In this document: positions 1 through 64,000 of the stretch, in pieces
Position numbering within the stretch: position 1 is the stretch's first letter
Layout of the letters: every line of letters begins with the position of its first letter
Virus record (IMG/VR): IMGVR_UViG_3300046167_000724
DNA length: 64,000 nucleotides
From: a virus
Lineage: Duplodnaviria; Caudoviricetes
Reading direction: 5' to 3' (one strand)
The notes under the pieces: model-generated
The model's input: the letters and a program-made list of their open reading frames with translations, nothing else
The model's database searches: none
Told to the model about the DNA's origin: nothing
Made by a program: the position numbers and the translations under genes

Positions 1-122
1 ACAAAAGTCGCTTGTGACTTTTTGATAAAGATTCAAATGAAATGCCATGCTTACCACGAACACCAGTCTTGTAAACAATATGTGGATACTTCTTAGCTTG
101 TGCCATATATTATATTTATCTT

Positions 123-151
123 TGAAACTAAATGCAATTATTTCATATAAT
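123..151 (+). promoter_or_regulatory. Class II promoter motif TGAAAC-N17-TATAAT upstream of clamp loader
   Basis: TGAAAC 123-128 and TATAAT 146-151; same architecture at 15839, 16138, 16595, 17449, 43645, 49450, 56066, 57973, 61349. Confidence 0.7.
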
Positions 152-171
152 AATTGTAAAAATATATATAG

Positions 172-1128
172 ATGAGTTCAATAAATCAACTTTTCACCGA
201 GAAATACCGCCCAAAGAATTTAGATAGCCTAATTCTTCCAGAACGTGTAATGAAGAAATTCATGAACGGTGTTCAACAAAACATGCTATTTGCGGGTTCA
301 CCTGGTACGGGTAAAACATCAACGGCCAAAGCATTAGTAAATCAATACGATTTACCATATCTTTACATAAATGCGTCAACAGATACTTCGGTTGATGTGA
401 TTCGTACAAGGATTACAGACTTTTGTTCAACAATGTCTATCTTAGATGATCGGGATAAGTTTAAGGTTGTTATACTTGATGAGATTGACGGTGTATCTGA
501 TCAATTCTTTAAAGCACTTCGTGCAACTATGGAGACGTTTGCATCTAATTCAAGATTTATTGCAACTTGTAATTATATTAATAAGTTACCAGACCCTATT
601 CTTTCACGCTTTGAAGTATTGAATTTTGACTTTGATAAAGATGAAGAGTCTGAATTAACTAAAAAGTATATCAAGCGTGTTTATGATATTACTGGAAGTG
701 AGGGAATGACCATTGAAAAACCGGCACTTGTTGAGTTTGTTCGTCGTAACTTCCCAGACCTTCGTACAACGCTTAACAAGCTACAGGGTTACAAAGCACA
801 GGGTACTGACAACATTACAGTTGATGATGTTAAGCGATTTAATTCAGTCTACAAAGATGTATTTGAATTGATATTTAATGAAACAGACCCCGCTAAAAAC
901 TACAAGTTATTAGTTTCTGAATATGCAAATAGAGTAGACGACGTGTTACAAACACTTGGTCAAGAGTTTATTGAGTATATTCAAGCTGAAAAATCTAATG
1001 CTGTTAGATTTATACCGCAGATTATTATTACAGTTGCAGAACATCAAGCTCAACGCAACCAGGTGATTGATCCTGTGATTACAATGTTATCTTGTATTTA
1101 TAAAATACAGACAATAGTTATACAATAA
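172..1128 (+). CDS. Sliding-clamp loader AAA+ subunit (T4 gp44/RFC-like)
   Basis: EKYRPK motif, Walker A GSPGTGKT, Walker B VILDEID, sensor RFIATCN and SRF motif. Confidence 0.95.
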   Translation: MSSINQLFTEKYRPKNLDSLILPERVMKKFMNGVQQNMLFAGSPGTGKTSTAKALVNQYDLPYLYINASTDTSVDVIRTRITDFCSTMSILDDRDKFKVVILDEIDGVSDQFFKALRATMETFASNSRFIATCNYINKLPDPILSRFEVLNFDFDKDEESELTKKYIKRVYDITGSEGMTIEKPALVEFVRRNFPDLRTTLNKLQGYKAQGTDNITVDDVKRFNSVYKDVFELIFNETDPAKNYKLLVSEYANRVDDVLQTLGQEFIEYIQAEKSNAVRFIPQIIITVAEHQAQRNQVIDPVITMLSCIYKIQTIVIQ

Positions 1129-1130
1129 TT

Positions 1131-1160
1131 TTTATTTGTCACTTTTTTTGCCTATATTAG
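1131..1160 (+). promoter_or_regulatory. Class I promoter-like motif (TTT..TGTC-N6-TTTGCCTATATT)
   Basis: Intergenic; closer copies at 19866, 51818, 52216, 60061, 60686, 61505. Confidence 0.55.
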
Positions 1161-1182
1161 TGACATACAAAAGACATATATT

Positions 1183-2418
1183 ATGAAATTAGGAAAGCAC
1201 ACATTAATGATTGACGGTAACTACTTTGTATATAGTAGGTTATATGTCATGCCACGTAGAAGTGGTAAACAACTTCTTGAGACTGAAAAAGACCAAGGTC
1301 AATTCATGCGTAAGCTTTGTATTGATTTCGCATCTGAAATGCGCAAGATGAAAGATTTTGTAGATGAGGTCGTTATTGCGGTTGATTCTAAATCTTGGCG
1401 TAAAGACTTTTATCCAGAAGCTGAATATAAAGGTACACGTAAAACAGATGAGACTGTTAACTGGGCTGCCGTGTATCGCATATACGACGAGTTTAGAGCA
1501 CTCTTGGCTAAAAGTGGTGTAGTTATACAGCAAACACCAGGCGCTGAGGCAGATGACATTCTATTTGCTCGTGCGACCGAGTTAAATAATCAAGGTAAAA
1601 ACTGTATTGTATGGACTGGTGACCGTGACCTTATTCAGCTTGTTGATTACACACAAGCGACTGATGGTTATACACTTTGGTATTACAACACAAAGCGTAA
1701 TCTATTAACATTTGAAGGTTTCAACGATTTACTTGAAACATCTACAAGTGAACAATTATCTAATGATGAATTACTGTTTAACTTAAACAATGACGATATT
1801 CATTCTGATGGTATTAAATCTAAAATCAAAGCTTGGATTAAAAGCAACAAAGTTAACATTCAAGAAATTGATTCTCGCGCATTTATCTTTAAAAAGATTC
1901 TTATAGGTGATAAGTCTGATAACATTATGTCCGTTGTTACCTATACCAAAACCATGAAGAACGGTAAGGTTCGTACATTCTCAATTACCGACAAGCAAGC
2001 TGATAAAGTATTGGCTCAATACGAAAAAGATTACGGGCGATTTGAAGTTGAGCACCTGTTTATACCTGAATGTATTGACAGAATGTCTGACGTTATTTAC
2101 CGTGTAATTGGTAACGCTGAATTAGCAATTATTAAAAATGTATTGAAGCTAAACATCCAGCTAATGTTGTTACACGTTAGAACTATTCCGGAGCCAATTA
2201 TGGAAGCCATGTATAATGATATAGAGGTAAACAATCCAGACTTAAACGTATATAATATTACACAGATGGAACGTATTCTTGAAGGTACGCCTTGGACTAA
2301 AAAAGCGGGTGAAAGTGTTCCAGATAATTTAGATCCATTCAGCGGATTAAAACTTGTAGACGACCCAACTAAAAAAGAAGAAGAACCTAAAACTAAAAGC
2401 CTTAACAATTTATTCTAA
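1183..2418 (+). CDS. 5'-3' exonuclease / T4-type RNase H (FEN/PIN fold)
   Basis: LMIDGN, WRKDFYP..YKGTRK, GAEADD, TGDRDLIQL and GDKSDNI motifs. Confidence 0.9.
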   Translation: MKLGKHTLMIDGNYFVYSRLYVMPRRSGKQLLETEKDQGQFMRKLCIDFASEMRKMKDFVDEVVIAVDSKSWRKDFYPEAEYKGTRKTDETVNWAAVYRIYDEFRALLAKSGVVIQQTPGAEADDILFARATELNNQGKNCIVWTGDRDLIQLVDYTQATDGYTLWYYNTKRNLLTFEGFNDLLETSTSEQLSNDELLFNLNNDDIHSDGIKSKIKAWIKSNKVNIQEIDSRAFIFKKILIGDKSDNIMSVVTYTKTMKNGKVRTFSITDKQADKVLAQYEKDYGRFEVEHLFIPECIDRMSDVIYRVIGNAELAIIKNVLKLNIQLMLLHVRTIPEPIMEAMYNDIEVNNPDLNVYNITQMERILEGTPWTKKAGESVPDNLDPFSGLKLVDDPTKKEEEPKTKSLNNLF

Positions 2419-2846
2419 TGCTTGACGAAACCAAACTATTTGACTTCATAAAAATTATGTTTACAAAGCCTAAACAATATAAGGCTATTAAACAACATAA
2501 TAAGAAGCGTCATTTCTTTATGATAAATAGGTTTTTTGCAATAAAGTATCCAGACAACGCCAATGCTTTTAATATTAACGGTATTGATGGTTCCTATGTT
2601 GTGGATGCATGGTCAATACTAGCTCGACGTTTTACAAGTGTACCTGGTTGGATTTACACTAAAACTAAAAAAATGCCTAAAGCGGCAATTAATAAAAATC
2701 AATATATACCTAAAGACGAAACTATTGAAGTCTATTTAAAGAAATATGAAATAGGTCGTCGCGAATTTAATGAAATGCAGAAGTTTGCACCAGATGCTTT
2801 AAATACTGAGCTGCAAGCTATTGAAAAAAGTATTCAAGTATATTGA
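2418..2846 (+). CDS. Hypothetical protein, possibly clamp-loader small subunit (gp62-like)
   Basis: Size, position near gp44, and FMINRFF / WIYTK segments reminiscent of gp62 homologs; weak. Confidence 0.4.
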   Translation: MLDETKLFDFIKIMFTKPKQYKAIKQHNKKRHFFMINRFFAIKYPDNANAFNINGIDGSYVVDAWSILARRFTSVPGWIYTKTKKMPKAAINKNQYIPKDETIEVYLKKYEIGRREFNEMQKFAPDALNTELQAIEKSIQVY

Positions 2847-2847
2847 T

Positions 2848-3495
2848 ATGAATCATATTGACACTGCAAGCTTGTGTGATATCATAGATATCACACTATA
2901 TAAATTTAATCATTATGATAATTTGATATGGACAAAGTGTCTTAATCAGGTTGATTATACACAAATTGACGAGGATTCTATACTTGTTACACCATATCAA
3001 TTGCAGATGATGTTAAATTTAAATTTTAAGAGAGACCTAATGAAAATTAGAGCTATCACTTTTGATTTAATTCACACAGACGCAAACTCATTATATTTTT
3101 TAGATAAAATACTTGGAGATTTTACTAGATTAAAATGGATTAAATTAACATTGTCTAAAACTAGAAACTTTTCTAGAACTGTCAAGATTAATGAAAACGC
3201 AACACAAATAAAATATTCATTTAAAATTGTTAAAGCTACATTTAGATTAAATGAAATATTTGAAGACGCTGAATTAAAAAAGATTAATCCAATCTTACAC
3301 AAATATGATTTAATTCCACGAAATAAGCCATATCAACTTCAGCCGGCAGTTAAAATTTTAAACGCTTTAGATGCTGCTTTAAACCATACTTCTGTATCTG
3401 ATAATGATGCGGAGTTGCTGGCAATAATATTAGATGCGCTGAGTTTTAAAATTGAAAATGATAACCCAGATATTTTATTAGTCACAGATTGGTAG
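2848..3495 (+). CDS. Hypothetical protein
   Basis: Open frame; ATG 2848 follows the previous stop and is preferred to the TTG at 2821. Confidence 0.75.
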   Translation: MNHIDTASLCDIIDITLYKFNHYDNLIWTKCLNQVDYTQIDEDSILVTPYQLQMMLNLNFKRDLMKIRAITFDLIHTDANSLYFLDKILGDFTRLKWIKLTLSKTRNFSRTVKINENATQIKYSFKIVKATFRLNEIFEDAELKKINPILHKYDLIPRNKPYQLQPAVKILNALDAALNHTSVSDNDAELLAIILDALSFKIENDNPDILLVTDW

Positions 3496-3502
3496 ATATA
3501 TA
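3495..3502 (+). promoter_or_regulatory. Class III (putative late) promoter GATATATA
   Basis: Exact octamer just upstream of genes at 3495, 5904, 8432, 11016, 13123, 18347, 20981, 21703, 33436, 47060, 62250. Confidence 0.7.
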
Positions 3503-3521
3503 CAAAAAGTATATTTACTAA

Positions 3522-3947
3522 ATGTTGGATTTATTTAAGAATTTTGGTAAAAGAGAGGCTCTAGTTTATATTGTAGTTTTTCTTTGGGTTATTGGTGGTG
3601 TGTATGGTGCTATAAAAGGTGTTGATTTTGTACAATTAGCATCTTATTTTGGCTCATTAACGGCTTATGTCGCAACTTACATATGGGCTGAAACCAAAAA
3701 ACCTTCACAAAAAACAAGCATTCTTAAAAGAGGTAAATCATCTAGGAGGGAAATCATGATATATCTTGTGGTTCTTTTATGGGTGATTGCAGGTGCATTT
3801 GGTATTTATTATATGGCAAATTTAACTAGTTTATCGATTTACTTTATTTCGTTATCTGGTTTTATTGCCTCTTGGATTGCTGGTGAAGTTTATAAACCAC
3901 AAGACGATATTAAAAAAGATATAACTGACGTAGATTACGGTGGTTAA
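3522..3947 (+). CDS. Four-TM membrane protein built from a tandem duplication (holin candidate)
   Basis: Two copies of REx(L/M)xYxVVxLWVIxG...Lx(Y/F)xSLxxxxAxxxxxExxKP, each with two hydrophobic helices. Confidence 0.7.
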   Translation: MLDLFKNFGKREALVYIVVFLWVIGGVYGAIKGVDFVQLASYFGSLTAYVATYIWAETKKPSQKTSILKRGKSSRREIMIYLVVLLWVIAGAFGIYYMANLTSLSIYFISLSGFIASWIAGEVYKPQDDIKKDITDVDYGG

Positions 3948-3956
3948 TATATTATA

Positions 3957-5897
3957 ATGGTTACAGGACAAACTGCAAATGAAATAAGCGATGTAATAAT
4001 CGCTAAATTATTAGAACCGTATAAAAATGCTATTCAGGTAACTGATTTTGCTATATTGGCCGGTGTATCATCGCCAAATACTATTGGTAAAATAAATTTA
4101 ACTGAGGGTAGTACTACTGTTTCCGGGTTTGGTACTAATTTTAACCTTCTGTCTGGTGATTTTATAATTGTAGGTAATACTGTATTAGAGGTTGCTAGTC
4201 AAGTATCACCAATACACATTGAATTAGTTAACCCATCACCATTTACTTTAGGTCAAGCAATGTTTATGTTAGATGTTGACCAGTACAATGATTTTACATA
4301 TCAATATAGATGGTCTAATAACGGTGAAGAGTATGCTGAATTTAAACCATTAAATAGAGATAGTAATCCAGGTGACCTGTTTGCATTAACATTTGATGGG
4401 ACATTAGACCTTTATTTAGATTTAAGATGTGAGGTTGATAAACTTTCATCGGGTCATTCTATAAGTATCATTGATGTTACATTTACGGTGCTTGATGATT
4501 CCGGAGTTATTGAGGCTTGTCCACAATACTGTATTGATTGTGAGGACCCGTATAGTTATTCAGGTTGTGCAAATATAAAGGTTGAATGTGAAACATCTGA
4601 AAATCATTTTAAGCCTTATCAATTAGGTAAGAGTAATAAGTTATATAATCAGCTTGTTGAAATTACAAGTGATATTTTCGGCCATGCTGTAAGGTATTAT
4701 AGAACTGAACCAGATACAAGAACTAAAGATGTTATTTTTATGGAATATTCTTTATTTTCTGTTGCTGCGTCTGGTGATTTAAAAGTTTCTGTACCTGGTA
4801 ATGAATTCCCAACTGAAGCATTACAGTACGATATGTTTGGTATGGGCTTTGAAGATTTTGAGATTCATATTACAGATTACCAATTTGAAAAAACATTTGG
4901 TATTGGTCATAGACCAAGAGTTAAGGATTATCTTTTCCTACCGATTAACAATAAAATGTATGAAATAAAGTCTGTTACTTTAGCGGACGAATTTAATGTA
5001 CAACACACATACTGGAGAGTAATGCTCGGTAAGTATCAAGAAAGGTCTGCTATTGAAAAATCACCAGTTATTGAAGCTGAACTTGAAAATTTAGTGGTTG
5101 GTGTTGAAGATATTTTTGGAGCTGAAATACAAGACGAGTACGTTAAAGCAACGGACCCACAACAACTGTCAACTGTAATTCACAATTGGGATGATGGTGT
5201 TCGTGTAACAGCTGACTCTAGATTAAAAATTGTTGACTTTGACCTTAAAAATAGATGGACTATTGTTTCTAAAAACTATTACAACCTATCGACAGTATCA
5301 ACAAATGATACAGCTATTGATTATGCATTACAGGCAAAACAATCCATTGACGATAATTTAGCATTTACAACATGGTTCTCACCAGGTTTTGACACAACTG
5401 ATACATCACACTATCAAATATTAAACGGCGACCAATTTGGCGAAGGTCTTAATATTAAAATATCTTCAAACAATTTAGAGATTACAATTAACGGGCAATC
5501 ACACTTGTTCTTACATAATATGATTTTAAGTTCTACTGAATGGTACGGTTTAGTTGTTAATATGTCAAATACATTCCGTGAATTGAGTGTGAGTATTTAT
5601 TACCTTGACCAGGCTAATAATAGAAATAGACCACAAGATGCTACTAATAACCTTGAGTTACAATTTAATGAAACAAAATCATTGACTCAAGCATTTATTT
5701 GGGAATTAGACAGACCATACCGATTAAAGGGTGGTTTGCTAAAATTAACAAATTTAAGATTGTGGAAAAAGACTATCGAAGAAGAACAACACCACAATAT
5801 TTTAAACCAATCACTTGTTAGAGATGCTCATTTAGCATTAATGATTGATAACGCAATTCCATCACTTTCTTATCAAAGATACCATAACGCTCGTTAA
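3957..5897 (+). CDS. Neck/head-closure protein (gp14-like core) with N-terminal extension and C-terminal LamG-like domain
   Basis: Core FGHAVRYY...DVIFMEY...FGMGFEDFEIHI...FEKTFG...PRVKDYLFLP..NKMYEI; C-terminal beta-rich WYGLVVN..SVSIY..LTNLRLWKK. Confidence 0.7.
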   Translation: MVTGQTANEISDVIIAKLLEPYKNAIQVTDFAILAGVSSPNTIGKINLTEGSTTVSGFGTNFNLLSGDFIIVGNTVLEVASQVSPIHIELVNPSPFTLGQAMFMLDVDQYNDFTYQYRWSNNGEEYAEFKPLNRDSNPGDLFALTFDGTLDLYLDLRCEVDKLSSGHSISIIDVTFTVLDDSGVIEACPQYCIDCEDPYSYSGCANIKVECETSENHFKPYQLGKSNKLYNQLVEITSDIFGHAVRYYRTEPDTRTKDVIFMEYSLFSVAASGDLKVSVPGNEFPTEALQYDMFGMGFEDFEIHITDYQFEKTFGIGHRPRVKDYLFLPINNKMYEIKSVTLADEFNVQHTYWRVMLGKYQERSAIEKSPVIEAELENLVVGVEDIFGAEIQDEYVKATDPQQLSTVIHNWDDGVRVTADSRLKIVDFDLKNRWTIVSKNYYNLSTVSTNDTAIDYALQAKQSIDDNLAFTTWFSPGFDTTDTSHYQILNGDQFGEGLNIKISSNNLEITINGQSHLFLHNMILSSTEWYGLVVNMSNTFRELSVSIYYLDQANNRNRPQDATNNLELQFNETKSLTQAFIWELDRPYRLKGGLLKLTNLRLWKKTIEEEQHHNILNQSLVRDAHLALMIDNAIPSLSYQRYHNAR

Positions 5898-5937
5898 TAG
5901 TTAGATATATATAATATCATATTAACAGAATATATTT

Positions 5938-6585
5938 ATGGGTGAAGATAAGAAGAATATCCGTTCACAGGCGGATGAGATTAGGAATGAATTAGATAGC
6001 CTTATAGGTGACGATGAGTCAATTGAAGGTATTATTGATATAGATCCAAAACTCCCAACAACGGCGGGCCATTATAAACCATTTGATTATGGTGAGGTAA
6101 AGGGCAAGGCCGATATACAAGCGAAAAAAACTATAACATCATTGATGAAGTTTTATCTGGATGCGGATATTATTGAACATGATGAATACGTTAAAGCTAA
6201 AAAGAAAATGGACGAAATGACAATGAGTTCATTAGTTTACCAGCTTCAAGCCGGTGAGCGTGCATTGACGACTCTTTTACAAACTATTGAAGATGGTGAA
6301 TTAGCACCAAGAATGTTTGAGGTTTTAGCAACGTTACAGAAATCAATGCTTGATATTATTAAGTCGCAGACAATGTATCTAATGGCTACTGAAGAATCAG
6401 TAAAGCGTATTGCACGTGATGCTGATATCTATAAAGAAAAAACAAATAGACAAATTACAACCGATGCCGCAGGTGGCAACAATGATGGTGGTAATGTACA
6501 AAGAGGTACTAGAGACCTCATGTCTAAGATTAGAGCGGGCATCGACAACGATATCGAAGATGTAGAAGCAGAAGACAAAGAATAA
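5938..6585 (+). CDS. Putative terminase small subunit
   Basis: Helical protein directly upstream of and overlapping TerL; ELAPRMFEVLATLQKSMLDI resembles gp16-type helices. Confidence 0.55.
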   Translation: MGEDKKNIRSQADEIRNELDSLIGDDESIEGIIDIDPKLPTTAGHYKPFDYGEVKGKADIQAKKTITSLMKFYLDADIIEHDEYVKAKKKMDEMTMSSLVYQLQAGERALTTLLQTIEDGELAPRMFEVLATLQKSMLDIIKSQTMYLMATEESVKRIARDADIYKEKTNRQITTDAAGGNNDGGNVQRGTRDLMSKIRAGIDNDIEDVEAEDKE

Positions 6586-8411
6586 TGGCAGATTACACTG
6601 GAGACAATGCTTGGATTCCCAAGGAAGAATCCGCAACTGAATCGACAAAGCTAGTATGGTCAACTAAGAAAGTTAACGACCTTATGATTGCGATGGACCA
6701 GGGTTACCGTCCAAAGATTGCATTACCATTTTATGAAGGTAAGCAATTTTTGAAGAAGGGTAATATTGTGTTTGAGTACACTGATGAAGAAATTGAAGAA
6801 TTGGCTAAATGTGCTAATGATATAGTTTACTTTGCAGAAAAGTATGCTGTTGTAATGACTGATGAAGGTATTATGCAGGTAAAACTTCGTGATTATCAAA
6901 AGGAATTACTTAGAGATTTTCAGCATAATAGATTTAATATTGTGTTAGCTTCTCGACAAATGGGTAAAACAGTTACGGCATCAATCTTTAACGCTTGGTA
7001 TTTAGTGTTTAACTTTGATAAGACTACATTACTTTTAGCTAACAAGTCAGATTCTACTAAAGAGATTATTGACAAGGCTAAGGTTGTAATGGAAAATTTA
7101 CCATTTTATATGAAGCCCGGTGTCATTAAGTATGATGTCATGAATGTGAAATGTGATAACGGTTGTCGTTTAGTTGGTCAATCAACTACTGCAAAGTCAG
7201 GTATTGGTTTTACTATTCACAACTTGTATCTTGATGAGTTTGCCCACGTACACAGTTCTATTGTTGATACATTTTACGAGAACGTTTATCCGACACTATC
7301 AGCGTCTAAGGTCTCACGTATCAACATAACTTCAACCCCGAATGGGTTTAACAAGTTCTATGAGATTTATTCAGGAGCGGACAAGGGTGAAAATGCGTAT
7401 AAGCCAACACGTATTGATTGGTGGCAGCATCCTGATAGAGATGAAGCTTGGTACGAAAGAGAATTAGGTAACTTAGGTTCTGAAGATGCATTTAACAGGC
7501 AATATGGTAATGAGTTTGTAAGTTCATCAAATTTACTATTTAGTCCAGGTACTCTTAAAAATTTACGTAAAGGTATAAAAGAATACCAACCTTATGATTT
7601 AGAAGAGTTTGAAAACATTCATATGGATATGCAGGACTATTTAAAATGGAGCCCAAACTTTGATCCAGAAGAAGCTGGTGAAGATGGTAGGTACTTTACT
7701 TTTTCTGTAGATATTGCAGAGGGTAACGGTGGAGACTATTCAGTTATCAATATGTTTGAGATTGTGCCGATGGATGAAAATCATATGGATCTTTTACAGA
7801 ACCCAGGTGCCATGTATGACTTTTTTAAGTTAAAGCAAATAGGTGTCTTTAGGTCAAATGAACACGTTATTGAAGACTTTGCTAAAATTCTTTATACATT
7901 ATCTGTAGATATTTTTAATTCAGAAAATGTTAAACTTATTATAGAGTACAATACATATGGGTCTATTCTTATAAAGTACCTACAAACATCATTCCCAAGA
8001 AGAAATGATTTTGATGAAGAAATGATAGTTAGGTTCAAGCACCGTCACGATGCAAGAACTCTTAAACCGGGGGTTAGAGTTAAATCTGATAACAAACCCG
8101 TTATGTGTCAAAATTTAAAAAAGCTAGCTGAACAAAATAGAATATTTTTTGATGAGAAAAATACAGTTGATGAGGCTTCAATGTTTGGTGTGATGCGAAA
8201 CGGTTCATATGGCGGTCAACATGGTAACGATGATGTTGTAATGACATGTGTTACAATGTCTGAATTTTTTGGCACTACAGATTATGCTGATATGGTTGAA
8301 GAATTATTAGACGTTATAGACGAAAGCTTACATAATAAAATGGAATCTGTTTTATATAAAGATTTTGAAGGAGATGGAGATTTACAATATGATATTTATG
8401 ATTTATTGTAG
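6585..8411 (+). CDS. Terminase large subunit (T4 gp17-like)
   Basis: LRDYQ, ASRQMGKT (Walker A), LYLDEFAH (Walker B), ITSTPNGFN, nuclease VDIAEGNGGDYS and HGNDDVVM. Confidence 0.97.
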   Translation: MADYTGDNAWIPKEESATESTKLVWSTKKVNDLMIAMDQGYRPKIALPFYEGKQFLKKGNIVFEYTDEEIEELAKCANDIVYFAEKYAVVMTDEGIMQVKLRDYQKELLRDFQHNRFNIVLASRQMGKTVTASIFNAWYLVFNFDKTTLLLANKSDSTKEIIDKAKVVMENLPFYMKPGVIKYDVMNVKCDNGCRLVGQSTTAKSGIGFTIHNLYLDEFAHVHSSIVDTFYENVYPTLSASKVSRINITSTPNGFNKFYEIYSGADKGENAYKPTRIDWWQHPDRDEAWYERELGNLGSEDAFNRQYGNEFVSSSNLLFSPGTLKNLRKGIKEYQPYDLEEFENIHMDMQDYLKWSPNFDPEEAGEDGRYFTFSVDIAEGNGGDYSVINMFEIVPMDENHMDLLQNPGAMYDFFKLKQIGVFRSNEHVIEDFAKILYTLSVDIFNSENVKLIIEYNTYGSILIKYLQTSFPRRNDFDEEMIVRFKHRHDARTLKPGVRVKSDNKPVMCQNLKKLAEQNRIFFDEKNTVDEASMFGVMRNGSYGGQHGNDDVVMTCVTMSEFFGTTDYADMVEELLDVIDESLHNKMESVLYKDFEGDGDLQYDIYDLL

Positions 8412-8431
8412 CAACCTTCAAAAATTATAGA

Positions 8432-8439
8432 GATATATA
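8432..8439 (+). promoter_or_regulatory. Class III promoter GATATATA upstream of tail sheath
   Basis: Exact octamer about 30 nt upstream of ATG 8469. Confidence 0.7.
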
Positions 8440-8468
8440 CATAAATAAAAAAAATATAGTTTAACATC

Positions 8469-11010
8469 ATGGCACTAAGTCCACAACTATTACAATTTAA
8501 AAGTTCAGGTGTTTACAGACTGGAATTTGATAAGTCACAAACTTCAAATATCCCAGCTGATAGAATTAGACTGGTAGTAGGTCACTCTAGAAAGGGTCCT
8601 TACAATACGCCAACGCTAATCAGCACTACAGAGCAATTTATTGCGGTTTTCGGTTCAATCGACAAAAACCTAGAAAAAAAGGGGATGTTCTTCCACAGAT
8701 CAGCACTTGCTGCTTTAACAAGAGGTCCAATCCTAGCATTAAACGCAGCTACATTAGACAGCAATGATACAATTTCATATGTTGCTCCAGTTTCAAACGG
8801 TACGGTAAGTACTTCTGAGCTAGATGGTAGCAGTGCGTATTACAACTACTTCAACACTGAAAAGTTCTGGTCACCTTCTGACGAGGCACTTAATGATGTT
8901 GTAGGTAATTCAGCAAATAACATTTTAAGATTTGCTAACATTAAACAAGATAACGTAACAGTTATCGTTAGAAAAGCAAAAGACGTATCATCATTTGACA
9001 TTCTCGCAAGAGACTGGTACGGTGAAGGTAATGTACCTTCGTACTTAAACGCTTTTGATTACATGTCAGATTTTATGGTTGACGTATTTGTATTTAAAGG
9101 TGACTTTAATGCAGCTGCAATGTCAACTGACCCAGTTTACGGTGAATATTTCACTACGGCTGGTTTAAAAATTGACAAATTAGATGAGTTTGTAAACTTA
9201 AGACAAGTATCTCTACTTGCTAAGTATACTGGTTCATTATTACCAAATTTTGTTGACAAAGAAGGTAATGCACTTTACATTGAAACGACTATCAATTCAG
9301 AAGCTAGAAGAACAGGTTTATTCTGTGCGGTTAATGAAGATGCAGTTATTGATGAAACAGGTACTAAAGTTGACTTAGTAGGTCACATAAACAGTGCTGG
9401 TGTTTCTTATGATTCAATGTCATATTCACTTGGCGCTGACGCAAGAGCAATTACACTTGACCCTGCTTTAGTTTATGCTAAAACTTCTGGAGCATTTGTA
9501 ACTTATACAGCTTCTCCAACAACAACAACAATTTACACGCCAACTTCAGTTGCTTTAGCACCTACTGATACTGCAGCGGTTGTGGATGACACAATAACAT
9601 TCACGGGTTTTGATCCAGTAGCTGAAGGAATCACAACAGCTGATTTTTTACTTGATGCTGCTGGTACTGGTTATGTTGCTGTAAGTTCGGTAACTGCAAC
9701 TACAATCGTAGCTGTCGCTGATGTCAACGTCGCCGCTTATACAAGAGCTGCAGGTGGTAATATCGATACGTATACTTCAAGTGTAGTATCTACGCCAGCT
9801 GCAAATCTAGCATTAGAAGCGGGTCAATACATTATTGCTGAAGAGCCAAATAGAATGGTTAAAGTTATTAGAATAGCTAAATCTACTGTAGGTTCTGATA
9901 TTGTATATAAAGTGTATACTTCAGCTGAAGCGGCTACAGTTACAGATATGAAAGGTTACAAGTCTTTTGAAGCTTCAACAGACTATTACGTGACATTCCC
10001 AATCAACGGTGCTGTAATCATAGACAAGCCAAACCCAATTCAATCTGCACTAGATGCGGTAACATTAGGTTCTGGTTTAGCAAATGCTCTTATTGATAAA
10101 GATAATATTTCTTTCAGATATGTTGTTGATACATTTGCATCTTTAGATGGTACAACTCTTTTAAACAAAGTACAACTATCAGCACTTGCTAAAGCAAGAC
10201 AAAATGCATCTGCAATCTTAAACGCACCATCAATTGCTGAGTTTAAGAAATCAACAGACCCATCGTTTACTGATGGATTTGGCGCATTTAGCGTTGAATA
10301 TATTGCAACAGGCGGTAATTTAGATAAGAACCCAACCTGCACTATATGCTTTACCAAGCATTAATGACGGTGCAAACTATGCGTTCTACTATACTTCACT
10401 AGTTGTAAGAGAAAACAACAAAGATTTCGTTATGCCATCAGCAGCTTACGTATCTAACAACTTTATTGACAAGTACACTGACTCATCTCCATGGGCTATT
10501 GTTGCTGGTCCAAGAAGAGGTTCAATCTCAGGTTCTGGTATTGTTGGTGCTGAATACGCATTTGACAGGTCGGATAGAGATGTACTTGAGCCATTTGGAA
10601 TCAATCCTATTGTATTCCAAAGAGGTGCGGGTCTAACAATTTTAGGTAATAAAACAGCACAACAGTCTGTACAATCAGCGCTTTCTTCAGCTCACGTTAG
10701 AGAAGTTCTTATTTACATTCAAGACGGTCTTGCTGCAATCCTAAAAGATTATGTGTTTGAATTCAATACACCACAAACTAGATTAGAAATCAAAACTCTA
10801 GCAGATTCATTTATGGAATCAGTTAAAGCTGAGACTGGTGTGTACGATTTCAAAAACGTAATTGACACAACAAACAATACGAACGAAGTAATAGACGCAA
10901 ACATTGGTATCCTAGATACTTTTGTTGAGCCGGTTAAAGGTTTAGAAATAGTTGTTCAAAGAACAACAGTTTTAAACACTGGTGAAATTGCATCTGGTAA
11001 CTTCAATTAA
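8469..11010 (+). CDS. Contractile tail sheath protein (gp18-like), split by a +1 frameshift at ~10336
   Basis: N-terminal SSGVYRLEFD..LVVGHSRKGPYNTP; C-terminal PSAAYVS..PWAIVAGPRRG..GINPIV..GNKT..HVREVL..YVFEFN; deleting one base at ~10336 joins the two ORFs into 846 aa. Confidence 0.92.
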
Positions 11011-11042
11011 TATAGGATATATAAAAAAAGATTAAAGAAGAT

Positions 11043-11597
11043 ATGCCACTTCCACATTACTCACAAGATCAAACTAGCAAGAAAGGTAGAAACTTTGAAG
11101 CAGTGCAACAATCACTGTTTGAAGTAACTATTCTTCCACCTGCTGGCGTTCAAGGTGCTAACATGCTTTTACAACAAGTTAACTCGATTTCGGGTCTTGA
11201 AATTAACAAAGCAATTGGTACACAAGAACAGAAGTTTAAATTCGTTACTCGTTCGTTTGCATCTCAACCAGAAAGCACTGCGATTGATTTAGCGATTAAC
11301 TTTTCACTTAACTTAAACGATGCTAACCAAGCATACACTTATAAGACACTAAAAGATTGGTACAATCTTATGTATGACCCAAATACTGGGGCTATGGGTC
11401 TTAAGAAAGATTATGTTGGTACTATTATTGTTACTCAATTTAACAGAAAGGGTGACATTTTTAGAACAGTAACTCTAGAAGATTGTTTCATTTCATCAGG
11501 TCTTCCATTCCTAGAGGGCGGCGACTATTCAGACGCAGCACCACAAGTTATGGATGTTACTTGGAGATGTGATAACTTTAAAGAAGAGCTAGCATAA
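11043..11597 (+). CDS. Tail tube protein (gp19-like)
   Basis: Follows sheath; LFEVTILPP, LKDWYNLMYDPNTGAMGLKKDY and VTWRCD pattern. Confidence 0.85.
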   Translation: MPLPHYSQDQTSKKGRNFEAVQQSLFEVTILPPAGVQGANMLLQQVNSISGLEINKAIGTQEQKFKFVTRSFASQPESTAIDLAINFSLNLNDANQAYTYKTLKDWYNLMYDPNTGAMGLKKDYVGTIIVTQFNRKGDIFRTVTLEDCFISSGLPFLEGGDYSDAAPQVMDVTWRCDNFKEELA

Positions 11598-11620
11598 TTT
11601 AATATTAACTAATAATACTT

Positions 11621-11654
11621 GAGGGCGAGTTTGTATAAAACTCGCTCTCTTTTT
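11621..11654 (+). terminator. Rho-independent terminator
   Basis: GAGGGCGAGTTT/AAACTCGCTCTC stem followed by a T tract. Confidence 0.8.
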
Positions 11655-11688
11655 AACCTTACAAAAGATAATATAATATCATCATACT

Positions 11689-11907
11689 ATGGCTTCAAAG
11701 CTAACAAATAAACTACAAGTCCTGTTATCCGAGGAAGAAGTATCAATGCTTAATAGAATTATATTAAACGATGCTATTCAAAACGGACAAAGACCGATAT
11801 CGATGTCGGCATTTATTAGAGAATTAATTAGAACTGAAATAGAATTACGAGACGAAGAAGATAAAATCTTCGGTAAAGAAAAATTAAAACAACTTAAAAA
11901 GAAATAA
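11689..11907 (+). CDS. Small ribbon-helix-helix-like DNA-binding protein
   Basis: KLQVLLSEEE..L and SMSAFIRELIR, a CopG/RHH-like pattern. Confidence 0.5.
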   Translation: MASKLTNKLQVLLSEEEVSMLNRIILNDAIQNGQRPISMSAFIRELIRTEIELRDEEDKIFGKEKLKQLKKK

Positions 11908-11909
11908 AC

Positions 11910-12854
11910 ATGAGCGAAGATCAAAACATGAAAGATCCATATCAGGACATGGTCGAAGGAAAAGACCAGGAAATTATTAACGAAGTAAAGCAAAATGGCT
12001 TAGGTAAAGCCACTATGTCTAAATTTGTAAATGATACATTAGACGCAGATTCACATTTGGGTTGGATGCATATAGATATTAGTGCACTACCATCTAGGGG
12101 TATGTTTTATCCTGAAGATGCTGTTATTAAAATTAAAGCAGCAACTGTTGCTGAAATTAGACATTTTTCAACAATTGATGAATCTAGTTTAATAGATATT
12201 GACGAAAAGTTAAATGAAATAGTTAAAGCTTGTATCATGGTATCGTCAAAGTCTAGTAAGTTTGCACCGAAAGATATTTGTGAAGAAGATAGATTTTATA
12301 TTCTATTATCTGTAAGAGACCTTACGTTCCCAGAACCTGAAAATACTCTTAAGATTAATCATGAATCTAAGATGGGTACTAAACATGAAGTTGAACTTAA
12401 AACTGAATATCTACAATACTTTAATATTGATTCAAGTTTAGATAAATACTACAATGAAGAATCTAGAAGATTTTTTATTGAAACCAAATCGTTTGGTACT
12501 ATTGAAATGAGACCACCGTCAATCGGTATTATGGAACAAGTTACTAAATATATTAAAGACCGTCAATTTAGAGGTCTTAATATAGACCAGTCACTTTTAC
12601 AAGTAATGCCTTTTATAATTACGGACTGGAGATCATTTAATGATAAATCATTATTTCAGCTTGAAGTTGAAATGAATGGATGGGACCATAGAAAGTATTC
12701 TTTAATTTATAAGCTTGCGGAACAAATGAAAATGGGTATTAAACCAACTATGAAAGTAGATTTAGGGGACGGCGTGGAGGATGTCCCGATTGGGTTTCGT
12801 GACGGACTCAAATCTTTGTTCATTATTCAAGATATCGCTGGAGAACTTCTTTAA
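11910..12854 (+). CDS. Baseplate hub / tail assembly chaperone (gp26-like)
   Basis: ALPSRGMFYP...IKIKAATVAE..DRFYILLSVRDLTF pattern; lies between tube and tape measure. Confidence 0.65.
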   Translation: MSEDQNMKDPYQDMVEGKDQEIINEVKQNGLGKATMSKFVNDTLDADSHLGWMHIDISALPSRGMFYPEDAVIKIKAATVAEIRHFSTIDESSLIDIDEKLNEIVKACIMVSSKSSKFAPKDICEEDRFYILLSVRDLTFPEPENTLKINHESKMGTKHEVELKTEYLQYFNIDSSLDKYYNEESRRFFIETKSFGTIEMRPPSIGIMEQVTKYIKDRQFRGLNIDQSLLQVMPFIITDWRSFNDKSLFQLEVEMNGWDHRKYSLIYKLAEQMKMGIKPTMKVDLGDGVEDVPIGFRDGLKSLFIIQDIAGELL

Positions 12855-13080
12855 GACGAAGTTTTATATCTATCTTAAACTACATTTGCAACCGAGTGAA
12901 TTGGAACAATTACCATTTTACGAGTATCATTATTTAGTTAAAGATTTAACAGAATATTTAAAACAAGAGAAGGATGCTAATGAAAGGCAATCAGCTCAAA
13001 TAGATGATACAAGGTCGACATACAAACAACCTAGTATGCCAAAATTTAATCAACCTAGGGTTAACGTCCCTAAAATATAA
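12781..13080 (+). CDS. Small hub-assembly protein (gp51-like / GT-type extension), overlapping the previous gene in the +1 frame
   Basis: SLENFFKTKFYIYLKLHLQPSELEQLPFYEYHYLV resembles the short ORFs that follow gp26-like genes; start uncertain. Confidence 0.55.
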   Translation: MSRLGFVTDSNLCSLFKISLENFFKTKFYIYLKLHLQPSELEQLPFYEYHYLVKDLTEYLKQEKDANERQSAQIDDTRSTYKQPSMPKFNQPRVNVPKI

Positions 13081-13082
13081 CT

Positions 13083-13119
13083 TTAAGGGTGGGGTTTTAC
13101 GCCCCGCCCTTAATTTTTT
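13083..13119 (+). terminator. Rho-independent terminator
   Basis: TTAAGGGTGGGG/CCCCGCCCTTAA stem plus T tract. Confidence 0.85.
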
Positions 13120-13163
13120 ATAGATATATACAAAAATGCTAAAATCAAACAAGTAATTAATTA

Positions 13164-15668
13164 ATGGCATCAAAGGGTATTCCAACATCTGCTGGTATTG
13201 GTAAATTAACACAAAATTCTATTTTAGGTAATAATATACTTTCTAAAATAGAAGGTATTGCTAGTGGTAATGCAGAGAAATTGACTAATATTGATAGTAA
13301 TGTTAATTCGATGTCTACATCGCTTGATAAAATTACTGAATTAATATCTGTTCAAAATAAAATTTTAGAACAAATTAGAGATGTTGTTGTTAGTAAGGGT
13401 GGCGAAAAAAAATCTACGGGTGTTGCTGTTGGTGGTTTTGATTTTAAATCAATAGGTAAATCTGCTAGTAAAGCAATCGGAGCTGGTATTGGTATTGTAG
13501 CCATGGCAGCGGCTATTTCTTTAGCTGCGGGTATTTTTATGATGATACCATCAGCACCCCCTAAAGATATTTTAACTAAATTTGGTATTGCATTAGGTAC
13601 TGTTGGTGTATTAATGTTAATGGCACCCGCATTTTCTAAATTAATAGCGTCGTTAGGTTCTATAAAAAGCACATCATCTATTAGTTATGGTGGTGCGGAT
13701 ATTAGTACATCTGGTATTGATATTATGGGTATTGTGGCATCAGTTGGTGGTGCGTTTATTTCATTACTTGCAATGTCCGCTGGAATTGTAGCTTCTGCAT
13801 CTATTTTACAGTATATGCCAGATGACACAACATTGTTCCCTAAATTAGGTATGGCAATATTAGTTGCGGTCGCATTAGTACCTGTGGCTTTTGCATTCAC
13901 GCAAGTGATGTCTATATTAGCAAACATGAAATCATCCACTGATTTAAAAGCGGGTGATAAATTTGGGGGAAGCAAATCGGGTAGTGATATTATGGGTATG
14001 GTTGCCGCTATTGGTGGAGCGTTTATTAGTTTAATAGCAATGAGTGGTGCTATTGTAGCAGCTGCATATATTTTACAATACATGCCAAATGATGAAAGTT
14101 TAATGAAAAAAGCTCTTATTGCTGGTGTAATTGGTTTTGCAATGATTCCAGTTGCATTTGCATTTGGCGCTATTATAAAATCAATGTCAAGTATAGCTTC
14201 AAATCCAATGGCTGTTGCAATTGCAGTCGCGGGTGCAGCTATCGCATTACCATTAATGATGGGTGCTTTAGGTTTAGGTATACATGCTTTAAACGCTACA
14301 ATGCCAGATACTTATCCAGCACTACCAGAATGGAAATGGTTAGGACAACTTGCGGTACTTGCTGCAATTGGTACTTTAGTATTTTATGGAGTTTCTAAAG
14401 CCGTTGCTGACCTTAGTATAAAAGGATTTATAATGACGGCATTGGGCATACCCGTATTATTTGCAGCTTTAGCTACAGGTATTTATTTATGGAATTTATT
14501 GGGTCCAGGTGCTGATGCTGATTATTCAAATCCAATAGATACTGAATGGGCATTTAAAACTGCAATAGGGTTATTAGCATTTGTTATACCATTAGCAGCC
14601 TTGGCTTTAGTTTCTAAGATGGGTCCGCAAGCATTATTATTAGGAACTCTTGGTATTTCACTATTAATGGGGGCTATTGCAGCGGGTCTTTGGTTATTTG
14701 ATAAATTTGGACCAGATGATCCGGCAGCTGTTGCAAATACTTTTGGACAAGTAATGTTAGCACCTTTTAATGTTTTAGCAGATACCTTAGCTAATTTTAT
14801 GAATAAAATCGGTATTGAAAATATGGGGCCTTTAGCATTAGGTCTTACAAAACTTGGTGCTGGTTGGGCTGCGTTTGTAGCGGCTGTAAGTGTTGGTAAT
14901 GTTGCCCAAAGTATAGGGAGTTTAGTTAGTGGTACCGTTGATGCGGTTAAAGATTTAGGCTCTAGTGTTGTAAATCTTTTCACGGGAGGTGATTCTAAAG
15001 CTACAGAAAATAAGGGTACCGCACTGGATTTGATAACTAAAATAGGTAAAAATATAAATGTTATTCAAAAAGCAGGACCTGCGTTAACATCCATGGCTTC
15101 CGCTATGCAGAAATTCGCAAAGTATACTGAAGATGATTTTGATCCAGTTCATAATATTCTTTTCCAGATGGAAAGGCTTGGTGATCCAGATAGTAGAGCA
15201 AAGCGTTATGGCAGTAGTACAAAGAACGGTTCAAGATATGGTATTGAAAATACTTTAGAGATTTTCGATCGTGCAATACAAAGTAGTAATAAACTTAGTA
15301 ATATTCAAGGTGCTCAAAAAACTAAAGAATTATTTCAAGAACTAAATAATATAATGGCTAACCCTAATAGTTTAGAAGGTATGCAACTTATGATTAAACT
15401 ATTTCAACAAATAGCAACATCTATGGAAACGGCTGGAGAAGCAATGGATGGTTCTTCTAATGGTTTAGCAACACTTGTAAATGCATTTAATAAGGTAAGT
15501 AATAAAATTGGCGGTACTGTCGGTTCGAATTCAAATAATTCTACATCTACACCACAATTGTCATCTTCTAATAAAGGGCCTAGAGATTTAATTGCAGCTA
15601 TTAAACGTTTAGAGACAGTGATGTCAGGTACTCAACAAGTATTTGTGGTTAACCAAGAAGGTCTTTAA
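13164..15668 (+). CDS. Tape-measure-like protein
   Basis: Long Ala/Gly/Ile-rich helical protein with hydrophobic segments, immediately downstream of the tail chaperone genes. Confidence 0.65.
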   Translation: MASKGIPTSAGIGKLTQNSILGNNILSKIEGIASGNAEKLTNIDSNVNSMSTSLDKITELISVQNKILEQIRDVVVSKGGEKKSTGVAVGGFDFKSIGKSASKAIGAGIGIVAMAAAISLAAGIFMMIPSAPPKDILTKFGIALGTVGVLMLMAPAFSKLIASLGSIKSTSSISYGGADISTSGIDIMGIVASVGGAFISLLAMSAGIVASASILQYMPDDTTLFPKLGMAILVAVALVPVAFAFTQVMSILANMKSSTDLKAGDKFGGSKSGSDIMGMVAAIGGAFISLIAMSGAIVAAAYILQYMPNDESLMKKALIAGVIGFAMIPVAFAFGAIIKSMSSIASNPMAVAIAVAGAAIALPLMMGALGLGIHALNATMPDTYPALPEWKWLGQLAVLAAIGTLVFYGVSKAVADLSIKGFIMTALGIPVLFAALATGIYLWNLLGPGADADYSNPIDTEWAFKTAIGLLAFVIPLAALALVSKMGPQALLLGTLGISLLMGAIAAGLWLFDKFGPDDPAAVANTFGQVMLAPFNVLADTLANFMNKIGIENMGPLALGLTKLGAGWAAFVAAVSVGNVAQSIGSLVSGTVDAVKDLGSSVVNLFTGGDSKATENKGTALDLITKIGKNINVIQKAGPALTSMASAMQKFAKYTEDDFDPVHNILFQMERLGDPDSRAKRYGSSTKNGSRYGIENTLEIFDRAIQSSNKLSNIQGAQKTKELFQELNNIMANPNSLEGMQLMIKLFQQIATSMETAGEAMDGSSNGLATLVNAFNKVSNKIGGTVGSNSNNSTSTPQLSSSNKGPRDLIAAIKRLETVMSGTQQVFVVNQEGL

Positions 15669-15744
15669 TCTTTAAACCTTATTTTACCCTCAGGCATAAA
15701 ACCATAACTTATATGGTGTATATGACCCTTTAGTTTCAAATACA

Positions 15745-15852
15745 ATGAAAAATAATAATAAAGTTTGTACAACTTGTAATATAGTTATACCATCTGGTTT
15801 ACCAATGGATAATATTTGTACAAAATGTCTAATTAGTAAGAAACAATCTTAA
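15745..15852 (+). CDS. Small CxxC-CxxC (Zn-ribbon-like) protein, 35 aa
   Basis: MKNNNKVCTTCNIVIPSGLPMDNICTKCLISKKQS, translated by hand; below ORF-track cutoff. Confidence 0.5.
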   Translation: MKNNNKVCTTCNIVIPSGLPMDNICTKCLISKKQS

Positions 15853-15886
15853 TTTAACACATATAATAGTTGTTAAATAATTAGAT

Positions 15887-16129
15887 ATGATTACATCAAC
15901 ACATTCACATTACGATAGCTCTACGGTCAAGTCAGCAGCTTACAACTACAAACACCAAACTCTTACGGTTCACTTTAATCATGCAACTTATTTATATGAG
16001 GGTGTTTCGGTAGAAGATTGGACTAAATTCGATACGGCAAAGTCTCAAGGTATTGCTCTTAATGATTTCATAAAGGGTAAGTACAATTTTGAAAAAATAA
16101 ATGAGACAGAAAAGGTAGCGAATATATAA
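15887..16129 (+). CDS. KTSC-domain protein
   Basis: SSTVKSAAYN..QTLTVHF...YLYEGVS...F..AKSQG..LNDFIKGKY. Confidence 0.9.
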   Translation: MITSTHSHYDSSTVKSAAYNYKHQTLTVHFNHATYLYEGVSVEDWTKFDTAKSQGIALNDFIKGKYNFEKINETEKVANI

Positions 16130-16223
16130 GTTTCTTATGAAACAAACTCTAACTTGAGAGTATAAATTAAGTAAAAAGTTATTTGTTTTTTTTGATTACA
16201 CATTAGAGAATTTATTCTCGGCT

Positions 16224-16305
16224 GCGGATGTGTTGAAATTGGTAGACAAGCTGGTTTTAGGCACCAGTGCTTTACGGCGTGAAGGTTCGAGTCCTTTCAT
16301 CCGCA
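16224..16305 (+). tRNA. tRNA-Leu(TAG)
   Basis: GCGGATG/CATCCGC acceptor stem, CTGGT-TTTAGGC-ACCAG anticodon arm, long variable arm, TTCGA loop. Confidence 0.95.
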
Positions 16306-16391
16306 CAACTAATATACGAAGGAGTGAAAGAGATTTTACGTCGGCTTAAGGTCATAACGTTCACTGACAAACAGGTAGCCTTCAGATTATT

Positions 16392-16465
16392 GGACTCGTA
16401 GCTCAGCTGGATAGAGCATCTGCCTTCTAAGCAGACGGTCATAGGTTCGAATCCTATCGGGTTCA
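16392..16465 (+). tRNA. tRNA-Arg(TCT)
   Basis: Cloverleaf; TCTGC-CTTCTAA-GCAGA anticodon arm. Confidence 0.96.
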
Positions 16466-16472
16466 CAAGTAT

Positions 16473-16546
16473 TCCTTCTTAGCTCAGTTGGTTAGAGCAT
16501 CTGACTGTTAATCAGAGGGTCCTTGGTTCGAGCCCAAGAGAAGGAG
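16473..16546 (+). tRNA. tRNA-Asn(GTT)
   Basis: TCCTTCT/AGAAGGA acceptor; TCTGA-CTGTTAA-TCAGA anticodon arm. Confidence 0.96.
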
Positions 16547-16654
16547 CAACCCAGACGTGTACTCAAAAATGAGTTAAAAAAGTTGCTTCAAGAATGAAAC
16601 AACATGAGAAGCTATTAGTATAATAGAAGTTCTTTGACATATTGGTAGTCAACC

Positions 16655-16739
16655 GGAGAGGTGGCAGAGTGGTCGAATGCACCAGTCTTGAAAACTGGCG
16701 TACTGCAAGGTACCGGGGGTTCGAATCCCTCCCTCTCCG
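16655..16739 (+). tRNA. tRNA-Ser(TGA)
   Basis: GGAGAGG/CCTCTCC acceptor; CCAGT-CTTGAAA-ACTGG anticodon arm; long variable arm. Confidence 0.96.
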
Positions 16740-16836
16740 CTGAGAAGGTTTTCGGTGTAAAGTTCTTAGGAACACCTTATCAAAATCCTATATGGTTCCA
16801 CTACATATAGGGCTAATGTGGATAAAAACCGAGGTT

Positions 16837-16910
16837 GGTCTGGTAGTTCAGCTGGTTAGAATACAAGCCTGTCACGCTTGGGGTCGAGGGTTCGAGTCCC
16901 TTCCAGATCG
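16837..16910 (+). tRNA. tRNA-Asp(GTC)
   Basis: CAAGC-CTGTCAC-GCTTG anticodon arm; G73. Confidence 0.96.
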
Positions 16911-16915
16911 CATAC

Positions 16916-16988
16916 GCCTCTTTAGCTCAGTTGGTAGAGCAGCTGATTTGTAATCAGCAGGTCGTCAGTTCAAGTCTGTCAAGAGGCT
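16916..16988 (+). tRNA. tRNA-Thr(TGT)
   Basis: GCTGA-TTTGTAA-TCAGC anticodon arm. Confidence 0.95.
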
Positions 16989-17151
16989 CAAAAATAAAAA
17001 AACACTGGTAAGCTAAGCCAGAACCTATTATATGTAGGTTACATATATAGTCGCAGTCAGGTACTCGACAGAGTTCTTAGTCTCTTAAAAACTAGGTGGA
17101 GTCAATGACGAAAGTCGGAAGGTTTAGGTTATCCTTTTAAAATAATCTGAT

Positions 17152-17225
17152 GGGGGATTAGCTCAGCTGGCTAGAGCGCCTGCCTTGCACGCAGGAGGTC
17201 ATCGGTTCGACTCCGATATTCTCCA
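17152..17225 (+). tRNA. tRNA-Ala(TGC)
   Basis: G3:U70 identity pair; CCTGC-CTTGCAC-GCAGG anticodon arm. Confidence 0.96.
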
Positions 17226-17318
17226 CTAACAGTACTTACACCGCTTCCCATTTGAACAGCGCGCTTAGGAGTAAGTCTTTTACGGGAATAAATGGTTGCA
17301 AACGTTTATTCCCACTTT

Positions 17319-17390
17319 GCGAAAGTAGCTCAGCGGTAGAGCATCACCTTGCCAAGGTGAGGGTCGCGAGTTCAATCCTCGTCTTTCGCT
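17319..17390 (+). tRNA. tRNA-Gly(GCC)
   Basis: TCACC-TTGCCAA-GGTGA anticodon arm; U73. Confidence 0.96.
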
Positions 17391-17409
17391 CAATGACTGC
17401 CAGTCAAGT

Positions 17410-17449
17410 AAAGCCCATTTAATTAATTTTAGGTGGGCTTTCTCATTTT
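17410..17449 (+). terminator. Terminator closing the tRNA cluster
   Basis: AAAGCCCA/TGGGCTTT stem followed by T-rich run. Confidence 0.7.
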
Positions 17450-17495
17450 GAAACATTTCTATTTTATTTCATATAATATTAAAATATATTTTATT

Positions 17496-17864
17496 ATGGA
17501 TATTGTAAATACTATTCTTACAGTTATTATTTCAGCAGGTTTCACGATTACTATTCTTGAAATTAAAAATGCTTTTACTAAAGAAGTAAAAGACATGTCT
17601 GATGGTTTAGACTTTTTAGATTTAGAAGCTCGTATTACAGCTCTAGAATCTGGTATAAAGGCGCATACTGAAAATATTAGAGTTCTTTCAGGTCAAATTA
17701 CAAAATTACAAACTGAAACTATTGAACTAAAAAATCAAGTAAATCCTATTTCTAGAGAAACCAAAAATATTGGAACTTCAATAAATAATTTAACGTCATT
17801 TGTTGATAAAACAAGGGGTATTGCTGAAGATAATAAAAGAAGACTAGATAGTTTAAATAAGTAA
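17496..17864 (+). CDS. N-terminal TM plus coiled-coil protein
   Basis: ATG 17496 lies downstream of a class II promoter; hydrophobic N-terminus then heptads (LEARITALE..LSGQITKLQ). Confidence 0.65.
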   Translation: MDIVNTILTVIISAGFTITILEIKNAFTKEVKDMSDGLDFLDLEARITALESGIKAHTENIRVLSGQITKLQTETIELKNQVNPISRETKNIGTSINNLTSFVDKTRGIAEDNKRRLDSLNK

Positions 17865-18133
17865 TGTCTAAAATTAATCAAATATTAACAGGCTGGGCAA
17901 ACACTGTTAAAGACCGATTTAATATGTTACAACCTGAGGTTAAAGAAATCTCAGAGAAAAGACTTAATGTATGTAATGAATGTTCCATGAGAAATGGTTC
18001 TATTTGTGACACAAGGCGAGTAGCACCTAATGTTAAAACCGGTGCACTTACCAGAGGTTGTGGTTGTAATTTACTTGCAAAAACGATGTCACCGTCTTCT
18101 GAGTGTCCATTAAGTAAATGGGAGAATATATAA
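17864..18133 (+). CDS. Small Cys-rich protein
   Basis: CNEC..C..GCGC..KT..ECPLSKW. Confidence 0.75.
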   Translation: MSKINQILTGWANTVKDRFNMLQPEVKEISEKRLNVCNECSMRNGSICDTRRVAPNVKTGALTRGCGCNLLAKTMSPSSECPLSKWENI

Positions 18134-18138
18134 TGACA

Positions 18139-18210
18139 GGCCCCTTCGTCTATCGGTTAGGACGTCAGGTTTTCATCCTGGAAAGAAGAGTTCGATTCTC
18201 TTAGGGGTCA
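18139..18210 (+). tRNA. tRNA-Glu(TTC)
   Basis: GGCCCCT/AGGGGTC acceptor; TCAGG-TTTTCAT-CCTGG anticodon arm. Confidence 0.93.
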
Positions 18211-18227
18211 CAATAAATTTAATAATT

Positions 18228-18359
18228 ATGAATGAAAATTGTGTAAGTTGTAGCGTTGAAACAAACGTTAACATTAATGAAAACATTGATAATAGACATT
18301 ATTATGTCGAAGGTGCTGGCCAATTATGCAAGCCCTGTTATAATAAGATATATAAGTAA
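18228..18359 (+). CDS. Small Zn-finger-like protein, 43 aa
   Basis: MNENCVSC...HYYVEGAGQLCKPCYNKIYK, translated by hand; stop overlaps the next ATG. Confidence 0.7.
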   Translation: MNENCVSCSVETNVNINENIDNRHYYVEGAGQLCKPCYNKIYK

Positions 18360-18574
18360 TGAAGGTATATATTTATATTAATCCAAATTCAGCCGTTTAT
18401 CTATCAGGTATACTATCAAACGAAACCTTAAATTTAGAACCAGGTGCTGTTAAAATAAAATACTCAACTAGAAGTGTTGACGAGTTATCATTAATGGTTT
18501 CTTTAACACTTGACCATTTTGTTTGGTTACAAGACCAAGAGTGGTTAACTGAGTATGCAATGTTACTTAATTAA
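18359..18574 (+). CDS. Hypothetical protein
   Basis: Start and stop coupled to both neighbours. Confidence 0.6.
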   Translation: MKVYIYINPNSAVYLSGILSNETLNLEPGAVKIKYSTRSVDELSLMVSLTLDHFVWLQDQEWLTEYAMLLN

Positions 18575-18891
18575 TGAATCGTAAAATGAAACAACAAGAA
18601 GTATTTGTGACTTTAGTTAATAAACAACTAGAGCCGTTTAATAAAACATATACTGATATGGTCGGCGTAGATGACTGGTATATGAAATATGTGGTAACAC
18701 CAGAACAAGAATCTGAGTTTATTGAATGGGGTGCTAAATATTTACAGAAAACATTAAAACTTACTAAAAAACAAGCACAAATGGAAATCAATTGGTTTGT
18801 GTTACAGTGGGGTCTTAAAAGTTCTAAAATAGTTAACAGTGCCTCTTCAATAGAGGAAATTATACAGGCTAATAAAAAGTCAAAAGCATAA
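18574..18891 (+). CDS. Hypothetical protein
   Basis: ORF followed by a terminator at 18898-18922. Confidence 0.7.
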   Translation: MNRKMKQQEVFVTLVNKQLEPFNKTYTDMVGVDDWYMKYVVTPEQESEFIEWGAKYLQKTLKLTKKQAQMEINWFVLQWGLKSSKIVNSASSIEEIIQANKKSKA

Positions 18892-18931
18892 AAAATTAAG
18901 TCTGGTTTTACCGGACTTTTTTATAATAAAT

Positions 18932-19813
18932 ATGATATTAAAAATTAATTCAAGAGGCCGCGAGGTTAAAGAACTTCAAGAGTTTTTAGGTATTACGGTA
19001 GACGGTCATTTTGGTCCGGCAACTAAAGAAGCTGTATTTAAGTGGCAAACACAGAACGGTTTAAGGACTGACGGTATTGTTGGACCAAAAACATGGGACG
19101 CAATGGGTTTAGCATCTACGGACGAATCTGAGAAGTCTTATGTTACAGATAATGGTTTACCTATAACAAGACACTTCTTACCACATGGTGAATATAAAGT
19201 AGGTCCAGTCAAGCCTGAATATGTTTTTTTACATCACACTGCTGGTTGGCACAATCCATATAAAACTATTGACAATTGGGGTAAAGATACTCGAGGTGCG
19301 ATTGCCACTGAATTTGTTTTAGGTGGACAATCGGTTAAAGGTGATAATAATAATTATGACGGTGTATTAGTTCAAGCTTTTCCAGAGGGTGGCTATGGGT
19401 GGCACCTGGGTAAGAACGGTTCACAACACATGCATGTACATTCAGTTGGTGTTGAGGTTAATAACTTTGGCCAAATTGTAAATGGTAAAACCTGGGCGGG
19501 TGTTTCAGTTGATCGTTCACAAATTGTTGTTCTTGAAAAACCGTTTAGGGGATATTCAACATGGCATCGTTATTCAGATGCACAAATATCAACATTGCAT
19601 AAATGGATTTTATTCATAGCTGAAAGAGACGGTATTGATGTTAGAGCGGGCTTACCAGCTTTGATCAAGGAAAAAGGTGCTGATGCGTTTGAATTTAATG
19701 AAGATGCATATTATGGTAAGATTAAAGGTTTATGGACTCATACAAATACACGCAAAGATAAATTTGACATGTTTCCACAACCAGAATTGATGGATATGTT
19801 AATGAGCTTATAA
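18932..19813 (+). CDS. Endolysin: peptidoglycan-binding domain plus N-acetylmuramoyl-L-alanine amidase (Amidase_2)
   Basis: VKELQEFLG..VDGHFGPAT..FQ..GLRTDGIVGPKTW; catalytic FLHHTA, GVEVNN, HTNTRKDKFDMFP. Confidence 0.9.
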   Translation: MILKINSRGREVKELQEFLGITVDGHFGPATKEAVFKWQTQNGLRTDGIVGPKTWDAMGLASTDESEKSYVTDNGLPITRHFLPHGEYKVGPVKPEYVFLHHTAGWHNPYKTIDNWGKDTRGAIATEFVLGGQSVKGDNNNYDGVLVQAFPEGGYGWHLGKNGSQHMHVHSVGVEVNNFGQIVNGKTWAGVSVDRSQIVVLEKPFRGYSTWHRYSDAQISTLHKWILFIAERDGIDVRAGLPALIKEKGADAFEFNEDAYYGKIKGLWTHTNTRKDKFDMFPQPELMDMLMSL

Positions 19814-19816
19814 ATA

Positions 19817-19846
19817 AAGAGTCCGGTTTTTCCGGGCTTTTTTTTT
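19817..19846 (+). terminator. Rho-independent terminator
   Basis: AGTCCGG/CCGGGCT stem plus long T tract. Confidence 0.85.
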
Positions 19847-19865
19847 GAAAATAATTGCCTAAAAG

Positions 19866-19897
19866 TTTTTTTATGTCGTTTATTTTGCCTATATTAC
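19866..19897 (+). promoter_or_regulatory. Class I (putative early, host-sigma) promoter TTTTTATGTC-N6-TTTGCCTATATTAC
   Basis: Repeated at 51818, 52216, 60061, 60686, 61505; the TATATTT part resembles the Bacteroidota -7 element TAnnTTTG. Confidence 0.7.
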
Positions 19898-19938
19898 ATA
19901 TGTAATCAGTCGTTGGTATACGACCTAACTTAAAAAAA

Positions 19939-20154
19939 ATGATAAGAGAAAAACAAACACAGCGTCAAACAGTTATCGATTTGACAGGACCCCAAGGAAA
20001 TGCATGGTTTCTTTTAGGAACCGCTAAAAACTTCGCGAAGCCACTAGGATTAGATGGAGATGCTATTTGTGAAGAAATGCGTGAGTCTGACTATGAAAAT
20101 TTAATAGAAGTATTTGATAAGTACTTTGGCGATTTTGTAATTTTAGAACGATAG
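19939..20154 (+). CDS. Hypothetical phage protein
   Basis: IDLTGPQGNAWFLLG..; lies downstream of a class I promoter. Confidence 0.7.
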   Translation: MIREKQTQRQTVIDLTGPQGNAWFLLGTAKNFAKPLGLDGDAICEEMRESDYENLIEVFDKYFGDFVILER

Positions 20155-20157
20155 GAT

Positions 20158-20391
20158 ATGGAACAGTCAATTTTAAGTAAGTTTGTTAAATTCGCATTTA
20201 ACTATCCGCCTCTATTCTGTTTAAAGATTTGGAGCGATAATCCACATATAGCAAATCATTTAAATGGTAAATTTAATGATTACTATGATGCTCATGGTTC
20301 AGTAGGTGCAATGACAGCGTTATACAATTCATTAGATGCTACAAACGCAAAAATCTTTGAAAATTACTTAATCAATAAATACAACGGGTAA
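20158..20391 (+). CDS. Hypothetical protein
   Basis: Tightly packed ORF. Confidence 0.65.
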   Translation: MEQSILSKFVKFAFNYPPLFCLKIWSDNPHIANHLNGKFNDYYDAHGSVGAMTALYNSLDATNAKIFENYLINKYNG

Positions 20392-20393
20392 TT

Positions 20394-20960
20394 ATGAGTC
20401 AATTTACATGGTGGCGTAGGTTTTATCCTACACAAAAATTAGATAAGGGCCAATTTTTTAAAGGTGGTTCTAAACTTTTACAGCGCATTGAATTTGGCGA
20501 ATTTGAGTTTGAACCGCTTTCGTCTGAAACCCTTCTTGAAGAAGAGCTTTACAGATTAAAATGTGAAGAGATTGATAAATTACAATCTTATCACAAAGAC
20601 ACACTTGAAGATATGAAAGTTGTTGAGCGCAAGAAAAAGAATAAAAGAGTTAATGTTATGCTTAAGCATCACTTAGAATGGGAGCACAACAGAATGCTAG
20701 ACCTTAGAAATAGTCTTGTAAAAGAATTTTTATTAGAAAAAGAGTTTGTTAATGACGTTATTGAAACGTTTGATGGAACCACCCGTGAATTATATTTTTA
20801 TCTTAAAGCTGTTAAAGAAGACCGCCCGATAAAAACAAGTGCTGAGGTTTTAATGATACCTCGATTACAACACGAACAGCCAAGGCACATCTTAAAACAC
20901 AAGCAACGTGTACACCAACAGACTTGGCAAAAAATAGTGCAAAATAAAGTTGTATATTAG
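20394..20960 (+). CDS. Hypothetical protein
   Basis: 188-aa open frame, tightly packed. Confidence 0.75.
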   Translation: MSQFTWWRRFYPTQKLDKGQFFKGGSKLLQRIEFGEFEFEPLSSETLLEEELYRLKCEEIDKLQSYHKDTLEDMKVVERKKKNKRVNVMLKHHLEWEHNRMLDLRNSLVKEFLLEKEFVNDVIETFDGTTRELYFYLKAVKEDRPIKTSAEVLMIPRLQHEQPRHILKHKQRVHQQTWQKIVQNKVVY

Positions 20961-20994
20961 CGACGCATTTATTACATATTGATATATAATCAAT

Positions 20995-21696
20995 ATGACA
21001 AAGAACGATATGTTTTCATGGTTAACTGAAGGTCCAGTTGATTATGAACTTAAGCAATATAAAATGTTGGCTATCTTATCTCGATTAAGAATTGATTTAA
21101 ATAATAAGCGTGTTTGGCCAGTTATTAAAGAGGTCGAAGCGCAGCTTGACTATTTGTATCGTTTAAAATACGAGATTGAAGTTAAAGACGAACAATTAAA
21201 AGTTGCTAAAGATATCGATTTTATAAACTTTGAAATAATATACGAAAAAGAAAGCTCTGAAAAAACTTTAGAAAATAGTATAATGGATACTATTGTTGAC
21301 GATGCTATTGTTGAATTTGGCGACGTTTACATGGATGCTAGAACAGTATGGCGTGAAATTGAAAGTCTTGTTTCTATAACTTGGATTCCAAAAAAACCAA
21401 GCCTATTAAATGATGGTTATATAATTATACCAGACGGTGATAAATTTAATGCATATTATTTCGAGAAGCCGACAAAAATGTCAAACTCATGGCGAACTAT
21501 TGATTTAAAATTCGAAAAATCTTTTAAAAATACAGAAGATGCAGTCATTAAATTTTGCGATATAATGCAAGACCCTAATGATTCAATGATGTTTTGTCGT
21601 GTATCTAATAGATTTGGAAATTTATCACATAAGGATACTGTATTACCAATTGTTAAATCTGTATTATTCAGTTCTTTAGTTAAAGACTTTGTATAA
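20995..21696 (+). CDS. Hypothetical protein
   Basis: 233-aa ORF preceded by GATATATA. Confidence 0.8.
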   Translation: MTKNDMFSWLTEGPVDYELKQYKMLAILSRLRIDLNNKRVWPVIKEVEAQLDYLYRLKYEIEVKDEQLKVAKDIDFINFEIIYEKESSEKTLENSIMDTIVDDAIVEFGDVYMDARTVWREIESLVSITWIPKKPSLLNDGYIIIPDGDKFNAYYFEKPTKMSNSWRTIDLKFEKSFKNTEDAVIKFCDIMQDPNDSMMFCRVSNRFGNLSHKDTVLPIVKSVLFSSLVKDFV

Positions 21697-21739
21697 AATA
21701 CAGATATATAAAACAAATATAAAATAATATACTAAAATT

Positions 21740-24604
21740 ATGCCTTACGTTTCTAAAGACGACATCATGGCTTTTATCCCTGAGGGGATAACTTTACAGC
21801 AAGGTGTAGCTACAACAATAGATATTCAGCTTTACAAAGACTATTTAAATAATAATTTAAATGCAGCAGAGGCGGATTCAATTGTAGTTACCTTATATAA
21901 CTCATTTGGACAAAAAACATATCAATACGCAAATCCAGTAGTTCCTGGTCAAACCGATAGACTTAATATTGGTGTACCGGCGTCTGCAACTCAAGGTACT
22001 ATCTCTTTTGATATTACAGCAACACAGGCCGCTAATTTAGCATCTGGTAGTATTTACGCTCAAGTAACAATTACATATTCAAATTATTATCCATCTGCAA
22101 AAACTTATGTTTTACCTAGGTTACTACTTGGTGATAATAATAATTCTACATTACCAGGTGGTGAAGGTTCAGATAATTCTGGCACATCAGGTTCAGGTAC
22201 TTCTGGCAACAGTCCAGTATCTTCGATGGATATGGTTAAATATGCAATTAGTCATGTAGATGGTTCACAGCCATCGATTAAATCAGTTTCCGTAAACAAT
22301 ACTGACCCCGCGTTAGTTACAGAAATTACATTTTATAATTTAGACCAAAATAATCATAGAAACGTTTTATTAGAAAACTTTTTAGAGAATAGAATAGCAA
22401 ATAGTGTTTTAGGTACTATCACGATAGTTGATAAAGACAATCCACTAAATTATTCTGTTTATAGTATTTCTAGCTATTCTAGGATTAATGCTGAATCTGG
22501 AGGTGGTGACGACAATGATAATGACTATACAAAAATTGTAGTTGCATATGAAGATAATTCATATTCACCAGTTGATTCACCGTATGCGTATGAAGTAGGT
22601 CAATCTATTGGATACATGTTAGATGCATTTGGCGGTGCTTCACAAACAGGTTCAACTCAAGGTGCTCAAGGTGCTAATGGCGTCGACGGTGCTCAAGGTG
22701 CTACAGGTGCTCAAGGTGCTAATGGTGTCGATGGCGCTCAAGGTGCTAATGGTGTCGACGGTGCTCAAGGTGCTCAAGGTGCTAACGGTGTCGACGGTGC
22801 TCAAGGTGCTAACGGTGTCGATGGTGCTCAAGGTGCTAATGGTGTCGATGGCGCTCAAGGCGCTAATGGCGTCGATGGCGCTCAAGGTGCTAACGGTGCT
22901 AACGGTGTCGACGGTGCTCAAGGTGCTAACGGTGTCGACGGTGCTCAAGGTGCTAACGGTGTCGATGGTGCTCAAGGTGCTAATGGTGTCGATGGTGCTC
23001 AAGGTGCTAATGGTGTCGATGGCGCTCAAGGTGCTAATGGCGTCGATGGTGCTCAAGGTGCTAACGGTGTCGACGGTGCTCAAGGTGCTAACGGTGTCGA
23101 TGGCGCTCAAGGTGCTAATGGCGTCGATGGTGCTCAAGGTGCTAACGGTGTCGACGGTGCTCAAGGTGCTAACGGTGTCGACGGTGCTCAAGGTGCTAAC
23201 GGTGTCGATGGTGCTCAAGGTGCTAATGGTGTCGATGGCGCTCAAGGTGCTCAAGGAGCCGAAGGTACTCCAGGTACTGGTATTACTTTCCAAGGCTCTG
23301 TTGCAAATGTAGCAGGTTTACCTACTACTGGAAATGACCAAGGAGACGCTTATTTAAATCAAGATAATGATTCTTTATGGATTTGGGATGGTACTCAATG
23401 GGTTGACGGTGGTTCAATTCAAGGTCCAGCCGGTCCAACCGGTTTACAAGGAGCTCAGGGTGCTGATGGTGCCGCAGCTTCTGCAGGTGCTCAAGGTTCT
23501 CAAGGTGCTGATGGCGCTCAAGGTGCTGATGGCGCTCAAGGTGCTGATGGTGCTCAAGGTGCTAATGGTGCTCAAGGCCCAATAGGTTTACAAGGAATTG
23601 AAGGTGCACAAGGCGCTACAGGTTCTCAAGGTGCTGATGGTGCTCAAGGTGCTAATGGTGCTCAAGGCCCAATAGGTTTACAAGGAATTGAAGGTGCTCA
23701 AGGTGCCGATGGTGCTCAAGGTGCTGATGGCGCTCAAGGTGCTAATGGTGCTCAAGGCCCAATAGGTTTACAAGGAATTGAAGGTGCACAAGGTGCTGCT
23801 GGTGTTAACGGAGCTCAAGGAGATGCTGGTGTAAATGGGGCACAAGGTGCTGCTGGTGTAAATGGAGCACAAGGTGCAAACGGAGAAACAGGCCCTGCAG
23901 GTCCACAAGGAGCACAAGGTGATGCTGGTGTTAATGGAGCGCAAGGTGCTATAGGTTTACAAGGACCTTCTGGTGCTGAAGGTGCACAAGGTGCTGCTGG
24001 TACTAATGGCGTCGAAGGTGCTCAAGGTGCTGCTGGTATTGGTGTTCCTTCAGGTGGTACATCAGGTCAAGTAATTACTAAAGTTGATGCTAATCCTTAT
24101 AATACTGTATGGGCTGACCCAACTGGAGCCTCTGGTGCAGGTTACACAAAATACTTATTAAGACTAAACTATAATTCATCAAACCTTTTAATTGGCGGTA
24201 CGTCATCACATTCGTTCCAGTCAAAAGCAGGTTATGAAACTACAGGCGCTGGAATAAACTCAGCAATTGCAGGTACTAATAGCCAACCGGGTAGCATATC
24301 TGTTGCATTTACTGAAAGCAATCCACCTATCTCTATTTTAGTTATGGCATGGGATCCTGCAACTAGTGAATATAAAGTGCACCACTATGATAAAGATGCG
24401 GCAAACATAGTTGTTAATACAGCGTCTGGTGATTTTACAGCAATAGGCAATGACCAGTACGAACCTAACTTCTTTAGCTCGTTTACAACAGGTATTACTT
24501 TAGATACTAGACAAGATTTCATGAAGTTTGGTAATTCAGCATCTGCTGGCGGTTTCCCACCGGCAATAAAAAATCCTCACGTTTACGTGATATTTGTATT
24601 CTAA
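21740..24604 (+). CDS. Collagen-like virion fibre protein 1 (GAQGANGVD repeats)
   Basis: Globular N-terminal domain, two Gly-X-Y tracts separated by a Trp-rich knob, globular C-terminal domain. Confidence 0.9.
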   Translation: MPYVSKDDIMAFIPEGITLQQGVATTIDIQLYKDYLNNNLNAAEADSIVVTLYNSFGQKTYQYANPVVPGQTDRLNIGVPASATQGTISFDITATQAANLASGSIYAQVTITYSNYYPSAKTYVLPRLLLGDNNNSTLPGGEGSDNSGTSGSGTSGNSPVSSMDMVKYAISHVDGSQPSIKSVSVNNTDPALVTEITFYNLDQNNHRNVLLENFLENRIANSVLGTITIVDKDNPLNYSVYSISSYSRINAESGGGDDNDNDYTKIVVAYEDNSYSPVDSPYAYEVGQSIGYMLDAFGGASQTGSTQGAQGANGVDGAQGATGAQGANGVDGAQGANGVDGAQGAQGANGVDGAQGANGVDGAQGANGVDGAQGANGVDGAQGANGANGVDGAQGANGVDGAQGANGVDGAQGANGVDGAQGANGVDGAQGANGVDGAQGANGVDGAQGANGVDGAQGANGVDGAQGANGVDGAQGANGVDGAQGANGVDGAQGANGVDGAQGAQGAEGTPGTGITFQGSVANVAGLPTTGNDQGDAYLNQDNDSLWIWDGTQWVDGGSIQGPAGPTGLQGAQGADGAAASAGAQGSQGADGAQGADGAQGADGAQGANGAQGPIGLQGIEGAQGATGSQGADGAQGANGAQGPIGLQGIEGAQGADGAQGADGAQGANGAQGPIGLQGIEGAQGAAGVNGAQGDAGVNGAQGAAGVNGAQGANGETGPAGPQGAQGDAGVNGAQGAIGLQGPSGAEGAQGAAGTNGVEGAQGAAGIGVPSGGTSGQVITKVDANPYNTVWADPTGASGAGYTKYLLRLNYNSSNLLIGGTSSHSFQSKAGYETTGAGINSAIAGTNSQPGSISVAFTESNPPISILVMAWDPATSEYKVHHYDKDAANIVVNTASGDFTAIGNDQYEPNFFSSFTTGITLDTRQDFMKFGNSASAGGFPPAIKNPHVYVIFVF
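22661..23236 (+). repeat. 27-bp coding tandem repeat (about 20 units, GAQGANGVD)
   Basis: ggtgctcaaggtgctaaYggYgtcgaY units differing almost only at synonymous sites. Confidence 0.95.
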
Positions 24605-24605
24605 T

Positions 24606-26558
24606 ATGGCTATATACGATCCAACAACTCCACCGATGTTCATATCTGGTAATGTTACCCAGGTAATAGGACTAGAACAATATGAGTATATTGATAATAC
24701 TCAAATTAATTTTACAGGTGCTTATCAAACATATACAATTACAGTAGACTCAGTAGAGTACCAAACAATCGGTACTGCTGAAACTAGATCTGGTGTATCT
24801 AAGCAATACAACGGTTTAGATATTAAAGCTGGTGATTGGATTACTACAACTAATGGTGAAATTGTACTTTGTATTACAGACGTTATAGAAAAAACATCAA
24901 CATCTGCTAAGTTTATTGCTAAGGATATAGACATGATTGTTTATAAGACTTATGCTAACTCTTATATTTCACAAGGTGATGACATTGCGTTCTTCCAGGT
25001 TTCTGATAACAGAGTACCTATGATTGCAGGCGGTGATATCGCATCATTCTTTAATAATGCACTTGCAATCGATAAGATTCAAGGTCGTTTTGCTGCAGAA
25101 GAAGAATCAGAAAGATATAGATTTGAATTTGATGCGCCTAATTTATTAATAGATAAAGGTGATATCGTAACAGTTGATAAATCAAACGGTAATATTGTAA
25201 AATATGGTTCTGAGAATGCATCTGAAATTCCATTAGGTGTAATTATCGAAAAGATAATGAATGATACTGTAATTTACGTAAAGCCGTTTAATACTATTGT
25301 AGATAACCATACAACTCCTGAGCTTTTAACAGGTACTGCAGGCGATATTTACTATGCACATCCATCTAACCCAGGTGCCATGGCAACTACTAAATACCCA
25401 GGAGCAATGCCTTTATTCTTACAGATTAGAGATGCAAAGCCAACGGTTATTACAGCGACTCAATCAGACTATTTACCAACAGCATCAGATACTGTAGTAA
25501 TTAATAACTCAACAGTATTCGATGGTAATATTCATTTAGTCCCTAATACAGTGGGTGATCTTGTAACTTTGATTAATAACTCAACATCAGTACATAAAGT
25601 TGTAGCATCGTATATTGCTGACTATGCAACAGTCTCATCTACGTCAACAGCTTCCACTGTTAATGTATCTACGATTGTAGTTTCGCAAGATTCTGGTAAC
25701 ACATATAACGCGGTTGTTGCAACTTTCTCAGACGGTACAAATTCAGTTGAAGTTACATTTGACGAAAATACTGGAGCTACATTAATCCCATTCCCAAGTG
25801 CTCCACAATACTTAACGTACAACGCTTCTTTAATTGCAACAATTCTTAATACTGAATTCCAAAATGCAGGAGTTAATTTAGTAGCATCATCATCTTTACC
25901 GGGTGATGGTCCTTCTCCAACAGTTTATGGAATCCTTACAATTACAGCAACTACACCAACTGCATCTATCAATATTACAGGAACTGATGCTGACGCTTTT
26001 GGTAGTACTTTTGTACAAGGTATGGGTATTGCTGCTTCAACACCTGCTCAATCATTTAGCTATTTAAAATTAACAAGAGCCGATGGTGGTGATATTCTTA
26101 TTACAGGTCAGGGTACTTATATAAATAAAAACGGTATTGCATCTTCATCTGCTGGAGAGGCTCCAATCTTATTAATGCTTGAAGGAGCTGATAAAGAGCA
26201 AGAAACTGGAGTTTCAGTAGGGGTTGATAAAAATCAAACAGTTATAGCAACTACAACCCACGACCATTTTGTTACGGGTATTGATATTGATTACACACCA
26301 TTTGCAGATTCAGAAGTTATTGTTAAGATTAATGGTGTTGAAGTTAATATTGGCGACGGTGTTACAACTGAAGATTGTTACTTTACAGACCCAACTGATG
26401 CAACATTTAACACTTTAGGTAATGTAATGGTTGCTAAACCAATGGCTGATGTTGCTGCGGGTGATGTTCTTATTTGGAATGTTTCGTATGCGGGTTATCA
26501 ATTAGACCCATCAGATGATATAGATATAGTATATGATGCATCTTCATATGATGTTTAA
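24606..26558 (+). CDS. Virion structural protein, beta-rich; C-terminal module paralogous to that of 33500-34264
   Basis: Thr/Val/Ser-rich; C-terminal YTPFADSEVIVKINGV..YF..AGDVLIWN..AGYQLDPSDDIDIVY. Confidence 0.75.
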   Translation: MAIYDPTTPPMFISGNVTQVIGLEQYEYIDNTQINFTGAYQTYTITVDSVEYQTIGTAETRSGVSKQYNGLDIKAGDWITTTNGEIVLCITDVIEKTSTSAKFIAKDIDMIVYKTYANSYISQGDDIAFFQVSDNRVPMIAGGDIASFFNNALAIDKIQGRFAAEEESERYRFEFDAPNLLIDKGDIVTVDKSNGNIVKYGSENASEIPLGVIIEKIMNDTVIYVKPFNTIVDNHTTPELLTGTAGDIYYAHPSNPGAMATTKYPGAMPLFLQIRDAKPTVITATQSDYLPTASDTVVINNSTVFDGNIHLVPNTVGDLVTLINNSTSVHKVVASYIADYATVSSTSTASTVNVSTIVVSQDSGNTYNAVVATFSDGTNSVEVTFDENTGATLIPFPSAPQYLTYNASLIATILNTEFQNAGVNLVASSSLPGDGPSPTVYGILTITATTPTASINITGTDADAFGSTFVQGMGIAASTPAQSFSYLKLTRADGGDILITGQGTYINKNGIASSSAGEAPILLMLEGADKEQETGVSVGVDKNQTVIATTTHDHFVTGIDIDYTPFADSEVIVKINGVEVNIGDGVTTEDCYFTDPTDATFNTLGNVMVAKPMADVAAGDVLIWNVSYAGYQLDPSDDIDIVYDASSYDV

Positions 26559-26620
26559 TGCTTAAAAAATAGGTTTTTTTAATTTTTTTAAAAAAATTGA
26601 ATTATACCAACATATTATAG

Positions 26621-26650
26621 AAAAAGAGGGCATAATACGCCCTCTTTTTT
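26621..26650 (+). terminator. Rho-independent terminator (possibly bidirectional)
   Basis: AAAAAGAGGGC/GCCCTCTTTTTT. Confidence 0.8.
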
Positions 26651-26715
26651 AATATATAATATACATAGATCAATAATGATATATGTCGAACAAATAAAAA
26701 TTTAATCCAAATAAT

Positions 26716-29004
26716 ATGGCACAAATTCGTTCAAAACAAATTGCAGACTTTTTAGCATCAGTAAACTGGTCTAATGTATCTGCAAATGATATCGCAAATG
26801 CTGCGGATATCAAAACTTATGTTGACGGTGAAATCTCTACGGAGCACGCACACCACTCAGCTGAAAAAGTAGAGCTTGACGCTTCTATCGACTCTTTAGA
26901 TTTAAAATCAGGTGCTGATTTAACATCTCTAGAAACTAGACTAGATTCTGAGCTTTCTGCTGAAATCTCAGCAACTAACGTTGATGTTTCTGCTCTAGAA
27001 ACAGCAATCGGTAATGAAGCAACTGCACGTGCAACTGCTGACACATCTCTAGAAACTAAAATAGGTGATGATATCGCTGCTCTTTCTACAGAAGTTGCTG
27101 CAACTAACGCTGATTTCGGTTCTATCGATGATAGAGTTTCTTCAGAAGAGTCTCTAGCTGTAGCTAACAACGGTTCTCAAGATACAAGAATGTCTGATAT
27201 CGAAGCTGACCTAACTGCTGAAATCAATGCAACTAACAGTGATGTTGATTCTATCGACGCTAAGCAAGGTTCTCAAGATACGAGAATGACTGGTATCGAA
27301 GGTGATCTAACTGCTGAAATCAATGCTACTGATTCTGAAGTTTTAACAATCAATGCATCTATCGATTCATTAGAACTTAAAGCTGGTACTGACCTAGCCG
27401 AAATCAACTCTTCTGTTGATTCACTAGAAGGTGTTGACGCTGGTCTAAGAACTGACGTTGATGCTGCACAAGCTTCAATCGACGCAATCTTAAACGGTTC
27501 AACTGTTGATCTAGATCAATTCGCTGAAGTAATTACTTACATCGATTCTCTAGATTTAGCTGATGATAACTTCTTAGCTAATGAAATCTCATCTATGAAC
27601 ATAAGAGATGCACGTCTTGAAGGTTCTGTTGATTCACTAGAAGCTGCTGACTCAACTGAAAAGTTAAGAGCTGAAACAGCTGAAGGTGTACTTCAAGGTA
27701 ACATCGACACTGAAGAAGCTGCAAGAATCGCTGGTGATCTTTCACTAACGACTAGAGTTTCTAATGAAGAAGTTGCAAGAGCTGCTGCTGACGGTGTACT
27801 TCAAGGTAACATCGACGGTGAAGAAGCTGCAAGAATCGCTGCTGACGGTGTACTTCAAGGTAACATCAACACTGAAGCTTCTGCAAGAGCTGAAGGTGAT
27901 CTTCACCTACAAAACTCTGTAGATTCTATCGAAACTCAACTTGGTAACGTTTCAGGCGACCTAGTAGGTTCTGTTGATTCTATCGAAGTTGCTCTAGAGG
28001 CTGAAATCTCTGCTACTAACTCTGACGTTGTAAGAATTGACGCTGCACTAGCTGCTGAAATCGCTGCAACTAACGGTGACTTCACTTCAGTTAACACTAG
28101 AATCTCTAACGAAGAGTCTCTAGCTGTGGCTAACAACGGTTCTCAAGATACTAGAATGACTGGTATCGAAGCTGACCTAGCTGCTGAAATCTCTGCAACT
28201 AACGGTGACTTCACTTCAGTTAACCTAAGAATCTCTCAAGAAGAGTCTCTAGCACTTGCTGAGTTCGTTTCTGCAGATGTAAGATTCGGTTCTGCTGATA
28301 CAAGATTCACAGGCATTGATACAGCACTAGCTGCTGAAATCGCTGCTACTGACGGCGAAGTAACTGCACTACAGGCTTCTGTTGATTCATTAGAGAATAA
28401 AGGTGTTGCTGACCTAGCTGAAATCAACTCTTCTGTTGATTCACTAGAAGGCGTTGACGCTGGTCTAAGAACTGATGTTGACAATGCACAAGCTTCAATC
28501 GACGCAATCTTAAACGGTTCAACTGTTGATCTAGATCAATTCGCTGAAGTAATTACTTACATCGATTCTCTAGATTTAGCTGATGATAACTTCTTAGCTA
28601 GCAAATTAACTTCTATGGACACAAGAGATGCAAATCTTGAAGGTTCTGTTGATTCACTAGAAGTTGCTCTAGGTAATGAAATCACTGCTACTAACTCAGA
28701 AGTTGTAAGACTAGACGGTAGAGTTGGTTCTGTAGATACAAGACTTGCTCTTGAAGAATCTGCAAGACTTGCTGGTGATACTTACCAAGAAGAAGCTGTA
28801 ACTGGTATGGTATTCCCTGCGAATACTCCAGCACAGATTGTAACTGTAGGTTTATTTGCATTCGGTGCAAACAACGATATGGAAGTTTACGTTAATGGTG
28901 TAAGAGTTGCGTTCACGCAAATCGATCCACTAACTGTTGAACTAAACTTAGTATATGCAATCGAAGCATCTGACATCGTAAGAGTTGTTGGTGTTCAAGG
29001 TTAA
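26716..29004 (+). CDS. Long coiled-coil fibre (fibritin/whisker-like) with internal repeats
   Basis: Acidic heptad-like repeats (SVDSLE, AEISATN, EEAARIAAD) and a small C-terminal beta domain. Confidence 0.8.
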   Translation: MAQIRSKQIADFLASVNWSNVSANDIANAADIKTYVDGEISTEHAHHSAEKVELDASIDSLDLKSGADLTSLETRLDSELSAEISATNVDVSALETAIGNEATARATADTSLETKIGDDIAALSTEVAATNADFGSIDDRVSSEESLAVANNGSQDTRMSDIEADLTAEINATNSDVDSIDAKQGSQDTRMTGIEGDLTAEINATDSEVLTINASIDSLELKAGTDLAEINSSVDSLEGVDAGLRTDVDAAQASIDAILNGSTVDLDQFAEVITYIDSLDLADDNFLANEISSMNIRDARLEGSVDSLEAADSTEKLRAETAEGVLQGNIDTEEAARIAGDLSLTTRVSNEEVARAAADGVLQGNIDGEEAARIAADGVLQGNINTEASARAEGDLHLQNSVDSIETQLGNVSGDLVGSVDSIEVALEAEISATNSDVVRIDAALAAEIAATNGDFTSVNTRISNEESLAVANNGSQDTRMTGIEADLAAEISATNGDFTSVNLRISQEESLALAEFVSADVRFGSADTRFTGIDTALAAEIAATDGEVTALQASVDSLENKGVADLAEINSSVDSLEGVDAGLRTDVDNAQASIDAILNGSTVDLDQFAEVITYIDSLDLADDNFLASKLTSMDTRDANLEGSVDSLEVALGNEITATNSEVVRLDGRVGSVDTRLALEESARLAGDTYQEEAVTGMVFPANTPAQIVTVGLFAFGANNDMEVYVNGVRVAFTQIDPLTVELNLVYAIEASDIVRVVGVQG
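27390..28600 (+). repeat. ~190-bp near-identical direct repeat at ~27390-27580 and ~28410-28600
   Basis: Both copies encode DLAEINSSVDSLEGVDAGLRTDVD.AQASIDAILNGSTVDLDQFAEVITYIDSLDLADDNFLA with near-identical DNA. Confidence 0.9.
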
Positions 29005-29032
29005 TATTAACTTAGTTAATTCATAACAATTT

Positions 29033-29060
29033 GAGGGCCCTTCGGGGCCCTCTTTTTTTT
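29033..29060 (+). terminator. Rho-independent terminator
   Basis: GAGGGCCC-TTCG-GGGCCCTC followed by a T run. Confidence 0.92.
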
Positions 29061-29099
29061 ACAAGAATATATAGATAAAGAAATTTACAGTACAACATA

Positions 29100-30290
29100 A
29101 TGAATATAGGAATAACAATAGGGCTTCAATCTGAAAACGAAAGTATGTGGATTAATGGTATTAAATTAAATGCCATACTTTTAGCAAATGCCCTTATGCA
29201 AATAGATGGACATAACGTTTATATTATAGACACATCAAATAAAGTAGAGGATTTAACTAAAGTACAATGGGACTATAAAAAGTTTCCAGTTAAAAGACTA
29301 TCAGATGTTTTTAAAACAACAGATATAATGATTACTTTAGGTACATCTTTTCCTGCAAGTATTATAGAAAAGTTTAAAGCACAAGACCCTAATAAAAGAG
29401 TTGTAAAATATATGTGCGGTAATTCATATGTTATCGAAATGGAACGTGCAATTTTTAAGACTGGCAATGATTTAGGTGAAGCACCTTGGGATCCAGGCGC
29501 TGATGAGATTTGGTATGTACCACAACAAGGTTATCAAAACGAACATTATTATAAAACTATATTTAGGACTGATAAAGTTTATCCAGTTCCCTTTGTATGG
29601 GACCCAATGTTTTTAATTCAAGAGCTTGCTAGATATAAAAAAGCAAATAGAAAGCTACCTATATACAACCCAAGTAGACCACAGGCTGAAAAGAGAATTT
29701 GTACATTTGAACCTAATATGAATGTTGTTAAATATGCAATGATTCCAATTCTAGCAGTAGAACAAATTTATAGAAGAGGTGTTGAGTTTAATAAAATGTA
29801 TATTGCTAGTGGTAAGAAGCTACTTAAGAACTCTTACTTTATGTCTCAGATTAAATACCTAGACGTTGTTAAAGATAATCCATCAGCACCTAAGTTACAA
29901 TTTACTTCAAGATATCCAGTTGCTCATTATTTAGCAGAGACTACTGATATTGTATTAGCACATCAATGGGAAAACCCATTAAACTACTCATACTTAGACG
30001 TTATGTTTATGGGATACCCATTAGTACATAATGCTGATATGATTAAAGATGCTGGTTACTACTACCCAGACTTTAATATTGAATCAGCAGCTGACCAACT
30101 TGAATACGCTCTAAAACACCATGATGAAAATAGAGAAGAGATGGCAGCTAAAAATAGAGAAGTTCTAAAAAGATATACAATTCAAAATAAAGGTATGATT
30201 GAACTGTATGATAAGATGATTGATAATTTATATGATGGCGAACATGAAATGTCATATGAATATGATTGGAAAACAAACCTGTATAAATAA
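29100..30290 (+). CDS. Putative GT-B glycosyltransferase (DUF2827-like)
   Basis: IGITI..SMWINGI, VPFVWDP, FEPNMNVVK, HQWENPLNYSY..GYPLVHN..GYYYPDF motifs recalled for DUF2827. Confidence 0.65.
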   Translation: MNIGITIGLQSENESMWINGIKLNAILLANALMQIDGHNVYIIDTSNKVEDLTKVQWDYKKFPVKRLSDVFKTTDIMITLGTSFPASIIEKFKAQDPNKRVVKYMCGNSYVIEMERAIFKTGNDLGEAPWDPGADEIWYVPQQGYQNEHYYKTIFRTDKVYPVPFVWDPMFLIQELARYKKANRKLPIYNPSRPQAEKRICTFEPNMNVVKYAMIPILAVEQIYRRGVEFNKMYIASGKKLLKNSYFMSQIKYLDVVKDNPSAPKLQFTSRYPVAHYLAETTDIVLAHQWENPLNYSYLDVMFMGYPLVHNADMIKDAGYYYPDFNIESAADQLEYALKHHDENREEMAAKNREVLKRYTIQNKGMIELYDKMIDNLYDGEHEMSYEYDWKTNLYK

Positions 30291-32110
30291 TGAATGATTT
30301 TTTAAATAGGCTTAATGGATTTGCTAATACATTTAAGCCTCAAGATACTCCATCGCTAGAGGAAGTTAAAAAACAACAAGCTGCTAGATTAGCTAAGATT
30401 GAAAATCATAATAGAATTCAGTCTGAGAATAAAATTAAGGAAGAACAGCTAGAGGTTGAAAGACATGTAGAGCTTCAAAGACTTGAAGAGATTGAAGCTA
30501 ATAGACCTCGTATTACTTTTGTAATGACAGCATGTGGCCGTCCTGATCTAATGGAAAAAACATTAGATTCATTCTTTAAGTTTAATACAGCACCGATTGA
30601 TAGATTCATTATTACAGAGGATTCAGCAGACCCTGAAATATTTATAGAATGTAAAAAGTTAAACGATAAAAAGTACAACAATAAATTAGAGTTTATATTT
30701 AATGAAAAGAAACTAGGTCAAGCTAGGTCAATTGATTTAGCTTACTCTATGATCGATACTGAATATATTTTTCATTGTGAAGAGGATTGGGAGTTCTATG
30801 GTAATGAATTTATAGAACAATCTATTTCAATTCTTGAAGCGGATGAAACGGTATTACAAGCTTGGATTAGACCAAAGTCGGATGGTATTTTAAATGATAT
30901 TTCAAAAGATGTATACCATATAAGTGGTATTGGAGTTAGAGATGTACTTCCAAAATCATTTATGGTTAAGGGTGGTGCACCCGGCGGCAAAGACTTAATC
31001 ATTAGAGATTATATGGGCTTTAGCTGGAATCCAGGTGTTAAAAGACTTTCTGATTATAAACTATTAAAAAATGGTTATTCAGGAATTAGAGAAGAACATC
31101 TAATCGATACTTATTATAGGTCGCATTCTAAAGGATTTAAAGTTGTTAGTTTATCAGAAAATGATGAACAGGGTTTTGTAAAACATATTGGCTGGGACAG
31201 AAGGGCTGATGATCCGGTTCATAAAGAAAATGAAAAAGTGGATTTAGAAGAAGCAATGTTAGCCGCAAGAGCTAAAAGAGAAGCTGATAAAAAAGCAGTA
31301 GAAGATAAGTTAGCCGCTGAAGAAGCAGCAAGACAGCAATCTAAAAATGAAGTTAAGAAGCCTAAAGTTTCTGTAGTTATGCAGGTTTATCTAGGTGACT
31401 ATCCAGGTTCTAGAACAGATTCGGTTCTTAAGTTTCATAGAGCTGTAAAATCATTTTTAGGTCAATCATACGAAAACTCAGAATTAATTATAGCATCTGA
31501 TGGTTGTAAAATTACATGGCAACATTACGAACAATTCTATGCGGACAATAAAAAAATTAAGTTTGTTTATGTAGATAAGAAAGGTCTTCCAAATATGTAT
31601 GAAGAAAGACTTGAAGGTTATAAGTATTATAGAGGAGTTCCAAGACAAGCTGGATGTTCTATAGCATCAGGTGAACTTATTACGTATATGGACTCAGATG
31701 ATTTTTTACATCCTAAGTTTTTATATGAAATAGTCTATCAATATAATAACGCACATGAAGATGCAGTGTGGTTCTTAAATAATACTTGGTATGATCATGT
31801 AAATATTATGACACAAGCCATTTCAAATTTAAATATATTAGATCCATATAACCAAGATAGAATTATTAATATACCTTTCTTAAAGGCCGACTTTATACCT
31901 TCAAAGGTAAAAGCAGGTCTTGTAGTTAATACGCCATGGCTACTAACACATAAAGCCGATATTAAAACTAGATGGAAAGATACTTTAGGTACAACTAGTG
32001 AAGATGTTGATTTTGGTAGAAGGCTTAGAGAAGATTATAAAGGATTAGGTTCTCAGTTTAGTGCACCTACATATATTAGATGCCATTATACTGGACTTTG
32101 GGACGTTTAA
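30290..32110 (+). CDS. Tandem two-domain GT-A (GT2-like) glycosyltransferase
   Basis: Domain 1 ITFVMTACGRPDL..YIFHCEEDW; domain 2 VSVVM..QSYENSELIIASDG..ITYMDSDD. Confidence 0.85.
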   Translation: MNDFLNRLNGFANTFKPQDTPSLEEVKKQQAARLAKIENHNRIQSENKIKEEQLEVERHVELQRLEEIEANRPRITFVMTACGRPDLMEKTLDSFFKFNTAPIDRFIITEDSADPEIFIECKKLNDKKYNNKLEFIFNEKKLGQARSIDLAYSMIDTEYIFHCEEDWEFYGNEFIEQSISILEADETVLQAWIRPKSDGILNDISKDVYHISGIGVRDVLPKSFMVKGGAPGGKDLIIRDYMGFSWNPGVKRLSDYKLLKNGYSGIREEHLIDTYYRSHSKGFKVVSLSENDEQGFVKHIGWDRRADDPVHKENEKVDLEEAMLAARAKREADKKAVEDKLAAEEAARQQSKNEVKKPKVSVVMQVYLGDYPGSRTDSVLKFHRAVKSFLGQSYENSELIIASDGCKITWQHYEQFYADNKKIKFVYVDKKGLPNMYEERLEGYKYYRGVPRQAGCSIASGELITYMDSDDFLHPKFLYEIVYQYNNAHEDAVWFLNNTWYDHVNIMTQAISNLNILDPYNQDRIINIPFLKADFIPSKVKAGLVVNTPWLLTHKADIKTRWKDTLGTTSEDVDFGRRLREDYKGLGSQFSAPTYIRCHYTGLWDV

Positions 32111-33273
32111 TCGAAAAACGGTTTATATCCATACTTGAGACAAAAGTCATTAAACTTTCTTTTGACAGAGGGCCTTACGGCTCTCTTCTCATTTTCAAGG
32201 CCTTCTAACCCGTCATGGTCTCTTTCATTTACCTTACCAGTTGAAGGTGTATATGATATATCAAGGTCTTTAGACTTTAAGAAATCAAACAACTCTTTTT
32301 CTTGGTCTTCTATTCTATAAATAAAAGCAGGTTGTTTAGCTGTAATTAATCTATCCCATCTTAGAATAGAGTTAATGGCCATTTCAATTTTATTAGTAGA
32401 CTTAATTACACCGCCTTTCTTAATTCTGAAATTTATAGATTCTTCTTTTACATTCTCAGTAAATATAATAGATGCGATAGAAGTTAATGGGTCTCTAACG
32501 TTATAGATTATTAGCTCTGGTTCTAGATTATTTTGAAAATCATTTAAGTAAATCCAAGGGCCTTTATCAACTGCAAGTTGCCATGCAACAATACCGTCTT
32601 TACCAACTTCTTCATGTCCTACATCTAAACCCCAGGATTGAAGTAATTTAGCTGTAAATCCAGTTCCAGTTCTTGGGTGGCCTAATCCTAAAATCTTAAC
32701 CTTTCTTTTTATAGAACTCATAAGAACCTTTTCCATATGCTTGATATAGTTATCAAGTAGTGCATCGCGTTTTTCCTCTTCAGTATGATACCAATTCCAA
32801 GCAATTGAACCTTGTATGCTTTCTATTTCTTTTTGGACGTTTTTACTTTCTTCATCAATTTTTTCAATATGGTCAAAATATTCTTCAGATAGTTCTATTT
32901 CTAATTTAATAGCAACTGTAATTAAAAGAGCCATGTTATCATCTTCATTAGCCTGATTAGCTAATTCGTATAATTCTGCATATTGAGCTTGTTGTTTAAT
33001 AGATAAGTCTTTGTCCATTCTATCGGGATGGCACTTAACTACAATTTTTCTAAACAGCTTTTTAAATAAAGGGTCTCTGTTTGGACTTTCTTTTTCTTCC
33101 AGCTCTTTGTCATCGGCTAGCTCTTTAACATTTTTGCTTTCAAAAAGATCTTGACGTTTTTTAGCAGCTAATGCACTACTAAATTCAGAATTAATTTCAG
33201 ATGCCATTTCACGGAGGTACTCCAAGTCTTCTAATGCCTGACTCGTACTTCTTAAGCATTCTTTTAAACTCAA
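32107..33273 (-). CDS. J-domain-like region fused to a sulfotransferase-like (P-loop) domain
   Basis: KKLFRKIVVKCHPDR (HPD motif); ILGLGHPRTGTGF (5'-PSB-like loop) and VRDPLTSIAS (3'-PB-like). Confidence 0.7.
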   Translation of the reverse strand: MSLKECLRSTSQALEDLEYLREMASEINSEFSSALAAKKRQDLFESKNVKELADDKELEEKESPNRDPLFKKLFRKIVVKCHPDRMDKDLSIKQQAQYAELYELANQANEDDNMALLITVAIKLEIELSEEYFDHIEKIDEESKNVQKEIESIQGSIAWNWYHTEEEKRDALLDNYIKHMEKVLMSSIKRKVKILGLGHPRTGTGFTAKLLQSWGLDVGHEEVGKDGIVAWQLAVDKGPWIYLNDFQNNLEPELIIYNVRDPLTSIASIIFTENVKEESINFRIKKGGVIKSTNKIEMAINSILRWDRLITAKQPAFIYRIEDQEKELFDFLKSKDLDISYTPSTGKVNERDHDGLEGLENEKRAVRPSVKRKFNDFCLKYGYKPFFD

Positions 33274-33499
33274 TCTTCTTTAATTTATCGCTGCCCATAA
33301 TATATAGTATATATACAATTCACAACACATCTCATAGATCTTTAAGTATTATATGACACAAATATAATAAAGAAGTCTAATAATTAATTAATAGTATATT
33401 ATTATAGCTTAAAACAAACATTCGCTATAAAAATCGATATATATAATACAGCGAGAAAATCTCGCAAAAACATAATAAAAAATAACAAATTAATCAGTT

Positions 33500-34264
33500 A
33501 TGTCTCAGATTAAAATCAAACAGATCGAAGGTCTGCAGGATGTCTTAGATGCAATTATTGTTTCGATCACTTCAGGTTCAGTGAAGTCAACGTTTACAGA
33601 AATTGCTCACGGATTTTCAGCAGGTCAGATTGTAGCGTTTGACGGCGGAAACTGGATAATTGCGGATGCATCTACCGAAGATCACTTAGGTAGAATAGTT
33701 ATTGAATCAATCACAGACGCGAACAACTTTATTGGTGTTCAATTAGGCACTGTAGAAGTTAGCACTTGGAACCTTACTCCGGGTGCTTTTTACGTTGTGG
33801 ACGATTCAGGAACCGGCTATCCAGCATTATTCACGGACAACGACGCGTACGCTTTTTCTAACCCTGTCATGCAGGCGATCACAAGCACAACTGCTCATGT
33901 TTTACCATGGAGGCCTTCAGTAGGTGCTGCAGTAGAAATCGAGCAAGGCGTTCAAGTTTACCAAAGAGACCTTACGCCGACAGCTACCTCAGGTAACTAT
34001 TCAGCAACAGGTATTACAATTACCTACACACCATTCTTAGACTCAGCAGTTGATGTTTTAGTTAATGGTCTTGGTTTATCAGAAGCAGACGGCGATAGAG
34101 ATTCAGCCGCAGTTTACTTTTCAAATGACGGCGGTGTAACCGCTAAAACAATCGCAAATATCGAAGCAGGTGATGAACTGTATTGGAACGCTGTAGTAGC
34201 AGGGTTTGAATTAACAGTTGATGATACTATTGATATTATGTACGAAAGAGCACAAGGTGTATAA
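33500..34264 (+). CDS. Virion structural protein (paralogous modules)
   Basis: N-terminus MSQIKIKQI resembles that of 26716 (MAQIRSKQI); C-terminal module resembles that of 24606. Confidence 0.75.
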   Translation: MSQIKIKQIEGLQDVLDAIIVSITSGSVKSTFTEIAHGFSAGQIVAFDGGNWIIADASTEDHLGRIVIESITDANNFIGVQLGTVEVSTWNLTPGAFYVVDDSGTGYPALFTDNDAYAFSNPVMQAITSTTAHVLPWRPSVGAAVEIEQGVQVYQRDLTPTATSGNYSATGITITYTPFLDSAVDVLVNGLGLSEADGDRDSAAVYFSNDGGVTAKTIANIEAGDELYWNAVVAGFELTVDDTIDIMYERAQGV

Positions 34265-34284
34265 AAAAATAAAGTTAATAGATA

Positions 34285-37200
34285 ATGGCATTACCAATTA
34301 TTAGAACAACCGGGTCGTCGGGTACTTCAGGTCTTAATGGGACTTCAGGTTATGACGGAACGCATGGTTCTTCAGGCACAGCCGGAACATCAGGAACAGC
34401 TGGAACTTCAGGTTCATCAGGTTCTTCGGGTTCATCAGGAACTGCAGGTACATCAGGGAGCTCAGGCACTTCGGGTACAGCAGGAACTGACGGAACTTCT
34501 GGAAGCTCAGGCTCTTCAGGTTCTTCAGGCACATCAGGTACAGCTGGTACTTCAGGTACAGCTGGTACTTCAGGTTCGTCGGGTTCATCAGGTTCATCAG
34601 GAACTGATGGTACAGACGGGTCTTCAGGTTCATCGGGTACAGATGGTACAGATGGTACGGACGGTTCGTCCGGTTCATCGGGTACGGACGGTACAGACGG
34701 TACAGACGGTTCTTCAGGTTCATCAGGAACTTCAGGAACTTCAGGAACGGACGGTACTTCGGGTACTTCAGGTACTTCAGGTACGGACGGTACGGACGGT
34801 ACTTCAGGTTTTTCAGGTACTTCAGGCTTTGATGGTTCATCAGGTACTTCAGGTACTTCAGGTTCATCAGGTACAGACGGTACAGACGGAACTTCAGGTT
34901 CTTCAGGTACAGATGGTACTTCAGGTACTTCAGGTTCTTCAGGTACAGATGGTACTTCAGGAACAGATGGTACAGATGGTACAGACGGTTCATCAGGTTC
35001 ATCAGGTTCATCAGGTACAGATGGTACAGATGGTTCATCGGGTTCTTCAGGTACAGATGGTACTTCAGGTTCTTCAGGTACAGATGGTACAGATGGTTCA
35101 TCGGGTTCATCGGGTTCTTCAGGTACAGATGGTACTTCAGGAACAGATGGTACAGACGGTTCATCAGGTTCTTCAGGTACAGATGGTACAGATGGTTCAT
35201 CGGGTTCTTCAGGTACAGATGGTACTTCAGGTTCTTCAGGTACAGATGGTACAGATGGTTCATCGGGTTCATCGGGTTCTTCAGGTACAGATGGTACTTC
35301 AGGAACAGATGGTACAGACGGTTCATCAGGTACAGATGGTACAGATGGTACAGATGGTTCATCGGGTTCATCGGGTTCATCGGGTTCTTCAGGTACAGAT
35401 GGTACTTCAGGAACAGATGGTACAGACGGTTCTTCAGGTTCATCGGGTACAGACGGTACAGACGGTACATCAGGTACAGATGGTACTTCAGGTACGGATG
35501 GAACAGATGGTACAGATGGTTCATCAGGTTCATCAGGTTCTTCGGGTTCTTCAGGTACAGACGGTACTTCAGGTACTTCAGGTACAGATGGTACAGATGG
35601 TTCATCGGGTTCTTCAGGTACAGATGGTACTTCAGGAACAGATGGTACAGACGGTTCATCAGGTTCATCAGGTACAGATGGTACAGATGGTTCATCGGGT
35701 TCTTCAGGTACAGATGGTACTTCAGGTTCTTCAGGTACAGATGGTACAGATGGTTCATCGGGTTCATCGGGTTCTTCAGGTACAGATGGTACTTCAGGAA
35801 CAGATGGTACAGACGGTTCATCAGGTTCATCGGGTACAGACGGTACAGACGGTACATCAGGTACAGATGGTACTTCAGGAACAGATGGTACAGATGGTTC
35901 ATCGGGTTCATCGGGTTCTTCGGGTTCTTCAGGTACAGACGGTACTTCGGGTACAGATGGTTCTTCAGGTTCTTCAGGTTCTTCAGGTACAGATGGTACT
36001 TCAGGTACTTCAGGTACTTCAGGAACAGATGGTTCTTCAGGTACAGATGGTACAGACGGTTCATCGGGTTCTTCAGGTTCATCGGGTACATCAGGTACTT
36101 CGGGAACAGATGGTACAGATGGTACAGATGGTACTTCGGGTTCTTCGGGTACTTCAGGTACAGACGGTACTTCAGGTTCATCAGGTACGGACGGTACTTC
36201 TGGTACAGACGGTACTTCTGGTACAGACGGTACTGACGGTACAGACGGTACTTCAGGTTTTTCAGGGACTTCAGGCTTTGATGGTTCTTCAGGAACTTCA
36301 GGTACTGACGGTACAGACGGTACAGATGGTTCATCAGGTTCATCAGGTTCATCAGGTACGTCGGGTACATCGGGTACTTCAGGAACAGATGGTACATCAG
36401 GAACAGATGGCACATCAGGTTCATCAGGTTCATCAGGTTCATCGGGTACTTCAGGTACAGATGGTACAGATGGTTCATCGGGTTCTTCAGGTACAGATGG
36501 TACTTCAGGTTCTTCAGGTACAGATGGAACTTCAGGTACGTCGGGTACGTCGGGTACTTCAGGTACAGATGGTACAGACGGTTCTTCAGGTTCATCAGGT
36601 ACAGATGGTACAGATGGTACTTCAGGAACGGATGGTACATCAGGTTCGTCAGGTACTTCAGGTACAGATGGAACTTCAGGTACGGATGGTACGTCAGGTT
36701 CATCAGGTTCATCAGGTTCTTCAGGAACAGACGGAACTTCGGGCACTGATGGTACAGATGGTTCATCAGGTTCATCGGGTACTTCAGGTACTTCAGGTAC
36801 TGATGGTACAGATGGTTCTTCGGGTTCTTCAGGTTCTTCAGGTACTTCAGGAACAGATGGTTCTTCAGGTTCTTCAGGTACTTCAGGTACTTCAGGAACA
36901 GATGGTTCTTCGGGTTCTTCGGGTTCTTCAGGCTCATCGGGTACTTCAGGTACGGACGGTTCTTCGGGATCTTCAGGTACAGACGGTACTTCGGGTTCTT
37001 CAGGTACTTCAGGAACAGATGGTTCTTCAGGTACAGATGGTACAAATGGTTCATCAGGTTCTTCAGGAACATCAGGTACATCGGGTACATCAGGTACAGA
37101 TGGTACGTCAGGAACGGATGGTACATCAGGTTCTTCAGGTACTTCAGGTACTTCAGGTACTGATGGTACAAGTGGTTCTTCAGGTTCAAGTGGTACAGAT

Positions 37201-40008
37201 GGTACTTCAGGAACGGATGGTTCATCAGGTTCATCAGGTTCATCGGGTACTTCAGGTACTTCAGGTACTTCAGGTACAGATGGTACAGATGGTACAGATG
37301 GTTCATCAGGTTCATCAGGAACTTCAGGTACTTCAGGAACAGATGGAACAGACGGTTCATCAGGTTCGTCAGGTTCATCAGGTTCATCAGGTACTTCAGG
37401 TACTTCAGGAACAGATGGAACAGACGGTTCATCAGGTTCATCGGGTTCATCGGGTACTTCAGGTACGGATGGAACAGATGGTACAGATGGTTCATCAGGT
37501 TCATCAGGTTCATCAGGTTCATCAGGAACATCAGGAACATCAGGTTCATCAGGTGTTGATGGTAGAAATATACAACAAAGTACACAAATTGATCCAAATG
37601 CACCTTTAATTCAAGGTGAATTCGGCGACCAATTATATTATGGTATAGACGGTAGTATTTGGTCATGGGATCCAAATTCAAATTCATGGATTCAAGTTGG
37701 TAACTTAACAGGTGCTATAGGTGCTCAAGGTGCTTCTGGAACTTCAGGTTCTTCTGGAACTTCTGGAACTTCAGGCTCTTCAGGCTCTTCAGGCTCTTCA
37801 GGTTCTTCAGGAACTTCAGGAACTTCAGGAACTTCAGGCTTAGATGGTGCTAAATCAGGTAACTATGGCGATCCAAATGGTCAAATTTCAGGTTCATTCG
37901 TTGGACAGGTTTATTTTGATGCAGGTGGTGCTGTGTTTATTTGGAATGGTTCAAATTGGAATCCAAGTAATAATTTAACAGGTGCTCAAGGTGCTCAAGG
38001 TGTTACTGGTGCTAAAGGCCAAAAAGGTCAAACTGGCGCTAAAGGAGATACGGGTGCTCAAGGTGCTCAAGGGCCTCAGGGTATTCAAGGTATCAAGGGT
38101 CAAATTGGTGACACAGGTGCTAAAGGTGACACGGGTGCTCAAGGTGCTCAAGGACCACAAGGTGTAGCGGGTCTACAGGGTATTGAAGGTATCAAAGGTC
38201 AAATTGGTGCTAAAGGAGATACGGGTGCTCAAGGTGCAACTGGACCTCAAGGTCTTGAAGGTGCTAAAGGCCAAAAAGGTCAAACTGGTGCTACAGGTGC
38301 TACAGGTGCTCAAGGTGCTCAAGGTGCTAAGGGTGACACAGGTGCTCAAGGTGCTCAAGGTGCTCAAGGGCCTCAGGGTATTCAAGGTATCAAGGGTCAA
38401 ACTGGTGCTACAGGTGCTAAAGGTGACACGGGTGCTCAAGGTGTAGCTGGAACTTCTGGAACTTCTGGAACTTCTGGTACTTCTGGTACTTCAGGCTCAT
38501 CAGGTTCATCAGGTTCTTCAGGTGCTAAAGGCGCTACAGGTGCTCAAGGTCCACAAGGTATTACTGGTCAAACAGGTGCTAAAGGTGACACTGGTTCACA
38601 AGGTGCTCAAGGTGCAACAGGTGCTCAAGGCGCTCAAGGTGCTCAAGGAGCTCATGGTACGTCAGGTTCATCTGGACATGATGGTGCTAAATCAGGTAAC
38701 TATGGTGATCCAAACGGTCAAATTGTAGGTTCATTTATTGGACAGCTTTATATTGATACAACTGGTCTAGTCTTTGAATGGACTGGTGCTACTTGGAATC
38801 AGGTAAATGATTTAACTGGACCACAAGGTGCAACTGGTGCTAAGGGTGCTACTGGTAATCAAGGTGCTCAAGGACCACAAGGTAATATCGGTAATCAAGG
38901 TGCTCAAGGTGCTACAGGTGCTCAAGGTGCTACAGGTGCTCAAGGTGCTACAGGTGCTCAAGGTGCTGTTGGTGCTACAGGTGCTCAAGGTGCTGTTGGT
39001 GCTCAAGGGCCTCAAGGTATTCAAGGTATCAAAGGTCAAATAGGTACTACGGGTCAAAAAGGTGCAACTGGTGCTACTGGTGCTCAAGGTGCTGTTGGTG
39101 CTACGGGTGCTCAAGGTGCAACTGGACCCCAAGGTCTTGAAGGTGCTAAAGGCCAAAAAGGTCAAACAGGTGCTACAGGTGCTCAAGGTGCTACGGGTGC
39201 TACAGGTGCTCAAGGTGCTGTTGGTGCTCAAGGTGCAACTGGTGCTACAGGTGCTCAAGGTGCTACAGGTGCTCAAGGTGCAACTGGTGCTGCGGGTGCT
39301 AAAGGTGCAACTGGTGCTACAGGTGCTCAAGGTGCTGTTGGTGCTCAAGGTGCTACAGGTGCTAAAGGTCAAAAAGGTCAAACTGGTAATACAGGTGCGC
39401 AGGGTGCTATAGGTACTACGGGTGCACAAGGTGCTACTGGTCCAACACTTTCAGTTGTTAATAACTCTAACAATAGAATTATTACAGCAACTGGTGGTTC
39501 TACCGTAAACGGTGAATCTGGCCTAACGTTTGATGGTCAAACAATGTCTTTCCAAGGTGGTAAGATAATGTTAGCCAATACTGCAAGCGTTGGCGCAACA
39601 TACGGCGCACCATATCACTTTAACATTGATGCAAATACAATCATACCAGATGCTGAAATGGGAGCTCCGCTACCAATGATGTATGATATGGTAAATGGTG
39701 GTGTTGGTTATCAAGCTTCTTCTTTAAGATTTAAGGAGAATGTTGTAAATCTAGACTTTGACGCATCTGCGTTCTTATCACTAGATGCAAGAACATTCGA
39801 CTGGAAAGATTCTGGAAGAAGTGATATCGGTTTCATAGCAGAAGAAGTTGCTGCATTTGACGAGAGACTAGCAGTCTCTGACGGTCAAGGTGGTTTCATC
39901 TCGATGCATTATGATAAAATGACAGTGTACCTATTCAAGGTGGTTAAAGATCTTCATGCGAAAGTAGAAGAACTAGAAGCTAAAATAAATACACTAGAAA
40001 ACAAGTAA
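34285..40008 (+). CDS. Giant collagen-like fibre protein 2 with C-terminal peptidase S74 intramolecular chaperone
   Basis: ~360 G-(T/S)-(S/D) triplets, then Lys-containing Gly-X-Y tracts with knobs; C-terminal [31 protein letters not shown] + coiled coil. Confidence 0.9.
34312..37563 (+). repeat. Low-complexity 9-bp coding repeats (GTS/GSS/GTD)
   Basis: ggtacttca / ggttcatca / ggtacagat units with larger nested duplications. Confidence 0.95.
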
Positions 40009-40019
40009 ACAATGAATGA

Positions 40020-40046
40020 GGGGCCAGTTTCGGCTGGCCCTAATTT
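40020..40046 (+). terminator. Hairpin/terminator after fibre 2
   Basis: GGGCCAG-TTTCGG-CTGGCCC stem; weak T tract. Confidence 0.6.
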
Positions 40047-40072
40047 CTAATAAAAAAGAAACAATTAAAGAA

Positions 40073-43000
40073 ATGGCAAGAATTTCATTAAAGGACCTAG
40101 CTGCCTTACAATCTGCCTTCAAACTTGCAAGTGTTGATGCAGCTTCATTAAAAAGCCGCTTCAATAAAGATGCAAAGAAGACAAGTGGTAACACAGCAGC
40201 TCCTGGTACATATGGCGCAAATGAGACGTATGTGCAAATTAACGAGCTAGGACCGGTTGTATCAGATCTTGTTGATGGTGTTAAAGCTCTAGAAACAGAG
40301 ATAGCAGACATCCACAGATTCTTAGAAGGACAATTAGGTTTAGATGCAAATAACATGAGTCTACCACCACTTATTTATGCTGAAAAGTCAAATGGTGAGG
40401 TAGTAGTAGTTTTTGATGCTGATGGTAATTTACCTTCAATTTTAAAGACAATCCAACCAGAAGATGGTACATTAACTATATCTGGCGATTTATCAGTTTC
40501 TGGTACTCTTACAGGTCCAGGTGCTGACGGTCTTAATGTAGGTGATATTACATTAGGCGCAAACAATCAAATTTCATTCGGTGATGTTACAAATACATTT
40601 ATCGGTGCAAATACAAACACACCAGAAGATTTAGAAATCCATGCAGATGGTAATTTATATTTAAGACCAGATGGTGCAGTATATGTTGGTTCTTCACCAG
40701 TTATTAGTGCATCAGGTAGATGGATTGGTACTTCTGATGGTATTAAAGGTCAAAAAGGTCAAACTGGTGCTACTGGTTCTACAGGAGCAACTGGTCCTCA
40801 AGGTGCTCAAGGTGCTACTGGAGCAACTGGTGCTCAAGGACCTCAAGGTATCAAAGGTGATACAGGTGCTAAAGGTAATCAAGGTGCTCAAGGTGCTGTT
40901 GGTGCTAGAGGTGCTGCGGGTGCTAATGGTACATCAGGTTCATCAGGTACTTCAGGTACATCAGGTGTAAATGGTGCTCAAGGACCTCAAGGTGTTAAAG
41001 GTAATCCAGGTGCAAATGGTACTTCAGGTACATCAGGTGTAAATGGTGCTCAAGGACCTCAAGGTCAAAAAGGCCAAACTGGTAACCAAGGTGCTCAAGG
41101 TCCACAGGGACCTCAAGGTATCAAAGGTGATACAGGTGCTAAAGGTAATCAAGGTGCTGTTGGTGCTACTGGTGCTACTGGTGCTCAAGGTGCTGCGGGT
41201 GCTAAAGGTCAAACTGGTGCTACAGGTTTACAAGGCGCTCAAGGTGCTCAAGGTGCTCAAGGTGCTAAAGGTAATGCGGGTAATAATGGTACTTCGGGTA
41301 CTTCAGGTACATCAGGTGTAAATGGTGCTCAAGGTTATCAAGGACCTAAAGGCCAAAAAGGTCAAACAGGTGCAACAGGTGGCGGTGGTGCTACAGGTGC
41401 TACAGGTTCGCAAGGTGCACAAGGTGCTCAAGGTTACCAAGGACCAATTGGTGCTAAAGGTAATGCGGGTAATAATGGTACTTCAGGTACTTCAGGTACA
41501 TCAGGTGTAAATGGTGCTCAAGGTTATCAAGGTGTCAAAGGTGCTACAGGTGCTAAGGGTAACACTGGTAATACTGGCCCTATCGGGCCTCAAGGTGCTC
41601 AAGGTGCTCAAGGTTACCAAGGTAATCAAGGTGCTCAAGGTGCTGCGGGTGTTGATGGTATTTCAGGTACATCAGGTGTTGATGGCGCTACAGGTGCTAT
41701 GGGTGCACAAGGACCACAAGGACCTCAAGGTCAAAAAGGCCAAACTGGTAATCAAGGTGCTCAAGGTGCTGTTGGTGCTCAAGGTGCTGTTGGTGCTAAA
41801 GGCCAAAAAGGTCAAACAGGTGCAACAGGTGGCGGTGGTGCTACAGGTGCTACAGGTGCACAAGGTGCTCAAGGTGCTCAAGGTTATCAAGGACCACAAG
41901 GTATCAAAGGCCAAACTGGTAATCAAGGTGCTCAAGGTGCTGTTGGTGCTCAAGGTGCTGCAGGTGCTAAAGGCCAAAAAGGTCAAACAGGTAATACTGG
42001 ACCAGGCGGTGGTACAGGTGCTACAGGTGCTCAAGGTGCTCAAGGTGCTCAAGGTTATCAAGGACCACAAGGTATCAAAGGTCAAACAGGTGCTACAGGT
42101 GCTCAAGGTGCTGTTGGTGCTCAAGGTTATCAAGGACCTAAAGGCCAGAAAGGTCAAACAGGTAATACTGGACCAGGTGGTGGTACAGGTGCTACAGGTG
42201 CTCAAGGTGCTCAAGGTGCTCAAGGTTACCAAGGTATCAAAGGTGCTACAGGTGCTAAAGGTAATGTAGGTAATACTGGTGCTCAAGGGCCACAGGGTCC
42301 TGGTGGACCAGGTGGTGGTACAGGTGCTACAGGTGCTCAAGGTGCTCAAGGTGCTCAAGGTTACCAAGGTATCAAAGGTGCTACAGGTGCTAAAGGTAAT
42401 GTAGGTAATACTGGTGCTCAAGGGCCACAGGGTCCTGGTGGACCAGGTGGTGGTACAGGTGCTACAGGTGCTCAAGGTGCTCAAGGTGCTCAAGGTGCTA
42501 CAGGTGTTAAAGGTGCTACAGGTGCTACAGGTGCTCAAGGTGCTCAAGGTTATCAAGGATCTAAAGGCCAAAAAGGCCAAAAAGGTCAAACAGGTGCAAC
42601 AGGTGGCGGTGGTGCTACAGGTGCTGTAGGTGCTCAAGGTGCTCAAGGTGCTCAAGGTTATCAAGGTATCAAAGGTGCTACAGGTGCTAAAGGTAATACT
42701 GGTAATAATGGTGCTCAAGGGCCACAGGGTCCTGGTGGACCAGGTGGTGGTAGGTGCTCAAGGTGCTCAAGGTGCTCAAGGTGCTCAAGGTGCTCAAGGT
42801 GCTCAAGGTGCTACAGGTGTTAAAGGTCAAACAGGTGCTAAAGGTAATACTGGTAATACTGGACCAGGTGGTTCAACTGGACCTCAAGGTGCTAAAGGTG
42901 CTACGGGTGCAGTATACGGTTCAATGTCATGGCCGGTTAACGAAGTTGGATACGGCGGCGGCGGTGATAAACTTTCAGTTACTAACACTGGACCAATTGC

Positions 43001-43382
43001 AGGTACTATTAATCCAGGTGTAAATCCAGGTACAGGAGACCTTCAAGAGGTAGGATTTACTTCTACTGTAAATGGTCTATTCATGGTTAACTATAACGTA
43101 ACATTTAGGTCTGATTATGCAAACAGATCATGTTTTGGTCTAGTTGCTAAATCAGGTGACCCAAGGGGTACAAATTCGACTATTTACGGATCGGGTAACG
43201 TACAATACTTTAGGTATAACACGTATGGTCAGTTTAGTACTCTTTCAGCTTCATTTATTATGGATGTTGCAGTGGGTCAGAATATCTGGTTTGAAACAGT
43301 ACTACTTAACGGCGGCGGTCCATGGGCAGTTGTTTCTTTAGGTGGTGCTCCCGGTTCAGTAACAATTACAAGAATTGCATAA
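40073..43382 (+). CDS. Collagen-like fibre protein 3 with C1q/BclA-like C-terminal head; frameshift at ~42752
   Basis: Start MARISL at 40073; long Lys-rich Gly-X-Y tract; collagen frame resumes in ORF 42630-43382, ending [35 protein letters not shown]. Confidence 0.85.
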
Positions 43383-43401
43383 AAAATAACTATTAAATAT
43401 T

Positions 43402-43590
43402 ATGACAACAGTTAATTATTACATTGAAGACTTAGCTACTGGTTTGGTAGTTATGAGAATTGGCGAGATGAAGCAATTTATTTCAAGTGAAGATGCTAAA
43501 GTATTCACATCTTATGATGCGGCACTTACACACATCGACACTCTAGCTAATGGTGATTATAGAATCTTTTCTAGAATCGTTAAAGCATAA
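43402..43590 (+). CDS. Small hypothetical protein
   Basis: 62-aa ORF between fibre 3 and a terminator. Confidence 0.65.
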   Translation: MTTVNYYIEDLATGLVVMRIGEMKQFISSEDAKVFTSYDAALTHIDTLANGDYRIFSRIVKA

Positions 43591-43614
43591 TCTAAATAAG
43601 AATATGTATAATAC

Positions 43615-43641
43615 AAGGGCCCCTCATTGAGGGGCCTTTTT
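43615..43641 (+). terminator. Rho-independent terminator
   Basis: AAGGGCCCCTCA/TGAGGGGCCTT stem plus T tract. Confidence 0.85.
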
Positions 43642-43644
43642 ATT

Positions 43645-43674
43645 TGAAACAAATTTAATAATAACATGTATAAT
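43645..43674 (+). promoter_or_regulatory. Class II promoter TGAAAC-N18-TATAAT upstream of the oxygenase/GT operon
   Basis: Directly after the terminator, about 20 nt before ATG 43695. Confidence 0.65.
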
Positions 43675-43694
43675 AAGTAACAAACGTTATACAT

Positions 43695-44279
43695 ATGAAT
43701 ACAATGTTCGAACAACCTCAAAATGATCCACAACAGTATTATTATTTTGAAAAAGGTTTTACAAAACAACAATTAGATAAAATTTATAAAGACGTTGCTA
43801 AATTGCCAATTCAAAAAGCAACTACATTTTCTGATGATAATGACACAAGTGTTAGGTCATCTTCTGTTAAATGGATTCCACAAACAAAAGAGTGGTCATG
43901 GTTATATGAAATTTTAATGAATTATGCTGAAGTTGCAAATCAAGAACTTTGGAACTTTGATTTAATATCAGCACCTGAACTTATTCAATATACTGAATAT
44001 TATGATGTAGAGGGTGGACATTATGATTGGCATCAAGATATTGGACCTGGAATTGGTTCTACTCGAAAAGTATCAATTACAGTACAGCTTTCAGATGCAG
44101 ATGAATATGAAGGTGGTGACCTTGAATTTTATTATGGTGGTCAATCATATGTTGATGCACCCCGCGGCGCCGGTGTTGTAGTACTTTTCCCAAGTTATTT
44201 AATGCATAGAGTTTCTAAAGTAACTAAAGGTACTCGCAGATCTTTTGTTCTTTGGGTTGGTGGCCAACACTACAAATAA
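43695..44279 (+). CDS. 2OG-Fe(II) oxygenase (prolyl-4-hydroxylase-like)
   Basis: YDWHQD (HxD), RKVSITVQLS, YEGGDLEF, FPSYLMHRV (His), GTRRS (Arg). Confidence 0.9.
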   Translation: MNTMFEQPQNDPQQYYYFEKGFTKQQLDKIYKDVAKLPIQKATTFSDDNDTSVRSSSVKWIPQTKEWSWLYEILMNYAEVANQELWNFDLISAPELIQYTEYYDVEGGHYDWHQDIGPGIGSTRKVSITVQLSDADEYEGGDLEFYYGGQSYVDAPRGAGVVVLFPSYLMHRVSKVTKGTRRSFVLWVGGQHYK

Positions 44280-45287
44280 ATGAAAGTATTAATTTATATA
44301 GGTTACCAGGCAAAACAACTTGATTACAATGATTTTATTCAAGGTAATCATATTGGTGGTACTGAAATAGTTTCTTTAAAGTTAGCGGAAACATTAGTAA
44401 AGTATGGTATCGAAGCTTATTTTGGTGGTCAAATAAATAATGGTTTTCATAATGGTGTAGAATGGATTGATATATCACAATGTGGTTCTAAACACTTTGA
44501 TATGGTAATTTCATCAAGCTATTTACATTTTATAGATACAATTGATTCTAAATATAAGTTTTTGTGGCTACATAACACAGATTGGTATCCATGGAAAGAT
44601 GGTGAAGATATTTACAATATAGATTATATTAACCGATGGGACATGGACGGTTTAATTACATTAACACAATGGCATAAGGATTTTATGTTAAATAACTTCG
44701 GTATTAAAAAAGAGGTTCATGTAATTGGTAATTCAATTGACAGAAAAACGTTTAATAAAAAAGATAAGATTAGAGGTAGTTTTATTTACTCCTCAGCAGC
44801 TGAGCGTGGATTGTATAGATTACTACGTATGTGGCCTAAAGTTTTAGCAGTGATGCCACATGCAACTTTAAACGTGTTCTGTCCAGGGTACAGTAAGCCA
44901 AATGTTGAAATTTGGCCTGAAGGTGTAACTTACCACGGCACTGTTAGTCAAGATGTTTTACATGATTGGCAAATGAAGTCTGAATATTGGTTATACCCAA
45001 CAAGTTATGAAGAAACTTATTGTGTTACGGCTCTTGAAATGCAGTATGCTGGTGTTATTCCAATTACAACACCCGTTGCAGCATTAGGTGAAGTTGTCGG
45101 TGATAGAGGTGTTTTATTAAACCCTAATGAAACAGACGATGCGTTTGTAGATATAATAAAAGAATTAGAGCGTTCACCTGAACGTAAACAAAGATTAAGA
45201 GAAAAGGGTCATGAATGGGCTAAGCAACAGTCATGGAATATTAGAATTTTAGAATGGTTACAATTAATTAGGAAAAATGCAAATTGA
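44280..45287 (+). CDS. GT-B glycosyltransferase (GT4-like)
   Basis: IGGTEI, YSSAAERGL, YPTSYEETYCVTALEMQYAG (Ex7E-type motif). Confidence 0.88.
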   Translation: MKVLIYIGYQAKQLDYNDFIQGNHIGGTEIVSLKLAETLVKYGIEAYFGGQINNGFHNGVEWIDISQCGSKHFDMVISSSYLHFIDTIDSKYKFLWLHNTDWYPWKDGEDIYNIDYINRWDMDGLITLTQWHKDFMLNNFGIKKEVHVIGNSIDRKTFNKKDKIRGSFIYSSAAERGLYRLLRMWPKVLAVMPHATLNVFCPGYSKPNVEIWPEGVTYHGTVSQDVLHDWQMKSEYWLYPTSYEETYCVTALEMQYAGVIPITTPVAALGEVVGDRGVLLNPNETDDAFVDIIKELERSPERKQRLREKGHEWAKQQSWNIRILEWLQLIRKNAN

Positions 45288-46596
45288 TCATATTTATATT
45301 ATAAATCTCCGCAGTAGTGTTGAAAGTATTGTTGATAGATTAAATGACTTACAAATGCCAAGTGGTGTTCCGTATACTATAATTAATGGTATCAATGGTC
45401 GTAATTTAGTTACAGGTAAAACTCAACTTGATTGGGAATGGTCAGCTGCTGAATGGTGGAAAATAGAAGGTCATACAAATGAATGGTGGTCTAGGGATAT
45501 AAATGCAGCTGAAATAGGTTGTACATTATCACATACTATTGCATGGAATCAAGCAATTTTAGATAAAAGCAAGAACGCATTAATTCTTGAAGAAGATTTT
45601 AATACTAAAGGTAACGGTTGGCCAGCTCAAGAAATCTGGGACCAAATTCCTAGTGATTATGATTTATTTTATGTAGGTCGCCGTAGAGTTCCAGGGTATG
45701 AAGATATACCGTATTCTAAAGATATTGTAATATCAAATTATGTTTACAATTCACATGCATATGTGATTTCAGCAACTGGTATTAAAAAAGCACTCGCAGT
45801 CAATCCATCAATTGACATTATACCCATGGACGAATTAATTCCAGGACTTGCACGTATTCACCCAAGACCCGAAGTTAATGAAAGATTTAAAGCAGACAAT
45901 TTTTCAATATATGCGTTCAATTGCCCAAATTTACATTATGTTACACAGACAACAATTATGCAAAATTCAATATCAGAAGACTTTCCAATACTAAACACAA
46001 GTAATTGGGAAGCATGGACTCAAAGGTATGTAGCACCTGTAATGTTACAGAGGGATTATGAACTAATGACAGATGACTTGGGTCCTAATATTATAGAGTT
46101 CCCATTATTTACTGACACATTCTGTGAAGAGTTAATTCAATTAGCAGAATCTAAAGGTGAGTGGACAATGGGTCGTCATGAGTTTTATCCAACAAATGAC
46201 ATGTTAATGGAAACATTAGGCATGAAAGATATTTACACAAGAGTAATTCGTGAGTATGTTGCACCATTGGCAACTTGGTATTATACCTTAGAAGGTCAAG
46301 GTTGGGATGTTGTAGAAGATGAGACTTTTATTATACGTTACAGACCAGACCGTCAGGGCCAACTTTCAGTCCACCATGATTATTCATCTTACACAATTGG
46401 TGTAAAACTAAATGATGAGTTTGAAGGCGGTGGTACATATTTTCCTAAATATGGTGTAAACGCAATACCTAAACGTAATGGTAACGCATTTATGCACCCT
46501 GGAATGATTACCCATAGACATGGTGGTCGCCCAGTTTATTCAGGTACTCGCTATATTGCAGTATCATTTATCAAAAACACATCAATTTTAAAATAG
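45277..46596 (+). CDS. GT25 glycosyltransferase fused to a PLOD-type (lysyl hydroxylase-like) 2OG-Fe(II) oxygenase
   Basis: N-terminal IYIINL..EIGCTLSH..W..ALILEEDF..DLFYVGRR; C-terminal FPLFT..FCEELI..FIIRYRPDRQ..HHD.S.YT..LN..EGGG..HPG..THRH..GTRYIAVSF. Confidence 0.88.
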   Translation: MQIDHIYIINLRSSVESIVDRLNDLQMPSGVPYTIINGINGRNLVTGKTQLDWEWSAAEWWKIEGHTNEWWSRDINAAEIGCTLSHTIAWNQAILDKSKNALILEEDFNTKGNGWPAQEIWDQIPSDYDLFYVGRRRVPGYEDIPYSKDIVISNYVYNSHAYVISATGIKKALAVNPSIDIIPMDELIPGLARIHPRPEVNERFKADNFSIYAFNCPNLHYVTQTTIMQNSISEDFPILNTSNWEAWTQRYVAPVMLQRDYELMTDDLGPNIIEFPLFTDTFCEELIQLAESKGEWTMGRHEFYPTNDMLMETLGMKDIYTRVIREYVAPLATWYYTLEGQGWDVVEDETFIIRYRPDRQGQLSVHHDYSSYTIGVKLNDEFEGGGTYFPKYGVNAIPKRNGNAFMHPGMITHRHGGRPVYSGTRYIAVSFIKNTSILK

Positions 46597-46597
46597 A

Positions 46598-47023
46598 ATG
46601 AAGAAAGAAATTAAACTACAATCAAGTCAAGGTGATGACGGTCAATTAGTAAGTCCTGGACTTCCAGATGGTGTTAAGAATTACTTAATTGATATAGACG
46701 GTACAGTCACCGATGATGTACCTAATGAGGAACCAGAAAGAATGGCGGTTGTACAGCCATTTCCAGATGCTTTAGAAATCCTAAATAAATGGTACGATGA
46801 AGGTCATGTAATCACATTCTTTACATCAAGGACTGAAGAAGTACGTGATATCACAGAAACATGGTTAGACAAACATGGTTTTAAATATCATGGTCTTTTA
46901 ATGGGTAAACCACGTGGTGGAAATTACCATTGGGTTGACAATCATGTTGTAAAAGCTACTAGATATGTTGATAAATGGACAGATTTAGTAGAACGAGAAA
47001 AAACTATTGAAGTTTTTGAATAA
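46598..47023 (+). CDS. HAD-superfamily phosphatase
   Basis: LIDIDGT motif I, FFTSR motif II, MGKP. Confidence 0.85.
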   Translation: MKKEIKLQSSQGDDGQLVSPGLPDGVKNYLIDIDGTVTDDVPNEEPERMAVVQPFPDALEILNKWYDEGHVITFFTSRTEEVRDITETWLDKHGFKYHGLLMGKPRGGNYHWVDNHVVKATRYVDKWTDLVEREKTIEVFE

Positions 47024-47046
47024 AAGAGGCCCTGAACGGGCCTCTT
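47024..47046 (+). terminator. Terminator hairpin
   Basis: AAGAGGCCC-TGAAC-GGGCCTCTT. Confidence 0.75.
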
Positions 47047-47096
47047 ACTGTTTAATACCGATATATAAAACAGAAAGAAAAAGATAATTTTATATA

Positions 47097-49109
47097 ATGG
47101 CAAACAAAATAAAATATAATTCAGGGATTGATGCAAATGCTCTAAATATTGGCAGTTGGTCAGTAGGTTCTGGTTTAGGAATGGGTCCTTCAGCTTCAAC
47201 TGGATTCAAGAATGGTATTGATATACCAGAGGGTGGTTATGCTGTATATTCAGATAATATTTCAACTCGGATAGCGCTTAACGATAATGATCTTATTAGC
47301 ATTATTAATAAATTAAGTTCAGCACCAGTACAGTGGTATACATTGTATGCAATAACTTATCCTGAAAGTTCATATGCACCTGCTAATAGAGATGGTATTA
47401 CACCGGGTTTTGATAATATAACAGGTAGTAAATTATATGATGCAAGTAGAGATTTAAACTATTATGTATTTGATGAAGATACAAATACATGGTTAGATAA
47501 TTCTTGGTTTAATGGTGAAAGAATTGACGGCCACTGTTACGATACTTATGACGGCGCTCCGAACCAACACGCTACGTTTCAAGCAGATTATGATAACATT
47601 AAAGCTAATTTTCCAAATGCAACACATATTGTAATAGGTTCACATGCAGCTGAAAGAAATACAGCAACTACAGGTACCGCAGATAGACTTAAAGAAATAG
47701 GTTTACCACAAAGGCATATAGATGAAGGGGGTAGGCCTGAATATATTTTAGTAGGTAAGGTTAATGAACCGGCCCATCAAATTTATGTTAAAGAAAACGT
47801 AAACTGGGCAGTTGCTCATTTAAATTTAGCACTTCCACTTACCGGTAGAAGAGCAACAACAATTCAAGAAGCATTAGACTGGGCTAGAGATAATAATGTT
47901 TTGGTTTTAAATAGACATATTGATAACACGGTTAAAGACGGTCTAAAACTATATTTAGATGCCGGGGCCGTTACATCGTATCCTAAGGGTGGTAATAAAT
48001 TTTACGATTTATCAGGTAGTAATAATCACCACAATGTAGTAAATAACCCGGTAAATAATGGTAGAGACTTTACACTAAACGAAACTCAAGGTTTTAATAT
48101 CTCAAATGCTGCAACTAAGTCTACTAATAGTACAGTTGTTATGTGGTACAAAACAACAGATAGTCAAGAATTATGGGTAAGAGGTGACTCAGGTTCTGAA
48201 TACCTTGCTGCGTCGTATTCAAATGGTAATTATTATCATGATAGTGTGGGTTCTCCAACATATTATTCTGATTTAAATAATGTAGTTAATCCTAATACAC
48301 AAGGTGTTAGAGACGGTAGATATCATATGGTAGAAGCTAAAAATGTTAACTTTAGTGCTTGGGATTCTATGAACTGGTTTTTATATGGTTCTTCATGGAA
48401 CATGAATGGCTCAGTTGCTAAAATAATGGTATATGATAGACCACTTACAACAGCTGAGTCTAGCCAAAACTATTATGGAGGTCCTATTATCACTAGGAAC
48501 TTACAACAACATTATGATTTTAGTAATCTTGTATGTTATGAAACGGGCCAAAATGAAATTAGAAATCTTGTAAATCTATCACAGTCTTCTGCAATTACAA
48601 ATACAGCATCGGCTATTTCTTATAATAACCAGATGGGTTATTTAGAGTGGACCGGAGATTCTAATGCGTATATTGATATTCCAGATACTGGTAATATGGC
48701 TACATTCTCACTTTCTACTTGGGTTTGGAATGACCCTACTGGTGCAAATTCAAGACACTCTATTCTTAGAAATTTCTGGGAAATTGTAGATACATCTATT
48801 CAATTCTGGTCTTATAGTTTTGATAACGATTATTGGAGATCTTCTGGTAATGGTGCAGTACCATATAATGAATGGACACACATTACTACAACATGGGATG
48901 GTTCTGTAATTAGGCATTATATTAATGGTGTGCTTTACTGGACTGACTCAAATACTTCGGGTGGTACTTCTGAAAACATGTATCATTTCGGTGGATACGG
49001 TGGTAGAATGCTTGATGGTAAATATGCAACTCTGTCAATTTATAACGACACGCTTACAGATCAAGAAATTTTAGATAACTATAACGCACATGCTGCTAGA
49101 TTTAAATAA
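47097..49109 (+). CDS. Virion protein with two LamG/ConA-like domains
   Basis: LKLYLDAG..SYP..G..FYDLSG, VAKIMVYDRPLTTAE, WTHITTTWDGS..YING..LSIYNDTLTDQEI; preceded by GATATATA. Confidence 0.8.
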   Translation: MANKIKYNSGIDANALNIGSWSVGSGLGMGPSASTGFKNGIDIPEGGYAVYSDNISTRIALNDNDLISIINKLSSAPVQWYTLYAITYPESSYAPANRDGITPGFDNITGSKLYDASRDLNYYVFDEDTNTWLDNSWFNGERIDGHCYDTYDGAPNQHATFQADYDNIKANFPNATHIVIGSHAAERNTATTGTADRLKEIGLPQRHIDEGGRPEYILVGKVNEPAHQIYVKENVNWAVAHLNLALPLTGRRATTIQEALDWARDNNVLVLNRHIDNTVKDGLKLYLDAGAVTSYPKGGNKFYDLSGSNNHHNVVNNPVNNGRDFTLNETQGFNISNAATKSTNSTVVMWYKTTDSQELWVRGDSGSEYLAASYSNGNYYHDSVGSPTYYSDLNNVVNPNTQGVRDGRYHMVEAKNVNFSAWDSMNWFLYGSSWNMNGSVAKIMVYDRPLTTAESSQNYYGGPIITRNLQQHYDFSNLVCYETGQNEIRNLVNLSQSSAITNTASAISYNNQMGYLEWTGDSNAYIDIPDTGNMATFSLSTWVWNDPTGANSRHSILRNFWEIVDTSIQFWSYSFDNDYWRSSGNGAVPYNEWTHITTTWDGSVIRHYINGVLYWTDSNTSGGTSENMYHFGGYGGRMLDGKYATLSIYNDTLTDQEILDNYNAHAARFK

Positions 49110-49120
49110 TATAAATTAAT

Positions 49121-49450
49121 ATGGACTACAAAGACACAATGAAATTTATGGCTATCAACATATGGATTCACCATATGCAAATTGATGAGATGTTTGATTT
49201 TCTTTCAGGGAGAATAGATACGCCACCGCCGTATTGGTATAATCATGAAGAGTGTCCATATACTGTAACGGGTGGCTATACAAAAATCTCAATACCGTAT
49301 GGTCAATTTACAGAACTACGTTCAATTCAAGATTGGGCTGACCCTTTTACAATTTATAATCCTGTTGAAAGAGCACAAGAATGGTCTAATTGGGACGATA
49401 GTATTAAGGGTGGTTATGATGATGACCATGAAGATTTTATAGATTTATAA
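49121..49450 (+). CDS. Hypothetical protein
   Basis: 109-aa ORF in the same run of genes. Confidence 0.65.
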   Translation: MDYKDTMKFMAINIWIHHMQIDEMFDFLSGRIDTPPPYWYNHEECPYTVTGGYTKISIPYGQFTELRSIQDWADPFTIYNPVERAQEWSNWDDSIKGGYDDDHEDFIDL

Positions 49451-49497
49451 TAAACTTTTTATATATTTAGCGTATAATAGTTGTAAAAATATATTAT

Positions 49498-50229
49498 ATG
49501 TTTAGTGAAGCTTCAATTAAAAACATGTTGTTTATCGATGTAGAGACCACATCGTCCCACAAAGATTATGCAGCATTACAATCCGAAAATCCAGTGCTTG
49601 CCAGTCATTGGCCTAAGAAAGCAAAACTTATAGTTAGCCCTAAAGCGGGTAAACCGGAGCTTGCGCATTTAAGTGATGAAGAGCTTTATGCACATGAATC
49701 ACCACTTTATACTGAATTTTCTAAAATAGTAACAGTATCTATAGGTCAGGTCGTGTTCGGCGATGATGGTCAACCTCAATTCAAAGTGAAGTCATATTAT
49801 GCAGATGATGAGTTCACTATCTTAGAAGGTCTTAATAAGGCTTTATTTGCGCTCTTCCAAAGAAACCCTAATTTAAAGATTGTTGGACATAATGTCTTAG
49901 GTTTTGATATGCCTTTGATACTCAGGAAGTTTGTACTACATGGTCTTGAAATTCCACGTCAATTAATGTTACATGATATTAAACCATGGGACAGTTGTCT
50001 TATTGATACAAATGCAATCTGGAAGTTTGGTTCTTGGATTGGATGTACTTTAGATTTACTTTGTGCTAATTTGGGCATACCAAGTCCAAAGCAAGATATT
50101 GGTGGCCATGAAGTAAGTGAGGCTTATTGGGAGCGTCAAGAACTTGAGCGTATTAAAACGTATTGTGAAAACGATGTAAAGGCAACCGCAAACGTTATTT
50201 TAAAAATGTCTAGAATGCCGTTAGTATGA
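49498..50229 (+). CDS. 3'-5' exonuclease (DEDD/PolB-exo-like)
   Basis: LFIDVET, VGHNVLGFDMP, YCENDV. Confidence 0.88.
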   Translation: MFSEASIKNMLFIDVETTSSHKDYAALQSENPVLASHWPKKAKLIVSPKAGKPELAHLSDEELYAHESPLYTEFSKIVTVSIGQVVFGDDGQPQFKVKSYYADDEFTILEGLNKALFALFQRNPNLKIVGHNVLGFDMPLILRKFVLHGLEIPRQLMLHDIKPWDSCLIDTNAIWKFGSWIGCTLDLLCANLGIPSPKQDIGGHEVSEAYWERQELERIKTYCENDVKATANVILKMSRMPLV

Positions 50230-51059
50230 TTATAACAGAGGTTAAAGAATTAAATCCAATGGAGCGTTTTGCTTATTGGGTAAGTGAAAGGACACAGATT
50301 ACAAAAAAGAAAGACGCTGGAGAACCAGGACCTTGGACCGATGACCAAATCTTACAAGCTAATCACTTTACTAATGTTCGTCGTGAAGATGATAAAGTTA
50401 GTCGATGGTTGGTTGAAAATTTATATAATGAATACACACCATCAGCATGGGCAACTATTCTTGTTGCACGTTTTGTAAACAATCCAGTCACATTAGGTTT
50501 GATTGCAGATGATTTAAAAGCAGGTGATTTACCATCAGCTAAAGCTAAACTACAAGAATTTGGTAAAGGTAAAGAACCTATTTTCCGTTCAGCTTATTTA
50601 CAACCTGAAATTAAAGGTGTAAACAGACTTGATAAAATCTTTGATATACTAGCCCCACAAATCCTTGAAGCTGATATATCAACTGAAAAGATTGAATATG
50701 CAATACGCGATATTTGTACAATTAAATATATGGGTGAATTTATGGCAGGTCAGATTGTAATGGATGCAATGTTATTTGTTCCAGGTGAATGGTCAGACAC
50801 AAACACATATGCACCAGAAGGCCCAGGTAGTTTACGAGGCATTGCACGTCTTAAAGAAGTTAAACTTGAATCAAAGGTTAAGCGACCTGAATACAATGAG
50901 TGGTTGCATAAACTTTCAGAGTCTTTAGATGTTAGGGCACTTGATGTAGAACATGCACTTTGCGAATGGGATAAATACGAGCGACTTCTTTGGGGTCAAG
51001 GTAATTATAACAGAGCTTATAAAAACTCAAGCAACTGGGCACAAACTTCTTTATTCTAA
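50226..51059 (+). CDS. aGPT-Pplase / 5-hmdU-DNA modification family protein (helical, glycosylase-like fold)
   Basis: F.YWV.ER..I...AGEPGPWTDDQIL..HFTNVRREDDKVSRWL; G..MAGQIVMD; GPGSLRGI; EHALCEWDKY. Confidence 0.75.
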   Translation: MIITEVKELNPMERFAYWVSERTQITKKKDAGEPGPWTDDQILQANHFTNVRREDDKVSRWLVENLYNEYTPSAWATILVARFVNNPVTLGLIADDLKAGDLPSAKAKLQEFGKGKEPIFRSAYLQPEIKGVNRLDKIFDILAPQILEADISTEKIEYAIRDICTIKYMGEFMAGQIVMDAMLFVPGEWSDTNTYAPEGPGSLRGIARLKEVKLESKVKRPEYNEWLHKLSESLDVRALDVEHALCEWDKYERLLWGQGNYNRAYKNSSNWAQTSLF

Positions 51060-51295
51060 TGGATTATAACATGATTATGCGTTCTGGCAAATATGCTGGA
51101 TATACAATTGGTGAAATGGCTTTTAAAGACCCTCGTTATTTTAGATGGGTTAAAGAAAATAGACCCTGAGATGTTAAAAAGTCATGCTAAGAAAAAAGCA
51201 CAAGCCCTACTAAACAAGTACAACAAAATATTGAAGATCATCCAGGTAAAACTATTAAGCCACTTGAACCCGGTAGCTGGGATAGTGCATTTTAG
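51059..51295 (+). pseudogene. Small protein (GKYAG..YFRW motif) broken by compensating indels
   Basis: MDYNMIMRSGKYAGYTIGEMAFKDPRYFRWVKENRP then TGA; +1 at ~51165 and -1 in the A run at ~51195 restore a natural-looking ORF ending 51295. Confidence 0.55.
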
Positions 51296-51400
51296 GACAC
51301 TTTGTCGTGGTCATTTTAAAAATAAGACAATATGACTTAATTGTTCAATTGGCATAATTCCTACATTATTAAAGGTGTTAAACCAAAAATAATATAAACT

Positions 51401-51769
51401 ATGATTTTTACAAAAACAACAACACAACATCCATTTTTTGATTTTATGGAACCAATTATGAACGATACTTGGGACCTGCCTAAATTTAATCCTTCTAGTA
51501 AGGTAAAAGAAACTGAAACAGGTTTCGATATTAAACTAGCAATCCCAGGTATTCCTTCGAAAGATGTTTCAGTTGAAGTAGACGCAGCTAAAAGCGAACT
51601 TTATATTGAATATGCTGGTGAAGGTAATGAGTTTGTAACTAAGTTTAAAAAGACTTACGAAATTCCAACAACGATTGATATTGATTCAATTTCAGTTTCA
51701 GTAAAACACGGAATTCTTGAAGTTGTAATGTCAAGAAAAGAAGAAGTCTCAAGAAAGAAAATCTTTTAA
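51401..51769 (+). CDS. Small heat-shock protein Hsp20
   Basis: IKLAIPGIPSKDVSVEV..F.KTYEIP..IDIDSISVSVKHGILEV. Confidence 0.92.
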   Translation: MIFTKTTTQHPFFDFMEPIMNDTWDLPKFNPSSKVKETETGFDIKLAIPGIPSKDVSVEVDAAKSELYIEYAGEGNEFVTKFKKTYEIPTTIDIDSISVSVKHGILEVVMSRKEEVSRKKIF

Positions 51770-51788
51770 TTTGAGAAAATAAATTTGA

Positions 51789-51823
51789 ATCCGGGGCTAA
51801 AATAATTGGTCCCGGATTTTTTT
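51789..51823 (+). terminator. Rho-independent terminator overlapping a class I promoter
   Basis: ATCCGGG/CCCGGAT stem plus T run. Confidence 0.75.
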
Positions 51824-51859
51824 ATGTCAAATATTTTGCCTATATTTACTATGTAATCA

Positions 51860-52198
51860 ATGAGAAATAGAAATATGAAAAAGATTTTGACTTTTGTGTT
51901 TAAGCACCCTCTGGGTGACTGCACCAACAACGGACTTAGTTCTAAGGCAAACAACTTAGACTTGTATTACAACGTCACAGAATCTGACTATGAAGCCCTG
52001 AGCGCATTAGACGAAGATGTGTTAGTACTTGTAGAACGTGGCAGCTTTCAAGGCCGTCTACTGGGGGACATTGCAGTTCCTTTCAGCATTTTGAAAACTG
52101 GTGTTTGGTCAATGTCCGGCGGAAATTTTGTGTACACTTCAGACTCACGTTTTCCTAGTGATTCACCAATTTCGGTACACGACAGGGTTGAATCGTAA
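51860..52198 (+). CDS. Hypothetical phage protein
   Basis: GDCTNNGLSS..MSGGNFVYTSDSRF..PISVHDRVE; class I promoter upstream. Confidence 0.8.
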   Translation: MRNRNMKKILTFVFKHPLGDCTNNGLSSKANNLDLYYNVTESDYEALSALDEDVLVLVERGSFQGRLLGDIAVPFSILKTGVWSMSGGNFVYTSDSRFPSDSPISVHDRVES

Positions 52199-52250
52199 AA
52201 TAATTTGACCAAAACTTTTTTATGTCAATTATTTTGCCTATATTTATAAT

Positions 52251-52655
52251 ATGATAAAAGAAACAAATATGCCTAAAACTAAAAATTACCAGTACGGTAT
52301 TGAAATTACAAAACCGTGGTCGTCTGAAATGTATTCATTTAACGAAAATTTAAAAGAGTACTACAAAGATGAGATTTTAAATTGTATTAACTCTTTAGAA
52401 ACTTTTGAACAATGTAACATTGTTGCAAGTTGTATTGAAGGTTCTACGTACAGTAATGACTTTAGTGTAGAGCATATAAAAAATAATCTTATAAATACAT
52501 TAGAGTGTTCTGAATCTTATTGGTATAATGAAATGATTGAGGCGTTAGAGTCTGGAGGTTTTATTGAAATGATGCGATTTGAAGCCACTCCAGAAATGTC
52601 AAATATTTCAGAAGATGAGATCGGTACTAAAATGAACTTAATTGGATTTAATTAA
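52251..52655 (+). CDS. Hypothetical protein
   Basis: Class I promoter upstream. Confidence 0.7.
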   Translation: MIKETNMPKTKNYQYGIEITKPWSSEMYSFNENLKEYYKDEILNCINSLETFEQCNIVASCIEGSTYSNDFSVEHIKNNLINTLECSESYWYNEMIEALESGGFIEMMRFEATPEMSNISEDEIGTKMNLIGFN

Positions 52656-52669
52656 AAAAATAAAGTATA

Positions 52670-52984
52670 ATGATGGAAGAATATAACGACTACGAAGAAT
52701 ACGAAAACTTTGATAATTCACAAGAAATTAAAGAAGCCGCAGAACGTGCAAGAGAAGCCACACTTAAAAAAGCAATTGCAGAAAACTACGTCAAATTAAC
52801 GACTAAAGGTTTTAATGCACAACAAATTGCGTTGTGGAGTATTTCAGAAATTGAAGACATGATGAGTACTATCACGTATATGATTGAATACTTTGAGGAA
52901 CTGGAAGCATATGAAAAATGTGCACAATTAGTAAAAGCCCGTAAATGCCTTATTAATCAAGAATCTTACTTACCATTAATGTAA
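52670..52984 (+). CDS. Hypothetical protein with C-terminal UVR-like motif
   Basis: IEYFEELEAYEKCAQL. Confidence 0.75.
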   Translation: MMEEYNDYEEYENFDNSQEIKEAAERAREATLKKAIAENYVKLTTKGFNAQQIALWSISEIEDMMSTITYMIEYFEELEAYEKCAQLVKARKCLINQESYLPLM

Positions 52985-52994
52985 TATATATGTT

Positions 52995-53126
52995 ATGGAA
53001 GATAAAAGATTAGAGCGTATTCGTCACTACAAAGGTAACATAAAAGACTTTGAATCATTCTTTAAAGATAAAGAAAATGAAACAAAGCAACCTCCAGAGA
53101 GTAAAATTGATATAGAAAAACAATAA
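52995..53126 (+). CDS. Small hypothetical protein, 43 aa
   Basis: MEDKRLERIRHYKGNIKDFESFF.., translated by hand. Confidence 0.5.
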   Translation: MEDKRLERIRHYKGNIKDFESFFKDKENETKQPPESKIDIEKQ

Positions 53127-53130
53127 TACC

Positions 53131-53316
53131 ATGGAATCAAATTTAGAAAGTGTTCTTGAACGTATTGCAAATGCGCTTGAGCGTCAAAACCAACTTTTAG
53201 AAAATAAAGAGTTTCGTCAAATCAAACTTGACAAATTGACTGCTGAAAAAACAAAATTGCAAATCAAAGAATCAAAAGTAATAAAGACAACACCTCGTAT
53301 TAACAAAGAAGGTTAA
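53131..53316 (+). CDS. Small coiled-coil protein
   Basis: LERIANALERQN; stop overlaps the dnaJ start. Confidence 0.65.
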   Translation: MESNLESVLERIANALERQNQLLENKEFRQIKLDKLTAEKTKLQIKESKVIKTTPRINKEG

Positions 53317-54146
53317 TGAGTTATTACGATACATTGGGGGTTACCGAACATGCGTCAAAAGACGACATTAAAAAAGCATACCGTAAACTCAGTAAGCAAC
53401 ACCACCCGGATATGAGCGATGGTGATGAGGCAACTTTCAAACAAATTGCAGAAGCTTACGAACATCTATCCGATGATATAAAACGTGCACAATACGATGC
53501 TTCACGTATGAATCCGTTTGCAAATATGGGCGGTGCTGGATTTAATTTTGAAGGTAACTTTGCAGATATGTTTAATCATCACTTTGGTGGTGACCCAAGA
53601 AAAGCCCGCGGACAAAACCATACGGTTATTGCCAACATTTCATTATTAGATGCATATTTAGGTGCAGAGAAGCAGTTTAATATCAATGGTGAACTTCTTA
53701 AAATAACAATACCACAAGGTGCTTTGACCGGCACCAAATTAAGATTAGCTGGAAAAGGTCAAACCAATCCGTATAATCCATCAGCCGGCCGAGGTGACCT
53801 TATTATTCAAATTCAAGTACAACCAGACCCCAACTATATTGTTAATGGTGCTGATGTTTGGATTGATTATGCGTTGCCTTGGTGGGATTTAATAACGGGT
53901 ATTAAAATAGATGTTACATTGATTGACGGTACAATTATAAAGGTGCCTGTTAGTGAACAATCGTATACTGGTAAAGTTTTAAGGGTTAAAGATAAAGGTT
54001 TTCCGATATATAATACATCTAAGTATGGGATGTTGATGATTAAGCTAAATGCAACTTTTCCACAATTAGACGAAGAGTCAATTAAAAAAGTTAATGAAAT
54101 AAAAGAATCGGTAAGTGGATTGGAACAGCGAAATACACAGATCTAA
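53316..54146 (+). CDS. dnaJ: DnaJ-class co-chaperone (J domain, G/F-rich linker, C-terminal domain; no Zn finger)
   Basis: SYYDTLGV..IKKAYRKLSKQHHPD..FKQIAEAYEHLSD; LRLAGKG..GDL; LRVKDKGFP. Confidence 0.93.
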   Translation: MSYYDTLGVTEHASKDDIKKAYRKLSKQHHPDMSDGDEATFKQIAEAYEHLSDDIKRAQYDASRMNPFANMGGAGFNFEGNFADMFNHHFGGDPRKARGQNHTVIANISLLDAYLGAEKQFNINGELLKITIPQGALTGTKLRLAGKGQTNPYNPSAGRGDLIIQIQVQPDPNYIVNGADVWIDYALPWWDLITGIKIDVTLIDGTIIKVPVSEQSYTGKVLRVKDKGFPIYNTSKYGMLMIKLNATFPQLDEESIKKVNEIKESVSGLEQRNTQI

Positions 54147-54378
54147 TTTTGTATTAGGACTTTTACAAATAGGTGAACTAGATGTTGACCAAATGATGGA
54201 TACTTTATACGACGTACTTTCAGAAAAACATGTTGAAATATTTAGTGGTAACGATAGACCTACTGAAGAAATTGAATCAGCACTTAATCAAATTATTAAA
54301 TGGTTTGAAGATAATGAAAGATACGAAGAGTGTCATAAATTAAAACAGATTAAAGAGCAATGCTTAGAATTGAGATAA
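54115..54378 (+). CDS. Hypothetical protein with UVR-like motif
   Basis: IKWFEDNERYEECHKL. Confidence 0.7.
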   Translation: MDWNSEIHRSNFVLGLLQIGELDVDQMMDTLYDVLSEKHVEIFSGNDRPTEEIESALNQIIKWFEDNERYEECHKLKQIKEQCLELR

Positions 54379-54545
54379 AAGATAATAATATAGAAAAGGC
54401 TTTAAAGCAATATAAAAGAAAAGTCATCAAGACTGGACAACTTAAGAGTTTAAGAAATAACAGGTATTATGTAAAACCTGCTACAGTTAAGCGACTTAAG
54501 ATGCAAAAAGCAATCAGAGTAAATAACTGGAATTCGACCAGTTAG
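54360..54545 (+). CDS. rpsU: Ribosomal protein bS21
   Basis: MLRIEIKDNNIEKALKQYKRK..KTG.LK.LR..YYVKP..KR. Confidence 0.92.
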   Translation: MLRIEIKDNNIEKALKQYKRKVIKTGQLKSLRNNRYYVKPATVKRLKMQKAIRVNNWNSTS

Positions 54546-54689
54546 GCATAATTTTTTCATAACATAATAAACATATTTACATCATTATATTATTATATGT
54601 AAATTGTCTATTTTGCAGTTTGTATATTGACCGTTTCAATATATAAATAAAGGTATCAATATCGAGACCGCTAAAAAATTATACCGCTA

Positions 54690-54950
54690 ATGTCATTCGA
54701 AATTTCAAGTGAAGAAAAGGACGCTTTAATGAGAGCTGCGTATTACACGCTAACTAGAAACTTCACGAAAACAGTTAATCGATTTGTTGTATTCAAAGAT
54801 GGTGAAAACATTGTTGAAATACCACATGGCATCGCACAGCGTAGTAAATTTATCGATGTATTAGTAATATACTTTGAAGAACAGGAAGAGTACGAAAAAT
54901 GTGACAAATTAATTAAGTTAAAAGAACTTGTCATAATGGCAGGTGACTAA
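54690..54950 (+). CDS. Hypothetical protein with UVR-like motif
   Basis: IYFEEQEEYEKCDKL. Confidence 0.7.
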   Translation: MSFEISSEEKDALMRAAYYTLTRNFTKTVNRFVVFKDGENIVEIPHGIAQRSKFIDVLVIYFEEQEEYEKCDKLIKLKELVIMAGD

Positions 54951-54964
54951 AAATAAATAGATAT

Positions 54965-55657
54965 ATGTCAAACCGAAAGGTACAATCTACACGTAGAGTA
55001 TTTGACAGTAATACGCTTAAGGGTGTGCAATTACGTCAATCTCAACACAAATATGTAAACACTGTTGAAGAAAATCAAGTAACATTCTGTTACGGACCAG
55101 CAGGAACATCAAAAACATTTACAGCATGTTATATAGCTCTAAAAATGTTAGAGCGCAAAGAGATTTCACAAATCATTCTTTGTAAACCAATTCAAGAGGC
55201 TGGTGAGAAATTAGGATTTCTACCAGGTGAGGTGTCAGAGAAAATCGCACCATATATTAAATCATACAAATCAAACATTGAAAAGATTATAGGTCCTGAA
55301 AAGACTGAACTTCTTTTTGAGAAAGATATTTTTAAGTTTGAACCTTTAGCTTATATGAGAGGCAATACTTACGATGATGCTTTAATGATTTTAGATGAAG
55401 CACAAAATGCAGATTGGAAGCAACTTATGTTATTTGTTACAAGAATGGGTAAATCTTCAAAGGTTATTGTTGCAGGTGATGTTTCACAGTCAGATATTAC
55501 AAAGTCAAGAGTTTCTTTGCCTTCATTTATTGAAATGATTGAAGCTGTAAAAGGTGTTGGTAAGCATATTTTTAACGAGACAGATATTGTTAGGGCTAAA
55601 ATCCTACAAGACATTGTTAGAAAATACGACAAATGGAAAGACGAGAACAACAAATAG
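54965..55657 (+). CDS. phoH: PhoH-family ATPase
   Basis: GPAGTSKT, EKLGFLPG, EPLAYMRG, ILDEAQN, TRMGKSSK, GDVSQSD. Confidence 0.96.
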   Translation: MSNRKVQSTRRVFDSNTLKGVQLRQSQHKYVNTVEENQVTFCYGPAGTSKTFTACYIALKMLERKEISQIILCKPIQEAGEKLGFLPGEVSEKIAPYIKSYKSNIEKIIGPEKTELLFEKDIFKFEPLAYMRGNTYDDALMILDEAQNADWKQLMLFVTRMGKSSKVIVAGDVSQSDITKSRVSLPSFIEMIEAVKGVGKHIFNETDIVRAKILQDIVRKYDKWKDENNK

Positions 55658-56079
55658 AAATTTGCGATGCAAAGTTTGAAGATTTAGAAAGACTTTGCGA
55701 AATTTATTCAGAAGCTTTTAGTGAAACTTCACCGATGACAAAACATTGGTGGGGTATTATGGAAAACCCAAATATTATTTATAGAGTAGCAATTGTCGAT
55801 GGAGAAATCTTAGGCGTTGCTACTTTAATAACTATAGGTAAGATTTTACGTTCAGGTTCTCGAATGGGATTAATTGAAGACGTTGCAATTGCCACAGAAG
55901 CTCGTGGGCTTGGTTTAGGGAAACTTTTAATAGAAGACTTGTTACACGTTGGTATGGATAAGGGTTGTTATAAAGTGGTTTTAAACTGCTCTGAGGCCAA
56001 TGTTGGTTTCTATGAAAAATGTGGTATGTATAAAGCGGAACATCAGATGAGATGGGACCGTCCAAAGAAACAAAATTAA
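55633..56079 (+). CDS. GNAT acetyltransferase, glucosamine-6-phosphate N-acetyltransferase (GNA1)-like
   Basis: GVATL..K..GLIEDVAI..RGLGLGKLLI..GCYKVVLNC..NVGFYEKCG. Confidence 0.8.
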   Translation: MERREQQIEICDAKFEDLERLCEIYSEAFSETSPMTKHWWGIMENPNIIYRVAIVDGEILGVATLITIGKILRSGSRMGLIEDVAIATEARGLGLGKLLIEDLLHVGMDKGCYKVVLNCSEANVGFYEKCGMYKAEHQMRWDRPKKQN

Positions 56080-56112
56080 CTTTTGCCGTATAATATCTGT
56101 AATAAAGATATA

Positions 56113-56745
56113 ATGGGAAAACACATACTACTTAAAGAATCATTTCACGGAGATAAGAACATTGTAGAGGTTGGTTTAGATGAAGCTGGTCGAGGCGCAC
56201 TATCAGGTCCTGTAACAGTAGCGGCGTGTATTATGCCCGCTGGATTTCAACATGAATTGATTAAAGATTCAAAGCTACTTAATGAGGGTGACCGTGCAGC
56301 GGCATGTCAGATTGTATTAAATAATGCAATTGCTTATAGTATTCAACACATTCATGTTGATGAGATTGAATCTACTAATATTCTTAAAGCAACTCTACTT
56401 GGTATGTATAAATCTTTAACAGATTTAGATGACCATGCACATCGCTTTGATTTTATTTTAGTTGATGGTGATCAATTCCACGGCTATCACGGTATTCCAT
56501 TTGAAACAATCGTTGGGGGTGACAATAAATATGTGTCAATTGCCGCAGCATCTATCCTTGCAAAAACTGCAAGAGATAATTACATGAAAGAAATCAGTAA
56601 ACAACACCCAGAGTATGGTTGGGGTTCTAATAAAGGATATGGTTCCGCACAACATAGAAATGCTATTGCAGAACTAGGCGCAACTAAACACCATAGACGT
56701 TCATTTATTAGTCATATGTTAACTAAAACCTCTAATTTGTTTTGA
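56113..56745 (+). CDS. rnhB: Ribonuclease HII
   Basis: GLDEAGRG..GPV, DSKLL, LVDG, GD..SIAAASILAK..RD, KGYG..H; ATG 56113 follows a class II promoter. Confidence 0.95.
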   Translation: MGKHILLKESFHGDKNIVEVGLDEAGRGALSGPVTVAACIMPAGFQHELIKDSKLLNEGDRAAACQIVLNNAIAYSIQHIHVDEIESTNILKATLLGMYKSLTDLDDHAHRFDFILVDGDQFHGYHGIPFETIVGGDNKYVSIAAASILAKTARDNYMKEISKQHPEYGWGSNKGYGSAQHRNAIAELGATKHHRRSFISHMLTKTSNLF

Positions 56746-57087
56746 GAGGTTTAATCCTAGGTTCATTATTATTTATGCTTGGTCAAGGTATGATTTGGAT
56801 TCAAACGAATGGTCAATTTGTATGGCCATGGTTTAAAAAGAATCCAATTACTGTATCTGTTGTATTTGGTAGTGTAATTTCATACATACTAATTTATGCA
56901 ACCAAGATGGTTGTTGGTCATTTTGATGGACAATTGTGGCCTAGTAGATTCATAGGCTTTTCAACCGGCATTGTAACATTTACAAGTTTGACCTATGCAT
57001 TTTTAGGCTGAGGGCATTACAATGAAAACGGCTATTTGTTTAATTTTAACATTTTGTATAATCTGTATACAAGTATTTATGAAATGA
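56742..57087 (+). CDS. Small multi-pass (DMT/SMR-like) membrane protein, +1 frameshift at ~57008
   Basis: Three TM helices then TGA; deleting one base continues EGITMKTAICLILTFCIICIQVFMK, giving a fourth TM helix. Confidence 0.65.
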
Positions 57088-57260
57088 CAACATTAGAATT
57101 TGCATTTGCATACTCTTTGGTATTAAGAATTATGAGACTTTATAAAAAATCAAAGTCTGAAAATCATGTTGAAGTACATTTACCTGAAGGTGTTAAATTT
57201 TTAATAACATTTGGTCTTATATACGGTTGGTTAATTTTTATAAATTATTTATTTCCATAA
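57084..57260 (+). CDS. Small two-TM protein
   Basis: ATG 57084 in an ATGA overlap with the corrected upstream gene. Confidence 0.55.
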   Translation: MTTLEFAFAYSLVLRIMRLYKKSKSENHVEVHLPEGVKFLITFGLIYGWLIFINYLFP

Positions 57261-57261
57261 T

Positions 57262-57382
57262 ATGAATCCAAAAGAGAAACAAACAGAACAAGACGACATA
57301 TTAGATATGCAGACTGAATGGGATTATTATTCAGGATTGCCCTAACCCTAAAGCATACGAAGATAATGAGTGTATATCATAA
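57262..57382 (+). CDS. Tiny acidic protein, +1 frameshift at ~57341
   Basis: MNPKEKQTEQDDILDMQTEWDYYSGLP; deleting one C continues NPKAYEDNECIS. Confidence 0.4.
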
Positions 57383-57968
57383 GTGGAGAACAGTATTTGT
57401 ACAAATTCCAAAAAACGCATCAACGTCGATTCATTCAACGTTAAGTAATCAAACAGATGAAGCACATGATCATGAACTTTATATTGAAGTTATATCTGCT
57501 AATGACCCTGAATTAATTGAAAGCTATTTTTCATTTGCGGTGATACGTAACCCGTATGACAGATTTGTATCATGTTATGAATATTTCAGAGACCCGATGC
57601 ACGACTGGCGTTGGAATTTATCATTTGAAGAACTAGTAGATGCATTTTACCAACGTGGTAAATATTTTTATACAACTGAAGATAGACACTGGTGGCCACA
57701 GTCTAGATTTATCGCTATTAAAAAAATTCCACTAGTTGATAAAATTATAAAATATGAAAACTTAGAAGATGAATGGCCTGAAATAATTAATGAAATTTCT
57801 AAGCAAACGCCCTCAAACTTTTCATTACCAATGAGTATCCTTCCTAAAAATAATGTAACATTTGTCAGAAATAATAAAAATTGGGAAGATTATTACACAC
57901 CTGAACTAAAAGAAAAGGTGTATTGGTTATACGAAAAAGATTTTGAATTATTTGGATATTCTAAGTAA
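57366..57968 (+). CDS. Sulfotransferase family 2 protein
   Basis: FVQIPKNASTS (5'-PSB), FAVIRNPYDRFVSCY (3'-PB), HWWPQ, IKYENLEDEW, Y.KDFELFGY. Confidence 0.88.
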   Translation: MSVYHKWRTVFVQIPKNASTSIHSTLSNQTDEAHDHELYIEVISANDPELIESYFSFAVIRNPYDRFVSCYEYFRDPMHDWRWNLSFEELVDAFYQRGKYFYTTEDRHWWPQSRFIAIKKIPLVDKIIKYENLEDEWPEIINEISKQTPSNFSLPMSILPKNNVTFVRNNKNWEDYYTPELKEKVYWLYEKDFELFGYSK

Positions 57969-58006
57969 TTTTTGAAACATTAATAAATACCGTCATATAA
58001 TTAGTA

Positions 58007-58486
58007 ATGGCAAACAAAATTGTACTTGTAGGAAAAGCGGCTTCTGGTAAAGATTACTTAAGAACCCGCCTTATGAATAAAGGTCTTAAATACGGTGTCT
58101 CACATACAACAAGAGACCCAAGGCCTGGAGAAGTAGATGGTAAAGATTATTGGTTTGTATCTGTTGATGAATTTATGAATTTAGTCGATGCGGGTCAAAT
58201 GGTCGAACACCAAATGTTTAACGGTTGGTATTACGGTATTACGCTTCCAGTATTTCAAGAAGCTGATATTATGATTATGAATGCAGAAGCGGTTGAACTT
58301 TTAGCTGAAGACATTAGAAACCAATGTACGGTAATTTATTTAGACATTCCACTTGAAGTTCGTCAAGCTAGACTTATGGAACGCGGTGATATACAAGATC
58401 CGATGAAGCGTAGGTTAAAAGCAGATGAAGAACAATTTGCAGGCTTTGAAAACTACGATATTAAAATAACAAACCCAGATTTTTAA
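58007..58486 (+). CDS. gmk: Guanylate kinase
   Basis: GKAASGKD, SHTTRDPRPGEVDGKDYWFVS, WYYG. Confidence 0.9.
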   Translation: MANKIVLVGKAASGKDYLRTRLMNKGLKYGVSHTTRDPRPGEVDGKDYWFVSVDEFMNLVDAGQMVEHQMFNGWYYGITLPVFQEADIMIMNAEAVELLAEDIRNQCTVIYLDIPLEVRQARLMERGDIQDPMKRRLKADEEQFAGFENYDIKITNPDF

Positions 58487-58506
58487 CATATATAAAAATA
58501 ATAACA

Positions 58507-58998
58507 ATGACAACAAAATCTATTCAATCAAAGATTAGCAAGTTAGAGAAGAAAGTAACAAAGATGCAAATCGACTCTACAACGCAGAATTTTTATTTAA
58601 CATTCAATCACGATACTGAATACCGTACCGTACTTGAATTAATTGATGATAATTATACATGGCAATCTAAGAATGCTGCACTTACTGTACATGTTTATGA
58701 TAAACTAGTAGAAGCACATAACAATGCTGATGTTACAGAAGGTGGCGTTACATTAGAACTACAAGCTACTATTATGTCAGGATTGTATAATATCTTGCTT
58801 AATACTGAAGGTACTGGTGTTGAAAATGCACGTACATTTACAAAGCTATTGACAAATCTAGGTGCACAGATTAGTGAAGCTATGAATAAACTTGCAAAGG
58901 ACAATGAAGAAATCCAAGCAATTCACGTTGAATTATCAGAACTAGAACAAAAGCTTACACAAAATGAAACAAGCGAGCAAATCGAAGAAAAGGCTTGA
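58507..58998 (+). CDS. Hypothetical coiled-coil protein
   Basis: 163-aa ORF with coiled-coil termini. Confidence 0.7.
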   Translation: MTTKSIQSKISKLEKKVTKMQIDSTTQNFYLTFNHDTEYRTVLELIDDNYTWQSKNAALTVHVYDKLVEAHNNADVTEGGVTLELQATIMSGLYNILLNTEGTGVENARTFTKLLTNLGAQISEAMNKLAKDNEEIQAIHVELSELEQKLTQNETSEQIEEKA

Positions 58999-59500
58999 GA
59001 TTCTTGAGGCACTGACCGAAGGAATTACACACCCTGAAATATTTGAAACGATTGATTACAAAAAGCAGTCGGAAGATAAGATAAAGCAATTCATGTATCC
59101 ACACGTTTTGGATACTATGACAGAATACTTAATGACAAATAAGGGTATTTCTAGAACTGAGGCAAAGTCTAAAGTTAAAGAAATGTTACTTTGGGAAGGT
59201 AATGTTAAGACAACTGTTAAAAACATTATGTTCATGGGAACGCAAAACAGACCAGATATGGTTTTTGAAATTGCGGACCTTAAGGTGGCCATTGAGATTA
59301 AGAGAGGTGCTTCAGGTTCAGACTTAAGAGCTGGAATCGGTCAGTCTATCATTTACTCAACACATTATGATTTTGTACTAACACTGTTTATTGATACATC
59401 AGAAGACAAACGTGTTTTTAACGCTAGACAAGGTTCAAACGAGATTAACTTCACCGATACTCTTTGGAAGAACTACAATATTAAATTCATAACTATATAA
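58964..59500 (+). CDS. Putative PD-(D/E)XK nuclease-fold protein
   Basis: RPDMV..VAIEIK..DLRAGIGQ..Y. Confidence 0.55.
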   Translation: MKQASKSKKRLEILEALTEGITHPEIFETIDYKKQSEDKIKQFMYPHVLDTMTEYLMTNKGISRTEAKSKVKEMLLWEGNVKTTVKNIMFMGTQNRPDMVFEIADLKVAIEIKRGASGSDLRAGIGQSIIYSTHYDFVLTLFIDTSEDKRVFNARQGSNEINFTDTLWKNYNIKFITI

Positions 59501-59506
59501 TAGCCC

Positions 59507-60034
59507 ATGGCTACATTTATAATTGCAAACTGTCAATTTGGCAGAAACGGTATTATTAAGAAGAACAAAAGACCTTTTGGTAATGTTATAGACATGAATG
59601 AAGAGATGGTTCAACGTTGGAATGCCGTAGTAACTGAAAACGATACAGTTATGCATTTAGGTAACTTTGCATGGGACCCAACAACTGCTGAAGAGATGTT
59701 CAATACATTAAACTTCAAACAGCTTTTACTAGTTCCGGCAGAACACGACCAACCTCTTTTTGAAATGATGTCAACTGATATGTTACCGGACAATGTTAAA
59801 ATCATTAATAGGATATTTGAACAGCCTACCTCAAACGCAACTTTCTCATATTGGCCTATGTTAGAATGGCCTATGAAAGATAAGGGTCACTATTTATTCT
59901 ACGGTTATTATGGTAAGAAATATAAGCCAGACCATAAAAAGAAGATGATTAACATGGCGTGTGAGTTTTGGAATTACACACCACAAAATTTAAACACATT
60001 AGTACGTCTTTTTGAAGATGATTTTGAGGCATAA
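59507..60034 (+). CDS. Calcineurin-like metallophosphoesterase homolog with degenerate metal ligands
   Basis: Scaffold RPF..V.DMNEEMVQRWNAVV..DTVMHLG retained, but ANCQFG, LGN and AEHD replace SDxHFG, LGD and GNHD. Confidence 0.7.
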   Translation: MATFIIANCQFGRNGIIKKNKRPFGNVIDMNEEMVQRWNAVVTENDTVMHLGNFAWDPTTAEEMFNTLNFKQLLLVPAEHDQPLFEMMSTDMLPDNVKIINRIFEQPTSNATFSYWPMLEWPMKDKGHYLFYGYYGKKYKPDHKKKMINMACEFWNYTPQNLNTLVRLFEDDFEA

Positions 60035-60113
60035 TTGTTAGTAACTTTATCTCCATTTATTTTTTTATGTCAAATATATTTTGTATATTAGTAGTATAAT
60101 TAAAAATAAGCAT

Positions 60114-60668
60114 ATGGCAAATCACATGGAATGCTACGTTCAAGTAGCGAATTTAACATCAGAAGGTGAAACCTTTTTAAAAAATGTTTTAGCACCTGAT
60201 GAAAATGAATATGAATTTAGTACAAGCGGTCTATTAAAGAAACTTTACGGTTCAACTGATGAGCAAATTGACAGCCGTGAATATCGCGTAGAGAACATTG
60301 GTTCAAAATGGATACATGGTTCTCTTGAATATGTTGAAGATGGTGAAGCTGAGATTTCAACAACATCTGCATGGTCGGTGCCTTATCAAATGTTCTTACA
60401 ACTGTCAAAGTTATTAGTTAAGATTTCACCAGATGCCGTTATCACGGGAACTTACGAAGATGAAGGTTACGACCCATGTGGTGCTTTTATTATAGCAAAT
60501 GGCTATGATGATATTGAAGATGTTTTTGGAACTGACGATGTTGACCATGATAAGCTTTGGGAAGACGATGATTATCGTGATTCAATTACTGAAGCGTTAC
60601 ATGAAGAAAGAAACAATATGCTTCAAGCTTACCGTGAGTATCTTCGTGAATTAGCTGAAGAAATGTAA
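60114..60668 (+). CDS. Acidic protein, YubB/DUF1281-like ferredoxin fold (tentative)
   Basis: MANH.., YRVENIGSKW, TSAWSVP, TYEDEG; class I promoter upstream. Confidence 0.5.
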   Translation: MANHMECYVQVANLTSEGETFLKNVLAPDENEYEFSTSGLLKKLYGSTDEQIDSREYRVENIGSKWIHGSLEYVEDGEAEISTTSAWSVPYQMFLQLSKLLVKISPDAVITGTYEDEGYDPCGAFIIANGYDDIEDVFGTDDVDHDKLWEDDDYRDSITEALHEERNNMLQAYREYLRELAEEM

Positions 60669-60685
60669 AAATAAAAGCGATATAA

Positions 60686-60717
60686 TTTTTTTATGTCGTT
60701 TTTTTTACCTATATTTA
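60686..60717 (+). promoter_or_regulatory. Class I promoter upstream of the phage sigma factor
   Basis: TTTTTATGTC-N6-TTTACCTATATTTAC. Confidence 0.7.
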
Positions 60718-60744
60718 CATATAATCATTAAGCAAATAACATTT

Positions 60745-61344
60745 ATGACTTACCGCGAATTAACAGAAAACTACATTGAATCTCGTTCACACGATGACTA
60801 CACGGCTCTTTACAAGAAAGTAAAACCAGGATTAACCCGCTACATTGCAAACATTATTAAAGATGGTCCAATGGCAGAGGATATTGCAGTCAACACATTA
60901 ATTAAAATGTGGACTAAAATTGAGCAATACAATCCAGAGTATCAAATTACAACTTGGCTTTATCGTATTGCAATGAATGATGCATTAGGTTACATTCGTG
61001 AAAGAAATAAGTCAACTTCGATGGACCGACTTCGCGATGACTTTGGTATTGATGTAAATTCAAGTGGTACATTAGAAAGTAATTCTATACACGACCTAAT
61101 GGCCGAGGCTGAAATGAAAACTGAAATGGATTTCTATTCAGAAGAAGAAGAGTTAAACGAGCGTTACGAATTAGCCTTGAAAGCGATTCGCGATTTAAAG
61201 CCACTCTATCGTGAAATCTTAACAGACCGATTGATAAATAACATGAAGTATAAAGATATTGCTGTTAAATACAATATTAGCTTACAAACAGTTAAGAACC
61301 GTATTCGTAGAGGCCGTACTTTAATTACTGAAAGCATTGCTTAA
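60745..61344 (+). CDS. ECF-type sigma-70 family RNA polymerase sigma factor
   Basis: Region 2 AEDIAVNTLIKMW..ITTWLYRIAMN; region 4.2 L.PLYREIL..MKYKDIA..ISLQTVKNRIRRGR. Confidence 0.92.
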   Translation: MTYRELTENYIESRSHDDYTALYKKVKPGLTRYIANIIKDGPMAEDIAVNTLIKMWTKIEQYNPEYQITTWLYRIAMNDALGYIRERNKSTSMDRLRDDFGIDVNSSGTLESNSIHDLMAEAEMKTEMDFYSEEEELNERYELALKAIRDLKPLYREILTDRLINNMKYKDIAVKYNISLQTVKNRIRRGRTLITESIA

Positions 61345-61387
61345 ATAATAAAACATTTTTTACGCATATGATATAATATGTGTGAAA

Positions 61388-61473
61388 GCCGCGGTGGTGA
61401 AATTGGTATACACGAGGGACTTAAAATCCCTTGGACAGTAATGTCCGTGTCGGTTCGAGCCCGACCCGCGGTA
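61388..61473 (+). tRNA. tRNA-Leu(TAA)
   Basis: AGGGA-CTTAAAA-TCCCT anticodon arm; long variable arm. Confidence 0.96.
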
Positions 61474-61600
61474 CTAAAAAACTTTAAAAATAATTAACTA
61501 AAAGTTTTTTTATATCAATTTTTTTGCTTATATTTACTATGTAATCATCGGTGATGGTTTAATTTAATAGAGACAGAAAACCTTAATTAAATTAAATACT

Positions 61601-61798
61601 ATGGAAAAGATGATGACAAAACAGGAGAAAGAAGCAATTGCAAGAGAATTGTTCGGTGACTTAGTTGACACTTGTGAATCTTGCGAACGTGAGTTAGGTG
61701 TTTGGACTGAAAACCCTTTCGAGGCAGATGTTCGAAACGTAACTGTGATGGAGTTCTTATGTAAAGAGTGTTTTCACGAATTACGATTAGAAGTCTAA
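61601..61798 (+). CDS. Small CxxC-CxxC protein
   Basis: CESC...CKEC; class I promoter upstream. Confidence 0.6.
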   Translation: MEKMMTKQEKEAIARELFGDLVDTCESCERELGVWTENPFEADVRNVTVMEFLCKECFHELRLEV

Positions 61799-61819
61799 GT
61801 TCTTTGCTTAATGGTTTAA

Positions 61820-61893
61820 AGTCTTATAGCTCAGTTGGTTAGAGCACTACACTGATAATGTAGGGGTCCGCAGTTCGAGTCTGCGTAAGACTA
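61820..61893 (+). tRNA. tRNA-Ile(GAT)
   Basis: AGTCTTA/TAAGACT acceptor; CTACA-CTGATAA-TGTAG anticodon arm. Confidence 0.96.
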
Positions 61894-62112
61894 CAAAGAG
61901 GAGAAGAAGCGATCTGGATCTTCGAAGCATAACTGAAATTAGTTCACAAAGTAGGTTTTGTTTTGAATGTACATCGTGGCTCATGTAACGGCAATGCCCC
62001 GGAGAGAATATGGGTAAGTGAATCGTGCCGGTGAGGGAACCTCTATAAAATACAGGGAGTTATCCATTCGCGATGGTTATGATAACTTTAAAACAGAAAC
62101 CCTGTTTAATAA
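61894..62112 (+). ncRNA. Candidate structured RNA between tRNA-Ile and tRNA-Tyr
   Basis: At least five hairpins in ~210 nt, more GC-rich than other spacers; no family recognised. Confidence 0.3.
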
Positions 62113-62193
62113 TGGGAAGTTGAGCAATTGGTTGGCTCGACGGATTGTAAATCCGTTCCTAACGGCGTGGGGGTTCGAGTCCCTCCTTCCCAA
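62113..62193 (+). tRNA. tRNA-Tyr(GTA)
   Basis: TGGGAAG/CTTCCCA acceptor; ACGGA-TTGTAAA-TCCGT anticodon arm; long variable arm. Confidence 0.93.
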
Positions 62194-62212
62194 CTATGTT
62201 CAATATTTAAGG

Positions 62213-62240
62213 CCGTTCATGCACAATGAACGGTTTTTTT
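62213..62240 (+). terminator. Rho-independent terminator
   Basis: CCGTTCAT/ATGAACGG stem plus T run. Confidence 0.85.
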
Positions 62241-62261
62241 ATTTGAACAGATATATAACTT

Positions 62262-63212
62262 ATGCTTAATAAAGACCACGAAATAAATAGCAAACAACTG
62301 TTTTGGAAATTCAGAGCTGAAGATGGATTATTTTATCATAAGAAATATCCATGGGAACGCAATGATTTAGAATTCAAAGAATTTAGAGGTGAATACGATA
62401 CACTATTTAGAAGTGCATTGGCATATATAGCATATGGCGATGAAGATATTAAAAAAGGTATCTTAAGTTGTTTTAGACCATACATCATAGGTGAAGATCG
62501 TGACATTAGTAAAACTAAATATCAGGCAAGCAGGGCATCTAATCGTTTTGGAGAAGATGATGTTTCAAGAGACCAGATTATTTTAGCATTAGCAGCACTT
62601 GAATACAATGGAGATATTGATGAGGTTAAAGAGATTACAAACCGATTAAGCTTTAGAGTTAGTAAAAGGTTTTTAATGACACCAACTATGTGGTTTTGGG
62701 TAAAATATCTCGGTACAAGAAAACAAAGTTGGAAAAACGCATTCGCGTTTATGCAAACATTAGAACATTTTATCAATATAACATTAACAAAGGGTTTACG
62801 CTTTTTAGCAGGGGCTACTAAGTCAATACCAATACCACACGACCAACACTCAAAATTACCTTATAAAGATGGATTTAGACTTAAATTATATAAAGCGTTG
62901 GGTTATCCTGAATATGGACTTCATTTCGCTGCTTGGCAGTATTATGTAGTTCCGTTTGGTGGATTACTTGGTAAAATAAATAAGTCATTAATGAGATGGC
63001 AAGCACAAGATAAAAACTTGTTGTTTAGAGAATTATTAGATGGCAAACCAGTCACACAGGAAGAAATAGATGATTTTAAATCAACGAATACATTTATATG
63101 GCAACGTAGAGATGATATCAATATTGCATGGATTTATGAGTTAAAGCCTGAAGAAATTGAATTTAATGATATTGAAAGAGATATATTATTAGAAATAACA
63201 AGAATTAAATAA
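62262..63212 (+). CDS. Hypothetical protein (helical, late-promoter associated)
   Basis: 316-aa ORF preceded by GATATATA at 62250. Confidence 0.8.
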   Translation: MLNKDHEINSKQLFWKFRAEDGLFYHKKYPWERNDLEFKEFRGEYDTLFRSALAYIAYGDEDIKKGILSCFRPYIIGEDRDISKTKYQASRASNRFGEDDVSRDQIILALAALEYNGDIDEVKEITNRLSFRVSKRFLMTPTMWFWVKYLGTRKQSWKNAFAFMQTLEHFINITLTKGLRFLAGATKSIPIPHDQHSKLPYKDGFRLKLYKALGYPEYGLHFAAWQYYVVPFGGLLGKINKSLMRWQAQDKNLLFRELLDGKPVTQEEIDDFKSTNTFIWQRRDDINIAWIYELKPEEIEFNDIERDILLEITRIK

Positions 63213-64000
63213 ATGAAACTAATTAAACTTTACGAAGAATTCCTTAATGAAAAGGAAGATGCTAAAGACTTATATAAAATATATTTGGCAGTTGACCCTA
63301 AATCTGGTCAAAGATTTTGGAGTTTTAAAGGATTTGCAGGAAGTAAGTTTTTCGTGCAATTAACACCTGAAAACTACAAAGACGTTGATATTAATCCAGA
63401 CTATCCTGTATTAACATACAATTCCAGAATGGTTAATAAATTGTTAGACGCTAATCTTGTAAAGTTAGAAAACGTTTACAATAAACCAGAGTATATTAAG
63501 CAGTCTGGTTCAAAGGCTGAATTTCATAAGCTTGTTGAAGGTGATGAAAATATTCCAAAGACTTGTTATAAAACAGAAGATGCGGTAAAAGAGGTTGGAT
63601 TTCCAATGATTGCAAAACCAGCTGAAGGTCACTCGGGTATTGGTATCCAAGTCCTAAAAACACAAGAAGATTTTGATGCAGCGGACCACGATAAGCTTGA
63701 TGTGTATTCGGAATACATTGATAAGGTTTCTGAACATAGGTTTTTTACGTTTAAAGGTAAGCCGTTTTTTTGGCAAGAGAGAAACCCACAAAACGATAAA
63801 GCAAAAACAGGTGACGGTGATGGTAAAGAAAAGATGTCTTTCACATATACAAAAAAGAACCTTGAGAAACTACCACAAAAGTATTTAGACCTTATTGAGA
63901 AATATGGTAAAATCATGTCTGACCTACCGTACATTTGTTTTGATGTTATGGAGTCTAAAGATGGTAAGTTATACATTATTGAAAGTAACTCTCAACCTGG
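63213..64000 (+). CDS. ATP-grasp (RimK-like) ligase, truncated by the window end
   Basis: Hand translation open to the end: GFPMIAKPAEGHSGIGI, VYSEYI, FDVM..GKLYIIESNSQP. Confidence 0.88.
   Translation, partial: MKLIKLYEEFLNEKEDAKDLYKIYLAVDPKSGQRFWSFKGFAGSKFFVQLTPENYKDVDINPDYPVLTYNSRMVNKLLDANLVKLENVYNKPEYIKQSGSKAEFHKLVEGDENIPKTCYKTEDAVKEVGFPMIAKPAEGHSGIGIQVLKTQEDFDAADHDKLDVYSEYIDKVSEHRFFTFKGKPFFWQERNPQNDKAKTGDGDGKEKMSFTYTKKNLEKLPQKYLDLIEKYGKIMSDLPYICFDVMESKDGKLYIIESNSQP

Follow-up and report, generated by a model that had tools for sequence, protein, structure and literature searches.

A single gene of a large marine myophage most likely encodes a cytoplasmic bifunctional enzyme that modifies collagen lysines. 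In the window (the whole 64,000-nucleotide stretch of DNA that was analyzed), this gene occupies 45277..46596 (+) and encodes 439 amino acids, as delineated by domain matches and an AlphaFold2 model. Its N-terminal part is a GT25 domain that resembles the catalytic domain of COLGALT (45277..45951, +; residues about 1-225; from alignment, conservation, and Foldseek). Its C-terminal part is a lysyl hydroxylase (LH) domain of the PLOD/L230 type (46000..46581, +; residues about 242-435; from profile, residue mapping, and Foldseek).

We propose that the two domains act in sequence. The LH domain, using Fe(II) and 2-oxoglutarate (2OG), would hydroxylate the Y-position lysine of Gly-X-Lys-Gly on nascent, unfolded fiber chains; here both substrate and regiochemistry are what we infer. 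The Mn-dependent, inverting GT25 domain would then move a hexose from a UDP-sugar onto the new hydroxyl. This hexose is probably galactose by analogy with COLGALT1, while glucose, as in L230, is possible. What the analysis shows is the homology, the fold with its conserved catalytic residues, the order and fusion patterns of the genes, and their co-occurrence with collagen genes; from these, the sugar and any effect on the fiber are deduced. As judged from sequence, the phage fibers probably carry animal-style, sugar-decorated hydroxylysine.

Both halves of the protein match enzymes of collagen modification. The original prediction described a C terminus that follows PLOD motif by motif and a GT25-like N terminus, and all motifs that it quoted are present: FPLFTDTFCEELI, FIIRYRPDRQGQLSVHHDYSSYTIGVKLN, EGGG, HPGMITHRH, and GTRYIAVSF on the PLOD side, and EIGCTLSHTIAW and LILEED on the GT25 side. 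In single-sequence searches, residues 247-433 match the LH domain of human LH3 (E 1.6e-29) and mimivirus L230 (E 6.4e-22), and residues 2-233 match COLGALT1 (E about 1e-16). A family profile of 36 relatives, compared with PLOD3/LH3, L230, and COLGALT1 as the prediction had suggested, sharpens these matches to E 6.5e-41, 1e-41, and 4e-37, respectively; the match to the COLGALT1 catalytic domain spans profile positions 1-217. Pfam GT25 (PF01755) reaches 43 bits, above its cut-off of 24, while an NCBIfam search of the fusion protein gave no match. The closest relatives of the C-terminal domain are the LH domains of human LH3 and mimivirus L230, and the closest solved relative of the N-terminal domain is the COLGALT1 catalytic domain. 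At the level of sequence, the resemblance of this protein to LH3, L230, and COLGALT1 is far beyond chance.

The LH half retains the catalytic residues and the fold of L230. Aligned to L230, its Fe triad is H366, D368, and H415, and its 2OG ligands are Y355 and R425; the counterparts in L230 are H825, D827, and H877, and Y814 and R887 (PMC5802723). These phage residues are at least 90% conserved across the 36 relatives. The AlphaFold2 model of the 439-aa protein has a mean pLDDT of 88 and contains the double-stranded beta-helix with the LH-specific shape. Foldseek places the LH half on the L230 LH crystal structures with a TM by target of 0.87-0.89, an rmsd of 2.0-2.5 Å, and E about 1e-17. By sequence matches and fold, this domain is specifically PLOD/L230-like, not PHD-like. 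The L230 LH forms a tail-to-tail homodimer through L873, a leucine held in an aromatic pocket (PMC5802723). The phage protein has I411 at this position, where the family carries Ile or Val; L230 Y831 corresponds to Y372. A homodimer prediction for residues 236-439 (two copies) scored 0.30 against a mark of 0.42 and weighs neither way.

The GT25 half likewise aligns with COLGALT1 at its catalytic center. D107 corresponds to the Mn ligand D437, D127-Y-D129 to the DxD motif at 461-463, and D185 and E186 to the catalytic base D522 and the hydroxylysine-amine anchor E523. Further equivalences are C82 to C412, G41 to G377, and Y157 to Y494. The roles of D437, the essential DxD, D522, and E523 were established for COLGALT1 (PMC12987934). 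All 36 relatives share D107, D185, and E186 without exception, and the other mapped residues are invariant or nearly so. Foldseek aligns the GT25 half to COLGALT1 with E about 1e-15. The sole low-confidence segment of the model, residues 226-234, falls at the location of the COLGALT1 lid loop, a loop that lacks order when no substrate is present (PMC12987934). L230 uses UDP-Glc as its donor (PMC9546862), so the donor sugar of the phage GT25 is not inferable from homology.

An improbable alternative is that the LH hydroxylates fiber lysines while the GT25 domain glycosylates another target, such as host lipo-oligosaccharide (LOS) or another protein, or lacks catalytic activity and serves as a scaffold, in the manner of CERCAM or the PLOD accessory (AC) domain. 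The GT25 family is named for LPS/LOS enzymes, and relatives are annotated as [quoted passage not shown]. Glycosyltransferases near marine myophage tail-fiber genes have also been read as modifiers of the host O-chain (PMC7029224). Furthermore, the acceptor cleft is only partly kept: Y494 and T562 of COLGALT1 are retained as Y157 and T226, while W495 and Y561 are replaced by N158 and T225 and K470 by Arg. Because of these three substitutions, acceptor recognition may differ from that of COLGALT1. However, the profile matches COLGALT1 with 131 bits (E 4e-37) and the bacterial GT25 beta-1,4-GalT (8xlz) with 33.6 bits (E 1.7e-7), a difference of about 30 orders of magnitude, and this comparison revealed no closer relation to bacterial LOS-type GT25s than to COLGALT. 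CERCAM-type inactivity is linked to the loss of such catalytic motifs (PMC3244457); this loss is not seen in the phage GT25 family, which keeps the base, the Mn ligand, the DxD, and the Glu for the hydroxylysine amine. By the profile comparison, the GT25 half is specifically collagen-GalT-like.

We also considered whether the GT25 half is an active counterpart of the PLOD AC domain. Foldseek had aligned residues 2-433 to PLOD about 285-727. This idea was ruled out: the rmsd is about 20 Å and the sequence profile stops short of the AC domain. The AC domain is related to the COLGALT1 N-terminal domain and not to its GT25 domain (PMC12003778, PMC11897130). The overlay is generic GT-A likeness.

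The fusion of GT25 and LH in one protein, as originally predicted, is real; it is not unique, and the family is widespread. At least 291 viral contigs in IMG/VR carry relatives. Among the best 150 representatives, we find 23 with a GT4-GT25-LH architecture, 33 with GT25-PLOD_GT-LH, and 4 with LH-GT25. Read from these architectures, GT25 and LH have been fused repeatedly and independently, in several orders. This argues for one pathway. In a quick tree of the LH domain, proteins of the long giant-virus type group in a well-supported clade of their own, separate from the compact phage type.

The candidate substrates are encoded nearby. Two collagen-like fiber genes directly precede the four-gene unit that contains the fusion: fiber 2 (34285..40008, +; 1907 aa, with Lys tracts in its C-terminal third) and fiber 3 (40016..43382, +; with a frame break near 42750 in the window). 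We scored lysines in tracts of at least five Gly-X-Y triplets. The counts in Y and X are 24 and 0 for fiber 2 (34285-40008), 34 and 0 for fiber 3 (40016-42823), and 3 and 0 for its frame-shifted continuation (42630-43382). The claim that every triplet-tract lysine of fibers 2 and 3 lies in Y is therefore borne out, at 61 of 61. Fiber 1 (21740-24604) has no lysine among its triplets. Among 61 unique collagen ORFs of the relatives, 995 lysines are in Y and 15 in X (about 98% Y). Nevertheless, lysine in Y is by itself weak evidence, because the bias of arginine is nearly equal (403 in Y and 33 in X). The Y bias of lysine may stem from the preferences of the triple helix and not from enzyme targeting. 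The collagens of some related loci have very few lysines (e.g., L038).

It is quite improbable that the enzyme targets host or other phage proteins instead of the collagen-like fibers, in a takeover role like that of the bacterial P4H acting on EF-Tu. Bacterial and viral 2OG protein hydroxylases do have non-collagen substrates, and PDB 4iw3 and 5v7y are among the fold matches. In a minority of related loci, there is no collagen gene within the available sequence. However, the LH domain is of the PLOD/L230 type described above, and collagen genes are the dominant neighbors across divergent phages. In 47 of the 80 fetched loci, the relative has a collagen-like ORF within 10 kb, usually directly upstream, and in three of five checked loci without a nearby collagen, collagen genes lie farther along the contig. 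No collagen gene appears in the other two, both of them fragments less than 45% complete.

The fusion gene is one of four tightly packed genes that form a unit with a hairpin on each side. A terminator-like hairpin (43615..43639, +; 11-bp stem with 7 GC pairs and a T-rich tail) ends the fiber-3 unit just upstream. The unit itself comprises a prolyl-hydroxylase-like oxygenase, a GT4 glycosyltransferase, the GT25-LH fusion, and a HAD-superfamily phosphatase. A hairpin search located a second terminator-like hairpin (47024..47046, +) directly after the phosphatase stop codon. The HAD phosphatase (46598..47023, +) is a conserved downstream partner that follows GT25-LH in about 20 related loci (E 1e-48 to 1e-84).

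The GT4 gene (44280..45287, +; GT-B, retaining-type; Pfam Glyco_trans_1_4 / Glycos_transf_1) overlaps the start of the fusion gene by 11 nt. Over its full length, it shares homology with the entire N-terminal module of GT4-GT25-LH triple fusions (E 1e-35 and 2e-38), and a GT4 occurs in most related loci, as its own gene or fused. The GT4 is probably a second sugar transferase. Translationally coupled to the fusion, it would most likely add a second, alpha-linked sugar, as a non-homologous stand-in for the PLOD GT domain.

The first gene encodes a 194-aa Fe/2OG oxygenase with a prolyl-hydroxylase-like fold (43695..44279, +; Pfam 2OG-FeII_Oxy_3, 2e-13). Its model has a pLDDT of 87, and Foldseek aligns it to PHD2/EGLN1, the Pseudomonas P4H, and PiuC with TM 0.6-0.72; a literature search on PiuC function found nothing. 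As a conserved partner of the fusion, this type of oxygenase is adjacent in about 50 of 80 related loci. Its presence tracks the fraction of proline in X (Mann-Whitney p 0.005), with 22 loci with and 4 without the oxygenase that are not phylogenetically independent. It is a candidate collagen prolyl hydroxylase that would probably act on the abundant X-position proline.

All four cassette ORFs are intact. Three marine metatranscriptome libraries, drawn from two studies, contain short contigs that match all four genes at 97-99% identity, which is consistent with expression of the cassette, although carry-over of DNA could also account for them. It is hardly credible that the cassette is simply carried along, inactive or decaying and with no present function: the reading frame of fiber 3 is broken in the window, but it is a single frame in three independent assemblies, the cassette genes are intact and covered by metatranscriptome-library contigs, and catalytic residues are kept over relatives at 30-80% identity.

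A broader reading is conceivable, if doubtful. Marine tailed phages might run a complete animal-like collagen maturation in the bacterial cytoplasm, with prolyl and lysyl hydroxylation and a hydroxylysine disaccharide, drawing on a compact GT25-LH core with a GT4 recruited to it. Such maturation could tune fiber stability or receptor recognition, and the core, and not the animal enzymes, could perhaps be near the ancestral module of the giant-virus and animal PLOD/COLGALT system.

To our knowledge, collagen hydroxylysine glycosylation is regarded as an animal trait, to which mimivirus is the sole exception among viruses. Reviews state that prokaryotic collagens generally lack hydroxylysine glycosylation (PMC8968730). 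We found no paper on a phage lysyl hydroxylase, a GT25-LH fusion, or hydroxylysine on phage fibers. A search for near-identical DNA in a phage collection gave no match, and the only protein matches there were distant, confined to LH, and came from cyanophages and one roseophage. G001, the nearest virus record (41% complete), had no match, and a single-protein scan of cellular genomes, sensitive to close relatives only, detected no relative. A widespread phage family would bring hydroxylysine glycosylation into bacteriophage biology. It would also suggest that some “LPS-type” glycosyltransferases near marine phage fiber genes could be reread as fiber-modifying enzymes. These enzymes are small and free of signal peptides, and are expected to express in E. 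coli; they might thus provide hydroxylated, glycosylated recombinant collagens. Finally, the natural fusions bear on the evolution of the LH/COLGALT two-enzyme system, a question raised by the COLGALT1 structure papers.

Among known systems, residues 1-226 find their best solved match in the catalytic domain of COLGALT1/GLT25D1, with the UDP/Mn residues, the DxD, the base, and E523 kept. COLGALT1 is, however, a separate protein that merely complexes with LH3, whereas the phage GT25 and LH are covalently fused. The phage protein, whose GT25 starts at residue 2, also has no COLGALT1-type N-terminal non-catalytic GT domain, which is reported to be indispensable for the human enzyme (PMC12003778); its absence, like that of the PLOD GT and AC domains, weighs against the proposed function. 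Human LH3/PLOD3 (and PLOD1/2) share with the phage LH the HxD...H...R layout, the HPGxxTHxH and GTRYIxVSF motifs, and an X-Lys-Gly context, the latter seen in the neighboring phage collagens. Unlike PLOD1-3, the phage protein has no PLOD GT domain, accessory domain, signal peptide, or ER setting. The three-domain PLOD architecture (GT, accessory, LH) is absent, with no match to PF25342 (GT_PLOD) and a length of 439 aa versus about 730. The three modules encoded by 44280-46596 recur in identical order in GT4-GT25-LH triple fusions from uncultured viruses (e.g., P0121 and P0125), there as one polypeptide instead of two overlapping genes.

Mimivirus L230 (PDB 6ax6, 9nev) is a bifunctional collagen lysyl hydroxylase and hydroxylysine glucosyltransferase that acts on the collagen-like proteins of mimivirus itself. 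Like the phage protein, it is a viral single chain in which a glycosyltransferase part is joined to a PLOD-type LH at the C terminus; on this LH the phage LH superposes (TM 0.87-0.89) with identical Fe and 2OG residues. Giant-virus relatives of its size carry GT25, a PLOD-type GT, a spacer, and LH, a layout seen in these relatives and not read from L230 itself; a GT plus LH polypeptide is therefore precedented. The phage protein is half the size of L230 (895 aa), has no PLOD GT/AC region, is paired with a GT4, and comes from a tailed phage of bacteria. L230 is the nearest precedent for the phage GT25-LH.

GT25-LH, a 439-residue protein encoded at 45277-46596 (+), joins a collagen galactosyltransferase-like GT25 domain to a PLOD-type lysyl hydroxylase (LH) domain. 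All of the GT25 and PLOD-type motifs quoted in the original prediction are found in this ORF. Pfam detects GT25 at residues 4-108 (43 bits; cut-off 24), and gives weak, generic 2OG-oxygenase matches in the C-terminal half. In a single-sequence search of all solved structures, the C-terminal part (residues 247-433) hit the LH domains of L230, the mimivirus collagen lysine-modifying enzyme (E 6.4e-22), and human LH3 (E 1.6e-29), and the N-terminal part (residues 2-233) hit the catalytic C-terminal domain of the human collagen galactosyltransferase COLGALT1 (E about 1e-16).

Glycosyltransferases near pelagimyophage fibre genes have been described as host LPS modifiers (PMC7029224), and an LPS-type GT25 would have spoken against the original prediction. 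A profile built from 36 aligned full-length GT25-LH relatives points elsewhere: it matches L230 at 1e-41, LH3 at 6.5e-41 and COLGALT1 at 4e-37, but a bacterial GT25 beta-1,4-galactosyltransferase at only 1.7e-7 and mimivirus R655 at only 1.6e-8. Because the match to COLGALT1 is so much the stronger, the GT25 half is collagen galactosyltransferase-like rather than LOS-type.

Catalytic residues were mapped by alignment, with roles taken from the L230 structure (PMC5802723) and the COLGALT1 cryo-EM structure (PMC12987934). The LH domain has the Fe triad (H366, D368, H415) and 2OG ligands (Y355, R425), with I411 at the dimer leucine position. The GT25 domain has the Mn ligand (D107), the essential DxD (D127-Y-D129), and the pair D185-E186, the catalytic base followed by the Glu anchor for the hydroxylysine amine. 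In the 36-sequence alignment, D107, D185 and E186 are invariant, and conservation is 90% or higher at H366, D368, H415 and R425. COLGALT1 W495 and Y561 are not conserved in the phage GT25 (Asn and Thr, respectively), and K470 is Arg. In the AlphaFold2 model (mean pLDDT 88), Foldseek matches the LH half to L230 crystal structures (TM 0.87-0.89, rmsd 2.0-2.5 A) and the GT25 half to COLGALT1 (E about 1e-15). Only residues 226-234 fall below pLDDT 50; the equivalent place in COLGALT1 holds a lid loop that is ordered only with substrate bound (PMC12987934). Foldseek also aligned the accessory domain plus LH part of PLOD1-3 to the whole model; homology between GT25 and that accessory domain was nonetheless rejected.

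The collagen-like fibres 2 (34285-40008) and 3 (40016-43382) lie immediately upstream of the cassette containing GT25-LH. Domain matches, catalytic residues and these adjoining genes together confirm the predicted fusion beside collagens. The Gly-X-Y tracts of fibres 2 and 3 carry 61 Lys in Y and none in X, and nearly all Pro in X. The 61/61 Lys count, the COLGALT-like GT25 and the L230/LH3-like LH support the proposal that one enzyme could hydroxylate and glycosylate phage collagen lysines. The fibre 3 ORF from 40016 breaks frame near 42750 (within 42700-42800), inside a (GGTGCTCAA)n Gly-Ala-Gln run, and stops at 42823 with an out-of-frame RCSRCS tail; the true continuation runs in another frame to 43382. 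Three independent assemblies (L091, L092, L094) have one uninterrupted frame, with two gaps (net 7 nt) relative to the window. As all three read through, the break reflects a difference of assembly or strain. In contrast to fibres 2 and 3, fibre 1 (21740-24604) has no Lys in its 137 triplets and lies 20 kb from the cassette. A DUF2827 protein (E 2e-94) and a GT2-domain protein of 606 aa, encoded between the fibre genes (29100-32110) and preceding the Ser/Thr-rich fibre 2, may constitute a second, separate set for fibre glycosylation. The region's sole long reverse-strand ORF (32107-33273, -) had no match in Pfam or PHROGs at the thresholds applied.

GT25-LH relatives are widespread and frequently associated with collagens. 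Full-length relatives form more than 300 clusters at 90% identity; 125 representatives (50% identity clustering) have E below 1e-30, and 291 IMG/VR viral contigs encode relatives. A collagen-like ORF lies within 10 kb in 47 of 80 fetched loci, mostly directly upstream. Five collagen-free loci were examined: three carry collagen genes at a greater distance on the same contig, and the remaining two are fragments (completeness <45%). Across 61 unique collagen ORFs (9368 triplets), Lys occupies Y 995 times and X 15 times, and Pro 205 and 3584 times. Arg shows a similar preference (403 versus 33), so the Y bias is not Lys-specific; for Lys it is compatible with enzyme targeting, short of proof.

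Four genes make up the tightly packed head-to-tail cassette: a 194-aa Fe/2OG oxygenase (43695-44279), GT4 (44280-45287, overlapping the GT25-LH start by 11 nt), GT25-LH and a HAD phosphatase (46598-47023). Terminator-like hairpins lie upstream (43615-43639) and downstream (47024-47046). A 62-aa ORF (43402-43590) that lies after fibre 3 and before the first hairpin is called in five of five independent assemblies; a family search gave no match. The cassette occurs in seawater metagenomes from more than 10 studies. Three marine metatranscriptome libraries (two studies) contain short contigs that match parts of all four genes at 97-99% identity, a hint of expression, with DNA carry-over as an alternative source.

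The window GT4 aligns end to end with the N-terminal module of 790-850-aa GT4-GT25-LH proteins (E 1e-35 and 2e-38), a Rosetta-stone link between the two enzymes. GT4 enzymes are retaining (CAZy), and GT4 would therefore suit an alpha-linked second sugar, as in animal Glc-alpha-1,2-Gal. The predicted oxygenase fold resembles the protein prolyl hydroxylases PHD2 and Pseudomonas P4H (TM about 0.7). Roughly 50 of the 80 related loci have this gene next to GT25-LH, and its presence tracks Pro-rich X positions (p 0.005; small sample, loci not independent). Since Pro fills 38% of X but 2% of Y positions in relatives' collagens, a collagen prolyl hydroxylase here would target X-position Pro, unlike animal C-P4H. 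The HAD-superfamily phosphatase has weak matches to LNS2, acid-phosphatase B and PNKP-phosphatase, and is found downstream of GT25-LH in about 20 divergent loci.

Domain architectures vary among the top 150 representatives: LH alone (42), GT25-LH (35), GT25-PLOD_GT-LH (33), GT4-GT25-LH (23), PLOD_GT-LH (5), LH-GT25 (4) and one-off or two-off layouts (8). An 899-aa GT25-PLOD_GT-LH example has giant-virus-like surroundings with HSP70, and the top BFVD match is an 889-aa Megavirus procollagen-lysine dioxygenase. A quick LH-domain tree puts the long type in a clade of its own (99% support); the other, loosely supported half holds the compact phage type, the triple fusions and many LH proteins that stand alone, and GT4 fusion or fission occurred several times. 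In one metagenomic relative (P0134, 598 aa), a bacteriocin-processing Peptidase_C39 domain is fused ahead of GT25-LH, a hint that some lineages may use an exported peptide or protein as substrate.

The window represents part of the genome of a large marine myovirus. It contains genes for a large terminase subunit (6585-8411) and a tail sheath (8469-10364) as well as 12 tRNA genes; its G+C content is about 34%. The terminase shares only 30-45% identity with terminases from uncultured jumbo phages and from phages of Tenacibaculum, Flavobacterium and Sphingomonas.

Literature searches turned up no publication describing phage fibres with hydroxylated lysines or glycosylated hydroxylysines, and UniProt has already automatically named one uncultured phage protein 'procollagen-lysine 5-dioxygenase'. 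The published precedents are animal PLOD with COLGALT, and mimivirus L230 and R699. GT25-LH is orthologous to neither animal PLOD nor COLGALT, and fits best as a compact phage version of the L230/PLOD-COLGALT system for collagen-lysine modification.
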